Source: Candidatus Hydrogenedentota bacterium
Lineage (GTDB): Bacteria > Hydrogenedentota > Hydrogenedentia > Hydrogenedentales > SLHB01
Assembly: GCA_045863335.1 (NCBI GenBank)
Contig: BTVY01000009.1
Span: forward strand, 92,918-156,917
DNA: 64,000 nt
Reading direction: 5' to 3'
Shown: piece by piece, positions 1 through 64,000 of the stretch
How the letters are laid out: each line of letters opens with the position of its first letter
Position numbering within the stretch: the stretch's first letter is position 1
Translations under genes and position numbers: made by a program
The notes under the pieces: generated by a model
Databases searched by the model: none
Told to the model about the DNA's origin: nothing
The model's input: the letters and a program-made list of their open reading frames with translations, nothing else

Positions 1-580
1 GTTTTACAAGAAGTTCATTCCGGCAATTCGTGGCTCGTCACTCGTACAGGCCGCGTCCGCCGAGTATTTCGATGAGAACATTCGAAGAGGCCGCCCCGGA
101 ACGTTGATGGTGCCTTGGAACACGGAAACAAGCGGATTGTCCGGCGAAGACTTATCCAAGATCACCGAATACTTGCGTAGCGCGCCTGTACCGGACGGTG
201 AGAGACTCGCCCCTGAACTTGAGCAGATTGCCGCCGATTCGAGTTTTCGGGCTGTGGGCGGCGTGTCACGCGGACTCGACCTGTTCCGGCGGCATTGTGT
301 CGGTTGCCACGGTCCCGTCGGCGAGGGACAACTTGGTCCGGCGATCAATAACCCTGTGTTTCAGCAAACCGCAACGGACGGATTTCTCTTCGTAACCATC
401 GCTGCCGGCCGCCGCAATACGGCCATGCCCGGTTTCCTCAACGAAGGGCAAGGCGGCTTAACAGAGGAAGACATTTCCAGCCTGGTCGCCTATGTTCGAT
501 CTCTTGGCGCCGAGCCAACATCGCAAGTAGCTGACGGGAATGTGGAGTCGAGCAACCCGGCGCTTGCCAGGAGTAACTAG
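1..580 (+). CDS. Multi-domain c-type cytochrome (CcoP/cytochrome c6-like domains), 5'-truncated by the window edge
   Basis: The frame is open from position 2 (FYKKFIPAIRGSSLVQAASAEYFDENIRRGRPGTLMVPW...). It contains CVGCH followed by GPAINNP...GRRNTAMPGF (distal Met). The upstream PAIRG...GRPGTLMVPW looks like the C-terminal half of a preceding heme domain. The stop lies 1 nt before the alpha-subunit ATG. Confidence 0.85.
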   Translation, partial: FYKKFIPAIRGSSLVQAASAEYFDENIRRGRPGTLMVPWNTETSGLSGEDLSKITEYLRSAPVPDGERLAPELEQIAADSSFRAVGGVSRGLDLFRRHCVGCHGPVGEGQLGPAINNPVFQQTATDGFLFVTIAAGRRNTAMPGFLNEGQGGLTEEDISSLVAYVRSLGAEPTSQVADGNVESSNPALARSN

Positions 581-581
581 T

Positions 582-3539
582 ATGTCGCCATTGAAAGACC
601 AGTCCAATGAACACGGGATCAGCCGCCGGCAATTGCTGAAAACGGGAGGATTGCTGGGCTTCGCGGCGCTGTTTCCACCAAGCGCCCGGGCCGCCCTCGA
701 AGAATTCGACATTGTCGATGTCAATCCGCTGGAGAACTATCCGTACCGCGGATGGGAAGATCTGTACCGCAAGCAGTTCACTTGGGACCGCGTCGTCCGC
801 TCGACCCATTCGGCGAACTGCACCGGGTCCTGCTCGTGGAAAGTGTACGTCAAGGACGGCGTCATGCTTCGCGAAGAACAGGCCGCCGACTATCCGCGGA
901 TCAGCGAAGATCTGCCGGACTACAATCCGCGTGGTTGTCAGAAGGGCGCGTGTTTCGTCGAGTACGTGTACGGCGCCCAGCGGCTCCGGTATCCCCTCAT
1001 TCGAATGGGCGAGCGGGGAGAGGGGAAGTGGCGCCGGGCCTCCTGGGATGAGGCTCTCCAGCTTATCGCGGAGAAGGTGCTCGACAACGTATACAATTAT
1101 GGACCCGATACCAATACGTTCTTTTCGGTCATCCCGGCCATGTCCCCCGTATCGTTTTCGGCGGGATCGCGCCTGGCGCACTATCTGGGCGGCGTGTTTT
1201 GTTCGTTCTACGATTGGTACTGCGATTTGCCGCCGGGTGAGCCGATTACGTGGGGCGTACAAACCGAATCGTGCGAATGCGCCGACTGGTTTAATTCGAA
1301 ATACATCGTGCTATGGGGAAGCAATATCTGCCAAACGCGAATCCCCGACGCGCACTTCGCGTGGGAGGCGCGTTATAACGGCGCGCGAATTGCCTGCGTC
1401 TCGCCCGACTACAACAGCAGCGCCATTCACTGCGACCAGTATGTCCAGATTCAACCCGGCACGGACGCCAAGCTGGCACTTGCCGTTTGCCGCTGGCTGA
1501 TTGAGAACAATCACATCGACGAGCCTTACGTGAAGATGCACACTGACCTGCCGCTACTCATTCGCACGGATACCCAACAGTTCTTGCGAGCTGAAGATCT
1601 GCCCGCCAACGAGCGTGGTGCTGTCCCCAACACGAGTTCCTGGTCAGGTGAGATTGCTTCGGAGGACGGGACGCCAGACCTTCAGGCGGTCTTCTATGTC
1701 TTCGATCGCGTGGCCAACCGTATCGCGCAAGTGCCCGGCAGCATGGGCTCGCCCGCCCAGTCACTCGATCTTGGCGGCTTGGATCCAACGCTTGAAGGAA
1801 CGTGGAATGTGACGTTGGCCGACGGAAGCGTCGTGCAGGTTACCACCGTGTTCAGTCGGCTCAAGGAAACACTGGCCTCATCGGACTATTCAGCGTCGGG
1901 CACGGCCCGATCCTGCGGTTTGACTGAACGAGATTTCCTCGAGTTCGCGAAGGGGTTTACACGAAAACCGGCAATGATTATTCACGGTGCCGGCACCAAT
2001 CACTGGTATCACAACGACCTCTTGAATCGTGCCATGATACTGGTCGTGGCATTGACGGGAAACGTCGGCAAGAACGGCGGCGGGTTCAATCACTACGTGG
2101 GGCAGGAACGCATCTGGCCCGAGCATGGATTCAAGACGCTGGCATTTCCCGAGGGCGGCTCGAAGCAGCGGTTTCAGAACATGACCCTGTGGACGTATTG
2201 CCATAGCAAGCAGCATGACCCACACCCGATCAACGGCAAGCCGATCGAGCACTACATTCTGGACTCCGTCCGGAACGGATGGATGCCGCTGTGGCCGAAG
2301 AACGATTGGGCAAGCCTCACTCCCGAGCAAATGCACGATCTACCCCGCAAGCCGCGCGCCTTATTCGTCTGGCGCGCGAACTATCTCAACCAGGCGAAAG
2401 GCAATGAAGCAATTATTCGATCACTCTGGAAAGACCTGGATCTGATTGTCGACATCAATTACCGCATGGACACTACCGCGCTTTACAGCGACATCGTGTT
2501 GCCTGCTTCAACCTACTATGAGAAGACGGACCTCAACTCAACGGACTGCCATTCGTTTATGCATCCGTTCTCGAAAGTGCTGGACCCGCTGTTCGAGTCA
2601 AAGACCGATTGGGACATCTTCGCTGCATTGGCAAAAAAAATTGAAGAAGTTGCGAGGTCGCAAGGGCTATCGCCGTATGAGGACCAGGCACTGGACTGGT
2701 CGCGGGACTTCTCCCAGTTGTATGCAGCCTGGTCCGCGCAGGGTTCTCTACAGACCGATGAAGAAGCCTGCAATTTCATCCTCGGTCATTCCCCGGAAAC
2801 GCAAGGGATGACGTATCACGGCATACAAGACCAGCCCAAACGATTCGTTGGCATCGATGCGGAAGCGTGGAATAGCGAGGTCGAGGAAGGCCGCGCCTAT
2901 GCGCCCTTCACCCATCAGATCGAGAAAAAGCGGCCCTGGCGGACACTGTCCGGAAGGCAACAGTTCTACATCGACCACCCCTGGTTTATTGATTTCGGCG
3001 AGCAGCTTCCTGTCCACAAAGAGCCCGTCGAGGATGTCGAGTACCCTCTATACTGGAACACGCCTCATGGCCGCTGGTCGATTCACTCAACCTGGCGCGA
3101 CAACCGCTACATGCTTCGTCTCCAGCGCGGGTTGCCCATCGTGTACCTTCACCCCGACGACGCAACGGCGCGGGGAATTTCCGACAACGATTGGGTTCGG
3201 ATATACAACGGCGAAGGTGAAGCGATTGTACAGGCGAAGATACTGCCCGGCGAAAAGGCCGGTCGCCTCACCATGTACCACGGCTGGGAAAAGTTTCTCG
3301 GATTCCAAAACGGCGGCTGGCAGTCCCTCACGTACATCAAGATTAAACCGACTCAACTCATTGGTAAATATGGGCATTTGAATTTCAAACTGAACTACTG
3401 GGGACCCACCGGGAACAACCGCGATATTCGAGTCGAGATCGCCAGGTATGACGGTCCTATTGCGGAATTCGAGCCGAACTCTCCGGCCGGATCGGAGTCG
3501 CGAGTCGATCCTCCGGTCGCGGGAACTAAGGTCTTATAA
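582..3539 (+). CDS. narG: Tat-exported type II DMSO reductase family molybdoenzyme alpha subunit (periplasmic nitrate reductase NarG-type, pNar)
   Basis: Twin-arginine signal SRRQLLK; FS0 motif HSANCTGSC...NPRGCQKG; Mo-ligand Asp motif SFYDWYCDLPP; HYVGQE; TPHGRWSIHS; C-terminal NYWGPTG. I chose ATG 582 over the ORF-track start at 540. Confidence 0.85.
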   Translation: MSPLKDQSNEHGISRRQLLKTGGLLGFAALFPPSARAALEEFDIVDVNPLENYPYRGWEDLYRKQFTWDRVVRSTHSANCTGSCSWKVYVKDGVMLREEQAADYPRISEDLPDYNPRGCQKGACFVEYVYGAQRLRYPLIRMGERGEGKWRRASWDEALQLIAEKVLDNVYNYGPDTNTFFSVIPAMSPVSFSAGSRLAHYLGGVFCSFYDWYCDLPPGEPITWGVQTESCECADWFNSKYIVLWGSNICQTRIPDAHFAWEARYNGARIACVSPDYNSSAIHCDQYVQIQPGTDAKLALAVCRWLIENNHIDEPYVKMHTDLPLLIRTDTQQFLRAEDLPANERGAVPNTSSWSGEIASEDGTPDLQAVFYVFDRVANRIAQVPGSMGSPAQSLDLGGLDPTLEGTWNVTLADGSVVQVTTVFSRLKETLASSDYSASGTARSCGLTERDFLEFAKGFTRKPAMIIHGAGTNHWYHNDLLNRAMILVVALTGNVGKNGGGFNHYVGQERIWPEHGFKTLAFPEGGSKQRFQNMTLWTYCHSKQHDPHPINGKPIEHYILDSVRNGWMPLWPKNDWASLTPEQMHDLPRKPRALFVWRANYLNQAKGNEAIIRSLWKDLDLIVDINYRMDTTALYSDIVLPASTYYEKTDLNSTDCHSFMHPFSKVLDPLFESKTDWDIFAALAKKIEEVARSQGLSPYEDQALDWSRDFSQLYAAWSAQGSLQTDEEACNFILGHSPETQGMTYHGIQDQPKRFVGIDAEAWNSEVEEGRAYAPFTHQIEKKRPWRTLSGRQQFYIDHPWFIDFGEQLPVHKEPVEDVEYPLYWNTPHGRWSIHSTWRDNRYMLRLQRGLPIVYLHPDDATARGISDNDWVRIYNGEGEAIVQAKILPGEKAGRLTMYHGWEKFLGFQNGGWQSLTYIKIKPTQLIGKYGHLNFKLNYWGPTGNNRDIRVEIARYDGPIAEFEPNSPAGSESRVDPPVAGTKVL

Positions 3540-3550
3540 GGAGCACACCG

Positions 3551-4852
3551 ATGTCGAAGCACCAATACGCCATGGTGATGGACCTCAACAAGTGCATCGG
3601 TTGCCAGACCTGCACGCTGGCGTGCAAGAAGCAGTGGACCGATGGCGACGGCATGGACTACATGTATTGGAATAACGTGGAGACCCATCCCGGCATCGGA
3701 TATCCGCGCGGTTGGCACACGATCGGAGGCGGATTCGATGCGCGCCGTAACTTGCGGCCGTCTCCATTGCCGCCCAAAGAGGACTACGGCGAGGCATTCG
3801 AGTATGACTACGGGCAACGCCTCTACGGCGGGCGGAACAAGCCCGTGATGCCGAACCGGCCGCCCACGTACACGCCAAACTGGGACGAAGACGTGGGCGG
3901 TTGGGACAAGGACAATCCCTATTTCTTCTATTTGCCCCGAATCTGCAATCACTGCACCCATCCGGCCTGCCTCGAAGCGTGCCCGCGCAAAGCGATCTAC
4001 AAGCGCACGGAAGACGGCATCGTGTTGATCGACCAGGAACGGTGCCGCGGATTCCGATACTGCATTAAGGCCTGCCCGTACAAGAAGATCTACTACAACG
4101 AAGTGACCGGCAAGAGTGAAAAGTGTATCTTCTGTTATCCGCGCCTCGAAAAGGGCCAGGTCAACGCCTGCGCCGCTCAGTGTCCGGGTCGCATCCGGTT
4201 TGTCGGTCTCTTGGACGATCCCGAGTCTCCAGTGCACAAACTCGTATTGAAGTATCGTGTGGCGCTGGGCCTCTTTCCCGAAAAGGGCACCCATCCCAAT
4301 GTTTTCTATGTGCCGCCCTTTAATCCCCCGAAAGCAGGGAGCGCGGGCAAGAGCATTCTCGAGGACCCGCGGCTGCCCCTGGACTACCTCATCTACCTGT
4401 TCGGTCCCGACGTTGTGCGCGTCATCCAATTCATGGAGGGAGAGCTGACGAAAGCACAGTCAGGTGGACAGAGCGAAGTGCTTCAATTGCTCATCGGACG
4501 AGACGCTTCCGTTCGATATCGCGTTGTTCCCGACATTGTGCGCGCGGCTGCAAACCGGGACGTGGCGCAGAAGATGGAGCAGTCGCCGGCGGGGGGGCCG
4601 CCTCAGGCGATTCTCGGAACGCCTGCTCAATCCGGTGTCAAACCGCCGCCGGCCAGGCACGCGCTCGGTTCCAAGCACGTCCCTCCCACGCCGGAGGTTG
4701 CGATGGCGTTTGGCGTTCCTGTAGACAATCCCGGCTCATCGTGCAACACATCGATAGGAGCGGGTTGCGCGGGCTGCGCTGCGCAAACGGCCTGTGGGGC
4801 CGCGCAAAAGGGACCGCGCCACCCAGGTGAGGAGGGAATGACATGGACGTAA
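3551..4852 (+). CDS. narH: Type II DMSO reductase family Fe-S beta subunit (NarH/PcrB/SerB-like) with C-terminal extension
   Basis: Four Cys groups: CIGCQTCTLAC, CNHCTHPACLEAC, CRGFRYCIKAC (3Fe-4S type) and CIFC...CAAQC. Also WNNVET and FFYLPRICNHC, with an AGGAG RBS upstream. Confidence 0.9.
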   Translation: MSKHQYAMVMDLNKCIGCQTCTLACKKQWTDGDGMDYMYWNNVETHPGIGYPRGWHTIGGGFDARRNLRPSPLPPKEDYGEAFEYDYGQRLYGGRNKPVMPNRPPTYTPNWDEDVGGWDKDNPYFFYLPRICNHCTHPACLEACPRKAIYKRTEDGIVLIDQERCRGFRYCIKACPYKKIYYNEVTGKSEKCIFCYPRLEKGQVNACAAQCPGRIRFVGLLDDPESPVHKLVLKYRVALGLFPEKGTHPNVFYVPPFNPPKAGSAGKSILEDPRLPLDYLIYLFGPDVVRVIQFMEGELTKAQSGGQSEVLQLLIGRDASVRYRVVPDIVRAAANRDVAQKMEQSPAGGPPQAILGTPAQSGVKPPPARHALGSKHVPPTPEVAMAFGVPVDNPGSSCNTSIGAGCAGCAAQTACGAAQKGPRHPGEEGMTWT

Positions 4853-5577
4853 TGCGTGCGATACTCGTAATGGCAATCGTGGGATTCGCCTCGGCTGCCG
4901 CCGAACCAAATGCCGAAGATAAGGCGGCGTTGGAAATACCATCCGAAGCCGCTCCTGAGGTTTCCGTCGAGGAGCTGTTGGACGCGGACAATGCGGCGTG
5001 GCGTGCGGCTCCCGCATTTGCCGTCCATTTCAACCGAACCCCTCCTGTCTATGCGACCGACACGATGGACGACGGCGACCGTCCGTCGATGACCGTCCAG
5101 GTTCTGCGGCTGCCAAGCAATGACGTTGTATTTCGCGTTCAATGGCAGGACCCGACTGCCGATCAGGTGGCGAGCGGCGCCCGTTACCCGGATTCCGGAG
5201 AAGACCACATTTACAAAAGCCATTCAACGGCAACGGATACATTCCCGGACGCCTTCTGCATTATGGTTCCCAAGCAACGCGGGCAGCATCTCTCGTATCC
5301 GTCCATGATGATGGGCGAAGGAAGCAACCCTGTCGATCTCTATTATTGGAAGGCCGGAAAGGGATTCGAGCTTTTGAATGCCCATGGCCGCGCCACGACT
5401 GCCGCTGTCGCTGAGGAGGTTCGCGGTTCCGCGCGTCGTGCCGCCGATGATTGGACCGTGACCATGGCATTACCAAATCTGACCAGCCAAACTCCTGTTT
5501 GTTTCGCGCTCTGGAATGGAGACAAGGATCACCGGGACGGCCTGAAGTACTTTAGCTTGTGGTATGAGGTGGAGTGA
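4843..5577 (+). CDS. Secreted heme-b gamma subunit (EbdC/SerC/DdhC-like, DOMON-type)
   Basis: Sec-type signal peptide; motifs WQDPT, FPDAFCIMVP, MMMG...PVDLYYWKA and ALWNG..RDGLK (Met/Lys heme ligands of EbdC-type subunits). Alternative start at 4852 (TAATG overlap with the beta stop). Confidence 0.75.
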   Translation: MDVMRAILVMAIVGFASAAAEPNAEDKAALEIPSEAAPEVSVEELLDADNAAWRAAPAFAVHFNRTPPVYATDTMDDGDRPSMTVQVLRLPSNDVVFRVQWQDPTADQVASGARYPDSGEDHIYKSHSTATDTFPDAFCIMVPKQRGQHLSYPSMMMGEGSNPVDLYYWKAGKGFELLNAHGRATTAAVAEEVRGSARRAADDWTVTMALPNLTSQTPVCFALWNGDKDHRDGLKYFSLWYEVE

Positions 5578-6215
5578 TGACAGACCTTGCCCATAAGGAA
5601 GTCGAAACAAGTCCCGACATGCTTCTTGAGTGCGCCATGGCTTGGAAATATCTGCACGATCTTTTTCACGGCCCCAGCCCCGAGCAGTGGCGTTGGCTTC
5701 AGTCTGAATCCGCACAGGCCGCATGGCGGCTTCTGGCACAGTGGACCGGGCTTGAGAACTACGCCACGTTGCCGCTTGCGAATTCCTACGACTCGTACGC
5801 CGGGGAATATGTGGCCGCCTTCGAGGTCGGTCTTCCAGAGCCCCCGTGCCCGCTCATCGAGTCCCACTGGAACAAGCGAGATCCGGTGCCAAAAGTGCTC
5901 CACGAGAATATGCTGTTCTACAAACAGTTTGGACTGGAACTTCGCTCGTCGAGCAATGAAACTGCCGACCACCTGCGCCACCAGTTGGAATTTGTGCATC
6001 ACCTATTCCGGATGGAGCGGGAAGCGGTCATCGGCAACCGCATGGAGCACGCGGACCAGTGCGCCAGGGCACGAATCGAGTACTTGAACCGCCATCTCGG
6101 GTTCTGGGTGCCTCGGGCGTACCTTGCACTCGACAAGAAAATGCCAGGTTCGTGGTGCGCCCAATGGATGTTTTTGCTTTCCCAGTTTTGCCAGGAATTC
6201 TGTACGGAACACTGA
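5574..6215 (+). CDS. TorD/DmsD/NarJ-family molybdoenzyme maturation chaperone (delta subunit)
   Basis: Motifs PPCPLIES, FYKQFGL, ETADHLRHQLEF and HLGFWVP; overlaps the gamma-subunit stop (GTGATG). Confidence 0.85.
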   Translation: MMTDLAHKEVETSPDMLLECAMAWKYLHDLFHGPSPEQWRWLQSESAQAAWRLLAQWTGLENYATLPLANSYDSYAGEYVAAFEVGLPEPPCPLIESHWNKRDPVPKVLHENMLFYKQFGLELRSSSNETADHLRHQLEFVHHLFRMEREAVIGNRMEHADQCARARIEYLNRHLGFWVPRAYLALDKKMPGSWCAQWMFLLSQFCQEFCTEH

Positions 6216-6300
6216 CGCGGGAAAACCACGGCATTCGCTAGACCGCGTATGAATAACTGAGGATAAAGGACCTTCCTGCTACCGAATTCAAGGAGGAGTC

Positions 6301-6756
6301 ATGGAGATTCGGCACATCTACATATCGCCCGGTCACAATTTTCGCGGCCATCACGGACGGGAACCGGATGCCCATCCCGTCCTTGAGCTTATGGAAGTCG
6401 AGTGCGTCGCAGGGAAAGGCCTGATCGGCGACCGATACTACTGCTACGAAGAGAACTACAAGGGCCAGATTACGTTCTTCGCCTGGGAGGTCTATCAAGA
6501 TCTTTGCCGGCAGCTTTCCGTATTTGACCGTGACCCCTCTGTGCTGCGTCGAAACGTAATTGTGGAAGGTGTGAACCTTAACAGTCTTGTAAATTCCGAA
6601 TTCACGATCCAGGGGGTGGAGTTCTTTGGCGTCGAGGAGTGTTCCCCGTGTTACTGGATGGAGCGCGCGTTCGCACCCGGCGCTGAAGAGGCGTTGAAGG
6701 GCAGGGGAGGACTGCGGGCGCGAATCGTATCCAACGGACTTCTGCAAAGACTTTGA
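6301..6756 (+). CDS. MOSC domain protein
   Basis: Motifs GKGLIGDRY, RRNVIVEG..LN.LV, CSPCYWM and GRGGLRARI; strong AGGAGG RBS. Confidence 0.85.
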   Translation: MEIRHIYISPGHNFRGHHGREPDAHPVLELMEVECVAGKGLIGDRYYCYEENYKGQITFFAWEVYQDLCRQLSVFDRDPSVLRRNVIVEGVNLNSLVNSEFTIQGVEFFGVEECSPCYWMERAFAPGAEEALKGRGGLRARIVSNGLLQRL

Positions 6757-7351
6757 GGTCTTAGGAGCATCCCACGCTATTTGCGACATAGGTGAACCTC
6801 CCTCCGACGCAAAACAAGTCATTCAACCGGGTGACATCCAAGGTTTTGGAGTGCGACGCACCTTGGCGGTGTCTTCATGCTCCTGCGTCTTCGATAGGAT
6901 CCGCATGACGGCAATGGGACTTGCCTTCGTGCCATGCCGGTATTGGAATCTCGAGATAGTCGAGCGGCGTCGTGCCGAGGTTAGCGATCGCGGCGTCGGG
7001 TGCCAGCGTTCGGTCGGCAAACAGCATTCGCGCGCTGATGTCCACGGCTGAAGCCACATGGTCTCCGCTCATTTGACGAGGTTCGGCTCGAATAACGCAT
7101 GCGGTGCAGTGCCTTCGCGCGTTTGCCCACCTGCATCGGCTTAAACCATACGGAGATATTGGCGCTCGCCCGCGAAAGCTGGCTTGTGAGATTCCGGGCG
7201 AATGCGCGTAATCAAGATTCCTCTATTCGCTATGTCAAACACTTGCTGGCGACCGGTGCGATCGCGTCAGTGCCGTCGCCGTCCGGCGACGAATTTCCGA
7301 ACGTCTTCACCTGATTGCAGTGTGGTTGCAAGTATCCGGCGTTTCCTATGA

Positions 7352-8887
7352 TCACGTCCCGTCTTTAAGGACCAATATCCAGTCGTTGCCGTCGCCGGGG
7401 CTGTCCGGTGGGTCGAACTCCTGGATGGGAGCGGAGGGCCCGCTGGGAATGTTCTCCAAGAAGGCCGTTGCATCGGCGAACTCTTTGTCGTCAGCTCTCC
7501 ATTGTCCGTTGCGGGGATTGAACCAATAGGCGCTCTTTGGTTGCGGCGAAAGCCGGTCCATCTTGACGCGGATGTTCCGGCCGTTGGCGCTGTATACCAT
7601 GGCGTAATCGCCGTTGGCGCCGCGTGTGGCTTGTAGACAGCTCGAGCGAACTCCTTCCCCGACGTCCATGCCTCCGGTATCGCCGTCGATCAGCGTTTGG
7701 TCCGGAATCCGGTCCAGAAACTGGTCGTTGGAAAGGGTTGCCATGAGGTCAACGAGATGCCGCATATCGATGGCGCCAGGTTCGTCGAGGCCGGCTTTCC
7801 ACCCACGGGCGTTGTCGGTGGTGACGGGTTCGTCCAGGTCTAACACTCCGCTGTCAAAATGGAATACGTTCATGCTTCCGTAGGTGATCCCGAAGCCTCC
7901 GGCGAAGACGGTCTGATAGGACTGGAATCGGATCTGCCAGTCCCTGTAGACGCTATCGCCCCGGGTGCGGGCCTCATATCCGCCTTCGAAGAGCCATGTG
8001 GGTTTCGCCGGAGACAAGCGGTAATCATGTTCCACTGCGACGTTTTGGTCGGTGGGTTGGTCCTGGATCGAGTTGAAGTCCAGCCAAGGGTCGTTGTGGA
8101 ACCATTCCGATGAGTTCGGATGCCACTTTCGTGGGTGGTAACTCATGATCGTCGTGCCGTAATCGGCCTGCAAATCCTGCTTGTCGACGTTATTCACGCC
8201 ATCGGCGACACCTTCCGCCACAGCCCGAAACACGGGCCGGTAGTCCCTGTCGCCATACACGGCACTACGGTCTCCGCCGATCATCCAGATCACATTCTTC
8301 TTGTCGTGAAATCGCCGGCCGATCCAGCGGCCGTATCCGTATGCGTTGCCGGAATTCAGAACGATTTCCTCGGTGGGTTCGCCCTTCACGTAACTTCCCG
8401 CCACGCTTCCGCCCCACGCAGGGAGCAAGATCACCGCCAATCCATGGGCGTCTGCCACGTCGATGATATATTGCAGGTGATCCCAGTAGTCGTATTCCTC
8501 GGGATCTTCGGAGTTCTCCCCCGGCGTGGTAATGGGACGTTCCGGATTCCAGGCGCCCTCCCGAACCTCAAATGGATAGTCTCCGTACGCATTGGCCTCG
8601 ATACGAAGTCCTTCGTAAGAGGGGAAGGCGACTAGTGCAACTGTGTTGAATCCCTGCTCCTTTCGGTGCTGGAGATAATGCTCGACGTCTTCGCGCGTCA
8701 GTTTCCACGCGATCGCCCAAGCGGTATCGGCCACGGCGAAGAACCCCGTGCCGTCCGGGTGGATCAAGAAGCGGCCATTGTCGCTGACGCGTAGATCATT
8801 GGCGCCTTCGGCCCAAAGGGGCGTTCCCGGAAGGAATATGGATAGGATCGATAGAACGAGGCACGATAAGTGGGTTTTCAGTTTCAA
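7352..8887 (-). CDS. Secreted DUF4038/GH140 (apiosidase-like) glycoside hydrolase with C-terminal collagen-binding-like domain
   Basis: Signal peptide; motifs NGRFL..DGT.FF..ADTAW, RK.QGFN, NVIWMIGGD, KPTWLFEGGYE and YWFNPRNG. Likely start is TTG at 8887 after GAAGGG. The ORF-track extension to 9235 overlaps the divergent gene. Confidence 0.8.
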   Translation of the reverse strand: MKLKTHLSCLVLSILSIFLPGTPLWAEGANDLRVSDNGRFLIHPDGTGFFAVADTAWAIAWKLTREDVEHYLQHRKEQGFNTVALVAFPSYEGLRIEANAYGDYPFEVREGAWNPERPITTPGENSEDPEEYDYWDHLQYIIDVADAHGLAVILLPAWGGSVAGSYVKGEPTEEIVLNSGNAYGYGRWIGRRFHDKKNVIWMIGGDRSAVYGDRDYRPVFRAVAEGVADGVNNVDKQDLQADYGTTIMSYHPRKWHPNSSEWFHNDPWLDFNSIQDQPTDQNVAVEHDYRLSPAKPTWLFEGGYEARTRGDSVYRDWQIRFQSYQTVFAGGFGITYGSMNVFHFDSGVLDLDEPVTTDNARGWKAGLDEPGAIDMRHLVDLMATLSNDQFLDRIPDQTLIDGDTGGMDVGEGVRSSCLQATRGANGDYAMVYSANGRNIRVKMDRLSPQPKSAYWFNPRNGQWRADDKEFADATAFLENIPSGPSAPIQEFDPPDSPGDGNDWILVLKDGT

Positions 8888-9062
8888 GGTGTACTTCCCT
8901 TCATAATACCCGGAGTCTTGGCGAACAGGCCGACCGTACAGGGCCGACAAGTTTGTAGCATAGGGCGGGATAGTTCGACAATGTGATCGCGCATCCCTCA
9001 CGACGGCACTTGGCAATACTTGCCCGGAACAGGTATAACCTGCCCGGGGAGGGGAGCAAACG

Positions 9063-10097
9063 ATGGAATCATGCAACATGGGACGGAGGACGTTTGTCTT
9101 GAGTACAGGCGCAGCAATCGCGGGATCGTTGTCGACATTGGGCGCAGGGGCGGTGGCGTCTGAAGGTACGGCGAAGATACCGCCGTTCCGGGGGATGATG
9201 CCGATCATGGCGACTCCGGTAGATGGGGAGTACAAGGTCGACGTGGCCAGTCAACGGCGGCACGTGGAGTATTGCATTCAATGCGGCGCGGTGGCCATCG
9301 GTCACTTCGCGTACGCGTCGGAATTTCAGAAAATCTCGGATGCCGATCGTTCACAATTACTGGACGTGGTGGTGGAACAGGTAGCAGGGCGCATCCCGTT
9401 TTTCGCGGGGGTGACGGGACGCACGGCAGTGGACACGGTTCGTTACGCGCGTGAGGCGAAAACGCGCGGCGCGGACCTCATCATGGTTTCGTTGCCGTTT
9501 GAAGAACAATTGGATCAGGAATCCACGTTCACGATGTTCCGCGAGATCGGCTCGACGGTCAGTTTGCCCATCATCATCCAGGACACGCCGGCGACCGCGG
9601 ATGTGCTCACGCCTGAGTTGGTCATGCGTATCGCCAAGGAGACGGGGCAGGTTCACTCGATCAAGGCGGAGAGCGCGGATTTCCTTACCAAGACGGCGGA
9701 CCTCATGCAGCACTTCGAGGGGACGATGCAGGTCATAGGTGGCGCGGGAGGACAGCACATGATTCACCTGTTGCGGCTCGGCGTGACGGCATTCATGACC
9801 GGCACGGAAGCGTTGGAGTTCCATGCGGCCGCGGTTGCGGCGTACTTGAAGGGCGACGCGGATGAGGCGGCGACGATTTACTTCACGAAGATTCTGCCTT
9901 ATTTCATGTTCTACAATTCGGGGAACTGGCAGCGCAATCTGAAAATGATGTTACACCTGCGGGGGATTATCGATACGCCGAACATGTGCCAGCCGGAAGA
10001 CGACATCCCGCCGGCTTATGGCGACGTGGTTATGAAGGAATTTCGGTGGGCGCTCGATCACATCGGCTGGACGAAAACCTGGCCGAACATTCCGTAG
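9063..10097 (+). CDS. DapA/DHDPS-family class I aldolase/dehydratase with twin-arginine-like signal peptide
   Basis: GMMPIMATP, ASEF, AGRIPFFAGV, LPIIIQD and Schiff-base Lys in IKAES. N-terminus is GRRTFVLSTGAAIAGSL...AVA. Confidence 0.8.
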   Translation: MESCNMGRRTFVLSTGAAIAGSLSTLGAGAVASEGTAKIPPFRGMMPIMATPVDGEYKVDVASQRRHVEYCIQCGAVAIGHFAYASEFQKISDADRSQLLDVVVEQVAGRIPFFAGVTGRTAVDTVRYAREAKTRGADLIMVSLPFEEQLDQESTFTMFREIGSTVSLPIIIQDTPATADVLTPELVMRIAKETGQVHSIKAESADFLTKTADLMQHFEGTMQVIGGAGGQHMIHLLRLGVTAFMTGTEALEFHAAAVAAYLKGDADEAATIYFTKILPYFMFYNSGNWQRNLKMMLHLRGIIDTPNMCQPEDDIPPAYGDVVMKEFRWALDHIGWTKTWPNIP

Positions 10098-10113
10098 GTC
10101 CGTTCGCTCCGGA

Positions 10114-11610
10114 CTACCCTTGGGGGACCTCATACGCGCCGATGCTGGGTTTCGCATCGCCGGGAAGTGGTGTGCCCCAGAAGTCGCGGCCTCCGTTCTC
10201 ATCCATGACGAGGCCCGCGCCGATACACGGCGAATCGCTATTCAGCTTGTACTCCGGCAGCGATGACAGCGCTTCGACATTGGCCAACGAAGCCATACCG
10301 GGCCGGACGAGCTGCGGATCCGCCCAAATTCCGACAATCTTGTTGTCAACACGTTCCTGTCCCGTTGCAGCGCTCCACGCATCCAGGCTCGCGTGCCCGT
10401 CCAGCGCGAATGGCGCGCCCTTCAATCGCCAATAAAGGTTGCCTTCAAAATGGGCCTCGTGACAGGCTCCTTCGATGGACGGGCCGCCGCTGACGAAGAT
10501 GTTGTTTCGGAAGCGCATTCCCGGCATGCGCTTGCCGTAGAATCCGACAGCCGATCCGTCCTCGTTGTAGACCGTGTTATTGTAGATCTCCGCGTCCGAC
10601 ATGCCCTCAAGCCAGTAGATGCGGATTCCCGCATGTTGACCCGGCTTTCCATCGTTCTGGCTGATGTTATAGCGGATGATGTTGTTCTTCCACGGCAATG
10701 CATAGGGAAACATGCAGAGCAGGTAGCCGGGTCCATCGTTCCCATAGGACAAGTTGTACTGCATGATCGAATTCGTGACGCCGCCATCAAAGTCGAAGCC
10801 GCCTCCATCGTCGCTGGGGCTCTTGTTGTCGTGGGAAATGCAGTGTTGGATGACGACCCGATCGGCATTCCAGGCCCAGATGCCCACGGGCCCGTTTCCT
10901 TCGCGCGGCATGTCCCATCCATTGTTCATGGCTTCGCAGTATTCGATGGTGCATCCGCGCACGAATCCCGCCACAATTCCGTTGCCGCTATGGTTCGTGA
11001 GATTTGCCGGATTTCCGGGATTGTTTTCGGCGATACAACGTACGATACGAACGTTCTCAGACCAGAGTTCCTCGTCGCCCACCTGAATCCCCGAACTGCC
11101 GTTGTTATGCGCGTGGACGGAGTCGATCAAACAATCCTGAACGCCTTCGACCAATACGCCGCAGTGACGGAATCCCTGTACCTCGATCTGAGCGATGGTC
11201 GTTCCCTTGGCGTTGCGGACATGGACGCCACAACCGGCGTTATCATTTTTGCGCCCTGCGCCGGTGAAGTTGATGTTCTCGATCTTCAGGTAATCGCAGC
11301 CGTCGGCAACGACCCCGGAGCCGGTCCGGCCGTCGATGGCGGCACGGCCTTCGCCATAGGAACTTACGACGAATGGGCGTGACTCGGCGCCGCTATCGTG
11401 CGCGTCGAACGTCAGCGTACCCGGATACGTGTGTCCGCCTTCGAAAAGCAGGCGATCTCCCGGCTCAAACGAAGCGGCGTTGGCTCGTTCCACCGAACAC
11501 CAAGGGCTTGTCCGTTCCCCGGAAGCGAGGTCATCGCCCGACGGGCTGACGTGGTAATCAATGCCGTGTGCGAGTGCGTTCATGCCAACCATGATAAACA
11601 CCGGCAACAT
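10114..11610 (-). CDS. Secreted right-handed parallel beta-helix (pectin-lyase-like) protein
   Basis: YHVSPSGDD..SG....PW, PGDRLLFEGG, Asn-rich repeats, DGGGFDFDGG and C-terminal SPCIGAG...IGAYE. The start is uncertain (11610-11736). Confidence 0.8.
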   Translation of the reverse strand: MLPVFIMVGMNALAHGIDYHVSPSGDDLASGERTSPWCSVERANAASFEPGDRLLFEGGHTYPGTLTFDAHDSGAESRPFVVSSYGEGRAAIDGRTGSGVVADGCDYLKIENINFTGAGRKNDNAGCGVHVRNAKGTTIAQIEVQGFRHCGVLVEGVQDCLIDSVHAHNNGSSGIQVGDEELWSENVRIVRCIAENNPGNPANLTNHSGNGIVAGFVRGCTIEYCEAMNNGWDMPREGNGPVGIWAWNADRVVIQHCISHDNKSPSDDGGGFDFDGGVTNSIMQYNLSYGNDGPGYLLCMFPYALPWKNNIIRYNISQNDGKPGQHAGIRIYWLEGMSDAEIYNNTVYNEDGSAVGFYGKRMPGMRFRNNIFVSGGPSIEGACHEAHFEGNLYWRLKGAPFALDGHASLDAWSAATGQERVDNKIVGIWADPQLVRPGMASLANVEALSSLPEYKLNSDSPCIGAGLVMDENGGRDFWGTPLPGDAKPSIGAYEVPQG

Positions 11611-11742
11611 CTGCCGAATTGAGGCCGTCCATACGTGAAGGTGAAAAGACCCCTTTGACACGCATACCGGCGTATTTTTTCGGAATAACAGTGCCTCGAA
11701 CGAACTTTCGCACCGATTGGAATCAAAACAGAGCATCCACAG

Positions 11743-11952
11743 CTATTCCAGGCCCAGTGGCCCGGGCGACGGTGGCACACCATTTCCGAAGTTTTCGTTT
11801 ACCTGACGGATCAGTTGCGCTTTCCTTGGGTCGACCCGTTGAACCGCCGCCGACTGGGAATCTGCGTTGAAGTAATACGCATACACCGCGCCGGTAATGA
11901 GCACTGCAACGACGATTCCAATCAGCCACACCTTCTTTCGTGCCATTGCCAC
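11743..11952 (-). CDS. Small single-pass membrane protein, unknown function
   Basis: Basic N-terminus then a hydrophobic helix (WLIGIVVAVLITGAVYAYYF); GAGG RBS; co-oriented between the ABC permease and the beta-helix gene. Confidence 0.55.
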   Translation of the reverse strand: MAMARKKVWLIGIVVAVLITGAVYAYYFNADSQSAAVQRVDPRKAQLIRQVNENFGNGVPPSPGPLGLE

Positions 11953-12064
11953 GTCCCTCGTACGATCCGGTCGATCTCAGAAAACTCTACGAAACACCGC
12001 GCCGGAACTCGACCCGCAAAGTATCACATCGGCTCCGCACACGGAAACCGGCTGCTACGACGGC

Positions 12065-12907
12065 TCATGCCTTGAGCGCTCCGGAAGTCATCCCCTCAAC
12101 GAAGTCGCGTTGAAAAAACAGAAATGCCAGGATGAGCGGTGCGGTCGCGAGCAGACTTGCCGCCATCACGATGCCATAGGGAATGCTGGAATCGCCGTTC
12201 AGCAGGTAGATTACCAGGGGCAGCGTATACATTTCCTTGGTATGCAACAAGATCAAGGATCCCATGAGATTGTTCCAGGCAAAGATGAAGGTAAAGACTC
12301 CCAAGGCGGCAAGGGCGGGCCGAATCACGGGAAGGACCACGTGCCAATAGATCCCCAATTCGCTGCAGCCATCGATGCGCGCCGCTTCAAGCAAGTCATC
12401 ATGCACGTTCTCGCCGATGTATTCGCGCATCCAATAGATTCCAAACGCATTGGCGGCGCCAGGCACGATCATGGCCCAGTACGTATCGATTCCGCCTAAT
12501 TTCACCATCATCACGTATATCGGAATGATGAGGACGGAACCGGGAATCATCATCGTGCCCAGAACGAATACAAAGAGACTTTTTCGCCCCGGCGCGTCCC
12601 GGTACTTGGCGAAGGCAAAACCGGCGAGTGAGCACAAGAACAAAACCAGGCCGCAATGGCCCACCGAGATGACCAGCGAGTTCACAAAAGACCGAATGAA
12701 GTCGACGTTGGCCAAATTGATCACGTCTCGGAAGTTCGATGGGTGCCAAGGCGAAGGAATCCACTGGGGCGGGGCAGCGAAGATTTGTCCGGGCACCTTG
12801 AACGCCGAACTGAGCATCCAATAGAAGGGGAGCAGGAAGAGCACGGCCGCAAGCGTCAGAACGATATGCCCGAGAATGCGGTTCAGATACCGATACCCCC
12901 GTGCCAT
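12065..12907 (-). CDS. Carbohydrate ABC transporter permease (MalG-type)
   Basis: EAA loop LLEAARIDGCSE and C-terminal FQRDFVEGMTSGALKA; start MARGYRY at 12907. Confidence 0.9.
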   Translation of the reverse strand: MARGYRYLNRILGHIVLTLAAVLFLLPFYWMLSSAFKVPGQIFAAPPQWIPSPWHPSNFRDVINLANVDFIRSFVNSLVISVGHCGLVLFLCSLAGFAFAKYRDAPGRKSLFVFVLGTMMIPGSVLIIPIYVMMVKLGGIDTYWAMIVPGAANAFGIYWMREYIGENVHDDLLEAARIDGCSELGIYWHVVLPVIRPALAALGVFTFIFAWNNLMGSLILLHTKEMYTLPLVIYLLNGDSSIPYGIVMAASLLATAPLILAFLFFQRDFVEGMTSGALKA

Positions 12908-12911
12908 GGCG

Positions 12912-13835
12912 CTAGCTCCAATCGCTCCTGCGGAATCGCAGGATGAAGAGGGAGGCAACGAATACGACGGCGGCCACACCGTACGCCAGGCACGACGCGT
13001 AGCCAAAACGAAAATCGTCGAAGGAAGTATTGAAAAGGTACAACCCAAAGTTTGTAGAAGAACGCCCCGGACCGCCATAGGTCAGCATGAAAATCTCGTC
13101 GAACGCGTAAATCGTCCCGACGAGGGAGGTAATGGCGCAGAAGACGAACACCGGACGCATCAAGGGCAATGTGATATGCCACACACGGCTCCAAGCCCCG
13201 GCTCCGTCGATGCGTGCGGACTCGTAGTAAGTGCGCGGAATACCCTGCAAACCCGCCAGCATCAGCACCATTCCATATCCTGCCCATCGCCATATCAGCA
13301 GGATTGCAATAGACGGCTTGGACCACGTTTCGCTCGTGAGCCAGGGCAGGGGACGAAGGCCAAGCCACGGCACCGCCTCTTCAATCGCAGCGAGGGTCGC
13401 GTTCAGCAGGCCGCGCTCCGTGTCGTACAGCAGTCCGAAGACAAGTGCAATCGCGACCATCGGAGTGATGACGGGCAGAAAAAAGACGGCACGATACAGG
13501 CTCCTGAACTTGAGCCATGAGGCGTTGAGCAACACAGCCAAGAGGAACGCGGCGGCCAGCATGGGCGGAATGTAGAGGACGCAGATGACGAGCGTATTCC
13601 ACAACGAGTTCCAAAACGCCTCGTCATGCGCGGCAAGGCGGAGATTGTCCAGTCCAACCCATTTAATGGGGACGAAACCATCCCACTCGGTGAAGCTCAG
13701 CAGAAACGAGAAGACGATTGGGTAGAGTGCGAACGCCGCGAACAGAACGAAGAACGGCGAAATGAAGACGTAGAAGTGCCAATTGCGGCGGATTCGTTCC
13801 GCGTACCTTCGGCCGTCTGGCCGTGGCGCGCTCAC
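12912..13835 (-). CDS. Carbohydrate ABC transporter permease (MalF-type)
   Basis: EAA loop YYESARIDGAG, WSLWNT-like segment and TYGGPG. The GTG start overlaps the binding-protein stop (GTGA). Confidence 0.9.
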   Translation of the reverse strand: MSAPRPDGRRYAERIRRNWHFYVFISPFFVLFAAFALYPIVFSFLLSFTEWDGFVPIKWVGLDNLRLAAHDEAFWNSLWNTLVICVLYIPPMLAAAFLLAVLLNASWLKFRSLYRAVFFLPVITPMVAIALVFGLLYDTERGLLNATLAAIEEAVPWLGLRPLPWLTSETWSKPSIAILLIWRWAGYGMVLMLAGLQGIPRTYYESARIDGAGAWSRVWHITLPLMRPVFVFCAITSLVGTIYAFDEIFMLTYGGPGRSSTNFGLYLFNTSFDDFRFGYASCLAYGVAAVVFVASLFILRFRRSDWS

Positions 13836-15181
13836 GGGGTGCCCTCCGGCACTTGCGGGGCAAGTTCCCGCCGTAGCCGTTCGCTCAACTGGCGCGCCAA
13901 TCGAGCCAGCATCGCGTCCGTTTCCTGGCAACCGTTAGCCGCCCAGTGGCTCATCTCCTGCGAGATGTAGCGGGAGGCCTCCCGCCAATCCTCGGTCCGG
14001 TTCAGCTGCGGTATCCGCGTGATGTCTTCCGCAAAGAGTCGCCGCACTCTCTGTCCGCCGTAGAACGGGTCCGGTTCGTCGAAGAATGGGTCATCATAGG
14101 CCGTGTGGAGCGCCGGAAAGAGGTCGGAGTTCCGGTAGTGTGCAAGTTGAGATTGCTCGTTGCACAACATGAAACGAACGAAGTTCCAAGCGGCATCGTC
14201 GCGCATACTTTGCGCGGGTATGATGAGGACCGATCCCCCGGCTGTACTGGCGCGCAATCCTCCTGGCGTCAAGGCCGGTAAAGGAAACACGCCCCATTCC
14301 CCGGAGGTTTCGGGGGCGTAGTTCTTGATGAAACCACCGAGCCATGCGGCCATGGGAAACGATGCAATCTCTTCCGTGCCCAGGGATGTGTAGAAGGCCT
14401 GACTGAACACGGCGGTATTGGACGTGATGCCTGCCGTAAGCATGGATTCCAGGACCGCCAGCACCTCGCGGGTTTGCCCTGAGTCGATGGCAACGCGGCC
14501 TTGGTCGTCGAACACCTGGCCGCCATTCTGTTGCATTAAAATCTCGAACATGGCGGACACGTAGCTGGCGGGGAGGGTCAGCATCATTGTTTTTCCGCCG
14601 GAACGTTCGACAATCCTCTTGCCCGCGTCGATATAGTCGGCCCACGTTTCGATTGCCCCGGGATCGATACCATACCGCGCGAAGACCGGCCGCTTGTAGA
14701 ATACTGCGCAGGGCCCGATATCCCAGGGGATGGCGTAGACGCGGCCGTTGAGCGTACAATTTGCCCAACTGGCGGGCACAAAGCGGTCCGCGTAGGGTGC
14801 GGCGACTTCGGTCAAGTCGGTTAAGCGGCCGGTCATGCTGTACCGGGGTGCGTTTGCAATCTCGATCTGAGATACGTCCGGCGCGCCTACGCCGGACGAC
14901 AAAGTCAACATCAACCGCAGATTCGCCGTGCTTGAACCGCTCATGTTGATGTTGATACCGACACTGGGATACTTCGCACGGAACGCAGGGATACGCTGCT
15001 CCAGACTGGCGGCCGCAATGCTCCACGCCCAAACGTTCAAATCGCCCCGGATTCGGCCGGAAGTACCTGAGGGACCAATCGGTGCTTCCGCGCGCGCGAC
15101 CACGTTTGCGGACAAGACGAGAACACAGAGCAATATCGGCGTTGAGAGAATTGCCGTGGTACTGTGCCGCTGGTTCGTCAT
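13832..15181 (-). CDS. Sugar ABC transporter substrate-binding protein (family 1)
   Basis: Signal peptide; motifs GAPDV, VYAIPWDIGP..FY, ETWADYI, GEWGVFPLP and GGS. Confidence 0.9.
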   Translation of the reverse strand: MTNQRHSTTAILSTPILLCVLVLSANVVARAEAPIGPSGTSGRIRGDLNVWAWSIAAASLEQRIPAFRAKYPSVGININMSGSSTANLRLMLTLSSGVGAPDVSQIEIANAPRYSMTGRLTDLTEVAAPYADRFVPASWANCTLNGRVYAIPWDIGPCAVFYKRPVFARYGIDPGAIETWADYIDAGKRIVERSGGKTMMLTLPASYVSAMFEILMQQNGGQVFDDQGRVAIDSGQTREVLAVLESMLTAGITSNTAVFSQAFYTSLGTEEIASFPMAAWLGGFIKNYAPETSGEWGVFPLPALTPGGLRASTAGGSVLIIPAQSMRDDAAWNFVRFMLCNEQSQLAHYRNSDLFPALHTAYDDPFFDEPDPFYGGQRVRRLFAEDITRIPQLNRTEDWREASRYISQEMSHWAANGCQETDAMLARLARQLSERLRRELAPQVPEGTP

Positions 15182-15400
15182 TTTCTGTCTAGACCCGCCC
15201 ATGGTTGGCGCCGGAGCAACGCAAATCATGCGATACCATCGATCGGTGCGTACTTGCTCCGCGACGGAGCCAATGGGTAGAGGTTTCCGACTCACTCCCC
15301 GAGTACGCGGATAGACGCGCCTTTCATTCCTAAGAGGCAGTTGGTAACGTATGGGCTCGACTGATGTCAAACAACGGGAAAGAAGGAGAGCGGGGGACCT

Positions 15401-16837
15401 ATGAAGCCGAAGCCTGAACACCCGGCGTGGATCTATGTGGTTTTTCCGGCGGTTGCCATGTTGTTGGGCTGGGGGCTGCGCGGGTATATCGGCGGCGGTC
15501 CCTTTGGTGCGTTGATTCCGGGGTGTTTTGTCGCGCTCAGCCTGTCGCTGCTGCTTGGGTACCGCATGGAAACTGCGGCGATGGCGGCATTGTTTGGCGC
15601 GGTCGGCATTGGTTACGGCGGCGATATGACGTATGGGCAGACGCTCGGATTCCTGAACGACTCCGACACGGTGCTGTGGGGTCTGTTGGGGTGCTTGGTC
15701 AAGGGCGGAATCTGGGGACTGCTCGGCAGCGCGGTACTGGGCACGGGGCTTACTCGCGACCGGTACGATGTGAAGACGCTAACCGTGGCGTTCGTCTTGA
15801 CGGTGGTTGCCTTCTATGTCGGCGTCAAACTGATCAACGATCCGAAACTCATTTACTTCTCAAACCGCCTCGACAAGCCACGCGATGAATCGTGGGCAGG
15901 TTTGCTCTTTGCGGCTATTACGTTCCTGGGGTATCTCCGGTACCGCGGTTCGGCCGAGGCATTCGCTTTGCCGTTCCGCTTTGCACTGTGGGGCATGCTC
16001 GGCGGCGCGCTTGGTTTCGGCGGTGGCGCGTTGTGGATGGTCTTTGGGCCCCACTTACCGGTTCCGCAGCAATGGATTGGATGGTGGAAGGCGATGGAAT
16101 TCTCCTTTGGCCTCATTCTGGGGGCGGCGCTTGGCTACTGCGCGTACTTGAATCGAGAGCGGCTGTACGTTGCAGGGCAGCAAGGGGAGGCGCCGCCGGC
16201 TGCTTGGGGTCCGGTTGGTGTATTCTTCGTCTTCGTCGCGGCGGTGTTCATCGCTTACCCGGTCGTGGGTAGTCTCCTCCCCGAGGGCATCGCGGAAAGC
16301 CGCACACTATCTGTCCTCCTTGTGCGTGACGTCTTTCGGGTGTTGTTCGGATTTGTCTTCTTCGGAGGCCTATGCATTATCCTGGGATTGCGTTCCCTTC
16401 ATGCCGCCTGGCAGATCGCCGTAACGCTCACGGTGTTCCATTGTGTGCTCGATTATGTGCGGGATCTGGACGATCCCGAACGATTCGGATACGCGCTGCC
16501 CGTGTCCGTGCAGCTTCTGATTCTGCTCGTTGCCACCGGTGCAGTCGGCCACCTTACCATTCGATTCCAGCATAGTCCGCAGCCAATCCGCCGGATCTAC
16601 CTGCTTGTCTTGTGGGCTTGCTACGCGGTAGCCTGCGTTCGTTCCTTCTTCTTGAAGGACTTCTTCTTTCCACCAGAAGGCGAGAGCCTACTTTCCGTCA
16701 TTACCCAGCACCACGCGTCGTTGTTCTTTGTGCATGGCACGTTCACCGTCTCCGCTATCATCACGACGTGGTTTATACTCCGCTTGGGGAATTCGTCAGA
16801 CGAGGCCGTTACCGCGAATTCACAATATCGGCAGTGA
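15401..16837 (+). CDS. Polytopic membrane protein of unknown function
   Basis: About 12 or more Gly-rich hydrophobic segments (GWGLRGYIGGGPFGA, GGDMTYGQ, WWKAMEFSFG). Confidence 0.75.
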   Translation: MKPKPEHPAWIYVVFPAVAMLLGWGLRGYIGGGPFGALIPGCFVALSLSLLLGYRMETAAMAALFGAVGIGYGGDMTYGQTLGFLNDSDTVLWGLLGCLVKGGIWGLLGSAVLGTGLTRDRYDVKTLTVAFVLTVVAFYVGVKLINDPKLIYFSNRLDKPRDESWAGLLFAAITFLGYLRYRGSAEAFALPFRFALWGMLGGALGFGGGALWMVFGPHLPVPQQWIGWWKAMEFSFGLILGAALGYCAYLNRERLYVAGQQGEAPPAAWGPVGVFFVFVAAVFIAYPVVGSLLPEGIAESRTLSVLLVRDVFRVLFGFVFFGGLCIILGLRSLHAAWQIAVTLTVFHCVLDYVRDLDDPERFGYALPVSVQLLILLVATGAVGHLTIRFQHSPQPIRRIYLLVLWACYAVACVRSFFLKDFFFPPEGESLLSVITQHHASLFFVHGTFTVSAIITTWFILRLGNSSDEAVTANSQYRQ

Positions 16838-18551
16838 CAGATTCCAACAATAGGCCGGAATCGTCCACGGCGTCCGCGGTGGATCGAAACCGCACGTAGT
16901 TGATGCCGAGCGGTTCCCGGTAGTGGGGCTTCAAGTGAAGTTCCGACTGTCCGTTCACGTCAACGGTGCAGGTGCGTTTGTCGATGTCCCACTTAAATCG
17001 CAGCACGCACCATTCTCCGATGGGCAGTGCATTGCCGAGCGAGACGTGTCCGTCAGATTGTATTGGAAGCGAAACGATTGCTTCTGCATCACCCGTCTCG
17101 TCGGTTGGATTGAAGAATCGGTCCAGTAGCGAGATTACGGCGCCGTCAAACCCTTCCTGTAGTTGCAGTTTTATGGTTAGCGTGCCTTGTCGACCCATGG
17201 GAAAGTTCCACACCGCGCCGTCGCCGGGCTTGACATCGGGGCGGCGGATGTGGAGCGCTTTTGCGCCCGGTTTCTCAGGGTGTTCGACCAGCACCGGCCC
17301 TTGGGTACGGTCGCGCCACCAGCGCTCTGCCGGACCGAAATGCTTGAAAACGGTCCAGCCTTCAAGCCCCTTCGAGAAGTCATCCTCCCGATGCGTTTCC
17401 AGCAGCCAGTTGGGATCAAAGTGAAACGTAGCGCCTGAGCGCCCCTGACCGGCCATGACGATAACTTTGCCGTCCGGCGCGAGATAAGGCATGGGGTACG
17501 CAGTTCCGCGGTCGCCGGTTTTCTGGGGTGATTCATTCCGAGTCGGGTCGAGGTACACTTCGCGGAAACCTTGCCAGGTTTGGCATTCGTCCGACGAGAT
17601 GGCGGCGTGCAACGCGTCGCGCCCGCCGTACACGCCGTCGCCGTTGTGACGCGGCGGTTTTTCGCATCCGTTCCAGAACAGCAGAATGCGATCGTCGGGA
17701 AGCCGTAACAAGGCCGCAGGGCCGTCGGTCGAGAGGAAGCGGGAAGGGCGGAGCGGCTCCCAGTGTACGCCGTCATTGGAATACGAATCGTAGAGAAATC
17801 CGGTTTCCGTGCGCGCGAGCATGTACACCCGCCCGTCCTTCAGCTCAATGATGACCGGTTCGCAGGCGCCGTATCCGCTCCCGTTGAAGTCGGTGTAGCA
17901 TGGCGCGGTCAACTCAGAAGGCGACAGGTTCCACGTCTCGCCGCCATCGTCCGAATACACGCAGGTTGTCACGTTCGCCCCGGTAGGCGGCCCTTGCGGT
18001 TGCTTGCCAATCCACTTGGCGAAAGGCACGATGATTCGGCCAGTGCTGAGTTGCGTGACGTTGTTGATCGATCCCACGTAGCCTTCAAAGATCCGCTTGG
18101 GCGCATCCCATACCGTGCCCCCATTCGAGGTTTTGACGTGCCAGATATCGATGAAGTAGGTGACCGCGATTTCGCGCTTCCCCTCTTCCAACCGGGCCAC
18201 CATTGGGAACACGTGGTACTCGCCGTCCATGTCGAGCAAGGGCAGGTTTGCTCGCGGACCCTCGTACTCGAATTGACGATCGCCCCACGTAACGCCCCCG
18301 TCTGACGAGACCAGCGAGTAGTTCTTGTATACGTTTTCCTCGCCAGTACCCTCGGACACGAATCGCTTCAGACGCCCGTCCGGAAGCAGAATCACGCCAC
18401 CCTGGCGTTCCGCAAGCACCACCGGCGCCCAGACAGTGTCGGAACTATCGCCGGCGTAGACGGGTTCGCCAACAACAGCGGTCGACGCAATGGACAAGAG
18501 TATGGCTAGCCATGCGGTGGTACGGCTCGGACACGAGTGAGCAACCATCAT
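16809..18551 (-). CDS. Secreted sialidase-like (GH33/BNR Asp-box) beta-propeller with C-terminal beta-sandwich
   Basis: Asp boxes SSDGGVTW, TSNGGTVW, YSDDGGETW, YSNDGVHW and ISSDECQTW; ACEP; signal peptide. Confidence 0.8.
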   Translation of the reverse strand: MMVAHSCPSRTTAWLAILLSIASTAVVGEPVYAGDSSDTVWAPVVLAERQGGVILLPDGRLKRFVSEGTGEENVYKNYSLVSSDGGVTWGDRQFEYEGPRANLPLLDMDGEYHVFPMVARLEEGKREIAVTYFIDIWHVKTSNGGTVWDAPKRIFEGYVGSINNVTQLSTGRIIVPFAKWIGKQPQGPPTGANVTTCVYSDDGGETWNLSPSELTAPCYTDFNGSGYGACEPVIIELKDGRVYMLARTETGFLYDSYSNDGVHWEPLRPSRFLSTDGPAALLRLPDDRILLFWNGCEKPPRHNGDGVYGGRDALHAAISSDECQTWQGFREVYLDPTRNESPQKTGDRGTAYPMPYLAPDGKVIVMAGQGRSGATFHFDPNWLLETHREDDFSKGLEGWTVFKHFGPAERWWRDRTQGPVLVEHPEKPGAKALHIRRPDVKPGDGAVWNFPMGRQGTLTIKLQLQEGFDGAVISLLDRFFNPTDETGDAEAIVSLPIQSDGHVSLGNALPIGEWCVLRFKWDIDKRTCTVDVNGQSELHLKPHYREPLGINYVRFRSTADAVDDSGLLLESVTADIVNSR

Positions 18552-18718
18552 TCATCTCCCGGAATTGTTGGTACGATTCATGCCGTCACGGGGCGCTTCT
18601 GGGGTCCAGCGACGAGTCTCGCGCGCAGCACGGCACATCGGCGCTACCTCAGACCCCACACTACGCCATCATGTGGTATCCTTTTTCAAGGCAAGCCCGA
18701 AAGAGGTAGGCTGCAACG

Positions 18719-19813
18719 GTGAGCAAGGAAATAATCAACGTACTCATCCTGGACGACTCCGGCGAGAGCCGCCGGATATTGTCCGAGGTTGTCTCCGCCA
18801 TGCCCCGATCTGTGCTGTGCGGAGCCGGCGTGGTTGGCCCAAACGGCTTCGCGCGAATCGGCAGCGACGACATTGACCTCATCCTGTTGGCCGCCACTGC
18901 GGGAATTCAAACCGTTCGCAATTTGAAAACGCGGTACCCGCATCTCGGCATTATTGTTGTAAGCGACGCGGTGCGGCGAGAAGCGGAACTCGCGCTCGCA
19001 TCGATCGATGCGGGCGCTCTGGGATTTGTGCGCCGCCCGGCAATCAGGCCCGCGGGCGACGGACAAGCCGAACTGGTTCGTCAGATCTTTCCGCTGATCT
19101 GTACGTACCATGCCCGGCGGGCCGCGCACGAGACGCGCGAGCACATCGCGGCGAGCCGGAAACTGACGCAGACGGCCCAACGTCCCCCCAAGCCGCCCTC
19201 AAGACCGTTGCAACCCGCCCGGCGCATCGATCTCGTTGCGATTGGCATTTCCGCAGGCGGTCCGGAGGCCTTGCAGCGTATGGTGCCCATGCTACCCGCG
19301 TCGCTCGGAGTCCCGATACTCGTGGTACAACACATGCCGCCCGTATTTACCCGTACGCTCGCGGAGCGCCTCAATTCCATGTGCGCTATGCCGGTGCGTG
19401 AGGCTGAGGCGGGCTCATCGGTCGAACCGGACGTGCTCCTGATTGCCCCGGGTGGGTATCACATGGTTCTTGAGCGCGCGCCCCGAGGCGGGTTCCAGAT
19501 TGAACTGGACAGTGGACCGCTGGTTCACGGATGCCGCCCGTCGGTGGATGTGCTGTTCCAGTCCATCGCGCAGCATGCGATTCGGGGCGTACTGTCCGTA
19601 ATCATGACCGGCATGGGGTCGGACGGGTGCGACGGCGTCCGCGCCATCAAAGCCCTCGGCGGATACTGCATATCGCAAGACGAAGCGAGTAGTAGCGTGT
19701 TCGGAATGCCAAAGGCCATTGAAGACGCCGGCCTGTCCGACGAGCAGGTGCCATTGGACCGGTTAGCCTTTCGTATTGCCGCCATCGTAGGCGCATCCCG
19801 CGCGGTAATGTAA
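18719..19813 (+). CDS. cheB: CheB-type protein-glutamate methylesterase with degenerate receiver domain
   Basis: Catalytic motifs GISAGGP, VQHMP and MTGMGSDG; RPSVDVLF; SSVFGMP. Confidence 0.88.
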   Translation: MSKEIINVLILDDSGESRRILSEVVSAMPRSVLCGAGVVGPNGFARIGSDDIDLILLAATAGIQTVRNLKTRYPHLGIIVVSDAVRREAELALASIDAGALGFVRRPAIRPAGDGQAELVRQIFPLICTYHARRAAHETREHIAASRKLTQTAQRPPKPPSRPLQPARRIDLVAIGISAGGPEALQRMVPMLPASLGVPILVVQHMPPVFTRTLAERLNSMCAMPVREAEAGSSVEPDVLLIAPGGYHMVLERAPRGGFQIELDSGPLVHGCRPSVDVLFQSIAQHAIRGVLSVIMTGMGSDGCDGVRAIKALGGYCISQDEASSSVFGMPKAIEDAGLSDEQVPLDRLAFRIAAIVGASRAVM

Positions 19814-19975
19814 TTCCTGTCCGCCATGCCATTCTCGGCGCGCAGCGACTGGAAAATACCGTGTTACCCCGATACACTCGGTCTAATCATGCAGCCGGGG
19901 CGGCGTTCTCTGTTGCGCCGGCGGGCAGACGTGATCCGCACAAACGAAATCTCGTGAGAGAGGAATGGACTTTCC

Positions 19976-21928
19976 ATGCTACGTCTAAACTACCTGTTGA
20001 CTGTCGTCGCGTTGTTGGGCATGACCGGTCCGGCACACGGCGGCATAACTCCACCTCCGGAGGGCATTCGGCTATTCAATGGTGAGAACCTGGACGGGTT
20101 CTACACCTGGATTCGCGACCGTGGCCGTGGCACGGACCCCGAGAACGTGTTTACCGTACACGACGGTATGCTTCATATCAGTGGAAAAGAGTGGGGCTGC
20201 GTCACGTCCGATGAGGAGTACGAGAACTATCACCTCGTGGCCGAGTTCAAATGGGGCGAAATCACCCACGAACCGCGGATCGATCGCGCGCGCGATAGCG
20301 GGATTCTCGTGAACTCCACCGGGGAAGACGGTGGATACAGCGGAATCTGGATGAAGTCCATCGAGGTGCAGATGATCGAAGGCGGCACGGGTGATCTCCT
20401 GGCCGTGGGCGACGGATCGACGAACTACGAGCTTACCGCCACCGTGGCCGATGCCTCCGAGGGCGTGCCGCATGTGTATAAAGAAGGCGGGACGCCCTTG
20501 ACGATCAACGGCGGGCGGATCGACTGGTGGGGCCGCGATCCGGGTTGGGAAGACGTGAAGGATTTTCGCGGTGCCCAGGACGTCGAGTACCCGATCGGAG
20601 AATGGAATCGTGTGGAAGCGATCGTGGCCGGGGACCGAATCACGGTCTATCTCAACGGCGTCAAGGTCAACGAGTGTTACGGGGTGAAGCCGACGAGCGG
20701 CCGATTGCAGATCCAGTCTGAAGGCGCGGAGGTTTTCGTGCGGCGGTTCGACCTGCTGCCCATCGGCGACGAGGTTGCACCGGTGCTGGGGTCGCGTTTC
20801 ATTTACAATAGCGACGCCAGCAACATGTTCATCGACGTGGAACCGCCGATGACCCCGGAGGATCTGTATCCGTACGTCGATGAGGTGGCCGGAACGCAGG
20901 TGACGACCTTTGCGGCCTCGCCGAATTTCGGCATGGTGATGAGTTATCCCAGCAACGCGGCGACGATGCTCGGTACCGATGTCAGCGAAGCCCTCGCGGC
21001 AACGATTGCCCCCGGCGTGGAGACCAAACCGACAAGCACCGAACGCGCTGCCGTGAATCTGCGGGCGCTCGTGGAGGCGGGGCATAACCCTTTGGGCCTC
21101 GTCATTGATCGCGCAAATGAGAAGGGGCTTGAGACCTTCGTGTCTTTCCGGTTGAACGAAGTCCACGCCGTCGAGCAGGAAGATCACCTGATCCTGTCCC
21201 GGTTCTGGAAAGAGCATCCCGAATGGCGTATCGGCAAGGTCGCCGACCCGCTCAGCGACTTGTATGTGGAGATTCTCGGACCGCGTACCAGTCCCATCGT
21301 GGGCACGTGGCTGCCGGCGGGGTTGAACTTCGCTGTTCCCGAAGTGCGCGCGCAACGACTCGCCGAGCTGCGTGAATGTTGCGAAATGTTTGATGCCGAT
21401 GGGCTCGAACTCGATTTTCAGCGTTTTCCCATGTACTTCAAGCAAGGCGAGGAAGCCGATCACATCGAGACGATGACCGCGTGGATGCGCGACGTGCGCG
21501 CCATGACCCGGGAAGTCGGGGAGGGGCGCGGGCGGCCTATTCTGTTGACCGCGCGCATTATGGCCAAACCGGAACAGAATCTCGGTATCGGCCTGGACCC
21601 CGTCACCTGGGCCAAGGAAGGGCTCATCGATTTTGTCATCGTGTCCCACTACCTTCGCAACGATTTTCCCCTGCCCGTTTCCGAGTACCGGCGGCTGCTT
21701 CCGCCGTCCATGCCGATCTACGCGTCCATCGAGGTCGAGCCGGAACAGGATACCTATCGCACGATGGCCTGGGACCTGTATCAGAATGGTGCGGACGGCA
21801 TCTCGCTCTTCAATTTCTTCACCACGCGTGAGCGTGGTGAAGGTCCGCCATTCGACCTGCTGAAAGAACTGGGCGAACCAACCACGATCAAACTGGCAGC
21901 GAAGGAGCAGAAAGCAGGTGAGGCATGA
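19976..21928 (+). CDS. Secreted fusion: DUF1080 (3-keto-glycoside hydrolase/hydratase-like) plus GHL10-like TIM-barrel glycoside hydrolase
   Basis: N-terminal half has LFNGENLDG, EFKWG, DSG, E.Q, GEWN and LQIQSEG. C-terminal half has FIYNSD, SFRLNE.H, NFAVPEVR, DGLELDF.R and GADGISLFNF. Confidence 0.78.
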   Translation: MLRLNYLLTVVALLGMTGPAHGGITPPPEGIRLFNGENLDGFYTWIRDRGRGTDPENVFTVHDGMLHISGKEWGCVTSDEEYENYHLVAEFKWGEITHEPRIDRARDSGILVNSTGEDGGYSGIWMKSIEVQMIEGGTGDLLAVGDGSTNYELTATVADASEGVPHVYKEGGTPLTINGGRIDWWGRDPGWEDVKDFRGAQDVEYPIGEWNRVEAIVAGDRITVYLNGVKVNECYGVKPTSGRLQIQSEGAEVFVRRFDLLPIGDEVAPVLGSRFIYNSDASNMFIDVEPPMTPEDLYPYVDEVAGTQVTTFAASPNFGMVMSYPSNAATMLGTDVSEALAATIAPGVETKPTSTERAAVNLRALVEAGHNPLGLVIDRANEKGLETFVSFRLNEVHAVEQEDHLILSRFWKEHPEWRIGKVADPLSDLYVEILGPRTSPIVGTWLPAGLNFAVPEVRAQRLAELRECCEMFDADGLELDFQRFPMYFKQGEEADHIETMTAWMRDVRAMTREVGEGRGRPILLTARIMAKPEQNLGIGLDPVTWAKEGLIDFVIVSHYLRNDFPLPVSEYRRLLPPSMPIYASIEVEPEQDTYRTMAWDLYQNGADGISLFNFFTTRERGEGPPFDLLKELGEPTTIKLAAKEQKAGEA

Positions 21929-22935
21929 TCCGGTCGATTGACCTTGTGATAATCGCAATTGCCGTCGTACTCTCGGGAAGCCCTGCCGCCGTCGCGGCCG
22001 GATACCCGAAGATCAATCTTGCGGTCGGCTACGAGGTTGTGCCCGACTGGCCCGAAAGACCGGAGACCCTGACCTGGCGCTACATGACCGGCGTCGCCGT
22101 GGACCAGCAGGATCGGGTGTGGACGCTGAATGCTTTCGCGCCGCAGGTGCAGTGTTACGACACGGAAGGCAAGTTGCTCGACGCGTGGGGCACGGGGCTG
22201 TTCAAGAACCCGCATTTTATCCGGATCGATCCCGAAGGAAACGTGTGGACCACCGATTACGGGCAACATACCGTGCGCAAGTTCACGACGGATGGCAAGC
22301 TGCTGATGACGTTGGGTGTGCCCGACGAAGCAGGCGCCGATGAGCACCATTTTAATCGTCCGACCGATGTCGTCGTCACGCCTGCGGGCGACATCTTCGT
22401 GACGGATGGCTATGGCAACAATCGTGTCGTCCACTTCGACAGGGAAGGCCGGTTTGTTAAGGCCTGGGGCGAACTCGGCGTGGAGGCAGGCCAGTTGAGC
22501 CAACCTCACAGCATCGCCGTGGACTCCGCGGGCCGGTTGTATGTGGGAGAGCGGAACAACTGCCGCATTCAGATCTTCGATCAGGACGGAAACTCCCTGG
22601 AGCAGTGGCGCAATCTCATCAACCCGTGGGGAATCTGGATCACGCCCAACGATGAGGTCTACGTGTGCGGATCGGCTCCGGCCCGATGGACCGAGCGCGG
22701 CAATCTCGGGAACCCGCCCTCAGATCAGTTGCTGATCAAGTTCGACACGGAAGGCGTGCCGCAGGAGTTGTGGGTGTTTCCGCTGGCCAAAGAAGGCGAG
22801 TTGATCCCCGGGCACCTGGACTGGGTGCATGGTATCGCGGTCGACACGAAGGGCGACCTGTATCTCGGCGACGTGGCGGATAACAGCAAGACCCACCGCG
22901 TGCAGAAGTTCCGGCGACTGGAACCGGAAGGGTAG
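21925..22935 (+). CDS. Secreted NHL-repeat beta-propeller (peptidyl-alpha-hydroxyglycine alpha-amidating lyase-like)
   Basis: NHL repeats (PHFIRIDPEGNVWTTD, FNRPTDVVV, DGYGNNRV, PHSIAVD, VHGIAVD); ATGA overlap with the upstream gene. Confidence 0.82.
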   Translation: MIRSIDLVIIAIAVVLSGSPAAVAAGYPKINLAVGYEVVPDWPERPETLTWRYMTGVAVDQQDRVWTLNAFAPQVQCYDTEGKLLDAWGTGLFKNPHFIRIDPEGNVWTTDYGQHTVRKFTTDGKLLMTLGVPDEAGADEHHFNRPTDVVVTPAGDIFVTDGYGNNRVVHFDREGRFVKAWGELGVEAGQLSQPHSIAVDSAGRLYVGERNNCRIQIFDQDGNSLEQWRNLINPWGIWITPNDEVYVCGSAPARWTERGNLGNPPSDQLLIKFDTEGVPQELWVFPLAKEGELIPGHLDWVHGIAVDTKGDLYLGDVADNSKTHRVQKFRRLEPEG

Positions 22936-22980
22936 GTTTCGACTGCTGCGGATCCGCCAGCCTTGGACGTTCCAAAATCG

Positions 22981-23167
22981 AAGATGGGTCCCCGCCTCCG
23001 CGGGGATGACGGTGCGGGGCGTGAGCCGGGGTGACGGTGCGATGTTGTAGCACGACTTGGCTCGAGGACGTTCGTTGAAGAGGGCTTCCCTTCAAGTGGA
23101 TGACGTTTCTTGCAGTGGCTGGACTTACACCAACACCGTCATCCCCGCGGAGGCGGGGACCCATCTT
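22981..23167. repeat. REPIN-like element: perfect 34-bp inverted repeat around a 119-bp spacer
   Basis: 22981-23014 (AAGATGGGTCCCCGCCTCCGCGGGGATGACGGTG) is the exact reverse complement of 23134-23167. Each arm contains the CCCCGC-N-GCGGGG hairpin of GTCATyCCCGCG..GCGGG-type repeats. Confidence 0.85.
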
Positions 23168-23209
23168 TGATTAAACTTCAATAGCATCGGATGATCGAGG
23201 AACCGAATC

Positions 23210-24421
23210 ATGAAGCTGATCCCGCATAGCCGTTTGTTGCGGCTGACGACTCTTGTCCTCTTCCTCGCAACTATCGCATCCGCACAAGACGCGTCCGTCG
23301 ACTACAGCATCGACGTCCAGACCGTCGTGACGCACGACGATCATGACTGGCTTTGGTTCCACCCGCGCGCGGCCGCGATTTCGGGACTCGGCAAGGATGG
23401 CAATCCTGCGGTCATCATGACCATCCAGAAGCACTTGGGGAAATCCGACCACTACTCAGGGCTTTCCGTGTTGCGCACCGATGACCTAGGCAATACGTGG
23501 ACCGGGCCGACGGCTATCCCGGAACTGGACGCGTGGGAAGAAGGCGATGGGATTGTCTGTGCGGTCGCCGACGTCACGCCGGCGTGGCATGCGCACACCG
23601 AAAAGATCATCGCTATTGGCATCAAGGTCCGTTACGACGACGGCGATCAGGTTTACGATAAGCCGCGTTCCCACGACGCCGCGTACGCGGTCTACGATCC
23701 CGCGTCGAATGCCTGGTCCAAGTGGAGGATGATTGATACGCCGGAAGCCGAAGGCAAGTTCTATCTTGTCAGTCCCGGCTGCGGACAGTACGTGATTGAA
23801 GGCGACGGCAGCATCCTGTTGCCCTTCTACTATCGCGGTCCCGAAGGCGAGGTCTATTCCACGACGGTCATGCGCTGCAGTTTCGATGGCGAGACCATGC
23901 GGTACATTGAACATGGTGATGAACTCGAACTTGCTGTAGAGCGCGGGCTCGTGGAGCCTTCGTTGATAACGTATCGCGGAAAGTACTACCTCACCATTCG
24001 TAATGACGTGAAGGGGTACGTAACAACAAGCGAGGATGGCTTGCACTTCGCGCCGATTCAGCCCTGGACCTTCGATGACGGCGAAGAGCTGGGCAGCTAC
24101 AATACGCAGCAGCACTGGCTTACTCTCGGAGACAGGCTATTCCTGGTCTACACCCGGCGCGGCGCCAACAACGACCACATCATGCGTCACCGCGCGCCGC
24201 TGTTTATCGCGCAAGTCGACCCGGAGCGCCTCTGCATTCTGCGGAACACCGAGCGCGTGCTCATTCCCGAGCGCGGTGCCACGCTCGGAAACTTTGGCGC
24301 CTCACCCATCACGCCAACCGAATCCTGGGTTACCGTCTCGGAAGGGATCTGGAGCGACGACGCCCGCGCCCGCGGTGCCGAAGGCGCAACCTTCGTCACC
24401 CGCGTTCGCCTGATCGACTGA
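23210..24421 (+). CDS. Secreted sialidase-like/BNR beta-propeller glycosidase
   Basis: Signal peptide; RTDDLGNTW, RGLVEPS, TSEDGLHF, YNTQQHW, RHRAPL and LGNF. Confidence 0.75.
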   Translation: MKLIPHSRLLRLTTLVLFLATIASAQDASVDYSIDVQTVVTHDDHDWLWFHPRAAAISGLGKDGNPAVIMTIQKHLGKSDHYSGLSVLRTDDLGNTWTGPTAIPELDAWEEGDGIVCAVADVTPAWHAHTEKIIAIGIKVRYDDGDQVYDKPRSHDAAYAVYDPASNAWSKWRMIDTPEAEGKFYLVSPGCGQYVIEGDGSILLPFYYRGPEGEVYSTTVMRCSFDGETMRYIEHGDELELAVERGLVEPSLITYRGKYYLTIRNDVKGYVTTSEDGLHFAPIQPWTFDDGEELGSYNTQQHWLTLGDRLFLVYTRRGANNDHIMRHRAPLFIAQVDPERLCILRNTERVLIPERGATLGNFGASPITPTESWVTVSEGIWSDDARARGAEGATFVTRVRLID

Positions 24422-24511
24422 CCGTCGCCGCGTCCACAGTGCGCGGCTCCCCATGATTCGTTAGAATGGTCTGAGCGTTCCGGGGAAGGAACGCAGGGGG
24501 AGGGCGTTTGC

Positions 24512-25852
24512 ATGCGAAATCATTTCGTACTACAGGGGGCATTCGCGGCTGCATTTGCCGTCGCGCTTCTGACTTGCGGCGCGCCGTTTGTTGCGCGATC
24601 GCAAGAGGCCGCGGCCGATAACGAAGCGCGCCTTGACTGGTGGCGCGAGGCGCGGTTCGGGCTCTTCATCCATTGGGGGCCGGTCGCGCAGAAGGGCACC
24701 GAAATTGGCTGGTCCCGAGGCACGCAGATTCCCGTCGAGGAATACGACAGCCTTTATACCCGGTTCAATCCAACCCAGTTCTCCGCAACGGAGTGGGCGC
24801 AACTCGCCCGTGACGCTGGCACGAAGTATCTTGTCATCACCAGCAAGCACCACGACGGGTTTTCGCTTTGGGATTCCGAGTTTACCGGCTACGACATGAT
24901 GTCCTCGCCCTACGGGCGCGATATCCTGCGGCCGCTCGCCGATGCCTGCCGCGAAGAAGGCCTGCGCTTCTGCACCTACTACTCCATCATCGATTGGTAC
25001 CATCCCGATTACATTCCTCGCGGCAAGGGCGACAATCGTCCGCCGGACACCGCCGGTTACGAGCGCTACGTCATCTTCATGAAGAATCAGCTTCGCGAAC
25101 TCATCACGAACTACGGTCCGCTAGGGATACTGTGGTTCGACGGCGAGTGGGAACCGACCTGGACGCACGAGCATGGCTTGGAGTTATACCGGTACGTTCG
25201 AGACTTGCAGCCCTCGATCATCATCAACAATCGCGTCGACAAAGGCCGGAGCGGCATGAAAGGTGTCACGAAATCGGGTGGCTTCGCGGGGGATTACGAT
25301 ACTCCGGAACAAGAAATCGGCAGTTTCCAACGCGAAAGGCCTTGGGAAACCTGCATGACCATCGGCACGCAGTGGGCCTGGAAGCCCGGCGATACGGTAA
25401 AGAGCTTCGAGGAATGCATCCGCACGCTCGTCCTCACCTGTGGCGGCGACGGGAACCTGTTGCTGAACGTGGGGCCCCAGCCCGACGGAAGCATCGAAGC
25501 CAGACAAGCCGCCCGCCTGCGCGAGATGGGGGACTGGCTCGAACGTTACGGTGAAAGTATCTATGGCACCCGGGGCGGACCCTTCCTTCCCGGGGAATGG
25601 GGCGCGTCCACGTGCAAGGACAATACGATCTACGTGCATGTCTTCCAGTGGGAAGGCGGTACCTTCACCTTGCCGGCAATCGCGCCACGGATCCAATCGG
25701 CGCACGTTCTCGGCGGCGCGGAAATTGAGTTCGAGCAGACGGACGGTGGCATTGAATTGCGCCTTGACGAATCACTTCAGGACCCCGTCGACACGGTCAT
25801 TGCCCTTGAACTGGACAGCCCGGCATTCGCGATCCAGCTGTTGAGCCGCTAA
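24512..25852 (+). CDS. Alpha-L-fucosidase, GH29
   Basis: WWREARFGLFIHWG, SKHHDGF, nucleophile motif LWFDGEW, IINNR, PWETC and NLLLNVGP..DG. Confidence 0.92.
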   Translation: MRNHFVLQGAFAAAFAVALLTCGAPFVARSQEAAADNEARLDWWREARFGLFIHWGPVAQKGTEIGWSRGTQIPVEEYDSLYTRFNPTQFSATEWAQLARDAGTKYLVITSKHHDGFSLWDSEFTGYDMMSSPYGRDILRPLADACREEGLRFCTYYSIIDWYHPDYIPRGKGDNRPPDTAGYERYVIFMKNQLRELITNYGPLGILWFDGEWEPTWTHEHGLELYRYVRDLQPSIIINNRVDKGRSGMKGVTKSGGFAGDYDTPEQEIGSFQRERPWETCMTIGTQWAWKPGDTVKSFEECIRTLVLTCGGDGNLLLNVGPQPDGSIEARQAARLREMGDWLERYGESIYGTRGGPFLPGEWGASTCKDNTIYVHVFQWEGGTFTLPAIAPRIQSAHVLGGAEIEFEQTDGGIELRLDESLQDPVDTVIALELDSPAFAIQLLSR

Positions 25853-25880
25853 ACTGCTCCCTGCAAGGCAGGGGATCGCA

Positions 25881-26795
25881 ATGCACGCAAGCAACGAAAT
25901 GGAGACCGTCGTCTACAAAACCGTCGGCGATCTCTCCATCAAGGCGGACGTCTATCCCGTAGTCAGCGCCAAGCCGGCGCCGGTGCTGGTGCTTATCCAT
26001 GGCGGCGCGCTGATTATGGGGAGCCGCACCAATATCCGCCAAACGCTCCGGTTTCTCTGCGCCCGCGAAGGTTTCGCGCAGGTGTCCATCGACTACCGGC
26101 TCGCGCCGGAGACAAAGCTGCCTGCGATCATCGGAGACCTTCAGGACGCATTCCGCTGGGTTCGCGGGGAAGGGGCGCGCCGCTTCCACTTCGACCCCGA
26201 CCGGATCGGTGTCGTTGGCTGGTCGGCCGGCGGATACCTGACGCTCATGTCGGGATTCTGCGTCGAGCCGCGTCCCAAGGCGTTGGTGTCGTTTTATGGC
26301 TATGGCGACATCGCCGGACCCTGGTACGCCGAACCGGACCCCCATTACTGCCAGCAACCCGCGGTGTCACGCGAAACCGCGCTCGCGTCGGTGGGCAACG
26401 CGCCGCTCACCGAACCGCCGCCCGGCAACGAACGGTTTCAATTTTACCTCTACTGCCGCCAGAACGGGCTTTGGTCGAACGAAGTCGCCGGCTTCGATCC
26501 CCACACGCAACCGCGCGCCTTCGATCCCTACTGTCCCGTTCGCAACGTGACCTCGGACTATCCGCGCACGCTGTTGTTCCACGGTACCAACGATACCGAC
26601 GTGCCCTATCAACAGTCCGTCGACATGGCGGCGGCACTCGATGCAAAGGGAGTGTTCAACGACCTCGTCACCATACCCGGCGGAGGCCACGGATTCGACG
26701 GCGGCGTGCGCGTAGAAGATATGCAGGATTTCCGACCGAAGCCCGGCGCGGCGGCTTTCGCGCGCACGGTGTCGTTTCTCAAGCAGTACGTTTGA
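25881..26795 (+). CDS. Alpha/beta hydrolase (HSL-like carboxyl/acetyl esterase)
   Basis: HGGA oxyanion motif, DYRLAPE, GWSAG nucleophile, HGTND.DVP and HGF. Confidence 0.88.
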   Translation: MHASNEMETVVYKTVGDLSIKADVYPVVSAKPAPVLVLIHGGALIMGSRTNIRQTLRFLCAREGFAQVSIDYRLAPETKLPAIIGDLQDAFRWVRGEGARRFHFDPDRIGVVGWSAGGYLTLMSGFCVEPRPKALVSFYGYGDIAGPWYAEPDPHYCQQPAVSRETALASVGNAPLTEPPPGNERFQFYLYCRQNGLWSNEVAGFDPHTQPRAFDPYCPVRNVTSDYPRTLLFHGTNDTDVPYQQSVDMAAALDAKGVFNDLVTIPGGGHGFDGGVRVEDMQDFRPKPGAAAFARTVSFLKQYV

Positions 26796-26851
26796 TAGTT
26801 GAGATCAGACAGTTTTTTTCAACAAACTGCACATGATGGAACGACTCCATG

Positions 26852-27005
26852 TGGAGTGCGGCCCCTCGGGGCTGCTTTGTTTCGCGGAGTTCTGAACTAC
26901 CGAAGATGGTCGAGAGAATTCATTTCAGCGAAAGGGACGGAGTTTATCTCATAGAGCCGCAGGCAAGCCTGCTTCGTAAAGGCAGCCCCAAGGGGCCGCA
27001 CTCCA
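26852..27005. repeat. REPIN-like element: 24-bp inverted repeat with 1 mismatch (TGGAGTGCGG type)
   Basis: TGGAGTGCGGCCCCTCGGGGCTGC (26852-26875) pairs with GCAGCCCCAAGGGGCCGCACTCCA (26982-27005), between convergent genes. Confidence 0.75.
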
Positions 27006-27034
27006 TAGTGGCCCGTGCATGTAGAAATCTTATC

Positions 27035-27706
27035 TTACGATGGACTTGTGCTGGTCAGGTCAGCGTCATTTGTTCCCGTGACGTACCGTTTGAGCAGGTC
27101 ATCGACTGCCTGGACGTGCTCGTCGCGGAAAGCCACGGCGCCATTGCCGAAAATGGGAAGCCAACTCTTGTATCGGTAGGTCAACGTGCAGCCGCGATCG
27201 CCGGTCCACGTGTAGCTCTCGAAGCGATCCCACCTGAGCAGAGCGCCAAACAGCCAGATCCCATTCTCGCAAATCTTCAGACGCCCCATACCCATGAAAA
27301 CTCAGAAGAAGGAGAACGGTACAAAGAATACCGCAAAGATGAGTTCCAGATGGCCATTGGCACCCACAAAGTACTTGGTTGCGGCCAGAACTCCCATCGC
27401 CAAGCTCATGCTACCGTTCATCCAGAAGATCCAGTGCATCGGACGCGGGCCGCAGTCGATCAGCACCTTGCCGGCAGCCGCTTTGTGGGGAAATGAAAAG
27501 AGCAGTGCAGCTATCGCGGATGCGAACGACAAGACGGCGCATAGCGCGATGACGGTCAGCAAGTACGGGAAGCCCCAGCGCGAAGACAGGATGAAAGACA
27601 CCAAGCCAATGGGAATCAAAACGCTCACACCACAAATGGCCATGTTTCTGAACCCGGTGCGCCACATTTCAGATGTCATTGGTAGAGACATGGCTTGTGA
27701 CCTCAT
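27035..27706 (-). pseudogene. Membrane protein with DUF5673-like C-terminal domain, interrupted by one in-frame TGA
   Basis: ORFs 27302..27706 and 27035..27295 are in the same frame (...TTC TTC TGA GTT TTC ATG GGT...). The C-terminal part has ICENGI...LLRWDRFESYTW. Confidence 0.65.
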
Positions 27707-27761
27707 GCGTTTAGTCCATAATACTAGATTAGGTCAGTCGGCGCAAGGGGGTAACGTCCGC

Positions 27762-28121
27762 CTACTCCGGCTCCACAATCTTCACCGGCCCGTGGTCGTC
27801 GCAGTGGTCGCCGTGGGGATGGTGAAGGTGGCCGTCGACGAGGTAATCGATGTGGTCGCCGTGGGGCACGGGTTCGTGACCGCAACCAGGTCCGTGGACA
27901 TGCGCGGGATCGTGGCCTTCGCAGGGGTGTCCTTCTGTACAGGCGTCCGGATTTGTCTCCGTCACCGGTAACTGGTGCTCATCGTGATGATCGCCATGGG
28001 GATGCAGCAGGTGTCCGTTTTGCAGATAATCGGTGTGCCCCTCATGCTCGATGGCGAGGTGTCCACACTCGGCGCTATGTCTGTGGACGTGACCGCGGTG
28101 GGATTTACAGCTCATTTTCAA
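27762..28121 (-). CDS. Small His/Cys-rich two-repeat metal-binding protein
   Basis: Two copies of HxHxxxCGHxxxxHxxHxDYLxxGHLxHPHGDHxDxH; last gene of the znu operon; GAGG RBS. Confidence 0.8.
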   Translation of the reverse strand: MKMSCKSHRGHVHRHSAECGHLAIEHEGHTDYLQNGHLLHPHGDHHDEHQLPVTETNPDACTEGHPCEGHDPAHVHGPGCGHEPVPHGDHIDYLVDGHLHHPHGDHCDDHGPVKIVEPE

Positions 28122-28177
28122 TTCCTCATCGGCGTGCCCGGCCGGTTTCAGTATACCAAGGAAACGGCCGAACTCGA

Positions 28178-28984
28178 TTACTCATTCCTGAGTGCCAGTC
28201 CTAACCCTATGGCAATCAGGAAGATGGCCGCTTGCAAGAGAATGATCGTCGCCCCGCTTGGCAAGTTTGAGTAGTACGACACCATCAGGCCCACGACCGC
28301 ACTGGTGACGCCCAAGCCCACGGACACGAGGGTCATCGTTCGATACGTTGTCGTCACCAATCGCGCCGCCGCAGCGGGCAAGACCAGAAACGCCGCGATG
28401 AGCAGGATGCCGACAACCTTGATGGCGACGACCACCGCGACCGCGATGGCCACGTTCAGAATGTAATCCGCACGGGTGACCGGCAAGCCGTCCGCCTGCG
28501 CGAGGCTGCGGTCAAAGGTGGCGTAGGCCCACACGCCCCAGAAGGGGATTGTGAACAGTGCGAGGATGGTTACCACGGCTGTCACGATCAGGTCCGTGCC
28601 CGAAACGCTGAGGATGGAGCCGTACAACACGGCGAATGCGTCGCCGGTATAGCCCTTGGTGATGGACAGAAACACGATGCCCAGCGCCATGGACACGGCG
28701 AAGAAGACGCCGATGGCGGTGTCCTCGGCGAGCTGGGTGCGTTCGCGCACGGCGACGATGCCGACCGCCACGAGGGCCGTGAACGGTACCGCTACCCACA
28801 AGGGCTGCCAGTGAAGCAGTATTCCGAGCGCCACACCGCCGAATGCCGCGTGGGCGAGCCCGCTGCCCATGAACGCCAGCCGTCGTTGCACCACGAAGGT
28901 TCCAAAATAACTCAGCAGGAATCCGGTCATGGCCCCGCCGGCCAGCGCGCGCTGCATGAAGGGATATTGGAGCGCCTCAAACAT
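28178..28984 (-). CDS. znuB: Zn/Mn ABC transporter permease (ZnuB)
   Basis: FMQRAL, GSGLAHAAFGG, EDTAIG, LYGSIL, KVVGILLI..LVLP and PSGATII. Confidence 0.9.
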   Translation of the reverse strand: MFEALQYPFMQRALAGGAMTGFLLSYFGTFVVQRRLAFMGSGLAHAAFGGVALGILLHWQPLWVAVPFTALVAVGIVAVRERTQLAEDTAIGVFFAVSMALGIVFLSITKGYTGDAFAVLYGSILSVSGTDLIVTAVVTILALFTIPFWGVWAYATFDRSLAQADGLPVTRADYILNVAIAVAVVVAIKVVGILLIAAFLVLPAAAARLVTTTYRTMTLVSVGLGVTSAVVGLMVSYYSNLPSGATIILLQAAIFLIAIGLGLALRNE

Positions 28985-29726
28985 CGCGCGATCCGCCACT
29001 CGCGGCGCGGTGCCCCGTGAACCCGAACACCGCCAGCAGCCGCTCCTCGCGCGCCACTTCTTCGGGAGGTCCAAACCCGGCGATACCCTGGTGCATCAGG
29101 AGGACGTGCGTCGCGTGGACCCGTGCGCCTTCCCAGTCGTGAGTAATCATCAACACGGTCGATTCCGTAGTGCGCTGGTAGCGTTCCAGCAGGTGATACA
29201 TCTCCGCCTCACCCGCGACGTCCATGCCCGCGCCGGGTTCGTCAAGGATCAGCAGCTTCGGCTTCCGCACGAGACAACGCGCCAGATACACGCGCTGCAG
29301 TTCGCCGCCGGACAAATGGGGGATGGACCGGTCCGCCAGGGGCGCGACCCCCGCCTTCTCCATGGCCTCCAGCGCCAGTTGCCGTTGCTGCGTGCTGACC
29401 CGCCAGGGCCAACGCCGCGTAATTCCCGTGACGACCAGTTCGATGGCCTTGCCCGGAAACCGGCGGTCCAGTGTCTTCACCTGCGGTATGAAGCCCACAT
29501 CCATCGGGTTCGCGTCGTGCACCGGGCTACCGAAGATGCGCACGATTCCCTGGTCCGGTTTCTGGATGCCGAGGATCACGTTCAGCAGGGTGCTCTTGCC
29601 CGCGCCATTGGGGCCGATGATGGCGACGAACGCGCCGATAGGTGCGGCGAAACTGATGTCGCGCAGGGCATGGAAATCCCCGAATCGCAGGGATACCCGT
29701 TCCGTTTCTAAGGCCGGTCCATTCAT
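28977..29726 (-). CDS. znuC: Zn/Mn ABC transporter ATPase (ZnuC)
   Basis: Walker A GPNGAGKST, GFIPQ, LSGGELQR, LILDEP and ITHD. Confidence 0.9.
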   Translation of the reverse strand: MNGPALETERVSLRFGDFHALRDISFAAPIGAFVAIIGPNGAGKSTLLNVILGIQKPDQGIVRIFGSPVHDANPMDVGFIPQVKTLDRRFPGKAIELVVTGITRRWPWRVSTQQRQLALEAMEKAGVAPLADRSIPHLSGGELQRVYLARCLVRKPKLLILDEPGAGMDVAGEAEMYHLLERYQRTTESTVLMITHDWEGARVHATHVLLMHQGIAGFGPPEEVAREERLLAVFGFTGHRAASGGSRDV

Positions 29727-30616
29727 TGAAGAGCCTCAAGCAGAACCGTTGCGTTCGACCGAATCAACTCTTCATACGTCATTTTGCCCGAAACGCCACC
29801 AATCGGATCGAGTTCAAAGACCGGCACTCCGCCCGCTTCCGCGACGACCTCCGCCGGGCGGCGCGCCAGTTGGGGTTCCGTGAATACCGCCTTGATGCCT
29901 ACGCGCTTGATTGTTTCCGCCACCTCGGCGATGTGCTGGGCCGTTGCTTCCTTTCCCGGCGACGGCTCGACCAGCGCCCCGGGCCTCAAGCCGTAGCGCC
30001 GAAGAAAGTAATTCCAACTGGGATGAAACTGTACCACGGGCGCTCCGGCAAGAGGCGCCATCTGCGCATCCATATCGTGGTTGATCTGTTCCAATTCTGC
30101 AGCGAACCGCTTGGCATTCTGCGCGTATGCAGTAGAGCCTTCCGGGTCCAGTTCCGAGAGACGCTCAACCAGTTCCGGCAGCATCGCCTTCACCGCAAGG
30201 GGGTCGCCCCAGAAGTGGGGGTCGTACCGGCCGTGATCATGTCCGTGCTCGTGCTCTCCGGAACGCTCGTCTTCCGCCTCGAAGGATAACCGAAAGGACT
30301 CGGGCACGAGCGCCAACGCGCTCACCTTGGTGGCGCCGGGCAGCCGCGCAGCCCAACCGTCAAGCGATTCGTCCACGAAGAACACCGCCAACGCCTGTTC
30401 CGTAGTGCGGATATCGCTTGGCCGGGGCTCGTAGGTGTGCGGCGAAGTTCCCGGCTGGAGCAGCGTGCGCACCGCGGCCCGGTCGCCCGCCACTTCGCTT
30501 ATGATTTGGGCGAGTGGCGCAATGGTGGCCACGTACTCGCGCGGGGCCGCCTCACGCGGTTGGCATGCGGCAATCAGGCTCGCTACGGTTAATGTTGTTA
30601 AACCAAGACGTCTCAT
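29723..30616 (-). CDS. znuA: Zn ABC transporter substrate-binding lipoprotein (ZnuA/AdcA)
   Basis: Lipobox LIAAC, SPHTYEP, His-rich loop EHEHGHDHG, DPHFW, FHPSW and LDPIG. Confidence 0.9.
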   Translation of the reverse strand: MRRLGLTTLTVASLIAACQPREAAPREYVATIAPLAQIISEVAGDRAAVRTLLQPGTSPHTYEPRPSDIRTTEQALAVFFVDESLDGWAARLPGATKVSALALVPESFRLSFEAEDERSGEHEHGHDHGRYDPHFWGDPLAVKAMLPELVERLSELDPEGSTAYAQNAKRFAAELEQINHDMDAQMAPLAGAPVVQFHPSWNYFLRRYGLRPGALVEPSPGKEATAQHIAEVAETIKRVGIKAVFTEPQLARRPAEVVAEAGGVPVFELDPIGGVSGKMTYEELIRSNATVLLEALQ

Positions 30617-30726
30617 TTCGTTGGTTCTCTCAGTTTGAAATCCTGTGCAGCAGATTCGCCTCAACCCAGCATTGGCGCATTAGCAGACCGTTCGCTATAC
30701 TGCTGCGAGGAGTTGAGGGGCGACTC

Positions 30727-30750
30727 TTAATGATAATATATTATCGATAA
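30727..30750. promoter_or_regulatory. Fur/Zur-type operator between divergent znuA and fur-ATPase
   Basis: TTAATGATAATATATTATCGATAA contains the perfect palindrome GATAATATATTATC (30732-30745) and resembles the Fur box GATAATGATAATCATTATC. It is an AT-rich island in GC-rich DNA. Confidence 0.7.
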
Positions 30751-30777
30751 CTGTTGTCAAGTAGGATCTCCACCAAC

Positions 30778-31152
30778 ATGCAACGCGACACCGCTCAACG
30801 CCGCGCCATTCGACAGGTCTTCCGGGAAGCCGCCCGGCCCCTGAGCCCGGCCGAAATCCTGGAAGGCGCGCGCCGCTTCGTCCCAAACCTCGGTATTGCA
30901 ACGGTCTATCGCTCTGTTCGCGGTCTCACTGAAGAAGGCTGGCTCGTGCCTGTGGAGGTTCCCGGCGAACCACACCGGTACGAGCTTTCCGGTCAGGACC
31001 ATCACCATCACTTCACATGCCGCGCCTGCGGCCGCATGTTCGACTTCGACGGTTGCCCCAACGATTTGGCCCGGCTCGTTCCCGCCGGTTTCGTCATGGA
31101 AGACCACGAAGTATTCCTCTACGGCCGTTGCGCTGACTGCCGGAAGTCTTAG
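30778..31152 (+). CDS. Fur-family metalloregulator (Zur-like)
   Basis: T.QRRAI, GIATVYR, HHHHFTCRACG and C-terminal CADC. Confidence 0.9.
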   Translation: MQRDTAQRRAIRQVFREAARPLSPAEILEGARRFVPNLGIATVYRSVRGLTEEGWLVPVEVPGEPHRYELSGQDHHHHFTCRACGRMFDFDGCPNDLARLVPAGFVMEDHEVFLYGRCADCRKS

Positions 31153-31215
31153 CCGATTTCGGTTGTTCTCCATTTAAGTAGCATTTTTCCGTCCGCATTC
31201 GATTGGGAATACACT

Positions 31216-33378
31216 GTGATTACCCACACCTACAAAATACACGGAATGGACTGTGCAGAAGAAGTCGCCGTGCTCAAACGGGAGTTGGGACCGCTGGTGG
31301 CGTCGGATGATGATTTGCGCTTCGATCTCCTTCACGGTCGATTGATCGTGGTTTCCGATGAAACGGGCGACACGATCCAGAGCGCCATTGAAAAAACCGG
31401 TATGCGCGCCGTGCCGTGGAAGGAGCACCTAGAAAAGAGCGAGTTGGACTCCACCTCTTGGAATGCGCGCGGGCGTGAAGTCATGTGCGGGATCAGCGGC
31501 GCCAGTATCGTCGTGGCTTTCCTTGTGCAAGTGATCGCGGTGGGATTACGAGCGGCGGTTATCGAGACGCACGCGGGAATCTACCATCCCGTCACGGGGG
31601 TATTGCTTGGTATTGCGACGGTGGCCGGCGCTTGGTACGTGGTACCCAAGGCGTGGTACGCCCTCCGCTCGCTTCGTCCCGACATCAACCTGCTCATGGT
31701 GGTGGCCATAACCGGCGCGATCATTCTTGGCGAATGGTTCGAAGCGGCCATGGTGAGTTTTCTGTTTTCGCTCGCGCTACTGCTCGAATCGTGGAGCGTG
31801 GGCCGCGCGCGCCGCGCCATTTCCTCGCTTATGGACATGGCCCCGGAAACGGCCCGCTATCGTCCACCTGGGGTAACAACCCCTGAATTCCGCGAAGGTC
31901 CTGTGGGCGAAGTGCCGGTGGGCGCGACCGTATCCGTGCTGCCCGGCGAACGAGTTCCCCTGGACGGCACCGTGACGCGCGGCGCCACGTCCATCAACCA
32001 GGCGCCCATCACGGGCGAGTCCATCCCCGTGCCCAAGGGTGAAGGCGACGAAGTCTACGCAGGGACGATTAACAACGAAGGATCCTTCGAGTTCCGTTCC
32101 ACCAAGGCCGCGGAAGATTCCAGCCTCGCACGCATTATCCACATGGTCGAGGAGGCACAGAGTCGCCGCGCGCCCGCGGAGCAGTGGGTCGAACGATTCG
32201 CCCGCTACTACACGCCCGCCATGATGATCCTGGCCATTCTCATCGCGGTCGTTCCGCCGCTGTTCGGTCTGTCCGCGTGGAGTGCTTCTGTTTACCTGGC
32301 ACTCGTCTTGTTGGTGATCGCGTGTCCTTGTGCCCTCGTCATCTCCACGCCGGTCAGCATCGTGGCTGGGTTGACGCGTGCCGCGCGCGCCGGTGTTCTG
32401 ATCAAGGGCGGCGCGTATCTTGAGATGCCGGCTCACCTCAAGGCCATCGCCATGGACAAGACCGGCACGCTGACCCTGGGAGAGCCGCGCGTGCAACGGG
32501 TCATCCCGCTGAACGGACACAGCGCCGAAGAACTGCTGTCCATGTCCGCCGGCATCGAGTCCCTCAGCCGTCATCCGATTGCGGAAGCCGTCGTGCGGCA
32601 CGCGCACGAACAGCAAATTGCCTTTACGCCCGCCGAGTCCTATCACGCCATTGAAGGCAAAGGGGCGGAGGCGCGCATTGGCGATCGGGTGTATTGGATT
32701 GGCAGCCATCGTCTCTTGCGCGAACGCGGTCACAACGACGACACCGCAAACGAGCACGCCACAGCGATCGAAGACGCGGGGCACACGGTGGTCATGCTCG
32801 GCACCGAAGCGCACATCTGCGGTCTCATTTCGGTTGCCGATGAGGTGCGCGCGGAGAGCCGCGATGCGGTTGCCGCCTTGAAGCGGGCCGGTGTGGACCA
32901 TGTCATTATGATCACGGGCGATAATGAACGCACCGCCCGCGAACTCGCGGCGGCGGTCGGCGTGGACGCGTATTACGCCGAGCAGCTTCCGGAGGACAAG
33001 GTCGAGCGGCTGCGCGAGATCGTCGATCGTCATGGGGCCACTGCCATGGTTGGAGACGGGGTAAACGACGCACCGGCCATGGCCGCGTCGAGTCTCGCCA
33101 TTGCCATGGGCGCCGCGGGCAGCGATGCTGCCATCGAAACCGCCGACGTGGCGCTCATGTCCGACGACCTCTCGAAAGTCCCCTGGCTCGTCGAACATTC
33201 CCGACGGACGGTCCGAATCATCCGTCAAAACGTGGTCATCGCGCTGGGTCTCAAGGTGGTGGTTTTCGCACTCGCACTTGCCGGTTGGGCGACCCTCTGG
33301 CTCGCCATTCTCGCCGATACGGGCGCATCGCTGATCGTCATCTTTAACGGCCTCCGCCTCCTCGGCACCCGGGAGTAG
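31216..33378 (+). CDS. Heavy-metal P1B-2-type ATPase (ZntA/CadA-like)
   Basis: N-terminal HMA GMDCAEE, TGES, CPC, DKTGT, HP and GDGVNDAP; Lys (LGLKV) and Asp (ILADTG) in the last TM helices. Confidence 0.92.
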   Translation: MITHTYKIHGMDCAEEVAVLKRELGPLVASDDDLRFDLLHGRLIVVSDETGDTIQSAIEKTGMRAVPWKEHLEKSELDSTSWNARGREVMCGISGASIVVAFLVQVIAVGLRAAVIETHAGIYHPVTGVLLGIATVAGAWYVVPKAWYALRSLRPDINLLMVVAITGAIILGEWFEAAMVSFLFSLALLLESWSVGRARRAISSLMDMAPETARYRPPGVTTPEFREGPVGEVPVGATVSVLPGERVPLDGTVTRGATSINQAPITGESIPVPKGEGDEVYAGTINNEGSFEFRSTKAAEDSSLARIIHMVEEAQSRRAPAEQWVERFARYYTPAMMILAILIAVVPPLFGLSAWSASVYLALVLLVIACPCALVISTPVSIVAGLTRAARAGVLIKGGAYLEMPAHLKAIAMDKTGTLTLGEPRVQRVIPLNGHSAEELLSMSAGIESLSRHPIAEAVVRHAHEQQIAFTPAESYHAIEGKGAEARIGDRVYWIGSHRLLRERGHNDDTANEHATAIEDAGHTVVMLGTEAHICGLISVADEVRAESRDAVAALKRAGVDHVIMITGDNERTARELAAAVGVDAYYAEQLPEDKVERLREIVDRHGATAMVGDGVNDAPAMAASSLAIAMGAAGSDAAIETADVALMSDDLSKVPWLVEHSRRTVRIIRQNVVIALGLKVVVFALALAGWATLWLAILADTGASLIVIFNGLRLLGTRE

Positions 33379-33386
33379 AAAATTTG

Positions 33387-33469
33387 GGAAAATGGGGACA
33401 CCCATTTTCCTTCTAAGCGCCCGTGCAAAGTACTCAGTAATCTAAAAGGAAAATGGTGTCCCCATTTTT
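33387..33469. repeat. Inverted pair of GGAAAATGG-type hairpins (REP-like or bidirectional terminator)
   Basis: GGAAAATGGGGACACCCATTTTCC (33387-33410) and GGAAAATGGTGTCCCCATTTTT (33448-33469) are each a hairpin and near reverse complements of each other. Confidence 0.65.
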
Positions 33470-33526
33470 CTTGCCCGCACTCTTGTGCGATGATCGTGCA
33501 TCGGCTATTGGAGCGACGATGTTCAC

Positions 33527-35488
33527 ATGAAGGGGGCTCATATGTTTTCAACGCACCGCGTCTGGCTCCGCATTCTCGCTGCATGCGTGTCAGTGATCGC
33601 GACGGTCGTGGCGTCGGCCGACGCCGGACCTTCACGTTTCCCCGCCGATCATCCCTTGCGAAGCGCGCCCGTCATCGAATCCTTCGCCATAAGCGCGTTG
33701 CCGAAGGCCGAACTACTCGCCACGCCCGAGGTGCGCACCCTGCTGGGCTACACAAGGCGGCCGCTTCACCTTCCCGATGGACACACGATGGCCCTGTTTT
33801 CCTTTAGCTATTCCGCGCCGGCGAACTGGATCTTCCTTGTGGACGGACGCAATTTATCCTCGACGCGCCACGCCATTCCGAACAACGACATTGCGTCGCA
33901 CGGCGCGGCGCTCGGCGCCGATGGAAACATCTACATCATGCCCTACAACACAGCGCGGGCCTATTGCTTCGATACGAAGACGCACATTTTCGAGCAGCTC
34001 CCGACCGATGTTGCAGAAGGCGAATATACCTGGGACGCCCTCGGCGGCTCGAATGGCTGCATCTATTTCGGCACCTACCCCAACGCGGTCTTCGGCGAGT
34101 ACAGTCCCGAAGCGAAGTCGTGGGCGTTATGGCCGAACCTCGTGCCCGACACCAAGTACGTCACCGGATTCAGCGAGGATGCCGACGGGCGCATTTGCTT
34201 CAAAGCCTGGGGCCCCGGCGAAGTGTGGATGGCCTTCGATCCCGAAACGCGAGAGTTCGAATCCATCGAAGCGCCGAGCGCCTCCGGAACGGAGTTGCCC
34301 GCGCCGCCCTCAGGCGACGAGTCATACATTGCCACGATCGTCGCGGGCGAGCGGCGTTTTGCGGTTAGCCATCCATCGGGCCGCGTCTGGGAGATCACCG
34401 GAGTCGAGCCGCAACGGTTGGGCGATACGGGTCTGCCTGCCGAAACCACCTGGTGGCTGAAAGCAACGGGCGACGAAGTCTTCGGGGTGAGCTATTTTGG
34501 CGGACTTTTCAGGTACGGGTTCGCGGACGGCAAGTTTACGACCGGCCAACTCGACAACCGTGCTGCCGCCGGCAACAGCATCATGTTCGTGGAGACAGTC
34601 ACGCCCGACTGCGTCATCGGCGCGAACTACAGTCAACAGAATCTCTTTCGCGTCAATCCGAATACCGGAGAGATCGTAGAGTCGAATTGCGTCGTGGCGC
34701 GCGTTTCGGGCGAACCCATGTGCGCCGTCGGTTTCGGCGGGAAGGCGTACGTGGGAATTTACGTACAGTCGCTCATCAGCGTGTACGATCCCGCACAGCC
34801 CTTCGCGTTCCACACGAATCCCAGGGAACTCATCGAACTGGGCACCACCTATGAACAAACACGGCCCCGCGCGGCGGTGACGGACGGCCGCCTCGTCTAC
34901 ATCACCTCCGACAGCGCCTACAACAAACTTGGCGGGGCCTTGGCGATCGTCGATCCCGAGACTGAGCAGATCGACGTGTATCACCACCTGATCCATGATC
35001 AGAACCTGCCGACGCTGGCCTATGACCCGTCCACCGGCTTGCTCTGGGGCGGCACGGATCGCTGGGGGCAGATGCGCAGTCATCCGCCCACGCAGGAAAG
35101 CGCGCTCATCTACTCCTTTGACCCGGAATCCCGCACGGTGGTCGATCGACTGACCCTTTGGCCCGGCGCCGATGTGGTTACGATCCACGGCGTCTCGAAG
35201 GAAGGCGTCCTCGTCGCGTCAAATAGTGGCGAGTTGGCTCTGCTGGATACCCAGTCGAAGGAGGTATTGTGGCGCGGTCCAATCCCGGCGAACCTCGCCG
35301 GAACCGCCCGTCGCGGCAGCGACGGCATGCTCTACTTGCTAGGTGACGGCGTGCTGTACCAGTGGGACATGGCAAGGAGTCTTTTGTCCGCCAAAGCCTC
35401 AGTAATCGACGGCATCTACTTGACGGAATCCGCGCCTGACTTGTGGATAATTGCGAGTTCCAAGTCCCTGTTCTCCATTACGTTGTAA
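33527..35488 (+). CDS. Secreted beta-propeller protein of unknown function
   Basis: Signal peptide; repeated G.DG.IY / IYFGTYP / YDP / LWGGT blades. Confidence 0.7.
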   Translation: MKGAHMFSTHRVWLRILAACVSVIATVVASADAGPSRFPADHPLRSAPVIESFAISALPKAELLATPEVRTLLGYTRRPLHLPDGHTMALFSFSYSAPANWIFLVDGRNLSSTRHAIPNNDIASHGAALGADGNIYIMPYNTARAYCFDTKTHIFEQLPTDVAEGEYTWDALGGSNGCIYFGTYPNAVFGEYSPEAKSWALWPNLVPDTKYVTGFSEDADGRICFKAWGPGEVWMAFDPETREFESIEAPSASGTELPAPPSGDESYIATIVAGERRFAVSHPSGRVWEITGVEPQRLGDTGLPAETTWWLKATGDEVFGVSYFGGLFRYGFADGKFTTGQLDNRAAAGNSIMFVETVTPDCVIGANYSQQNLFRVNPNTGEIVESNCVVARVSGEPMCAVGFGGKAYVGIYVQSLISVYDPAQPFAFHTNPRELIELGTTYEQTRPRAAVTDGRLVYITSDSAYNKLGGALAIVDPETEQIDVYHHLIHDQNLPTLAYDPSTGLLWGGTDRWGQMRSHPPTQESALIYSFDPESRTVVDRLTLWPGADVVTIHGVSKEGVLVASNSGELALLDTQSKEVLWRGPIPANLAGTARRGSDGMLYLLGDGVLYQWDMARSLLSAKASVIDGIYLTESAPDLWIIASSKSLFSITL

Positions 35489-35586
35489 ACTGCATGCGGA
35501 GCGGTTTCAGGGCCATGAAATCCCCCTGTTCCAATTGTTAGGACTCGGCTAGCCAGCGTCTCCGTAATTTGCTATATTGGCCGTCT

Positions 35587-37611
35587 ATGAAAAACATCTA
35601 CCAGATCCGGGAAGTGTCCACGCTGTCCTTTAACGAGCGGGTCTTGCAGGAGGCGGAGGACACCCGGAACCCCCTCATGGAGCGGCTCAAATTCCTCGGA
35701 ATCTTCTCGTCCAACATGGACGAATTCTTCAAGGTTCGCGTTGCCAGTATTCATCGCCGCGTAGAATTGGGGAAGAAGAGCATGAGCGCGGTGCTTGAAG
35801 TCGTGGTCGATAAAGCCCGGGATCTCGACGAGCGATTTCAGAAAGCGTACAGCGACATCAAGTCCGCGTTGGCGGACGAAGGCATCCGGATTCTCACGGA
35901 GCACGATATCAACGGCCACTCGGGCGATCTGGCGGAGTGGCTCAGGGACCACTTCCGTGCGAACGTGCTACCAAGCCTGGTTCCCATCATCATCCAGAGC
36001 GGACTTCCCTTCCCGCCGATCAAGGACGGGGCGCTCTACTTCGGGATAAAGATGCATGGCGAAAAGGACCGCTACGCCATTCTCGAGATTCCCAACGAGT
36101 TGCCGCGCTTTGTCCAGTTGCCCAACGGCGACATCATGTATATCGACGATTTGATCCGCTATTCGCTCGGCGACATCTTTTATATCTTTGATTACGAGAG
36201 CATCGAAGCCTTCGAGTTCAAGATCTCGCGCGACGCCGAACTGGATATCGACAACGACTTCTCCGAGGGGTACGTGCGAAAGATGGAGCGGGTGCTCCAA
36301 CAGCGCAAGGGCGGTAGGCCGACGCGGCTGGTCTATGATTCGACCATGCCCCAGGGGATGTTGAAACTGCTGCGCAAGGAACTCCGCGTCACGAGCGATG
36401 ATACGCTCATCCCCGGCGGCCGCTATCACAACATGAAAGATTTGATGCGGTTCCCGAACCACCGTCCGGACCTGGCGTTCCCGAAGGTTGAGCCGGCGCC
36501 ACATCCCGTGTTGGACCACGTCAACAAGCCGATCATGGACATCATCCGGGACCAGGACATCCTGGTCACGTACCCGTACCAGAGCTTCGATCACATCATA
36601 CGCTTGCTCCGGGAAGCCGCCATCGATCCAAAAGTCGAAGAGATCAAATTGACCATGTACCGCGCGGCAACGCGATCGCAGGTGGTCAATGCGCTTGCCG
36701 CCGCGGCCCGGAACGGGAAGAAGATCTTCGTTTCTATCGAGTTGCAGGCGCGGTTCGACGAGAAGAACAACATCAAGATATCCGAGTTCTTGTCGGAAGC
36801 AGGTGCGATTGTTTCCTACGGCGTGCCGCCCATGAAGGTGCACTCCAAGCTGCTGCTCATCAAGCGGAAGGGTTCGTTCATCGCGGGGCTTTCCACCGGG
36901 AATTTCAACGAGGCCACGAGCCGTCTTTATGTAGACAGCATGCTGCTCACCGCCGACCGGCGCATCACGGCCGAGGTCGCTACGGTCTTCGACTTCCTCG
37001 ACCAGGCGTCGAAAATGCATACGCTGACGGCGCCCAAGTTCAAGCACCTGCTTGTGTCGCCCTTCAATTCGCGGAAGATGTTTATCAAGTTGATCAACCG
37101 CGAGAAGGCGAAGGGGTTGGACGGATACATCTGCATGAAGGTGAACCACCTCACGGATGCCAAGATCATCAAGAAAATCCGCGAGGCGGCGGATGCGGGC
37201 GTGCAGATGGACCTGGTCGTGCGCACCACGTACGCCATGCTGCCGCACCCGAACATCCGCGCCATATCCATTCTCGACCGCTATCTCGAACACCAGCGCG
37301 TGTTCGTCTTCGGCAAAGGCGAAGAACGCAAGATTTTCATGAGTTCGTCGGACCTAATGGAACGCAATCTGGACTGGCGTGTGGAAGTGGCCTTCCCCGT
37401 ATACGACCCCAAGCTGGTTCAAGAAGTCTCCGACATGATGGCGCTCCAGGTCGGCGACTGCTACAAGGCCCGTGTGCTCGATCAGACGCAGTCAAACCTC
37501 TACGTCATCGACGGAACGGGAAAGCTCCAGGCCCAGCGCGCCACGCAAGAGTACTTCCACGATATCAGCGAACCGCCCGTCCATACCCCGGAACGTGTCC
37601 CCGGCCGGTAA
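35587..37611 (+). CDS. ppk1: Polyphosphate kinase 1
   Basis: SFNERVLQEA, FLGIFSSNMDEFFKVRVA, GGRYHN, YPYQSF, ELQARFDE, KVHSK, TGNFNE, RYLEH.R and RNLDWRVE. Confidence 0.95.
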   Translation: MKNIYQIREVSTLSFNERVLQEAEDTRNPLMERLKFLGIFSSNMDEFFKVRVASIHRRVELGKKSMSAVLEVVVDKARDLDERFQKAYSDIKSALADEGIRILTEHDINGHSGDLAEWLRDHFRANVLPSLVPIIIQSGLPFPPIKDGALYFGIKMHGEKDRYAILEIPNELPRFVQLPNGDIMYIDDLIRYSLGDIFYIFDYESIEAFEFKISRDAELDIDNDFSEGYVRKMERVLQQRKGGRPTRLVYDSTMPQGMLKLLRKELRVTSDDTLIPGGRYHNMKDLMRFPNHRPDLAFPKVEPAPHPVLDHVNKPIMDIIRDQDILVTYPYQSFDHIIRLLREAAIDPKVEEIKLTMYRAATRSQVVNALAAAARNGKKIFVSIELQARFDEKNNIKISEFLSEAGAIVSYGVPPMKVHSKLLLIKRKGSFIAGLSTGNFNEATSRLYVDSMLLTADRRITAEVATVFDFLDQASKMHTLTAPKFKHLLVSPFNSRKMFIKLINREKAKGLDGYICMKVNHLTDAKIIKKIREAADAGVQMDLVVRTTYAMLPHPNIRAISILDRYLEHQRVFVFGKGEERKIFMSSSDLMERNLDWRVEVAFPVYDPKLVQEVSDMMALQVGDCYKARVLDQTQSNLYVIDGTGKLQAQRATQEYFHDISEPPVHTPERVPGR

Positions 37612-37683
37612 GATCACAAAGCAGTTATCCAGGTTGTTTCAGCCACGGGCGCGGCTTGTCACGCCGCTGGCTCCAGATTACCT

Positions 37684-38025
37684 TTACGGCGAATGGGTAA
37701 CCGCATCGGACAAGACGTGCACGATGAAATTGTTCACGCTTGTTCCTTTGCTTTGTGCGGCCAGCGCGATGGTGCGATGCAGTTCCTTCGGCATTCGCAA
37801 GGACACGTTGCCACTATAGGGCTTCTCCGGTTGCTCGCCACGCTTGCGGCACATTTCCAGATAGAAATCCACCGATTCTTCGAACGCCTGTTTGAGTTCT
37901 TCGACCGACTGTCCCTCAAAGGTGATCACGTCCTTCAACCCGGTCACGACGCCAAACAAACAATTGTCTTCGGCACTGAATTGGATTGATGCCTGATAGC
38001 CCTTGTACGTCAACGTGTCGCTCAT
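37684..38025 (-). CDS. hicB: HicB antitoxin
   Basis: YKGY..SI.FS.ED, ITFEG.SVEEL..AF.ESVD.YL and C-terminal RHH (YSG.V.LR.P.ELH). Confidence 0.92.
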   Translation of the reverse strand: MSDTLTYKGYQASIQFSAEDNCLFGVVTGLKDVITFEGQSVEELKQAFEESVDFYLEMCRKRGEQPEKPYSGNVSLRMPKELHRTIALAAQSKGTSVNNFIVHVLSDAVTHSP

Positions 38026-38276
38026 GGCTTAATCTCCAAGGACGCTAAGAACTCGCGAACGGTTCTAACGGCCCATTTCTTCATGCACGGGGACGGGTGA
38101 GGACGGTGCAATACGATTCGATGTCCACGCAAGAACACTCCAACTCGGGAGCCACCCTGTCCCTCGAACTCCGCGCCAAGAGCCTCCAGTAGCAATTCAA
38201 CCCGTGTCCAACGGATATCCGCTCGCGCGGGATTCTCATAAATGGCTCGTAGCGTGTCTTTCTGCTTCGAATTCAC
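38022..38276 (-). CDS. hicA: HicA toxin (mRNA interferase)
   Basis: TLRAIY.NP..DI.W..VE.LL.ALGA, GGSRV and HRPHP. GTG start at 38276; ATGA overlap with hicB. Confidence 0.88.
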   Translation of the reverse strand: MNSKQKDTLRAIYENPARADIRWTRVELLLEALGAEFEGQGGSRVGVFLRGHRIVLHRPHPSPCMKKWAVRTVREFLASLEIKP

Positions 38277-38478
38277 ACCTAATGATAGCATGAAGTGATA
38301 GCAAGTGCCAAGATTGTGACCACCACCAATTTGTCGCATATCCCTTACTTTCGTCGCGACCTACAAATCTTTTACATTCTCTTGACGGGGAACTGACCGG
38401 CTCCGCCTTGCGGTGGGCTACCGTGAACGTGCAGCACACGAGAAAGCACGAGCGAACGGAACCCTACGGGAGGTCATC

Positions 38479-39834
38479 ATGAACGCACCGAATCGAATTC
38501 TAAGCGGAGCGGCTTTGATCGCCGCATGTTTGTTGTTGCTTGGCGCGGTTACGACGGCCATCGCAGAACAGGCCCGCCTGGACGCGTCCCTGGCGACGCC
38601 GATACTTCTGGAAGGTATGCGACAGAATGCGTATCTGCGAGTCGCCGTAACGGGCGAGCCCCTGCCGGATGAAGCGGAGCGCACTCCGGTCAATATGGCC
38701 ATCGTGCTCGACCGTTCCGGTTCCATGCAGGGCGAGAAGATCGCGGCTGCGCGGGAGGCCGCGAAACGGGCCATCGACCGCTTGCATCCCGATGACATCA
38801 TCTCCGTGGTGGCATACGAATCCACCGTTCAGGTGCTGGTCCCAGCGACGCGCGCCACCGATACCGAGTCAATCTACGCGGCCATTGACGGCGTGCAGGC
38901 TGGCGGATCGACGGCCCTCTTCGCAGGGGTAAGCAAGGGCGCCGGCGAGATTCGTAAGTTCCTCAGCAAGGACCGGGTCAATCGCATCGTCCTGCTCTCT
39001 GATGGCTTGGCCAATATCGGCCCGAGTTCTCCCGGCGAACTGGGCGACCTCGGCACCGCCCTGGGCAAGGAAGGAATCGCGGTTTCCACCATGGGACTCG
39101 GCCTGGGCTACAATGAAGACCTGATGACCAAACTGGCCATGGCAAGTGACGGCAACCATATGTTTGTCGAGAACGCGGTAGACTTGGAGCGCGCCTATGC
39201 TTTGGAATTCGGCGATGCCCTCAGTGTGGTCGCGCAGGACGTCGAGATGCGCATCACGTGCAGCACGGGGGTGCGTCCGGTCCGTGTGCTGGGGCGGGAA
39301 GCGACTATCGACGGGCAGGTCATCCGCACGTCCCTCAATCAACTCGCGAGCGGTCAGACGCGATACGTGATTGTGGAACTCGAGATTCCCGCGCACAATG
39401 CGGAAGTCACGGCCGCCGTCGCGGATGTCGCCATCGGCTATCTTGACATGGGAACGAGGGATCGCATCGAGCAGACCCGGACCGTTGTCGCCCAGTTTAC
39501 CGAATCGCAGGAGATGGTTGAGCGCAAGACCGATCCCGAGATCATGGCGAGCGTGGTACAACAGATTGGCGCCGAGCGGAACAGCCTCGCCCTGGCCCTG
39601 CGCGACGAGGGCAAGATCGATGAAGCGCGCGTAATTCTGCAATCGAACGGGGCCTTCCTTCTGGATAACGCTGCGCGATTCAATAGCGAGCAACTTCGAA
39701 AGGACGGCTTGACCAACGAGTTCATGTCGGAAAACCTCGACCCGGAAAGCTATGTCCGGTCGCGCAAGATTGGCAAGGAATATCAGTATAGCGTGAAGAA
39801 GCAACAGGTCGTCGAGTTGGAACCAAAAGAGTGA
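38479..39834 (+). CDS. Secreted von Willebrand factor A domain protein (YfbK-like)
   Basis: Signal peptide; MIDAS DRSGS, GGST and LLSDG.AN; GLGLGYNEDLM. Confidence 0.85.
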   Translation: MNAPNRILSGAALIAACLLLLGAVTTAIAEQARLDASLATPILLEGMRQNAYLRVAVTGEPLPDEAERTPVNMAIVLDRSGSMQGEKIAAAREAAKRAIDRLHPDDIISVVAYESTVQVLVPATRATDTESIYAAIDGVQAGGSTALFAGVSKGAGEIRKFLSKDRVNRIVLLSDGLANIGPSSPGELGDLGTALGKEGIAVSTMGLGLGYNEDLMTKLAMASDGNHMFVENAVDLERAYALEFGDALSVVAQDVEMRITCSTGVRPVRVLGREATIDGQVIRTSLNQLASGQTRYVIVELEIPAHNAEVTAAVADVAIGYLDMGTRDRIEQTRTVVAQFTESQEMVERKTDPEIMASVVQQIGAERNSLALALRDEGKIDEARVILQSNGAFLLDNAARFNSEQLRKDGLTNEFMSENLDPESYVRSRKIGKEYQYSVKKQQVVELEPKE

Positions 39835-41459
39835 AACCACGCCTGCTCGTCATATTCGTCCTGATTGTCGTTGTGCCCCTGGCCGTTCTCGGATGGCTGG
39901 GGGCGAAGCTCGTTCGCGACGAGCAGGCTGTGCTCGAACACCGGTTCGCGCGGCTGATGGAAAGCCAACTGCAAGGCGTTGACGGCGAGATCGCCGGGGT
40001 ATTGGGCCGTTGGCAACGGGAGCTTCGCGCCGATCTCGAGTCCGCTCCAACCACGGCCATCGAACTGCGGGAACGGCTGCGTCGTTCGCCCATAATCACG
40101 AATTACTTCCTGCTGGACAGCGAGCAGCGTTTAATCTATCCATCCCCATTGGAGGAATTGACCCCCGACGAGCACGCGTTCCTGACGCGCACGGCCGAAA
40201 TCTGGAATGAACAGTCCCTCACAACCGATGCGCCACCGGAAACCCAAGCACTCGCGCCCGCGCTGCAGCAGGCAAAGATCAACCCGAAGTCCAACGTTGT
40301 TGCCGGACCCGAACGCCGCGAAGGCTGGTATGCGTGGTTCTGGGGCGACGGCATGCATCTCATCTACTGGCTGCGCAAGAACACCGGCGAGTATGTCGGC
40401 GCGGAACTGAATGTGGCGCGGCTCAAATCCGACATCGTTGTAGCCTTGCCAGACACGGAACCCGAATCAGACACCACGAATGACGTCCGTATGGCACTAG
40501 TGGACGCCAAAGGCGCGCCCATCTACGAGTGGGGCGCATTTGTGCCGATGGAGGGGCAGCGGCCGCGTGCAACGTTGGCGTTGAGCTATCCGCTGGGTGG
40601 TTGGTCCCTCGCATTCTACGCCTCTCCACAACTATCGGGAATCGGGCTATCGCGGGGGCTATGGTTCAACGTGGGCACCGCGCTCGGCCTCGTGATGATT
40701 GCCGTCATCGGCCTTGCCGTCTACTTCTACCGCGAGTACACGCGCGATATGCGGCTCGCCGCGCAACGCGTGTCCTTTGTAAACCAGGTATCCCACGAAC
40801 TCAAGACGCCGCTGACGAATATCCGCATGTACGCCGAACTTCTGGAGCGCGGGCTCGACGACAGCGACGAAAAGTCGCGCACCCACCTCGGCGTCATCGT
40901 ATCGGAAAGCCAGCGCTTGAGTCGTCTCATTGGCAACGTATTAACCTTCAGCCGGCGCGAACGGCATACCCTGAAATTGCGGACTGAACCCGCAAGCATC
41001 GACGCCATCATCGGTGCGGTGCTCGATCATTACCGGCCCGCGCTGGACGCCAAGGAAATCGAGACGGTGTTCACGTCCGGCGCGCCGGACCAGGCGCTGG
41101 TTGACACAGACGTGGTGGAACAAATCGTCGGCAATCTGATCAGCAATGTGGAAAAATATGGCGCAGAGGGAAAGCTTCTGGTCGTGGAGACAAGCCAGGA
41201 CGGCGATGAAGTGATGATACAGGTTTCCGACGCGGGCCCCGGGATCCCGGAATCCGAGCGCGAGCGCGTATTCGAACCGTTCTATCGCGTGAGCGATCGG
41301 CTTTCGGATGGGGTAACAGGAACGGGCATTGGACTCGCCATTGCGCGGGAACTGGCGGTGCTTCACGGCGGCGCGCTTATCTTGGTTCCATCGGAACGAG
41401 GCGCGGCGTTCCTCGTGACGCTGCATTGTCCACGCGTCCCGGAGGGAGGGGATCCATGA
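39831..41459 (+). CDS. Membrane sensor histidine kinase
   Basis: Two TM segments, H-box VSHELKTPL, N-box NLISNVEKY, D.GPGI and GTGIGL. Confidence 0.92.
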   Translation: MKPRLLVIFVLIVVVPLAVLGWLGAKLVRDEQAVLEHRFARLMESQLQGVDGEIAGVLGRWQRELRADLESAPTTAIELRERLRRSPIITNYFLLDSEQRLIYPSPLEELTPDEHAFLTRTAEIWNEQSLTTDAPPETQALAPALQQAKINPKSNVVAGPERREGWYAWFWGDGMHLIYWLRKNTGEYVGAELNVARLKSDIVVALPDTEPESDTTNDVRMALVDAKGAPIYEWGAFVPMEGQRPRATLALSYPLGGWSLAFYASPQLSGIGLSRGLWFNVGTALGLVMIAVIGLAVYFYREYTRDMRLAAQRVSFVNQVSHELKTPLTNIRMYAELLERGLDDSDEKSRTHLGVIVSESQRLSRLIGNVLTFSRRERHTLKLRTEPASIDAIIGAVLDHYRPALDAKEIETVFTSGAPDQALVDTDVVEQIVGNLISNVEKYGAEGKLLVVETSQDGDEVMIQVSDAGPGIPESERERVFEPFYRVSDRLSDGVTGTGIGLAIARELAVLHGGALILVPSERGAAFLVTLHCPRVPEGGDP

Positions 41460-42142
41460 GAGTCTTGATCGCCGAAGACGACGCCCACATCCGAAATGGA
41501 CTCGCCGAGATCCTCCAGGACGAGGGCTACGAAACGTTGACGGCCCGGGATGGACGAGAGGCGCTTGCGTTGTTCAAACAACAGACCCCGGACTTCATTT
41601 GTCTCGACATCATGATGCCGGGAGTTAATGGCTACGACGTGTGCCGTGAGATTCGCAAAGAGAACGCGGCTGTTCCTATCGTCTTCATCAGCGCCAAGTC
41701 GGAAGAGGTAGACAAAGTCCTTGGTCTGGAACTGGGAGCCGACGACTACATTCTCAAGCCATTCGGCGTGCGCGAGGTGGTGGCGCGGATTCGCGCAGTC
41801 ACCCGCCGGTGTTTTGCCGCGAAGCCCGGTGCACAGTTGGAAGAGCCGTTCGTCATGGGTGACCTTGAGATTGTCCCTTCCCAATTGCGGGCGCGTCGCG
41901 GCGACGATACGATTGACCTTAGCCTTCGCGACGTGCGGATCCTTGCGCTGCTCTACCGGAACCGAGGAAGGGTCGTCGACCGCAATACGTTTTTCGACGA
42001 GTGCTGGGGCATGGACCACATGCCCAATAGCCGCACGCTCGACCAGCACATTTCGCAGCTCCGCAAGCGCATCGAGCGCGATCCGAAGAACCCGGAAATA
42101 ATCCGCACGGTCCACGGGGTTGGCTACCGGTATGATGAATAG
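41456..42142 (+). CDS. OmpR-family response regulator
   Basis: AEDD, CLDIMMP, GADDYILKPF and winged-helix TVHGVGYR. Confidence 0.93.
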   Translation: MRVLIAEDDAHIRNGLAEILQDEGYETLTARDGREALALFKQQTPDFICLDIMMPGVNGYDVCREIRKENAAVPIVFISAKSEEVDKVLGLELGADDYILKPFGVREVVARIRAVTRRCFAAKPGAQLEEPFVMGDLEIVPSQLRARRGDDTIDLSLRDVRILALLYRNRGRVVDRNTFFDECWGMDHMPNSRTLDQHISQLRKRIERDPKNPEIIRTVHGVGYRYDE

Positions 42143-42965
42143 TTCCGCGCAGGCCACCGAACCAGAGCCCGCACCGCGCCCGTCTCTGGGACTCTACGCG
42201 TGGTTTGGAATCCCCGTGCCCGTTACTGACCGGTTGAAGATGATCCATGATGCCGGATTTGAATCCACGGGGTTGTGGTGGGAGGAGGAGAACGAGCAGC
42301 GCCGGCGCTTGCGGCATCTCCTTCCAAACCTCGTGCGGCGAATCGGATTGCACATCGACAATTTTCACGCGCCTTACGCCGGCTGCAATGCGCTCTGGAG
42401 TTCCAACGACGAAGACCGCGCAACGATGGTGAGACGCCATATGGGTTGGGTGGAGGATTGCGCCCGCCACGGCGTGGAAACCCTCGTCATGCACGTCACC
42501 CAGGGCACGGCCACGCCGCCGCCCAACAATGCGGGTCTCGACAGCCTGCGCCGTATCGTCGATGTAGGCGAGGGTCACGGGGTGACTATCGCAATCGAAA
42601 ACACCCGAAGCACTGCCCACATCGATTGGCTGCTCGAACGGATTCCATCGCATCAGCTAGGCCTCTGCTACGATTCCAGCCACGACTGGCTGTACAGCGC
42701 TGAACCGGGTGCGCTTTTGCGCCGGTGGGCGGCACGCGTCGTGACCACTCACTTCTCCGATACGGACGGGCGCCGCGACCAGCATTGGTTGCCTCGCTTG
42801 GGCGTGGTCGACTTTCCTGCCATTCGCGATGCAGGGCCGTGGCCGTCGTTTAACGGATGTCTCATGCTCGAAGTCGTACCGCAGCGACGAAAGCAGTCTG
42901 CGGAAGCGTTCCTCAACGACGCGTTTCGCGCGGCCCAATGTCTTGCAGCGGAATTCGCGGCGTAA
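42132..42965 (+). CDS. Sugar phosphate isomerase/epimerase (xylose isomerase-like TIM barrel, AP_endonuc_2)
   Basis: FHAPY, IAIEN, CYDSSH, HFSD..G..DQHWLP and LE. Confidence 0.8.
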   Translation: MMNSSAQATEPEPAPRPSLGLYAWFGIPVPVTDRLKMIHDAGFESTGLWWEEENEQRRRLRHLLPNLVRRIGLHIDNFHAPYAGCNALWSSNDEDRATMVRRHMGWVEDCARHGVETLVMHVTQGTATPPPNNAGLDSLRRIVDVGEGHGVTIAIENTRSTAHIDWLLERIPSHQLGLCYDSSHDWLYSAEPGALLRRWAARVVTTHFSDTDGRRDQHWLPRLGVVDFPAIRDAGPWPSFNGCLMLEVVPQRRKQSAEAFLNDAFRAAQCLAAEFAA

Positions 42966-44137
42966 TGGAGACGGATGTCGTTGTCGTTGGCGGGGGTGCC
43001 GCGGGGATGATGTGCGCCATGACCGCCGGGCAACGCGGGCGGCGCGTCGTACTCCTCGAAGGCAATGCGAAGGCGGGGGAGAAGATTCGCATCTCCGGCG
43101 GTGGCCGCTGCAATTTCACGAACGTCAATACTTCGCCCGAGAATTTTGTGTCCGCGAACCCGCGATTCTGCACGTCCGCGCTGGCGCGATACACGCCCCA
43201 GGATTTCATCGCGCTGATCGAACGCCACGGCATCGCATACCACGAGAAGAAACTGGGCCAGCTCTTCTGTGACGGTTCATCGCGCGACGTAATCGACATG
43301 CTCGTGAACGAATGCCTCGCTGCGGGCGTCGAGATTGTCACGGACTGCCGCGTATCAAACGTTGATCGTGCGGACCAGTTCCGCGTCTCCTCGAACCGGG
43401 GACAATGGACCTCGTCTTCGCTGGTCGTGGCGACCGGCGGACTCTCAATTCCAAAGTTGGGCACGACTGATTTCGGATATCGCGTCGCGAAACAGTTCGG
43501 CCTCGCCATGCGCAATCCCGAGCCCGCGCTGGTGCCGTTGCTATTTTCAGCGGAAGACGTGAGGCGCTACGACGGGCTTTCGGGGGTCTCCTTCGACGCG
43601 GAGATTCAATGCAACGGAGTATCGTTTCGCGAGAACGCACTTTTCACCCATCGCGGTCTGAGCGGTCCGGCCATTCTTCAAATCTCCTCGTACTGGCAAC
43701 CGGGCCGGTCCATCGTCATCAATATGGCGCCAGCATCCGATGTGCGCGAGCGGTTACTCGAACTAAAGCGATCCGGGTCCCACGCGGAAGTGGCGACGGG
43801 GCTTTGCGAGTTCTTGCCCAAGCGGCTCGCGCATCGTTGGTCCGAACTCCACGGATGGACCGGCACGCTAGCCGACCAAAAAGACACGACCATCACCGCT
43901 ATCGCGGAGGCGTTGCACGGCTGGACACTCATGCCTGCAGGTACAGAAGGCTTCAAGAAAGCAGAGGTCACTCGCGGTGGTGTCGACACGGCGGAGTTGT
44001 CCCCAAAGACGCTGGAAAGCAAAAAGGTGTCGGGGCTCTACTTCATCGGAGAGGTGGTCGACGTGACCGGCTGGCTGGGCGGTTACAATTTCCAATGGGC
44101 CTGGTCGTCAGGTTACGCCGCCGGACAATCGGCCTAG
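42965..44137 (+). CDS. HI0933/YhiN/BaiN-family flavoprotein
   Basis: GGGAAG, KIRISGGGRCNFTN, ATGGLS.P, FTH.G.SGP, VTRGGV and GGYNFQWAWSSG. Confidence 0.92.
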   Translation: METDVVVVGGGAAGMMCAMTAGQRGRRVVLLEGNAKAGEKIRISGGGRCNFTNVNTSPENFVSANPRFCTSALARYTPQDFIALIERHGIAYHEKKLGQLFCDGSSRDVIDMLVNECLAAGVEIVTDCRVSNVDRADQFRVSSNRGQWTSSSLVVATGGLSIPKLGTTDFGYRVAKQFGLAMRNPEPALVPLLFSAEDVRRYDGLSGVSFDAEIQCNGVSFRENALFTHRGLSGPAILQISSYWQPGRSIVINMAPASDVRERLLELKRSGSHAEVATGLCEFLPKRLAHRWSELHGWTGTLADQKDTTITAIAEALHGWTLMPAGTEGFKKAEVTRGGVDTAELSPKTLESKKVSGLYFIGEVVDVTGWLGGYNFQWAWSSGYAAGQSA

Positions 44138-44142
44138 ACCGA

Positions 44143-45150
44143 TCAGTCCCGGCGTTGCTCGTTGGCGCCCTCGCTAAATGTCTTGAGGCGGTCGATTCGA
44201 TCCGGCTCGCTCTTCATGATCCACTCGTCTTGTGACAACTCCCGATAGGCCAGAGCGAAGTATTCCTGTGCTTTGTCGGGGCGACCGAGCGCCAAAAGAC
44301 ATTCGCCCAATTCCTCGTACACGTACCCGTCGGTTACGCCAGCCGCGTCCAGGTCCTCCAGCAGCGCTTCTTGCATTTCCAGCGCTTCCTCCACGCGCCC
44401 CAGCGAGCGCAGGGTCCGCGCGACAGACCAACGCGCGACGCGGATCTGTTCCGGCTGCCCGTGTTCAGAATACCACTCCAGCGCGTTCTCAAACATCGCA
44501 AGCGCCTGGTCGTAGTTCCCAGTGTCGTGATACGACCAACCGAGGTTGTTGTATATGGGGCCAAGCCAACGCCGCGCAAGCGGGTCCTTCGAGTGTTTCG
44601 CGATGTCCAGCGCCTTCTCCGACCACGCAATCTGCTCCGCAGGCGGTTCGACAATACCCATCATGTGGGCTGCGTCGATCGCGTGACGATCCAGTCCCGC
44701 GCGCCCGGCCAACGCCAGGGCCTCCAGGAAGTATTGCCGGCTTTCGGCGGGTTTGCCTGCACTGTTCAGCAGACGCCCGCGTTCGAGCAGAATACGTGTC
44801 TGGACCTCGAACGCATCTTCCGGCGCCAAAGCTTGGGCTTCGTCGAGCGTGACGTGCGCCGCGTCAAATTCATTCTGCAACCCCTGCGCCCGTGCAATCT
44901 GTGTCAACACTTCCGACCGAAACGCCGGCTCCCGCGAAGCTTCCATGAACGCCCGGAACCGCTCTTCGGACGAAGCAGGGCTGCTGAAGTCCCAGAGGTC
45001 ATCGATGTGGTTCACCGGGAAGCTGCGCGGTCCCAATTTGTCGTTCCCCTTGGTCGTACAACCCATCCCCAGAAATGCAATCGCCACAATCGCAACGCAT
45101 ACTTGTCCCCGGAAGGCGCGTGATGTACGGTGTAGGTTCTCAGTCACCAT
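44143..45150 (-). CDS. Tetratricopeptide-repeat protein, possible lipoprotein
   Basis: Hydrophobic stretch ending LGMGC; TPR-like helices (YNNLGWSYHDTGNYDQAL, EELGECLLALG). Confidence 0.78.
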   Translation of the reverse strand: MVTENLHRTSRAFRGQVCVAIVAIAFLGMGCTTKGNDKLGPRSFPVNHIDDLWDFSSPASSEERFRAFMEASREPAFRSEVLTQIARAQGLQNEFDAAHVTLDEAQALAPEDAFEVQTRILLERGRLLNSAGKPAESRQYFLEALALAGRAGLDRHAIDAAHMMGIVEPPAEQIAWSEKALDIAKHSKDPLARRWLGPIYNNLGWSYHDTGNYDQALAMFENALEWYSEHGQPEQIRVARWSVARTLRSLGRVEEALEMQEALLEDLDAAGVTDGYVYEELGECLLALGRPDKAQEYFALAYRELSQDEWIMKSEPDRIDRLKTFSEGANEQRRD

Positions 45151-45258
45151 GGTGGAATACGTGTACCCGAACGCGATGGATATATCAACTCCTCAATCGA
45201 AACGCTTTTGCCCCTGGGACGGATTCCCGCTGGGTATTACGATACCGGAATTCATTTG

Positions 45259-47421
45259 ATGACGCAGATCCAGGAAATACTTCAGCGATACTGGGGGTAT
45301 GAATCATTCCGGCCGTTGCAGCGGGAGGCCATGCAAGCGGTCATGGACCGGAAGGACTCGGTTGTGATCCTTCCGACCGGCGGGGGGAAATCCCTCTGTT
45401 TTCAAGCCCCTGCGCTGGTCTTGCCGGGAATGGCTGTGGTGATTTCGCCGCTCATATCGCTCATGAAAGACCAGGTTGACGCGCTCACGGCAAACGGAAT
45501 TTCCGCGGCGGCCATTCACAGCATGATGAATGCGGAGGAACGCCGGTCCGTGGACCGAGCCATTCGCGACGGGTTGCTCAAGATTCTATACGTGTCCCCC
45601 GAACGGCTCGCGCAGGAGCGATTCCGCGACTACCTGCGCGACGCGAACGTGTCGTTCATGGTGGTCGACGAGGCGCACTGCATCAGCCAATGGGGTCACG
45701 ATTTCAGGCCCGAGTACCGGCAGTTGCGGGGCTTGCGCGATACCTTCCCGGACGTCCATGTCCACGCCTACACCGCGACGGCCACGAGCCACGTGCGTAA
45801 CGATATTGTCGAAGAACTGTCCCTGCGCGATCCCGAGGTGCTGGTTGGGTCCTTCGATCGGCCTAACCTCGTCTACCGGGCTGAACGGCGTGCGGACAGC
45901 TTCCAGCAGATCGGCCGCGTTCTGGGCCGCCACGAGGGCGAGTCCGGCATTATTTACTGCATCAGCCGCAAGGAAGTGGACTCGCTATGCGAGCGGCTGA
46001 ATCTTGCGGGTCACAAGGCGGTGCCGTATCACGCGGGCCTTCCCGACGAGGATCGCAAACGCAATCAGGACGCATTCATTCGCGACAAGGCGGATATCGT
46101 TGTGGCGACAGTTGCCTTCGGCATGGGCATCGACAAGCCCGACGTCCGATTCGTCATTCACGCCGGTATGCCCAAGTCTATCGAACACTATCAGCAAGAA
46201 AGCGGCCGCGCCGGGCGCGACGGGTTGGAAGCAGAGTGCCGGCTTCTCTATTCCGGCGCCGACTTTATGATTTGGAAGAGCATGCTGGCGAAGCAAGAGG
46301 GTGAAGCGGTCGAAATCGCGTTGTCCAAGCTTGAAGACATGCAGCGCTACTGTACGGGCGCCGCGTGCCGCCGCAAGACGTTGCTCGCCTACTTTGACGA
46401 GCACTATCCCAAGGACCGCTGCGGCGCCTGCGACTATTGTCTGAACGAACTGGATACGGTCGAAGGCTCCCGCGAGATTGTGCGCGCCATTCTTGCCTGC
46501 GTGGACGAACTCGGCTCCATGGCCGGACCGACCTACACTGCGCTCGTGCTCTCTGGAGCGACCGAAGAACGCGTCCTGTCCAAGGGCCACGACAACCTGA
46601 GCACGTACGCGAGTCTGGCCTCCGAAGGGCAGCGCGCGGTTCGGGACTGGATCGAGCAACTGGTCGCGCAGGGGTACCTGGAGAAGACGGGTGAGTACAA
46701 TGTCCTCAGCGTAACGGCGCTGGGGCGCGGCGCGGACGATCGGGAGCCCGCGCTGACGAAAGTCTCGGGACGCACTCGGAAGTCGACGGTCGCCGCGGTG
46801 AAGTCCATGGAGGGCGTCGACGCCGGCCTATTCGAAGCGCTGCGAACGCTGCGCCGCCAGGAGGCGGAGGAGCGCCGCGTGCCGCCTTACGTCATTTTCA
46901 GCGATGCCTCCCTTATGGATATGGCGCGGAAACGGCCGACAAACACGATCGAGTTTCTGGGGGTTCATGGTGTCGGTCAGAAGAAGTTTCGCGACTTCGG
47001 AGACGCGTTTATCGCTGTAATTCAGCGGTATTGCGACGAACACGGGCTGAGCACGAACGTTACCGTATCAACAAGCGCCGCGTTTGAATTGGATGACGTA
47101 CCGACGCGCAAGCGCCCATCAAAGAACGATACCTGGCGCCAGTGCGAGCCGCTTTTCAAACAAGGCAGAACGATCGAAGAAGTAAGCGCGATTATCCAGC
47201 GCGCGCCGTCAACGGTCGCAGGCTACTTGCTGAAATACATCGAAGAGAATCAGATAGACGATCCGTCGCCCTGGGTGCATGGATCCATCTTCGAACGGGT
47301 GCGAGAATGCGCCAGATCCATGGAAACGGACCGGATGAAGCCGGTCTATCAGGCGCTGAACGAAGAAGTCAGCTACGAAGAAATCCGCATCTGCATGGCC
47401 TGCATGCGGAATCTGGGATGA
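45259..47421 (+). CDS. recQ: ATP-dependent DNA helicase RecQ (RQC, HRDC and C-terminal HTH)
   Basis: PTGGGKS, DEAHCISQWGHDFRPEY, TATA, QESGRAGRDG, Zn-binding CRR...CGACD.C and HRDC PPYVIFSD. Confidence 0.95.
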   Translation: MTQIQEILQRYWGYESFRPLQREAMQAVMDRKDSVVILPTGGGKSLCFQAPALVLPGMAVVISPLISLMKDQVDALTANGISAAAIHSMMNAEERRSVDRAIRDGLLKILYVSPERLAQERFRDYLRDANVSFMVVDEAHCISQWGHDFRPEYRQLRGLRDTFPDVHVHAYTATATSHVRNDIVEELSLRDPEVLVGSFDRPNLVYRAERRADSFQQIGRVLGRHEGESGIIYCISRKEVDSLCERLNLAGHKAVPYHAGLPDEDRKRNQDAFIRDKADIVVATVAFGMGIDKPDVRFVIHAGMPKSIEHYQQESGRAGRDGLEAECRLLYSGADFMIWKSMLAKQEGEAVEIALSKLEDMQRYCTGAACRRKTLLAYFDEHYPKDRCGACDYCLNELDTVEGSREIVRAILACVDELGSMAGPTYTALVLSGATEERVLSKGHDNLSTYASLASEGQRAVRDWIEQLVAQGYLEKTGEYNVLSVTALGRGADDREPALTKVSGRTRKSTVAAVKSMEGVDAGLFEALRTLRRQEAEERRVPPYVIFSDASLMDMARKRPTNTIEFLGVHGVGQKKFRDFGDAFIAVIQRYCDEHGLSTNVTVSTSAAFELDDVPTRKRPSKNDTWRQCEPLFKQGRTIEEVSAIIQRAPSTVAGYLLKYIEENQIDDPSPWVHGSIFERVRECARSMETDRMKPVYQALNEEVSYEEIRICMACMRNLG

Positions 47422-47431
47422 GGGGGGGCAA

Positions 47432-49720
47432 ATGGTTGAACGGAGCGTCAATGCGATGGTGACAAGACTTTCCGGGATCGTACTTTTCTTTGTGATGTGC
47501 TTATCAGTTTGTTCGGAGGAACCTCCCTCAGCATTCACGATCGCCAACAGCGGCGGCGGCTTTACCGCGTCCCTGGGCGATGATGATTGGCTCCGGTTCA
47601 CAGCGCCACAACTCGGCAGTCTTCCCGCGGAGACACAGATCGAAGATCTCCCCGATGGATGGCGTAGGGTCCGCATGACGTGGTCCGTCGATGACCCGAT
47701 CCAACAGGACGAGTTGTCAATCCCCTTTGGCGTGCTGGTGGAACCGGACCAGTGGTGGGCGCCCCATCTCGCTCCGGAGGAGGGGTTCTGCATCGCCCAG
47801 CACGTCTTTCGCTCGCCAGCAATAATCGCGACGCGCGGCGATGCGGTCATGGTCGTTGTCCCCGATCTCGATATCGCGGGAGATCGTCCAGGTAACCCGT
47901 GGTTCATGGATTACGATGCGCCGGCCCGCGAGATGTGGCTCGGCATGACGCGCACCTCCGTCCCGCTCCACGTGTTGTTCAAAAAGGAATCGGGAATGGT
48001 ATTCGAGCCGGGAAATGTGGAGTTGGGCTTTTACGTGACGCTTTACAAGGACGACGAGGAGCCTTTGAATCCCTGGGCGCGCGTCACGCAGTTCCTTTGG
48101 GAACGCTACGGACATCCACTCTACCTGCAAGGCGAGCCGCTGCGCATCCCCATGGATACCTACGTCGATCACACGTACCGATGGGCATTTGATTCCTGGA
48201 AGGATTCCATGTGGCAAGAGTTCGAAATCGACGGCAAGAAGGTTGGCGGTCCCGCGTTCATCGTGAACGTGAGCCAATCCCCCAACTATCCCGGTCCGTG
48301 GTTTCAACGCGAGTTTTTGTCCATCTGGAATCAAGCCTGGTTCTCCACGCTTCGTGTCGGAGCGGGGATGCGCCGGTACGCCGTCCGCATGGAGAACGCG
48401 GATTTGCTGCGCCGCGCGGAGATGATCAAAGCGTTCACGCTTGCCGCGCCGCAGGAGGACGGGCTGTTTCCGTCCGTGTACCGCACGGACAACGAGAAGG
48501 TTGACGTCGACGGCGCCACGGTCGAGCGGCCGCGCCCCTGGAGCGAGGGGTACTGGGCAAATTCAAACCGGGTCCCCTGGAAGAGCGGCGTCACCGATCG
48601 TTGGTTTCACGTGCTCGATGCGAGTTGGACTGCTCTACTCATGCTGCGATGGTACGACGAGTTCGAGAAAGATCCCGCGCTCCTCGAATATGCGACGGCA
48701 TACGGAGACCGGCTGTTGACATTGCAGGATGCCGACGGGTTCTTTCCCGCATGGTTGCATCCGGAGACGGACGACCCTTGGGAGCACTATCGACAGTCTC
48801 CGGAAGTCAGTATGAGCGTCACCTTCCTGCTGAAGCTGGCAGACGTAACGGACAAGACCGAGTACCGCGATGCGGCATTGCGCGCCATGGATGCCGTGGT
48901 TCGCGACGTCATCCCCACCGGTCGCTGGGAAGATTTCGAGACCTATTTCTCCTGTTGCCAGTGGGGCTACCCAGAGTTCCTGAACCGGCAAATCCCGCGA
49001 AACGCCATGTACAAGCAGAACAACTTCTCCATGTTCTGGACCGCGGAGGCGCTTCTCGAAAGCTATCGCGCGACGGGGAACGATAAGTATCTTCGTTGGG
49101 GACGTCGAACCCTCGACGAGCTGAGCATGACGCAGCAAGTGTGGCAGCCACCCTTCATCCACATTCCCGCGCTGGGCGGTTTCGGAGTGATGAATTGCGA
49201 TGGCGAGTGGAATGATTCGCGCGAGTGTCTGTTCGCGGAACTGTTCATGGACTATTACCAGGTTACCGGCGATCATCACCTGTTCGAACGCGGGGTGGCC
49301 GCGCTCAAGTCCGCCTTCGTGATGATGTATTGTCCCGAGAATCCAGAGCAGAAGACCCTATACGAAAAAGTCCACCCCTTCTTCGGCCTCGAAGACTATG
49401 GATTCACCATGGAGAATTACAGCCACGGAGGCACGGCGTCCAAGGACGGGGAGGGAATCGGTCCGTTCACCATCTTCTCCTGGGGCAACGGGGCCGCAGC
49501 GGAGGCGCGCAACCGCATTCGCGATCACTGGGGCGACGTGTATGTCGATAGGACCCGTGGAGATGCATTCGGGATCGACAGTGTCGAAGTGTCGCTTAAG
49601 GACGGCGAACTGCGTCTGAAGGACCTGGCGAACACGCCGCGGCAAATACGAATTTGCTACGAAGATGGTACCAACGTGGAGACCGATTTGGAGGGAACCG
49701 TCTCGGTCACCGTGGATTGA
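47432..49720 (+). CDS. Secreted protein with probable (alpha/alpha)6-barrel glycosidase-like domain
   Basis: Signal-like N-terminus; helical repeats (LLTLQDADGFF, TDKTEYRDAA, TGNDKYL, TGDHHLFERG); Trp-rich. Confidence 0.55.
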   Translation: MVERSVNAMVTRLSGIVLFFVMCLSVCSEEPPSAFTIANSGGGFTASLGDDDWLRFTAPQLGSLPAETQIEDLPDGWRRVRMTWSVDDPIQQDELSIPFGVLVEPDQWWAPHLAPEEGFCIAQHVFRSPAIIATRGDAVMVVVPDLDIAGDRPGNPWFMDYDAPAREMWLGMTRTSVPLHVLFKKESGMVFEPGNVELGFYVTLYKDDEEPLNPWARVTQFLWERYGHPLYLQGEPLRIPMDTYVDHTYRWAFDSWKDSMWQEFEIDGKKVGGPAFIVNVSQSPNYPGPWFQREFLSIWNQAWFSTLRVGAGMRRYAVRMENADLLRRAEMIKAFTLAAPQEDGLFPSVYRTDNEKVDVDGATVERPRPWSEGYWANSNRVPWKSGVTDRWFHVLDASWTALLMLRWYDEFEKDPALLEYATAYGDRLLTLQDADGFFPAWLHPETDDPWEHYRQSPEVSMSVTFLLKLADVTDKTEYRDAALRAMDAVVRDVIPTGRWEDFETYFSCCQWGYPEFLNRQIPRNAMYKQNNFSMFWTAEALLESYRATGNDKYLRWGRRTLDELSMTQQVWQPPFIHIPALGGFGVMNCDGEWNDSRECLFAELFMDYYQVTGDHHLFERGVAALKSAFVMMYCPENPEQKTLYEKVHPFFGLEDYGFTMENYSHGGTASKDGEGIGPFTIFSWGNGAAAEARNRIRDHWGDVYVDRTRGDAFGIDSVEVSLKDGELRLKDLANTPRQIRICYEDGTNVETDLEGTVSVTVD

Positions 49721-49750
49721 CGGTCGCAATGAATCATCCGCGCGGATGAC

Positions 49751-51028
49751 TTAACCCACGACAGGCAATTCGTATCCTTCCCGATATGTGCGCGACAGCA
49801 GCCGCGTCGCTTCTTCGTCGCCGACGCATTCCACGCGATCCGCATCGAAGACAATTCGCCGGTTTACGCGGGTTGCGATGTTACCCAAATTGCTGAGCAT
49901 TGCCGACACGGCGCCTTCTGAGATAGGCGCGTTCAACCCCGCGGGGTTGTTTGCCTTGACACAGTCCAGGAAGTTGCGCGCGTTCGCAACGATATCCTGT
50001 CCGCCGCCGATCTGTTTGGGTTCCTCTCCGATAAACGTGACAAAACAGCCTTGCCGGCCCACTTCGACGGTCCCCTTATCCCCATAGAAGATGACGCCAT
50101 TATCGTGACCGTCCATCTTGTAGTCGGTCCACAACCGCATCTCGAATACGAGGTGGCAATCATCATACTCGTACGTCGCAAGTTGGGTGTCCGGCGTTTC
50201 GTGATCGTCGTCATAGAAAAGCTGTCCGCCCGGCGCGGTCACCGCGTTTGGCAGTCCGACGTTCAAGCCCCAACGGGCGATATCGATCTGGTGGACTCCG
50301 TCGTTGCCGATATCGCCAGTGCCATAGTCCCAGAACCAATGCCAATTGTAGTGCCACCGGTTTGTCGTAAACGCATGAAGCGGCGCCGGCCCCAGCCACA
50401 GGTCGTAATTCACGCCCTCAGGTGGATCGGATTCCGGCGCGCGGCCGATAGGTCCCCGAAGTTGGTGGTTGATTGCCTTGGCGAGCCGCACCTTGCCCAG
50501 ATTTCCCTCATGCAAGAATCGCATTGCCTCCCGGATGCCTGCGCCGCTTCGGCTTTGTGTGCCATGTTGCACGCACAGGCCCGTCTTGGCGGCCGCTTCC
50601 ATCAACACCACGCCCTCGTGGACATTGTGGCAACAGGGTTTCTCCACATAGACGTGCTTGCCGGCATTCAATGCGGCCAACGCCACCGGGGTATGCCAAT
50701 GGTCCGGAGTCGCGATGCTCACCGATTGAATCGTCGGATCGTCGAGTACCTCGCGATAGTCGTCATATCCGCGGGCCTCGGCCTTCTTGGAGGCCTCCTC
50801 CACGGCATGGGCCCGCCGCTCCGGATCCAGATCGCAGATGGCGACGACGTGACAATCGTCGAAGGAATTGAAGCTGCGCAAATGGGTATGCCCCTGCCCG
50901 CCGGTTCCAATTACAGCATGCCGCACGACATCGGTTTTTCCCTTGCGATCCTGTGCCATGACACGCTGTGCGGTAATGAGACCGGTACCGGCAATCTGGG
51001 CGAACGAACGGCGCGTAAGTGTATTCAC
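49751..51028 (-). CDS. Tat-exported Gfo/Idh/MocA-family oxidoreductase
   Basis: TRRSF signal, IGTGGQG, ATPDHWH, VYVEKP, YDLWLGPAP and GDIGNDGVHQID; GTG start after AGGAG. Confidence 0.9.
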   Translation of the reverse strand: MNTLTRRSFAQIAGTGLITAQRVMAQDRKGKTDVVRHAVIGTGGQGHTHLRSFNSFDDCHVVAICDLDPERRAHAVEEASKKAEARGYDDYREVLDDPTIQSVSIATPDHWHTPVALAALNAGKHVYVEKPCCHNVHEGVVLMEAAAKTGLCVQHGTQSRSGAGIREAMRFLHEGNLGKVRLAKAINHQLRGPIGRAPESDPPEGVNYDLWLGPAPLHAFTTNRWHYNWHWFWDYGTGDIGNDGVHQIDIARWGLNVGLPNAVTAPGGQLFYDDDHETPDTQLATYEYDDCHLVFEMRLWTDYKMDGHDNGVIFYGDKGTVEVGRQGCFVTFIGEEPKQIGGGQDIVANARNFLDCVKANNPAGLNAPISEGAVSAMLSNLGNIATRVNRRIVFDADRVECVGDEEATRLLSRTYREGYELPVVG

Positions 51029-51228
51029 GGTTGGAAGTCTCCTGATTCCTCTCCACAGTCGCAAAACATGCTAAACGGTCGCGGACTCGCAAGTCCGGTT
51101 GCCTTCATGGTAGCATGTGCCCGCCAAGATGGCGATTGATATTGTAGCACTATTACAAGTGCGCGGATTAATGCATCTGGAGCAGGGGTCCTGTGGTTCC
51201 GGGTGCCTACCAGTCGGAGGGAAGCTTC

Positions 51229-51594
51229 ATGCCGCGTAAGGCAAAGTCCAGTTCAAAATCCCGAACATCCAAAAGCCGCCGTTCGCGCCGCACGCGAGAA
51301 GAGGTGCAAGCGCTGATGGACTCCATTCACTCGGATGTTGCCGGCGGCGCGACGATCAAAGACGCTCTCAAGAAGGCGGGAGTCTCCTACAGCAACTACA
51401 ACTACTGGCGCAAGCGCGAGGGCACGCCAGCGGGCCGGGGCAAGCGCGGCGCACCCCGCACCGCGAGTGTCATGGGGCTCTTGGATGAGATGACCCGGAA
51501 CCGTCGCGACGCGGAATCGCTGCGCCAGAAACTCTCCCATCTCGATAGCCGTTTTGAAAAACTCAAGAAGCAGCTCGAGAGATCCAACGGCTGA
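51229..51594 (+). CDS. Small basic HTH plus coiled-coil protein (putative DNA-binding)
   Basis: Lys/Arg/Ser-rich N-terminal tail, HTH-like TIKDALKKAGVSYSNYNYWRKR, GRGKRG and a C-terminal heptad coil; GGAGG RBS. Confidence 0.7.
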   Translation: MPRKAKSSSKSRTSKSRRSRRTREEVQALMDSIHSDVAGGATIKDALKKAGVSYSNYNYWRKREGTPAGRGKRGAPRTASVMGLLDEMTRNRRDAESLRQKLSHLDSRFEKLKKQLERSNG

Positions 51595-51742
51595 GCCTGC
51601 GTGAATTCCCCGCGTTTTTCAATTATCCCCTGTGCAGCCCGCACACCATGTGTGGCACTGGCCGCGTGCGTTGCGCTGCCCATGCGGCCAGCGCCCGATT
51701 CTGCTCGTTTCACCGTAACGAAGCCACGATAGGAGATCACGC

Positions 51743-53083
51743 TTGGAGGCGCTCGATCAGATTCTCACGAAAGTCAGCGGTTGGGCATGGGGTCCACCCA
51801 TGCTTGCTCTACTTGTTGGCACCCACCTGTTTCTGACCTTCAGGCTCAGGGGAATCCAACGGTACCTCCTTAAGGCGATTCGCCTTTCCGTGACGCGGAC
51901 CGACGAGCAAGACGGCGACATCAGTCATTTTGGATCGCTGGCCACCGCACTTGCCGCGACCGTGGGTGTTGGCAATCTGGCTGGAGTGGCCACAGCCGTC
52001 GCGTCCGGAGGTCCGGGCGCCGTGTTGTGGATGTGGCTTACGGGCGTCTTTGGAATCGCTACCAAGTATGCGGAGGCGCTGCTGGCCGTGAAGTACCGGG
52101 TGACGACCGAAGACGGCCGGACCGTGGGCGGTCCCATGTACGCCCTCGAGCGCGGACTCAACGCGAAATGGTTGGGGATCCTCTTCGCTGCGTTCGCGGC
52201 TGTTGCCGCCTTTGGTATCGGCAATATGGTTCAAGCCAACACCATCGCGGAAGCACTCGACGATTCCATGCTTAACATCCCGCACGCTATTTGCGGGCTC
52301 GTTCTCGCCGGCCTTACCGGGATTACGATTTTGGGCGGCATCCGATCCATTGCCCGCGTCTGCGAAGCGTTGGTCCCCTTCATGGCGTTGTTTTACGTTC
52401 TGGGGTGCTTCGTGCTCCTCATCATGAACATATCGTCCTTGCCCGATACCATCATGACCATTCTGCGCAGCGCCTTTACTGGTGAGGCCGCCGTTGGCGG
52501 GTTTCTCGGGGCCGGCATGAAGGAGGCCGTGCGCTTCGGGATTGCGCGCGGGCTGTTCTCCAACGAATCGGGACTTGGTAGCGCGCCCATCGTTGCTGCG
52601 GCGGCAAAAACCCGAAACCCCGTGCGTCAGGCGCTCGTGTCGTCGACCGGTACTTTCTGGGATACCGTTGTAATCTGCCTGATGACCGGTCTGGTAATAG
52701 TGAATTCCGGCCACTGGCGCGACGGGCTCACGGGGATCGAGTTGACGCGAAGGGCCTTCGCCGATTTGTCGACTATCGGGCCGCTGGTCCTTTCGGTCGG
52801 CCTGATTACCTTCGTCTTCTCGACCATACTCGGTTGGTCCTACTACGGAGAGCGCGCCTGCGAATACCTCCTGGGCCGCTGGGCCATCCGGCCCTACCAG
52901 ATTCTCTGGGTGATTGCCGTGTTCGTCGGGTCAGTGGTTGAGGTCCCCATCGTTTGGAACTTCGCCGACATCGCCAACGCACTCATGGCCATTCCCAATT
53001 TGATCGCATTGCTGCTACTGAGCGGTGTGGTTGTGGCGGAGACGCGGAAGTACTTGTGGGAAGATTCAGACAATGAACCTTGA
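51743..53083 (+). CDS. Alanine/glycine:cation symporter (AGCS family)
   Basis: ATVGVGNLAGVATA...GGPGA.LWMW, GGPMY, RGLFSNESGLGS and DTVVIC.MT. Confidence 0.93.
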   Translation: MEALDQILTKVSGWAWGPPMLALLVGTHLFLTFRLRGIQRYLLKAIRLSVTRTDEQDGDISHFGSLATALAATVGVGNLAGVATAVASGGPGAVLWMWLTGVFGIATKYAEALLAVKYRVTTEDGRTVGGPMYALERGLNAKWLGILFAAFAAVAAFGIGNMVQANTIAEALDDSMLNIPHAICGLVLAGLTGITILGGIRSIARVCEALVPFMALFYVLGCFVLLIMNISSLPDTIMTILRSAFTGEAAVGGFLGAGMKEAVRFGIARGLFSNESGLGSAPIVAAAAKTRNPVRQALVSSTGTFWDTVVICLMTGLVIVNSGHWRDGLTGIELTRRAFADLSTIGPLVLSVGLITFVFSTILGWSYYGERACEYLLGRWAIRPYQILWVIAVFVGSVVEVPIVWNFADIANALMAIPNLIALLLLSGVVVAETRKYLWEDSDNEP

Positions 53084-53107
53084 TCTGAGCGATCGCATGG
53101 TGACGCA

Positions 53108-54097
53108 ATGAGTGGAATTCGCGGTCTGACAAACGCAATCGGCAATCTGTCCACCCGCTTCGTCGATTCCGCCGTGCTGTTCGCGGCCAATGAAGCCAAC
53201 GTTTTCTCACTGCTCGACTCCCCCACTGATGCCGAAACCGTCGCGGCACAACTCAGATGGCCCGTTCGAACGACACGAATGCTTCTTGACGGACTGGTTG
53301 CTATCGATCTTCTCGTAAAGTCCGGCAGCCAGTACCTGAACACCGAACTCGCCGCTACGTGCCTTGTTCCAGGCCGTCCTCACTATCAGGGCCATATCAT
53401 CCAGCACAACGCCAACTCAGCCTCGCTCTGGCTTCGACTCGGCGATTCGCTACGAACCGGGAACCCCGTGCGGGAGACCGGTGAAGACCGCAGCCCCGAG
53501 GAACTCCGCGCCTTCATTCTCGGCATGAGCGATATCGGGCGCTTGAGCGCGCGCGAGTTGCTTGATGCCGTCGATATCTCGACGCGTACGAACCTGCTCG
53601 ACGTGGGCGGTGGTCCGGGAACCTACGCCCTGACGTTCCTGGATGCCGTCCCGGGCATGCGCGCCACCATCTTCGATCGTCCCGCCGTGCTCGACATTGC
53701 GCGCGAACAGGCGGAAGCGGCGGGCATGCTGAATCGCCTTTCCTTCCACCCCGGCGATCTCACCACGGACTCACTCGGAGAGGGGTACGATCTGGTACTC
53801 GTGTCCAACATCATCCACAGCTATTCGGAACAAACGAACCGGAATCTAATATCGAACTGTTTCGAGGCCCTCGTGCCCGGGGGGATGCTGATTGTGAAAG
53901 ACTTTCTTACACACAACGATCGGAGCGGACCGGCATTCAGCCTGCTCTTCGCCCTTCGCATGCAGATCGCCAATGGAGAGGGCGATACGTATTCGTGCGA
54001 GCAGGTCGCATCTTGGACGGACGATGCGGGTTTTGACGGCGGGCGGCTCATAAACCTATCCCCCCAAACGCGTCTGTGGATCGTCTGTAAGCCGTAG
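53108..54097 (+). CDS. O-methyltransferase (Methyltransf_2 with dimerisation domain)
   Basis: LLDVGGGPG, IFD, GD, SNIIH and L.PGG.L; N-terminal winged-helix dimerisation region. Confidence 0.85.
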   Translation: MSGIRGLTNAIGNLSTRFVDSAVLFAANEANVFSLLDSPTDAETVAAQLRWPVRTTRMLLDGLVAIDLLVKSGSQYLNTELAATCLVPGRPHYQGHIIQHNANSASLWLRLGDSLRTGNPVRETGEDRSPEELRAFILGMSDIGRLSARELLDAVDISTRTNLLDVGGGPGTYALTFLDAVPGMRATIFDRPAVLDIAREQAEAAGMLNRLSFHPGDLTTDSLGEGYDLVLVSNIIHSYSEQTNRNLISNCFEALVPGGMLIVKDFLTHNDRSGPAFSLLFALRMQIANGEGDTYSCEQVASWTDDAGFDGGRLINLSPQTRLWIVCKP

Positions 54098-54140
54098 GCG
54101 GCACGCAGCGCCTATACCGGATCCGGGGCGGTTTCGGGGC

Positions 54141-54176
54141 AAAAAAAGGGAAAGCGCCACACCATTGGTGCGGCGC
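54141..54176 (-). terminator. Rho-independent terminator
   Basis: On the minus strand, the hairpin GCGCCGCACC-AAT-GGTGTGGCGC is followed by TTTCCCTTTTTTT, downstream of the 54221..54667 gene. Confidence 0.7.
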
Positions 54177-54220
54177 CTGCCATAACCAACTCTTGCGCCT
54201 TATCGCGGAATCAGCCCGCC

Positions 54221-54667
54221 CTATTCGAAAAATGTCTTGAAGTAATCCCCATTGTCGAGCAACGGCAGGTCGTATTGAACGAACTCCTCGAACTCCGAGT
54301 CGGAGATTAGGCGAGGCTTGAATTGCGCTTCTTCCTCGATTTCCGGGGAGGCTTCCTCCACTTGGGCCAAAGCCTCCGGCGAATAGTCTCTGAGGCTGTC
54401 GGCCGCTTCGGGCGAAAACTGCTCGACCACGGTCGCGATCCGGCTTTCCAAGAAGTCGATGAGAACGCCTTTCAGATGTTCATGTTTCTCTACTTCCGAC
54501 CCCTTAAGCATAAGCTCTTTGTCCAAGGGAAGGGCGCGACCGCAAAACACAACGACCATTTCGTCGCAGTTTGGACAAGGTCCCACTATCAACGCCCCGA
54601 GCGGAGGTAGTAGAATCTGTCCTCGTACCGAGCAATGGGGGCATCTAACCTCAACCATTGACAGCAT
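54221..54667 (-). CDS. Zn-ribbon (CPHC...CPNC) acidic protein of unknown function
   Basis: Two CxxC pairs plus a fifth Cys, an acidic C-terminal half, its own terminator and an AT-rich upstream region. Confidence 0.7.
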   Translation of the reverse strand: MLSMVEVRCPHCSVRGQILLPPLGALIVGPCPNCDEMVVVFCGRALPLDKELMLKGSEVEKHEHLKGVLIDFLESRIATVVEQFSPEAADSLRDYSPEALAQVEEASPEIEEEAQFKPRLISDSEFEEFVQYDLPLLDNGDYFKTFFE

Positions 54668-54904
54668 TTGTGTCTCGCTTTCTAGGGTCTTGAACCCTCA
54701 ACTGAATTGTATCATTCTGAAATGCGAAAAAGCAAATAAGGCCATATTTTATAGTTTTTATTGTTCAATTTATGCGATATATCACCTTACTTTACGGTAA
54801 GTATAACATGCAGGAGGCGACAAATTGCAAGAACAGTCCCGCCGAGGCCCGTTCCAACTTAACTGGATGGAGATCAGTTGTGCGGAGTATTCGGATTGGG
54901 AGTC

Positions 54905-55348
54905 TTACGTGGACCGCGTGCGCAGGGACTCAAGGATCGCGAGCGCTTCCTCATTGTCCGAGGTTTTCCGGTCGTGCCAATCCGGGTAAGTCAGGGGGGT
55001 GACACCGTAGACTTGATCCACGGTCTCAATCGTCACGGATGTGGAATTGCTGGTCACTTCTTCCATACGGATCGACAACTGCGTCCGGTGTGGGGTGAAG
55101 ATATAGAGGTGTCGCTTCATGGGGGTATAGGCGACAAACTCGCCGCGCTTGTCCCGCGTGTAGATGTCCAGTTCCAACTCGCGCAGAACGGCCTTGGTGT
55201 CTTGCCACGTCTCATCCAGGGGCTTGTTCACCGTGATGGTGTCCGTGATGGCAAACCCCGCCGTGTTCAGCTTGGCCCGAGCGCACCCCGTTGTGAAAGC
55301 GGATAGGACGAAAACCAGAACCAACAAGCTTGCAAGATGTCGCGTCAT
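54905..55348 (-). CDS. Lipoprotein of unknown function
   Basis: Signal peptide with lipobox TTGC; AAGGGG RBS. Confidence 0.7.
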   Translation of the reverse strand: MTRHLASLLVLVFVLSAFTTGCARAKLNTAGFAITDTITVNKPLDETWQDTKAVLRELELDIYTRDKRGEFVAYTPMKRHLYIFTPHRTQLSIRMEEVTSNSTSVTIETVDQVYGVTPLTYPDWHDRKTSDNEEALAILESLRTRST

Positions 55349-55460
55349 GGTATGTAAATCCCCTTGTTGCGGCGCATTCTAGCATAGCCTTGGGGTCCGC
55401 GCAAGCGTTTGACGGAGGGGAATCCCTTTGTTAAACTTGCTGCTCCCCAAGGAGTTGAGT

Positions 55461-56831
55461 ATGCCCGCTGATGCTCCGGCCGCCTCCGTGCTGCTAGTTG
55501 ATCGCGACCCGTCCATCACCAACGAAATCGTACCCTATCTGCGCGAACGGGCCTATCTCGTCGAATCGGTGGACGATGGTGAGAAGGCATACAATCGGCT
55601 TGACGCGCGTCCTTTTGATGTCCTAATCACCGAGCTGAACGCCCCCCGTATCAACGGCATGCGACTGATGGCCGTTGCCAAGGAGCGCAACCCGGAGATT
55701 TGCGTTGTCCTCATCACCGAAGAGCCGGACGTGGAACGCGCCACCGAGGCCATGCGCCAGGGCGCTGCAGACTTCCAGACTAAGCCCTTGAACTTGGGCA
55801 AGTTAGAAGCTGTGATCGAGAAGGGACTTGGCCGTCAGCGGCTGGTTCTTGAACAGCACGAGTTGCGCCGCCGCCTGGATGAACGGTATGGCTTGGGCAG
55901 TCTCGTGGGCCGCTCCCGGCAGATGGTTCGGGTTTACGATGCCGTTCGCCAGATCGCACCCTCCCGGGGGACCGTACTGATCCAGGGTGAGACAGGAACC
56001 GGCAAGGATCTGGTCGCCCAGGCCATTCACAATAACAGCCCTCGGCGCGACGGCAAGTTTGTCAAACTCAATTGCGCGAGTATCCCCGAGGCGCTGGTGG
56101 AAAGTGAGCTATTCGGTCACGTGGCCGGTGCGTTTACGGGCGCAACCCACGCGCGCGAAGGCCGTTTTGAACTCGCCGACGGCGGCACGCTCTTTCTCGA
56201 TGAAGTGGGCGAACTCACGCCCGCGCTCCAGGCGAAACTGCTTCGGGTATTGGAAAACCAGCAGTTTGAACGGCTCGGCGATTCCAAAACGATTTCCGTC
56301 GATGTGCGCCTCATCGCGGCGACGAACCGGCCTCTCGAGAAGTTGGTGGCGGAAGGGTCGTTTCGCGACGATCTCTACTACCGCCTGCGCGTGGTCATCA
56401 TCGAGATGCCCGCGCTGCGCAACCGCCGCGAAGATATCCCGCTTTTAGTAAACCACTTTTTGAATCTTGCCTGCGATGCAAACGGCAAATCAATCGACGG
56501 GATTACGCGCAGCGCCGTGGACGTGCTCATGCGGTACGACTGGCCGGGCAACGTTCGGGAACTACGCAATATTATTGAAGGCATGGTTATTATGGCGCGT
56601 CATGGTAAGCTGCTCGATGTCAGCGATGTGCCCGAGCATGTCCGCCGGAGCACGGTGCCGGAGGTCAGCGAGATTCGCATACCCACCGGCGTCCGCATGA
56701 GCGAGGTGGAACGTATTGTGATCGAAGAGACCATGAAAGTTTGCGGGTATAACAAGGAACGCTGCGCCAAGACCCTCGGTATCGGCCTGCGCACGCTCTA
56801 CCGCAAGCTCAAAGAGTTTGACATCCAGTAA
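55461..56831 (+). CDS. Sigma54-dependent activator (NtrC/AtoC family) with atypical receiver
   Basis: GETGTGKD, ESELFGH, GAFTGA, FLDEVG, WPGNVREL and Fis HTH (LGIGLRTLYRKL); AAGGAG RBS. Confidence 0.92.
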   Translation: MPADAPAASVLLVDRDPSITNEIVPYLRERAYLVESVDDGEKAYNRLDARPFDVLITELNAPRINGMRLMAVAKERNPEICVVLITEEPDVERATEAMRQGAADFQTKPLNLGKLEAVIEKGLGRQRLVLEQHELRRRLDERYGLGSLVGRSRQMVRVYDAVRQIAPSRGTVLIQGETGTGKDLVAQAIHNNSPRRDGKFVKLNCASIPEALVESELFGHVAGAFTGATHAREGRFELADGGTLFLDEVGELTPALQAKLLRVLENQQFERLGDSKTISVDVRLIAATNRPLEKLVAEGSFRDDLYYRLRVVIIEMPALRNRREDIPLLVNHFLNLACDANGKSIDGITRSAVDVLMRYDWPGNVRELRNIIEGMVIMARHGKLLDVSDVPEHVRRSTVPEVSEIRIPTGVRMSEVERIVIEETMKVCGYNKERCAKTLGIGLRTLYRKLKEFDIQ

Positions 56832-56847
56832 TCGCTGGAGGATTCCT

Positions 56848-58269
56848 ATGCACGGCATGCAGGCGGAAGGTCTCGTGATTCACCTGACACGGAGCAAGGA
56901 CCCCGTCGAAATCATGGCCGCATCCCGCGCCTTGGCCGGTTTGGGAGCCAACGCCGCGTCGGTTGCTCCGATTCTTCAGAATCAACTCAACGAAGGCGAC
57001 GCCCAGCACGCGGGTGCCGCGGCTTTTGTCCTGGCAGAACTTGGCGCTGCCGCGATCGCCGTATCCCCCGGCCTTATCGACAGCTATCGGCGCCAACTTT
57101 CCAGCCCCTTTACGGTGGTGCGCCACTGGATCACCGCAGCGTTGACTCGCGTTGGACCCCGGGCCGTGGAAGCCTTCGAGGAACTGACGAAAGCACTCGA
57201 GGACCCGGATGCAGGCGTCCGGTCGAACGCAGCCTACGCGTTGGCGGAAGTGGGCGACGCGGCGAAGCCCGCGTTGCCCGTATTGATGGAATGCGCGCAA
57301 GAGGCTTCCATTGACGTCCGTACTGCGGCGCTTTACGCGGTGTCGCGAATTGCGCCGCACGATGGCGACGTCCGTGCCGTTCTCACCGGAGCGCTGTCCG
57401 ATGAGTCGTATCAAGTTCGCGCCCAAGCGGCGGAATCGCTCGGCGCGCTGGGCCCTGCGGCCGCGCCCGCCGTTACGGCCCTGCAACGGCGCATTGCCGA
57501 TCCCAGACCCGAAGTTCGGTTGCGCGTGCTTGATGCGCTGGCAAGAATTCTCGCCCCGGGAGAGTCTCTCGCCATGGAACTGGCCAAGTCGCTCGTGGAT
57601 CCTGATGCTGGTGTGCGCCTGACCGCCGTGAAAGCGCTCGGAAAGCAAGGCGAAATGGCCAGTGCTGCCGCGCCCCGGCTGCTGGCGGTGTTGCGGGATT
57701 CCAACGAAGCGATTCGCTACCAGGCCTTGACCGTCCTGGAAACGCTCGCACCGCATTGCGCGGATATCGCGCCGGCCATCACGATCGCCGTGAACCACTG
57801 CTTACGAGACCGTAGCCCGCGGGTCCAGGTGCGCGCAACTGCGGCGCTGGCCCGGCTGACGGGTCAGGTTGAGCATCCCGACCCGAAGATTCTCCGTTCG
57901 TTGAAGCACCCGGATTGGGGCGTTCGCTTGGCAAGCGTGGAAGCGCTCGGACACATCAGGGGGGATAATCGGGATGTTGCCGACGCCCTGCGCAAGGCTA
58001 TCCACGATACGGATCCGAACGTCCGGGTGGCGGCGTGTGGCGCACTGTTGCGGTTTGGCACGTCCCCGAAGGCGGTGCTTCCCGTCTTGTTCGATGCGCT
58101 GTCTGAAGAAGGTGCGGCAGTACAACTGGCCGCAATTCGAATCTTGGCTTCTCTCGGCCCGGAAGCCCGGCCTGCCTTACTCGCATTGCAGATCAAGACC
58201 GGGGACAGCAATCCGGACGTACGGGCTGCATCCCGCAACGCCATTGCCCGGATTGAAGCAACGGGGTGA
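56848..58269 (+). CDS. HEAT/PBS-lyase repeat protein
   Basis: Many L.D.D..VR..AA.ALG repeats; likely start is ATG 56848 after GGAGG. Confidence 0.85.
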   Translation: MHGMQAEGLVIHLTRSKDPVEIMAASRALAGLGANAASVAPILQNQLNEGDAQHAGAAAFVLAELGAAAIAVSPGLIDSYRRQLSSPFTVVRHWITAALTRVGPRAVEAFEELTKALEDPDAGVRSNAAYALAEVGDAAKPALPVLMECAQEASIDVRTAALYAVSRIAPHDGDVRAVLTGALSDESYQVRAQAAESLGALGPAAAPAVTALQRRIADPRPEVRLRVLDALARILAPGESLAMELAKSLVDPDAGVRLTAVKALGKQGEMASAAAPRLLAVLRDSNEAIRYQALTVLETLAPHCADIAPAITIAVNHCLRDRSPRVQVRATAALARLTGQVEHPDPKILRSLKHPDWGVRLASVEALGHIRGDNRDVADALRKAIHDTDPNVRVAACGALLRFGTSPKAVLPVLFDALSEEGAAVQLAAIRILASLGPEARPALLALQIKTGDSNPDVRAASRNAIARIEATG

Positions 58270-58335
58270 CGCAACCATTCGTCACGTCACCCCGCGAATT
58301 ATGAAAACCTCAACGGAATAGAAGCTTACGCCATT

Positions 58336-58551
58336 TTAGGCGTGCTTGGACTCCGCGGGTTCTTCTTTCTTCTTCGCCAGCGGATCGTCCTTTTCGTCCT
58401 CATCCTTGCTCTTCACGCTGTCCTTGAACTCGGTGATCGCCGTACCCAGGGATCGTCCCACCTGGGGCAGCTTGCCCGCGCCGAAAATGACGAGCACGAT
58501 CAGCAGAATGATAAACCACTCGGTTCCGCCCGGCATACCAATAGCTACCAT
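58336..58551 (-). CDS. tatA: Twin-arginine translocase TatA
   Basis: G..EW.IILLIVLVIFGAGKLPQVGRSLG..I.EFK. Confidence 0.92.
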   Translation of the reverse strand: MVAIGMPGGTEWFIILLIVLVIFGAGKLPQVGRSLGTAITEFKDSVKSKDEDEKDDPLAKKKEEPAESKHA

Positions 58552-58691
58552 GTTCATTCTCCACTGAACGCGACCGAGTCGCTTCAGCTCTGTTAAACGC
58601 CTCGAAGAACGGGCACAAATCACGTTTGGGTGCCAAGACCTCAAGGCCTTCTTGATTATATGATGAGGTTTCCCGCCTTTGCAAGGGCAGC

Positions 58692-61616
58692 CTAGTCCAC
58701 AAAGATACTATCCAATGTCACGTCGATCAACTTGCCCTTTTGGGAGACCGCTCCCGTGTCAATCTTCGACTTGTCGCCCACGATCGAGATAAGTTTCGGC
58801 TTCCCTTTGATTTCCGACTCGTAGAACGCCAGCATGGTTTCCATGTCCGACGCCTGAACGGCCGCAAATCGCTCGTCGCGCGGGTCGACCGGCACACCCA
58901 GACGCTCCCAGGACCGGACGGCGCCGATAATGTCCCGGAACCCGAGCTTCCCCGTCCGGTAGTTCTCAATGAGTGCGTCCTTGGCCGTGGCGAAGCGTTG
59001 CTCCGCCGCCGGCATATTGTCCATCAGTTCGATGAAACCGTCCAGGGCTTCCGGTGCCTTGTCTGCCTGAGTTCCCATACCGCCGATCATCAGATTGGTG
59101 TCGCCTGCCCGGTCGCCGGTCACGTAATGCGCCCCGGCCGCATAGGCCAGTGCGCGGGCCTCCCGGAGTTCCTGGAACACCAGACCGCCCATGCCGCCAG
59201 CAAAGTAGCTGTTGAACAATTGGCTCGCCGGAACGTGCGCCTCCGTAAAGACCTCGCCGCCGAACTCGATTCGGATCTGAGCCTGTGCCATTTCCTTGTG
59301 GAAGAAGTAGATTTCCGATTGCTCGGGTGCGCGGGGTGTTAAGCGCTCGTACGGCGGCGTATCCTTCAAATCGTCCTTCACGGGGTGATGCTTCTTCAGG
59401 ATCTTCTTGACCCGTTTTATGGGCAGCGAACCCGTGTACAGAATCGAATGCTCGTAGTCCAGGAGTCCCTTCGTGATGGCGTGTAATTCATCGATTGTCA
59501 GCGCCTTGACCTCGTCGGTCGGCATCATGCGCAGATACGCGGATTTATCGCCGTACCGGTTGTATTGCACCAGCGCGGCGTTAATCGAATTGGCGTCTTT
59601 CTTCGCGTCCTCCCGATTCACCAGAATGATTTGAATCAATTCATCCAGGGTGCTCTGTTCCGCCTTTGGATCGCGGAGCAGCTTCATGAGCAGCTCAACG
59701 GATTCTTCAAAATTCTCGTCCAGTCCGGATATGGTGATTGACGTTTCGTGGTCGCCGGATCCCACACCGATATCCGTGCCGAGCTTGTACCATTCCTTCT
59801 TCAGTTCCTCCGCGGAAAACTCGCCGGCGCCGGACTTGTCCAACAGTTGCGCGGCCGGTCCGAGGCGATTGTTTTCCAGGGTTCCAATCTCAATAGCGAA
59901 GGTCAAACTGAACAAATCATTGATCGGATTCTTGACGTAATAGAGCTTGGTGCCCTTGGGATTCTCTTCGATCGTATAGTCCGTTTTCGGATCGACAAAC
60001 TCCGGTTCGATGGGCTTCACCGGCATCGCCAGGATCGTCTTGGCGAACTCCGATTCCCGCGCCGGGTCGATGGCGATGGCGTCGATTTTGGGCTTCTGAA
60101 TCTCCGGTACTTCGTGCTGTCCATCCCGGCGGTACCCGGCCACGTAGGCATCCTCGAAATACGCGTTCGCTACACGGACAATATCTTCCTGCGTCAGCTT
60201 CTCCATGCGCGCGATCTCGTTCACCGTGTAGTCCCAGTCCTCATAGGCGATGTACGATTGCCGCATGTTGGCTACGCGCGATTCGTCGGATTCCAAACCC
60301 GCCTTATACATCTTCTTAAAGTCGTTGATGATTGCCGGGATGATCCAGTCCTCAAATTCGCCCTCCTTCACCAGGGCGATTTGATCCAGCAGCAGTTGCT
60401 GCACTTCTTCGAGCGACTGGCCATCCTTGGGGATGCCCCAGAGAAATTGGGCCCCGTATTCGTTGTACATGCTCGGATAGGAGCCTGCCGCGCGCACGCG
60501 CTGCTGTTGATTGAGATTGAGGTCGATCAGACCCGCGACCCGGTTCGAGAGGACCATGTCGAAGACCTTCAGCGCGTCCGCGTCGGGGCTGTCGACGGGG
60601 GCGGTCCGGAACGCCAGCAGTACGTATTCTTCGCCCTCGTATTGAGTCGTAACAGTCTCAACGCCTTCGAGCGGCTTTTCGGTCCAAGTATTCGCCTCGG
60701 GGAGTTCTTTGCGCTCCCAGCTCGAGAAATACCGGTCGATCGTCTCCATCGTCGTCTCGATGTCGATATCGCCCGAGATCATGATGGCCATGTTGTTCGG
60801 CACGTAATAGGTGTTGAAGTACTCGTAGATGTTCTGGAGCGAAGGCTTCTTCAGATGCTCCACAGCGCCCAACGTCGTCTGTTGCCCGTAGGGGTGAACT
60901 TTGTAAAGCGTCTCATTGACCGCCTCCGCGATGATCCGGTCCTTGTTGTCCATGGCCCGGTTCTTCTCTTCGTAGACAATTTCCAGTTCGGGTTGGAACA
61001 AGCGAAACACGGGATTGCTGAAGCGCTCCGACTCGATAGCCGCCCACTGTTCCAGGCGATTGGAGGGCAGATTCACCTTGTAAACCGTTTCCTCATGCCA
61101 GGTATGTGCGTTCAAACCACGGCCCCCCATGGCGCGGTAGAGCCGGTCGAATTCGTTGGGAATTGCGTACCGCGCCGCTTTCTGGGACTCCTCGTTAATC
61201 CTCGCGTAGATTTCCTCGCGTTTGGCCGGGTCCTCTTCCCGGAAATGTTCTTCATACAATTCCGTGATTTGGTCCAGGTGGCCCTTCTCTGCCGCGAAAT
61301 CGAGCGTGCCGATCTTTTGCGTGCCCTTGAAAAGCAGGTGCTCGAGATAGTGGGCCAGCCCCGTCGTCTCTGCGGGGTCCTGGACGCTACCCGCGCGGAC
61401 CGCGATCTCTGCGTAGAAGCGGGGCGACTCGTGGTTCTCGGTGAGATAGACGGTCAGCCCGTTGTCCAGTTCGTAAATCCGGACGGCCATGGGGTCGTTT
61501 GGATTGGGTTCGTGAACGAGCCGGTACTCGGCCAGCGCGGGAATCGTGAGGCAAAGGACCAGCACGGTGATCAGTACGAGTTTTCGAGCGAACATGCGGG
61601 ATTCCTTGGGGTTCAT
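58692..61616 (-). CDS. Secreted M16 (insulinase/pitrilysin-like) zinc peptidase
   Basis: Signal peptide; L.NGL.V, GLAHYLEHLLFKGT (HxxEH), LNAHT and FQELREARALAY. Confidence 0.92.
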   Translation of the reverse strand: MNPKESRMFARKLVLITVLVLCLTIPALAEYRLVHEPNPNDPMAVRIYELDNGLTVYLTENHESPRFYAEIAVRAGSVQDPAETTGLAHYLEHLLFKGTQKIGTLDFAAEKGHLDQITELYEEHFREEDPAKREEIYARINEESQKAARYAIPNEFDRLYRAMGGRGLNAHTWHEETVYKVNLPSNRLEQWAAIESERFSNPVFRLFQPELEIVYEEKNRAMDNKDRIIAEAVNETLYKVHPYGQQTTLGAVEHLKKPSLQNIYEYFNTYYVPNNMAIMISGDIDIETTMETIDRYFSSWERKELPEANTWTEKPLEGVETVTTQYEGEEYVLLAFRTAPVDSPDADALKVFDMVLSNRVAGLIDLNLNQQQRVRAAGSYPSMYNEYGAQFLWGIPKDGQSLEEVQQLLLDQIALVKEGEFEDWIIPAIINDFKKMYKAGLESDESRVANMRQSYIAYEDWDYTVNEIARMEKLTQEDIVRVANAYFEDAYVAGYRRDGQHEVPEIQKPKIDAIAIDPARESEFAKTILAMPVKPIEPEFVDPKTDYTIEENPKGTKLYYVKNPINDLFSLTFAIEIGTLENNRLGPAAQLLDKSGAGEFSAEELKKEWYKLGTDIGVGSGDHETSITISGLDENFEESVELLMKLLRDPKAEQSTLDELIQIILVNREDAKKDANSINAALVQYNRYGDKSAYLRMMPTDEVKALTIDELHAITKGLLDYEHSILYTGSLPIKRVKKILKKHHPVKDDLKDTPPYERLTPRAPEQSEIYFFHKEMAQAQIRIEFGGEVFTEAHVPASQLFNSYFAGGMGGLVFQELREARALAYAAGAHYVTGDRAGDTNLMIGGMGTQADKAPEALDGFIELMDNMPAAEQRFATAKDALIENYRTGKLGFRDIIGAVRSWERLGVPVDPRDERFAAVQASDMETMLAFYESEIKGKPKLISIVGDKSKIDTGAVSQKGKLIDVTLDSIFVD

Positions 61617-61658
61617 TTCGGGTTAGTACGAGGAAACAAACATCATCAGAGGCCCCGG

Positions 61659-62363
61659 CTATTTCGCCATGTCGCGATCCGGATCCTTCTGGAAAATAAA
61701 AAGGTGTTGCGAGGGCAGGAACTCCTGCAAGTCCACCAGCTCAAACCCCGCGGGATTCCACTCTGCCAGCACCTGCTTCACCGACATGCGGTGCTCGATC
61801 TTGATGTGCTCCGCCGTGTCGCCGAGCAGACGGTATTCCACGAGAGCGATCTTGCCGTCCGGTTTCAGGGATTCCCGCATGCGGGCCAGCATGGGTTCGG
61901 GCTGCTGGAATTCGTGATACACGTCGACGAGAATGATCCAGTCAATCTCGCCCTTCGGCAATTTCGGGTCGTCCTCATCGCCCAGCACCGGGACGACGTT
62001 CGTGATCGCTTCGTTCGCGCAGAACTCCTTGAGCATTTCCAGGAACTCGGGTTGAATGTCGACGGCGTAGACCCTGCCAGTCGGCGCGACCGCCTTGGCC
62101 ATGCGCCGCGCGAAAAAACCAGTGCCGCAGCCCAGGTCGACCACTACGTCGCCGTCTTTGAGCCCCATGGCCGCAATGACCTCGTCCGGCCGCTCCTCTT
62201 CGACCCGGCTCGGGCGTTCGAGCCATTCCGCGCCGTGGTAGCTCATCACCGGCGCGGGCTCGCGTTTTACCGCAGCGGCGTCAGCGGCGCCTTCCTGACC
62301 GAACCCCGAGGGTACGGTCAACATTACCGTTAATATGCAGAACCACCAGTATCTTTTTCTCAC
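61659..62363 (-). CDS. Class I SAM-dependent methyltransferase with signal peptide
   Basis: VDLGCGTG, VYAVDIQ, DVYHE and LKPDG; N-terminal Sec-type signal. Confidence 0.85.
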   Translation of the reverse strand: MRKRYWWFCILTVMLTVPSGFGQEGAADAAAVKREPAPVMSYHGAEWLERPSRVEEERPDEVIAAMGLKDGDVVVDLGCGTGFFARRMAKAVAPTGRVYAVDIQPEFLEMLKEFCANEAITNVVPVLGDEDDPKLPKGEIDWIILVDVYHEFQQPEPMLARMRESLKPDGKIALVEYRLLGDTAEHIKIEHRMSVKQVLAEWNPAGFELVDLQEFLPSQHLFIFQKDPDRDMAK

Positions 62364-62570
62364 AGCAGCGCTCCCGGAAAAGGATGAAAGACCGCGGCAG
62401 TCCCGTCAGCCCGTCGAGCATACTGGCTGCCGCTGCCCCATGTCCATACCGTCCATTTTGGCCATATTGTCCATAGCCCCTCCGCGGATCGTTTGCCTTC
62501 CCCGCGTCAACCAGACTATTCTCAAGGCCTTGGTGACCATGTCATTCGTTGCGAATTTGTTGGAGTATCC

Positions 62571-63413
62571 ATGACCTTCTCGAAATCCCTCGAGTTCTCC
62601 GGGACCGACCAGTACTACCTCGATCCCGAATTGCAGGCCATCGTCAACATCGCGCTGGCCATGGAGAAGCCGCTCCTTCTCACCGGCGAAGCGGGCACCG
62701 GCAAGACGCAGCTCGCCTTGGAAGTGGCACGCGCCCTCGGCATGGACACAGAGATCCTTCGCGCCAAATCAACGATCAAGGGCGAGGAAGCGTGTTACAC
62801 GCAGGACACCGTTCTGCGGCTCAACGATGCGCGCTTCGGCCCCGGGGAGAGTGGGAGGGAGGTGCAGAACTTCTTCGACTACGTCATTTGGGGGCCCATC
62901 GGCCGGGCCTTTCGCGCGGAGAAGAAGGTTGTGCTCCTTCTAGACGAAATCGACAAAACCGAATCAGACGTGCAGGACAACCTCCTCGACATCCTGGAGG
63001 AATGCCAGTTCACCATCCGCGAGGTGAACGAGACTATCAAGGCCGCCATTCGCCCGGCGATCTTCATTACGTCCAACGCCAAGCGGGAACTATCCGACCC
63101 CTTCCTCCGCCGGTGTTACTGCCACCACATCGCATTTCCGAGCCCCGAGCAGATGCACGAAATCGTTAAACTCCACTATCCCAAGACCAGTCCGAAGCTC
63201 ATGGAAGCCGCAATTACCATCTTCTACGAACTCCGGGAACGTGGCTTCGAAAAGCCCCCTGCCACCAGCGAGTTGTTGAACTGGATCGGCGCCCTCGACC
63301 GTACCGGGACCGTCCCAAATCCCAAGAACCCGCCCCTGACCGGCATCCTCCTGAAGCGTGCCGGCGACATCCAGACCTACCGCGAAGGCGGCAAGGGGAA
63401 GCGGTATATGTAA
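62571..63413 (+). CDS. MoxR-family (CoxD-like) AAA+ ATPase
   Basis: PLLLTGEAGTGKT, LLDEIDK, ITSN..RELSDPFLRRC and ATSELLNW. Confidence 0.9.
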   Translation: MTFSKSLEFSGTDQYYLDPELQAIVNIALAMEKPLLLTGEAGTGKTQLALEVARALGMDTEILRAKSTIKGEEACYTQDTVLRLNDARFGPGESGREVQNFFDYVIWGPIGRAFRAEKKVVLLLDEIDKTESDVQDNLLDILEECQFTIREVNETIKAAIRPAIFITSNAKRELSDPFLRRCYCHHIAFPSPEQMHEIVKLHYPKTSPKLMEAAITIFYELRERGFEKPPATSELLNWIGALDRTGTVPNPKNPPLTGILLKRAGDIQTYREGGKGKRYM

Positions 63414-63513
63414 GGAATCGGCGCCTCGGGTAAACCATTTGCGCGGGTGCGGTGTCGTATACTGCTGAGGCAATACGTCTAGCCGAAACGCGCAGCGAAC
63501 GGGAGTTCTAATC

Positions 63514-63744
63514 ATGACCGCAACCACGGCACAGCGCCGCACGCCTTGGCTTCTTTGGCCCCTCGTCCTGCTGTGGCGGCTGGTTACCTTGATCGCCAAC
63601 GCGACCGGGATCATCCTGGCGCTGGTCATCGGCGCGGTGTTGATGTTTGTCGGTTGGATTCTGATCGGCACCATCATCGGGGCGCTCATTGGCGTTCCGC
63701 TGTTTATTATCGGTTTGCTGCTGTTCATACGCGGCTTATGGTGA
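63514..63744 (+). CDS. Small membrane protein
   Basis: Almost entirely hydrophobic 76 aa (TIIGALIGVPLFIIG); GGAG RBS. Confidence 0.7.
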   Translation: MTATTAQRRTPWLLWPLVLLWRLVTLIANATGIILALVIGAVLMFVGWILIGTIIGALIGVPLFIIGLLLFIRGLW

Positions 63745-63773
63745 GGTGTCACCCTTAATCCAGGTCGTTCTTT

Positions 63774-63872
63774 CGCCCATCCAGGGCTTCGACGCCTGAT
63801 CTGCCGGAACCTAGGGTTCCGCTCGTACCTCGCTTCACCCTAGGCTACCACCTCGTCGCCCCGTCCGGGGCT
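63774..63872. repeat. REP-like cluster (CGCCC...GGGCT hairpins flanking a CTAGGG...CCCTAG hairpin)
   Basis: CGCCCATCCAGGGCT, CTAGGGTTCCGCTCGTACCTCGCTTCACCCTAG and CGCCCCGTCCGGGGCT occur in the intergenic DNA. Confidence 0.45.
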
Positions 63873-64000
63873 ACAAAACAGGCAATAACTGCTTTTGGGG
63901 AGTATGGTTTAATAGTTCTGTTTCGGTCATTTGGGTTTAGGATTTGTGGCTCCTCACAAGAATCTGTGCACCAATTCGGGCTCGGGTAGCTTTCCCAAGC

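Follow-up and report, generated by a model that had tools for sequence, protein, structure and literature searches.

Gene content and operon structure

The window analysed in this study is a stretch of 64,000 nucleotides from a Candidatus Hydrogenedentota bacterium (contig BTVY01000009.1). Positions 1 to 6756 carry six genes on the + strand, namely the 3' end of a cytochrome c gene and the genes of an alpha, a beta and a gamma subunit, a chaperone and a MOSC-domain protein. Neighbouring genes overlap or are spaced by at most 12 nt, with the exception of 85 nt ahead of the MOSC gene. The features are, in order:

2..580, + strand: cytochrome c, hexahaem, membrane-anchored, 3' end (last 192 codons); Pfam Cytochrom_C, Cytochrome_CBB3
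540..3539, + strand: alpha, catalytic Mo-bisPGD subunit, pNarG-like, 999 aa; TIGR03479
621..641, + strand: Tat motif SRRQLLK, alpha residues 28-34; read off the translation
807..938, + strand: presumed FS0 [4Fe-4S] motif of alpha, His90-x3-Cys94-x3-Cys98 ... Cys133; from sequence
1203..1235, + strand: SFYDWYCDLPP, alpha residues 222-232; alignment to PcrA
2091..2108, + strand: HYVGQE, alpha residues 518-523; PDB alignments 4ydd, 5e7o
3551..4852, + strand: beta, NarH-like, 433 aa; TIGR03478
4742..4795, + strand: Cx7CxxCx5C motif in the C-terminal tail (about 100 residues) of beta; from sequence
4843..5577, + strand: gamma, putative soluble periplasmic haem-b protein of the EbdC / haloarchaeal Orf7 type, 244 aa; EB_dh
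5574..6215, + strand: assembly chaperone, NarJ/TorD-type, 213 aa; Nitrate_red_del
6301..6756, + strand: small cytoplasmic MOSC-domain protein, 151 aa; Pfam MOSC

Family scans and motifs agree with the gene set given by the first-pass annotation (cytochrome c, Tat-exported alpha, beta, gamma, chaperone and MOSC). The segment makes up the downstream part, about half, of a single operon, whose full order is Rrf2 regulator, NfnB/GltD-like NAD(P)-binding FAD/FeS protein, Rieske protein, cytochrome b, cytochrome c, alpha, beta, gamma, chaperone and MOSC; the genes ahead of alpha, save for the 3' end of cytochrome c, are located immediately to the left of the window. The bc-type complex suspected there is thus represented by the Rieske and cytochrome b genes. 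The NAD(P)-binding subunit and the Rrf2 regulator, both outside the window, had been omitted.

The full cytochrome c gene (G000:C9 91959-93497, corresponding to L001:15960-17498) encodes 512 aa with one N-terminal transmembrane helix and six CxxCH motifs, and bears out the multi-haem protein proposed earlier, although only the sixth motif (CVGCH) falls inside the window. Six such motifs are found in 56 of 59 complete orthologous ORFs. Cytochrome b is of the b6 type, with eight helices, b6-type helix D spacing and four invariant haem-ligand histidines. The Rrf2 regulator has three cluster-type cysteines; besides its position directly upstream here, at least 11 other loci carry such a regulator no more than about 1.2 kb ahead of gltD. 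As it scores below all NCBIfam subtype cut-offs (IscR 72 bits, NsrR 42 bits), its assignment as an NO sensor would be guesswork.

Family assignment of the subunits

In the profile scan, alpha matches TIGR03479, the type II DMSO-reductase alpha family, with 1114.8 bits (cut-off 984.75), and reaches 651 bits against TIGR01580 (narG), under the cut-off of 1084. An alternative start at nt 582 (Met15), just past the cytochrome c stop, is as plausible as nt 540, and the translation reveals a signal peptide at about residues 15-51, ending ARA-A. The Cys/His motif at His90-Cys133 we take to be FS0, by comparison with the NarG and EbdA structures.

Beta passes TIGR03478 with 485.4 bits (cut-off 480.7) and shares 56% identity with Haloferax NarH and 53% with ClrB. 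Its 15 core cysteines are arranged in four groups. The CxxCx5C part of the tail motif recurs in the beta tails of the sub-clade to which the loci of Omnitrophota, Eisenbacteria, Ignavibacteria and Hydrogenedentota belong, and was not found in the Acidobacteriota loci, whose betas are mostly about 333-340 aa long. Gamma, which has an N-terminal signal-like helix and lacks a membrane anchor, exceeds the cut-off of Pfam EB_dh (41.4 bits, cut-off 33.3) and falls short of that of TIGR03477 (95 bits). The Met of its PSMMMG segment (153-158) and the Lys of DGLKY (232-236) align with Haloferax gamma and ClrC; presumably they are the haem ligands, as in EbdC. The chaperone gives 55.8 bits against Nitrate_red_del and 93 bits, short of the cut-off, against TIGR03482, and the MOSC protein gives 26.3 bits against Pfam MOSC (cut-off 22.7).

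Conservation across phyla

We compared 77 related loci, every one of which stems from a MAG. They are distributed over Acidobacteriota, Planctomycetota, Armatimonadota, Ignavibacteriota, Omnitrophota, Eisenbacteria, Myxococcota and other phyla, and 50 of the 77 hold all eight genes from gltD to the chaperone. Among the 50 loci that reach far enough upstream (more than 6.2 kb ahead of alpha), 49 keep gltD-Rieske-cytb-cytc in that order, and the complete order gltD-Rieske-cytb-cytc-alpha-beta-gamma-chaperone is likewise kept in 49. The operon is widely shared among bacteria. MOSC is an accessory gene outside this conserved core, with a homologue after the cluster in only two of the 77 loci, L002 and L039, the two nearest relatives. 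Some clusters are flanked by hemerythrin/RIC-like and NnrS genes, which, together with the Rrf2 regulator, suits a setting in N-oxide metabolism.

Active site and phylogeny of alpha

Among solved structures, alpha finds its best match in the perchlorate reductase PcrA (4ydd and 5e7o, 912 and 917 bits), followed by E. coli NarG (565 bits), EbdA (380 bits) and Kuenenia NxrA (7b04, 247 bits). This closeness to PcrA could speak for another oxyanion (chlorate, perchlorate or selenate) as the physiological substrate instead of nitrate, and archaeal pNar has been described to reduce chlorate and perchlorate as well (PMC6299022, available text).

The active site points elsewhere. The NarG-type motifs noticed in the first pass, SFYDWYCDLPP and HYVGQE, were read at the positions listed above, and the predicted Mo ligand Asp229 aligns with PcrA Asp170. 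There PcrA has FYDWYGDHPTG and E. coli NarZ FYDWYCDLPPA, so that CDLPP around the ligand resembles NarG and not the GDHPT of PcrA. Glu523 takes the place of Trp461, the gate residue of PcrA, as the first-pass annotation had stated for PcrA: NHYVGQE in alpha stands against NHYIGQW in wild-type PcrA (4ydd), and the W461E mutant (5e7o), which reads GQE, scores slightly above the wild type. Both FYDWYCDLPPG and NHYVGQE, and hence Glu in place of the gate Trp, are present in 120 of the 120 homologues listed. Each motif is likewise found in 62 of the 63 full-length alphas of the related loci, the one deviation in the former being FYEWYCDLPPG. E. coli NarG, moreover, matches alpha with 565 bits versus 445 bits for PcrA.

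In the tree, the alpha subunits form a separate clade (SH-aLRT 100), so that, strictly taken, they do not nest within a characterised one. The clade groups with pNarG and PcrA rather than with the NXR lineages and, judged by sequence, is about equidistant from haloarchaeal pNarG and PcrA (45.8% identity to Haloferax pNarG, 44.2% to PcrA). The PcrA loci constitute another clade, in which the genes are arranged differently (alpha and beta, then the chaperone after a gap of about 1 kb) and no bc module is present.

Genes of the PF06778 (chlorite dismutase) family, present in 22 of 50 cluster-bearing genomes, could again favour another oxyanion. However, the first-pass annotation had recommended searching upstream for Rieske, cytochrome b and chlorite dismutase genes, and while the first two are present, PF06778 was not found anywhere in the 99.4%-complete host genome. 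In both relatives compared by contig position (G015 and G048, of the 22) the matches are distant from the cluster. They may be HemQ-type proteins of haem synthesis, since the same family also matches control genomes such as Bacillus subtilis. Altogether we regard a physiological oxyanion substrate other than nitrate as highly improbable. Side activities with chlorate and perchlorate are nevertheless likely, because haloarchaeal pNar reduces both.

Nitrogen metabolism of the host

The absence of NarI noted for the window extends beyond it: NarI (PF02665) was not found in the 99.4%-complete host genome, no narI-like anchor lies upstream, and a full-length NarI occurs in only three of 50 cluster-bearing genomes. 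NirK and NirS were not found in the host genome either. It does encode NrfA (448 bits), a strong NrfA is present in 17 of the 50 cluster-bearing genomes, and in locus L021 nrfH-nrfA follow directly downstream of the cluster. An alpha homologue with 75% identity comes from the MAG of Ca. Hinthialibacter antarcticus (P0022), whose NarGH and NrfAH have been interpreted as DNRA (PMC9324843, available text).

Substrate and direction, which the first-pass annotation called unresolved, appear less open than that. The NarG-type site in all homologues listed, the NrfA of the host and the nrfHA of L021 favour nitrate reduction, a reading drawn from motifs and genomic context. The reverse activity, a periplasmic nitrite oxidoreductase that passes electrons via cytochrome c to an oxidase and runs the bc/NAD(P) module backwards for reductant, would account for a dedicated route from cytochrome c to NAD(P)+, which a nitrite oxidiser needs; NarG and NxrA active sites are indistinguishable by sequence, and nitrite oxidation arose several times in the family (PMC6050957, available text). 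We nevertheless consider it very unlikely, in view of the low score of Kuenenia NxrA, the position of the alpha clade away from the NXR lineages, the linkage of nrfHA in L021, and a host that combines NrfA with many polysaccharide-degrading genes.

Proposed electron supply to the probable nitrate reductase

Haloferax mediterranei pHM300 shares the core order Rieske-cytb-narG-narH-EbdC-like-TorD. The combination of pNar with Ser/Clr/Ebd features pointed out in the first pass is therefore real but not new, as it is the known layout of this pNar. For haloarchaea, an electron transfer model from Rieske/cytochrome b to Nar and inhibition by antimycin have been described (PMC3509893, PMC4683180, available text). 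By analogy, the operon most likely encodes a nitrate reductase of the periplasm that receives its electrons from a Rieske/cytochrome b complex of its own. The precedent is one of analogy and not of orthology, because the Rieske protein and cytochrome b are only distantly related to haloarchaeal NarB (40% over 72 residues) and NarC (29.5% over 359 residues).

From these data we infer the substrate, the route of the electrons and the physical association of the components as follows, and hold the core, a nitrate reductase with its own quinol-oxidising complex, to be probable. The alpha-beta pair would be exported by the Tat pathway and reduce nitrate to nitrite in the periplasm. In place of NarI, the Rieske/cytochrome b complex would oxidise menaquinol at its Qo site. 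From the Rieske cluster, one of the two electrons would move to the hexahaem cytochrome c in the membrane, which would hand it to gamma with its haem b, and from there it would run through the NarH iron-sulfur clusters to the molybdenum site. Periplasmic NrfA would convert nitrite to ammonium. Most speculative is where the second electron of the quinol goes: an ordinary Q cycle may bring it back to quinone, or it may travel over the b haems and the FeS clusters of the NfnB/GltD-like subunit, on the cytoplasmic side, to NAD(P)+.

The NAD(P)-binding subunit and the anammox link

The bc module is homologous to anammox-type modules. Compared with the whole PDB, the Rieske protein matches Kuste4569 best (9rk4, 72 bits), with Kustd1480 (9rk3) in third place. 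The four-gene module recurs in the Planctomycetota loci L113-L115 with split b6/SUIV and with hexahaem and HAO-like octahaem cytochromes (identities 35-37% for GltD, 41-42% for cytochrome b), and in L113 the Rieske protein reaches 112 bits against 9rk4. In contrast to the anammox complexes, cytochrome b is fused here and lacks the conserved N-terminal cysteine for haem cN.

A complex prediction that paired residues 1-335 of cytochrome b with the GltD-like protein, based on our own alignments, lends weak support to their association: it scored 0.58 (best of three controls 0.00). Of 157 solved complexes, 116 attain the mark that it passed, as do 2 of 215 mismatched pairs, but a score no higher than 0.60 belongs to only 18 of the 157 and to both passing mismatches. 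Contact agreement between runs was at least 86% and partner pLDDT at least 80.

The GltD-like subunit could also be an entry point, with NAD(P)H oxidised in the cytoplasm and electrons fed into the b haems or Qi site; the system would then act as an NAD(P)H:nitrate oxidoreductase in which proton release through the quinol loop is retained but no NAD(P)H is formed. The hosts look heterotrophic and should have reductant to spare, with glycoside hydrolases and sugar transporters abundant in the window, and the solved relatives of the flavoprotein (NfnB-type, GltD, DPD-like enzymes) operate reversibly on NAD(P)(H). A donor module tied to Nar has a precedent in the Thermus nar cluster, which includes a dedicated NADH dehydrogenase (Nrc). 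NAD(P)H input alone, however, has no obvious need of a Rieske protein and Qo site, both retained by 49 of 50 loci, and the homologous anammox complexes are argued to run toward NAD(P)H (PMC12954380, available text). We therefore regard an entry point as unlikely, if well worth considering.

Reduction of NAD(P)+ by the second quinol electron through the GltD-like subunit we put forward tentatively, as possible but still doubtful. According to the available text of PMC12954380, the Kuenenia complexes Kuste4569-74 and Kustd1480-85 have been suggested to form NAD(P)H via quinol bifurcation, NAD(P)+ reduction by such complexes, those of anammox included, is still a proposal, and the anammox Rieske potentials of +303 and +335 mV fit the scheme. 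The operon thus joins a probable nitrate reductase to an NAD(P)-binding subunit of a kind that, as far as these sources go, has been discussed only for anammox bacteria.

Operon and Upstream Genes

Between positions 1 and 6756, the first-pass annotation had noticed an operon of six genes and two active-site motifs in the alpha subunit. Gene calls, which place the six head to tail on the + strand, family scans and translation bear this out. It had also guessed that a bc-type complex is encoded left of the window. This guess was correct, since the genes of a Rieske protein, a cytochrome b and the full cytochrome c lie directly upstream, in the 17 kb to the left of the window (L001); the window itself is 92918-156917 of contig C9 of the host genome (G000). 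An NAD(P)-binding flavoprotein gene upstream is an addition that was not visible from the window itself.

Genes of the operon and of its upstream side

L001:10849-10924, + strand: tRNA-Ala(GGC), 660 nt before the Rrf2 gene
L001:11588-12037 (contig positions G000:C9 87587-88036), + strand: Rrf2-family regulator, about 4.9 kb left of the window and 7 nt before the flavoprotein gene
L001:12044-13930: soluble flavoprotein, 628 residues, with three domains: DPD-type 4Fe-4S (N-terminal), FAD/NAD(P) pyridine-nucleotide oxidoreductase, and 2x[4Fe-4S] ferredoxin (C-terminal)
L001, about 13915-14382: Rieske protein, with its own RRDFL motif and a membrane helix from the likely start
L001:14397-15944: cytochrome b, 515 residues, eight predicted helices in one fused protein
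L001:15960-17498: cytochrome c, full gene, one N-terminal membrane helix and six CxxCH
Window 2-580, + strand: last 192 codons of the cytochrome c (gene call)
Window 540-3539, + strand: alpha, molybdoenzyme, 999 residues, with an equally possible alternative start at nt 582 (gene call, family scan)
Window 3551-4852, + strand: beta, iron-sulfur protein, 433 residues
Window 4843-5577, + strand: gamma, 244 residues (Pfam EB_dh)
Window 5574-6215, + strand: chaperone, 213 residues (Pfam Nitrate_red_del)
Window 6301-6756, + strand: MOSC protein, 151 residues (Pfam MOSC)

In the NCBIfam scan, alpha exceeds the cut-off of TIGR03479 (1114.8 vs 984.75) and beta that of TIGR03478 (485.4 vs 480.7). Gamma stays below the cut-off of the type II DMSO reductase gamma model TIGR03477 (95.3 vs 169.85) and the chaperone below that of TIGR03482 (93.4 vs 152.3); both lie above their Pfam cut-offs. 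Alpha carries the Tat motif SRRQLLK at residues 28-34 and a cluster motif Hx3Cx3C...C of the His/Cys FS0 type at residues 90-133, and the segments SFYDWYCDLPP and HYVGQE span residues 222-232 and 518-523. Beta has 15 core cysteines in four groups. Gamma has a signal-like N-terminus without an anchor, and its Met and Lys positions align with those of ClrC and the Haloferax gamma.

Beta also has a C-terminal tail of approximately 100 residues (window 4505-4852, beta about 319-433) that ends in Cx7CxxCx5C at 4742-4795 and may hold an extra metal or iron-sulfur site. CxxCx5C recurs in beta tails of Omnitrophota, Eisenbacteria, Ignavibacteria, Hydrogenedentota and one Bipolaricaulota locus; the Acidobacteriota loci, with betas of mostly 333-340 aa or so, are without it. 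For the MOSC protein no NCBIfam match was found, and among 77 related loci, obtained from the best 80 matches, just two, the nearest relatives L002 and L039, have its gene after the chaperone.

The Rieske protein has the cluster motifs CTHLGC and CPCHGS. A comparison of 33 cytochrome b sequences reveals four invariant haem-ligand histidines, a helix D spacing of 15 residues as in b6-type proteins, an invariant Qo-site segment APWY and near-invariant N-terminal H47, H49 and H54; no conserved cysteine for haem cN was found in the N-terminal part. The best named NCBIfam matches of cytochrome b, both below cut-off, are ExtP (242 bits) and ExtQ (61 bits), split b-type cytochromes from a Geobacter selenite/tellurite-reduction operon, and these matches suggest that another relative of the bc module may serve a different respiratory system.

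In the Rrf2 regulator, Cys93, Cys101 and Cys107 form a Cx7Cx5C triad, and a homologue is located at most about 1.2 kb upstream of the gltD-like flavoprotein gene in at least 11 other loci. A call as NsrR was rejected, with all NCBIfam equivalog models below their cut-offs. The promoter and terminator scan remained at chance level (3 promoter-like sites vs 4.9 expected, 13 terminator-like sites vs 14.0 expected); one TTGACA-17-GATACT site lies approximately 50 nt before the Rrf2 gene. At the far end of the upstream stretch, L001:449-1360 encodes a DUF1559/N-methyl protein.

Active Site, Substrate and Fate of Nitrite

In the printed alignment, alpha reads FYDWYCDLPPG where the perchlorate reductase alpha subunit PcrA reads FYDWYGDHPTG, and NHYVGQE where PcrA reads NHYIGQW. 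Asp229 is aligned with the Mo-ligand Asp of PcrA, and Glu523 occupies the position of the PcrA gate residue Trp461. The NarG counterparts of the first segment are FYDWYCDLPPA in E. coli NarZ and FYDWYCDLPNA in Thermus; HYVGQE is presumably the NarG-equivalent of the second, and the engineered W461E entry 5e7o matches alpha better than wild-type PcrA does. CDLPP and the Glu at the gate, as in NarG and unlike PcrA, argue for a pocket that is NarG-like and not PcrA-like. The protein search returned 7779 alpha relatives at E ≤ 0.001 among 8000 candidates, and both FYDWYCDLPPG and NHYVGQE, with the gate Glu, are present in all of the best 120 of them. These 120 are 65-96% identical to alpha; those that have a database name are called 'complex iron-sulfur molybdoenzyme family reductase subunit alpha', 'molybdopterin-dependent oxidoreductase' or 'nitrate reductase alpha subunit'.

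No solved structure is closer than PcrABCD of Azospira (4ydd, 5ch7, 5e7o), with 912-917 bits and an identity of 44% along almost the whole alpha, and PcrA is likewise periplasmic, with the Asp Mo ligand and the preceding Phe-Tyr pair conserved. This likeness would favor a dedicated (per)chlorate reductase. In the window alpha, however, Trp461 is replaced by Glu and GDHPT by CDLPP, and the chlorite-dismutase family PF06778 has 0 matches in the host genome. The gate residue, the missing chlorite dismutase and clade membership (see below) rule alpha out as a PcrA and make the dedicated (per)chlorate reductase unlikely. PF06778 does match 22 of 50 cluster-bearing genomes, mostly at about 200 bits; reading these matches as chlorite dismutase was rejected, because the family also matches B. 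subtilis and other controls. A chlorate side activity is to be expected by analogy with the archaeal periplasmic nitrate reductase pNar, for which one is reported (PMC6299022).

The membrane-bound respiratory NarGHI enzymes (E. coli 1q16; Thermus NarCGHJI) share the active-site motifs, the NarH-type beta cysteines and a NarJ-type chaperone with the operon. Unlike them, the operon enzyme carries a Tat signal for export, its alpha is about 250 residues shorter and only 34-35% identical, it roots outside the cytoplasmic NarG group, and it falls below the cut-off of the NarG equivalog TIGR01580 (651.3 vs 1084.15, in 5 stretches). The missing membrane NarI, which the first-pass annotation had noted for the window, extends to the whole host genome (99.39% complete, 0.94% contamination): PF02665 gave 0 matches there, while the same search was positive in the E. 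coli, B. subtilis and C. glutamicum controls, and no NarI-like anchor is encoded upstream. The equivalog score, the missing NarI and the orientation thus exclude the operon from NarGHI. Among 50 cluster-bearing genomes, 12 have NarI matches over the cut-off, of which three are full-length (185-195 bits) and the rest partial.

Alpha might also act in the opposite direction, as a nitrite oxidizer. Periplasmic nitrite oxidoreductases and related Nar enzymes (Nitrospira, Kuenenia 7b04, Nitrotoga, Hydrogenobacter) likewise combine a periplasmic location, a Tat signal and a soluble haem-b gamma, and the direction of such enzymes is described as not readable from sequence (PMC6050957). They are distant from alpha, however, with 247 bits to 7b04 over one stretch, and a nitrite oxidizer is unlikely.

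The host genome encodes three molybdopterin enzymes in all. NirK and NirS were not found in it, and a pentahaem NrfA (448 bits) is encoded at C28:5825-7270, with five CxxCH and no CxxCK for the active-site haem. Strong NrfA matches (at least 134 bits) occur in 17 of the 50 cluster-bearing genomes, and matches over the cut-off in 18. Among 22 loci examined, that of an Acidobacteriaceae MAG (L021) has nrfH (NapC/NirT family) and nrfA (Cytochrom_C552) at 15330-16965, directly after the chaperone gene, and its cluster is physically linked to ammonium-forming nitrite reduction; in two others, Mo-cofactor genes follow the chaperone. Hemerythrin/RIC-like genes (L035, L072, L021) and NnrS (L050) are found beside some of the related clusters. 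A published MAG with a 75%-identical alpha homologue was read as carrying NarGH and NrfAH for DNRA, and the Rieske protein is not mentioned in the sections at hand (PMC9324843). When motifs, gene content of the host genome, neighboring genes and this DNRA reading are taken together, the best reading is nitrate reduction that would feed periplasmic nitrite reduction.

Phylogeny of the Alpha Subunit

Among PDB entries, alpha scores 912 bits with PcrA (4ydd), 917 with the W461E mutant (5e7o), 565 with E. coli NarG, 380 with ethylbenzene dehydrogenase and 247 with the Kuenenia nitrite oxidoreductase. The best matches in the plasmid collection are haloarchaeal pNarG (about 46% identity over 95% of the length), followed by cytoplasmic NarG (about 34%). 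On one scale, Haloferax pNarG reaches 923 bits (45.8%), PcrA 902 bits (44.2%), and ClrA, E. coli NarZ and Thermus NarG approximately 545 bits each.

PcrA sequences for the tree were collected by a gate-motif scan of metagenome contigs, which yielded 23 loci, 12 of them with an alpha about 44% identical to that of the window. Checked against 4ydd, one of these loci (L098) scored 1942 bits and another 1745 bits. Their gene order is alpha, beta, a gap of about 1 kb and chaperone in 10 of the 12 cases; in contrast to the operon, PcrA loci have neither the bc module nor an EbdC-like gamma match next to beta.

The alpha phylogeny that the first-pass annotation had proposed was run in part, with IQ-TREE in 'quick' mode under LG+C20 by PMSF, on 60 rows and 919 columns, with SH-aLRT and without bootstrap, and was rooted on cytoplasmic NarG. 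Named SerA, DdhA, EbdA and NxrA are represented outside the tree, by distances taken from PDB bit scores and unnamed representatives. The periplasmic enzymes form one group (SH-aLRT 100), which opens into a fork of four lines in no resolved order: PcrA (six rows, SH-aLRT 100), the bc-linked clade of the operon type under study (21 rows, SH-aLRT 100), two unnamed representatives, and a group with SH-aLRT 96 that contains Haloferax pNarG, the only archaeal pNarG in the tree, the Bipolaricaulota locus L045 and all Clr/Ser/Ebd-like representatives. Since the bc-linked alphas form a separate clade with SH-aLRT 100, alpha is not nested in a characterized one; its place relative to PcrA and to archaeal pNarG would be that of a line in this fork.

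With the Ser/Clr/Ddh/Ebd enzymes the operon shares the alpha-beta-gamma-delta subunit set and the family TIGR03479, and alpha is 34% identical to Alicycliphilus ClrA. On the other hand, ClrA and most of the nearest 50%-identity representatives showed no FYDWY or HYVGQE, and these enzymes form a separate branch (SH-aLRT 100) inside the group of Haloferax pNarG and L045. In the 50%-identity library, which has no representative for PcrA or haloarchaeal pNarG, the whole bc-linked clade is one representative (P0052), after which scores drop from 1666 to 672 bits. The interior of the clade has short branches and mixed phyla, with Gemmataceae, for example, placed with Alcaligenaceae, Polyangiaceae and Phycisphaerae.

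Distribution, Gene Order and Host

Scanning one genome per prokaryotic species matched at least 644 stretches, of which at least 634 were confirmed as relatives; the operon type is thus not rare. The best 80 of these relatives gave 77 loci, all from MAGs. With nine operon proteins searched, gltD, Rieske, cytochrome b, cytochrome c, alpha, beta, gamma and chaperone genes are complete and in this order in 50 of the 77 loci. Where more than 6.2 kb are available upstream of alpha, all four upstream genes are present in 49 of 50 loci, the exception being L044, whose alpha match begins only at residue 434. Six CxxCH are found in 56 of 59 complete cytochrome c reading frames. By record title, the carriers are Terriglobia and other Acidobacteriota, Gemmataceae, Phycisphaerae, Armatimonadota, Ignavibacteria, Omnitrophota, Eisenbacteria, Myxococcota, Pseudomonadota, Bacillota and Hydrogenedentota. 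The bc module was not found in the two Bipolaricaulota loci L045 and L046, where alpha identity is 55-57%.

An integrase or IS110 transposase adjoins two of the clusters (L072 and L009). Together with the mixture of phyla within the clade and the tRNA gene beside the window's cluster, this points to lateral spread of the cluster.

The host of the operon probably belongs to the Hydrogenedentota, because a locus labelled Candidatus Hydrogenedentota (L039) shares 94.8% DNA identity with window 2192-9582 over its full 7393 nt, including the flanking glycosidase gene. A further locus, titled 'uncultured Nitrospiraceae' (L002), is 92.7% identical to window 1-6739 and then matches contig C17 of the host genome. 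This reflects either a rearrangement or wrong binning and labelling of the contig. From its genes for polysaccharide use at 7352-26795, the host looks like a heterotrophic glycan degrader.

Genes for polysaccharide use in the window

7352-9235: apiosidase-like hydrolase
10114-11736: beta-helix protein
12065-15421: sugar ABC transporter genes
16809-18551: BNR/sialidase-like protein
19976-21928: 3-keto-disaccharide hydrolase
24512-25852: alpha-L-fucosidase

Relation to Anammox-Type Complexes

The Rieske protein has 74 PDB matches (E up to 0.001), which are essentially all Rieske proteins. 9rk4 ranks first among them and 9rk3 third; according to the entries, these are Kuste4569 and Kustd1480 of Kuenenia. 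They belong to two anammox complexes, each described with a b6-like cytochrome b, a SUIV-like subunit, a cytochrome c of six or eight haems and, on the cytoplasmic side, a putative NAD(P) oxidoreductase (PMC12954380). The paper cites an earlier proposal of bifurcated quinol oxidation, in which a high-potential acceptor receives one electron and NAD(P)+ the other, and it notes that a favorable partner reaction has yet to be proposed for Kustd1480-85 (PMC12954380). The Kuenenia Rieske potentials are given as +303 and +335 mV, and in AlphaFold3 predictions each cytochrome b binds an additional haem b through a histidine close to its N-terminus (PMC12954380). The word 'nitrate' is absent from the main text of that paper.

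Like these complexes (Kuste4569-4574, Kustd1480-1485), the operon combines an NAD(P) FAD/FeS protein of the cytoplasm with a Rieske protein, a b6-type cytochrome b that has SUIV-like helices, and a multihaem cytochrome c held by a membrane anchor (PMC12954380). H47, H49 and H54 are placed at the site of the modelled extra haem b and might correspond to its ligand. In contrast, the terminal enzyme of the operon is a molybdenum nitrate reductase, theirs an HAO-like octahaem protein; its cytochrome b is a fused eight-helix protein, theirs is split into b6 and a five-helix SUIV; it is without a conserved haem cN cysteine, and its hosts are not anammox bacteria.

Searching the flavoprotein alignment against 401 Planctomycetota genomes revealed full-length matches of at least 824 bits in 17 genomes and a second tier at 477-625 bits. 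In all 12 second-tier neighborhoods fetched (L108-L119), gltD, Rieske and cytochrome b genes are consecutive and in this order, and a cytochrome c match comes next in 11 of them, with none found in L115; the cytochrome c homology is weak (46-48 bits) in L113 and L114. In L113-L115 cytochrome b is split into 244 and 258 residues, and next come a protein with six CxxCH and an HAO-like Multi-haem_cyto protein with eight, which is the layout of Kuste4569-74; the Rieske protein of L113 scores 112 bits against 9rk4. A different molybdoenzyme follows the module in L109 and L110, and no terminal enzyme is adjacent in seven of the 12 loci. In several of these seven, the open frame of the flavoprotein is about 1050-1090 aa long and extends far on the N-terminal side. 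The Rieske matches and the recurring Planctomycetota module argue that the front half of the operon belongs to a module family which includes the anammox-type complexes, and in which the nitrate reductase would be a plugged-in terminal enzyme.

Electron Path and the NAD(P) Question

For haloarchaeal pNar, a path from Rieske/cytochrome b over a periplasmic b-type cytochrome to NarH and NarG has been proposed, and nitrate-dependent growth of haloarchaea is reported as antimycin-sensitive (PMC3509893, PMC4683180). This system could serve as a template for the bacterial operon, in which electrons would pass from Rieske/cytochrome b to the membrane-anchored hexahaem cytochrome c and on to gamma, beta and alpha. 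Every element of such a chain is encoded in the operon.

pHM300 of H. mediterranei carries, one after the other, genes for Rieske (NarB) and cytochrome b (NarC), a small ORF, narG, narH, a gene for an EbdC-related haem-b protein of the Orf7 type and a gene for a TorD-type chaperone (NarJ). Common to both systems are this core order, a Tat-exported alpha with a NarG-type motif (FYDWYSDLPPG in Haloferax), an EbdC-like gamma, a TorD-like chaperone, the absence of NarI, the proposed route from Rieske/cytochrome b to Nar (PMC3509893), and identities of 45.8% in alpha and 56% in beta. Unlike haloarchaeal pNar, the operon has a bacterial host, a separate alpha clade and two more genes, one for a hexahaem cytochrome c, inserted between those of cytochrome b and alpha, and one for an NAD(P) flavoprotein in front. 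Its gamma is without the C-terminal membrane helix of the Haloferax gamma, and its bc pair is of another lineage, with cytochrome b 29.5% identical to NarC and Rieske 40% identical to NarB over 72 residues. By analogy, the operon would work like haloarchaeal pNar, whose architectural features are found in it.

Among solved structures, the flavoprotein is closest to NAD(P)H enzymes of the NfnB and GltD types. For cytochrome b residues 1-335 with the whole flavoprotein, a complex prediction from custom alignments gave weak support, with a score a little above one half against nil for the best of three controls; runs agreed in at least 86% of contacts, with a partner pLDDT of at least 80. Of 157 solved complexes, 116 reach the mark for such predictions, as do two of 215 mismatched pairs; scores no more than slightly above ours comprise only 18 of the 157 solved complexes and both passing mismatches. 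It is a serious though tentative possibility that the flavoprotein takes electrons out of the complex, making NAD(P)H. That it instead puts electrons in by oxidizing NAD(P)H we consider somewhat less likely. The remaining probability goes to an ordinary Q cycle, or something else, for the flavoprotein and the second electron.

The fullest version of the electron-out reading is somewhat doubtful: the clade would then be the most widespread member of a family of modular Rieske/cytochrome b complexes that bifurcate electrons, with each quinol giving one electron outward to nitrate and the other inward to NAD(P)+, and would also be the missing bacterial link between pNar and PcrA. If true, a respiratory nitrate reductase would also manufacture NAD(P)H.

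Relation to Published Work

No description of the bacterial gene cluster was found in open-access papers and bioRxiv; the supplementary trees of, e.g., PMC12687941 and PMC9751292 lie outside this search and may contain members of the clade. Genes of the operon type are counted as ordinary narG in MAG studies, e.g., of Ca. Hinthialibacter (PMC9324843). Recent MAG surveys of periplasmic NarG/NxrA discuss a Nitrotoga-like lineage, with no mention of the bc complex in the sections at hand (PMC12687941).

The main interest of the operon lies in the link between a debated bifurcating bc complex and a defined acceptor in many non-anammox bacteria. Bifurcation to NAD(P)+ by such complexes is debated and has so far been raised for anammox bacteria, which are hard to grow. 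In the operon type under study, which occurs in many lineages outside anammox, a module of this kind has a genetic link to a defined high-potential acceptor, and this gives more places to test the idea. Furthermore, an outward-facing enzyme fed via a bc complex would need no nitrate/nitrite transporter, would differ in proton yield, and would deliver nitrite directly to periplasmic NrfA. The 2015 PcrAB tree was rooted on archaeal pNarGH (PMC4623255). The bc-linked clade and the archaeal pNarG used for such rooting are equally close to PcrA, and the clade bears on the origin of perchlorate reductase.

RNA-Labelled Contigs

In one RNA-labelled run (X1), contigs are spread evenly over a 17.5-kb stretch, with about 6-10x in each of 30 bins, genes of both strands included. 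They were rejected as evidence of transcription, as even cover on the genes of both strands is indistinguishable from carried-over DNA. Contigs from a wastewater metatranscriptome (X2), which stem from a relative about 95-97% identical, cover positions 3440-13879 of L120, from gltD to the chaperone gene, including parts outside the search query; they show neither strand, ends nor level, flanks without cover carry no information, and the contigs are at most a weak hint of expression. A sharp peak of RNA-library contigs at about 1890-1921 of L120 is explained by the tRNA-Ala gene that precedes the Rrf2 gene.
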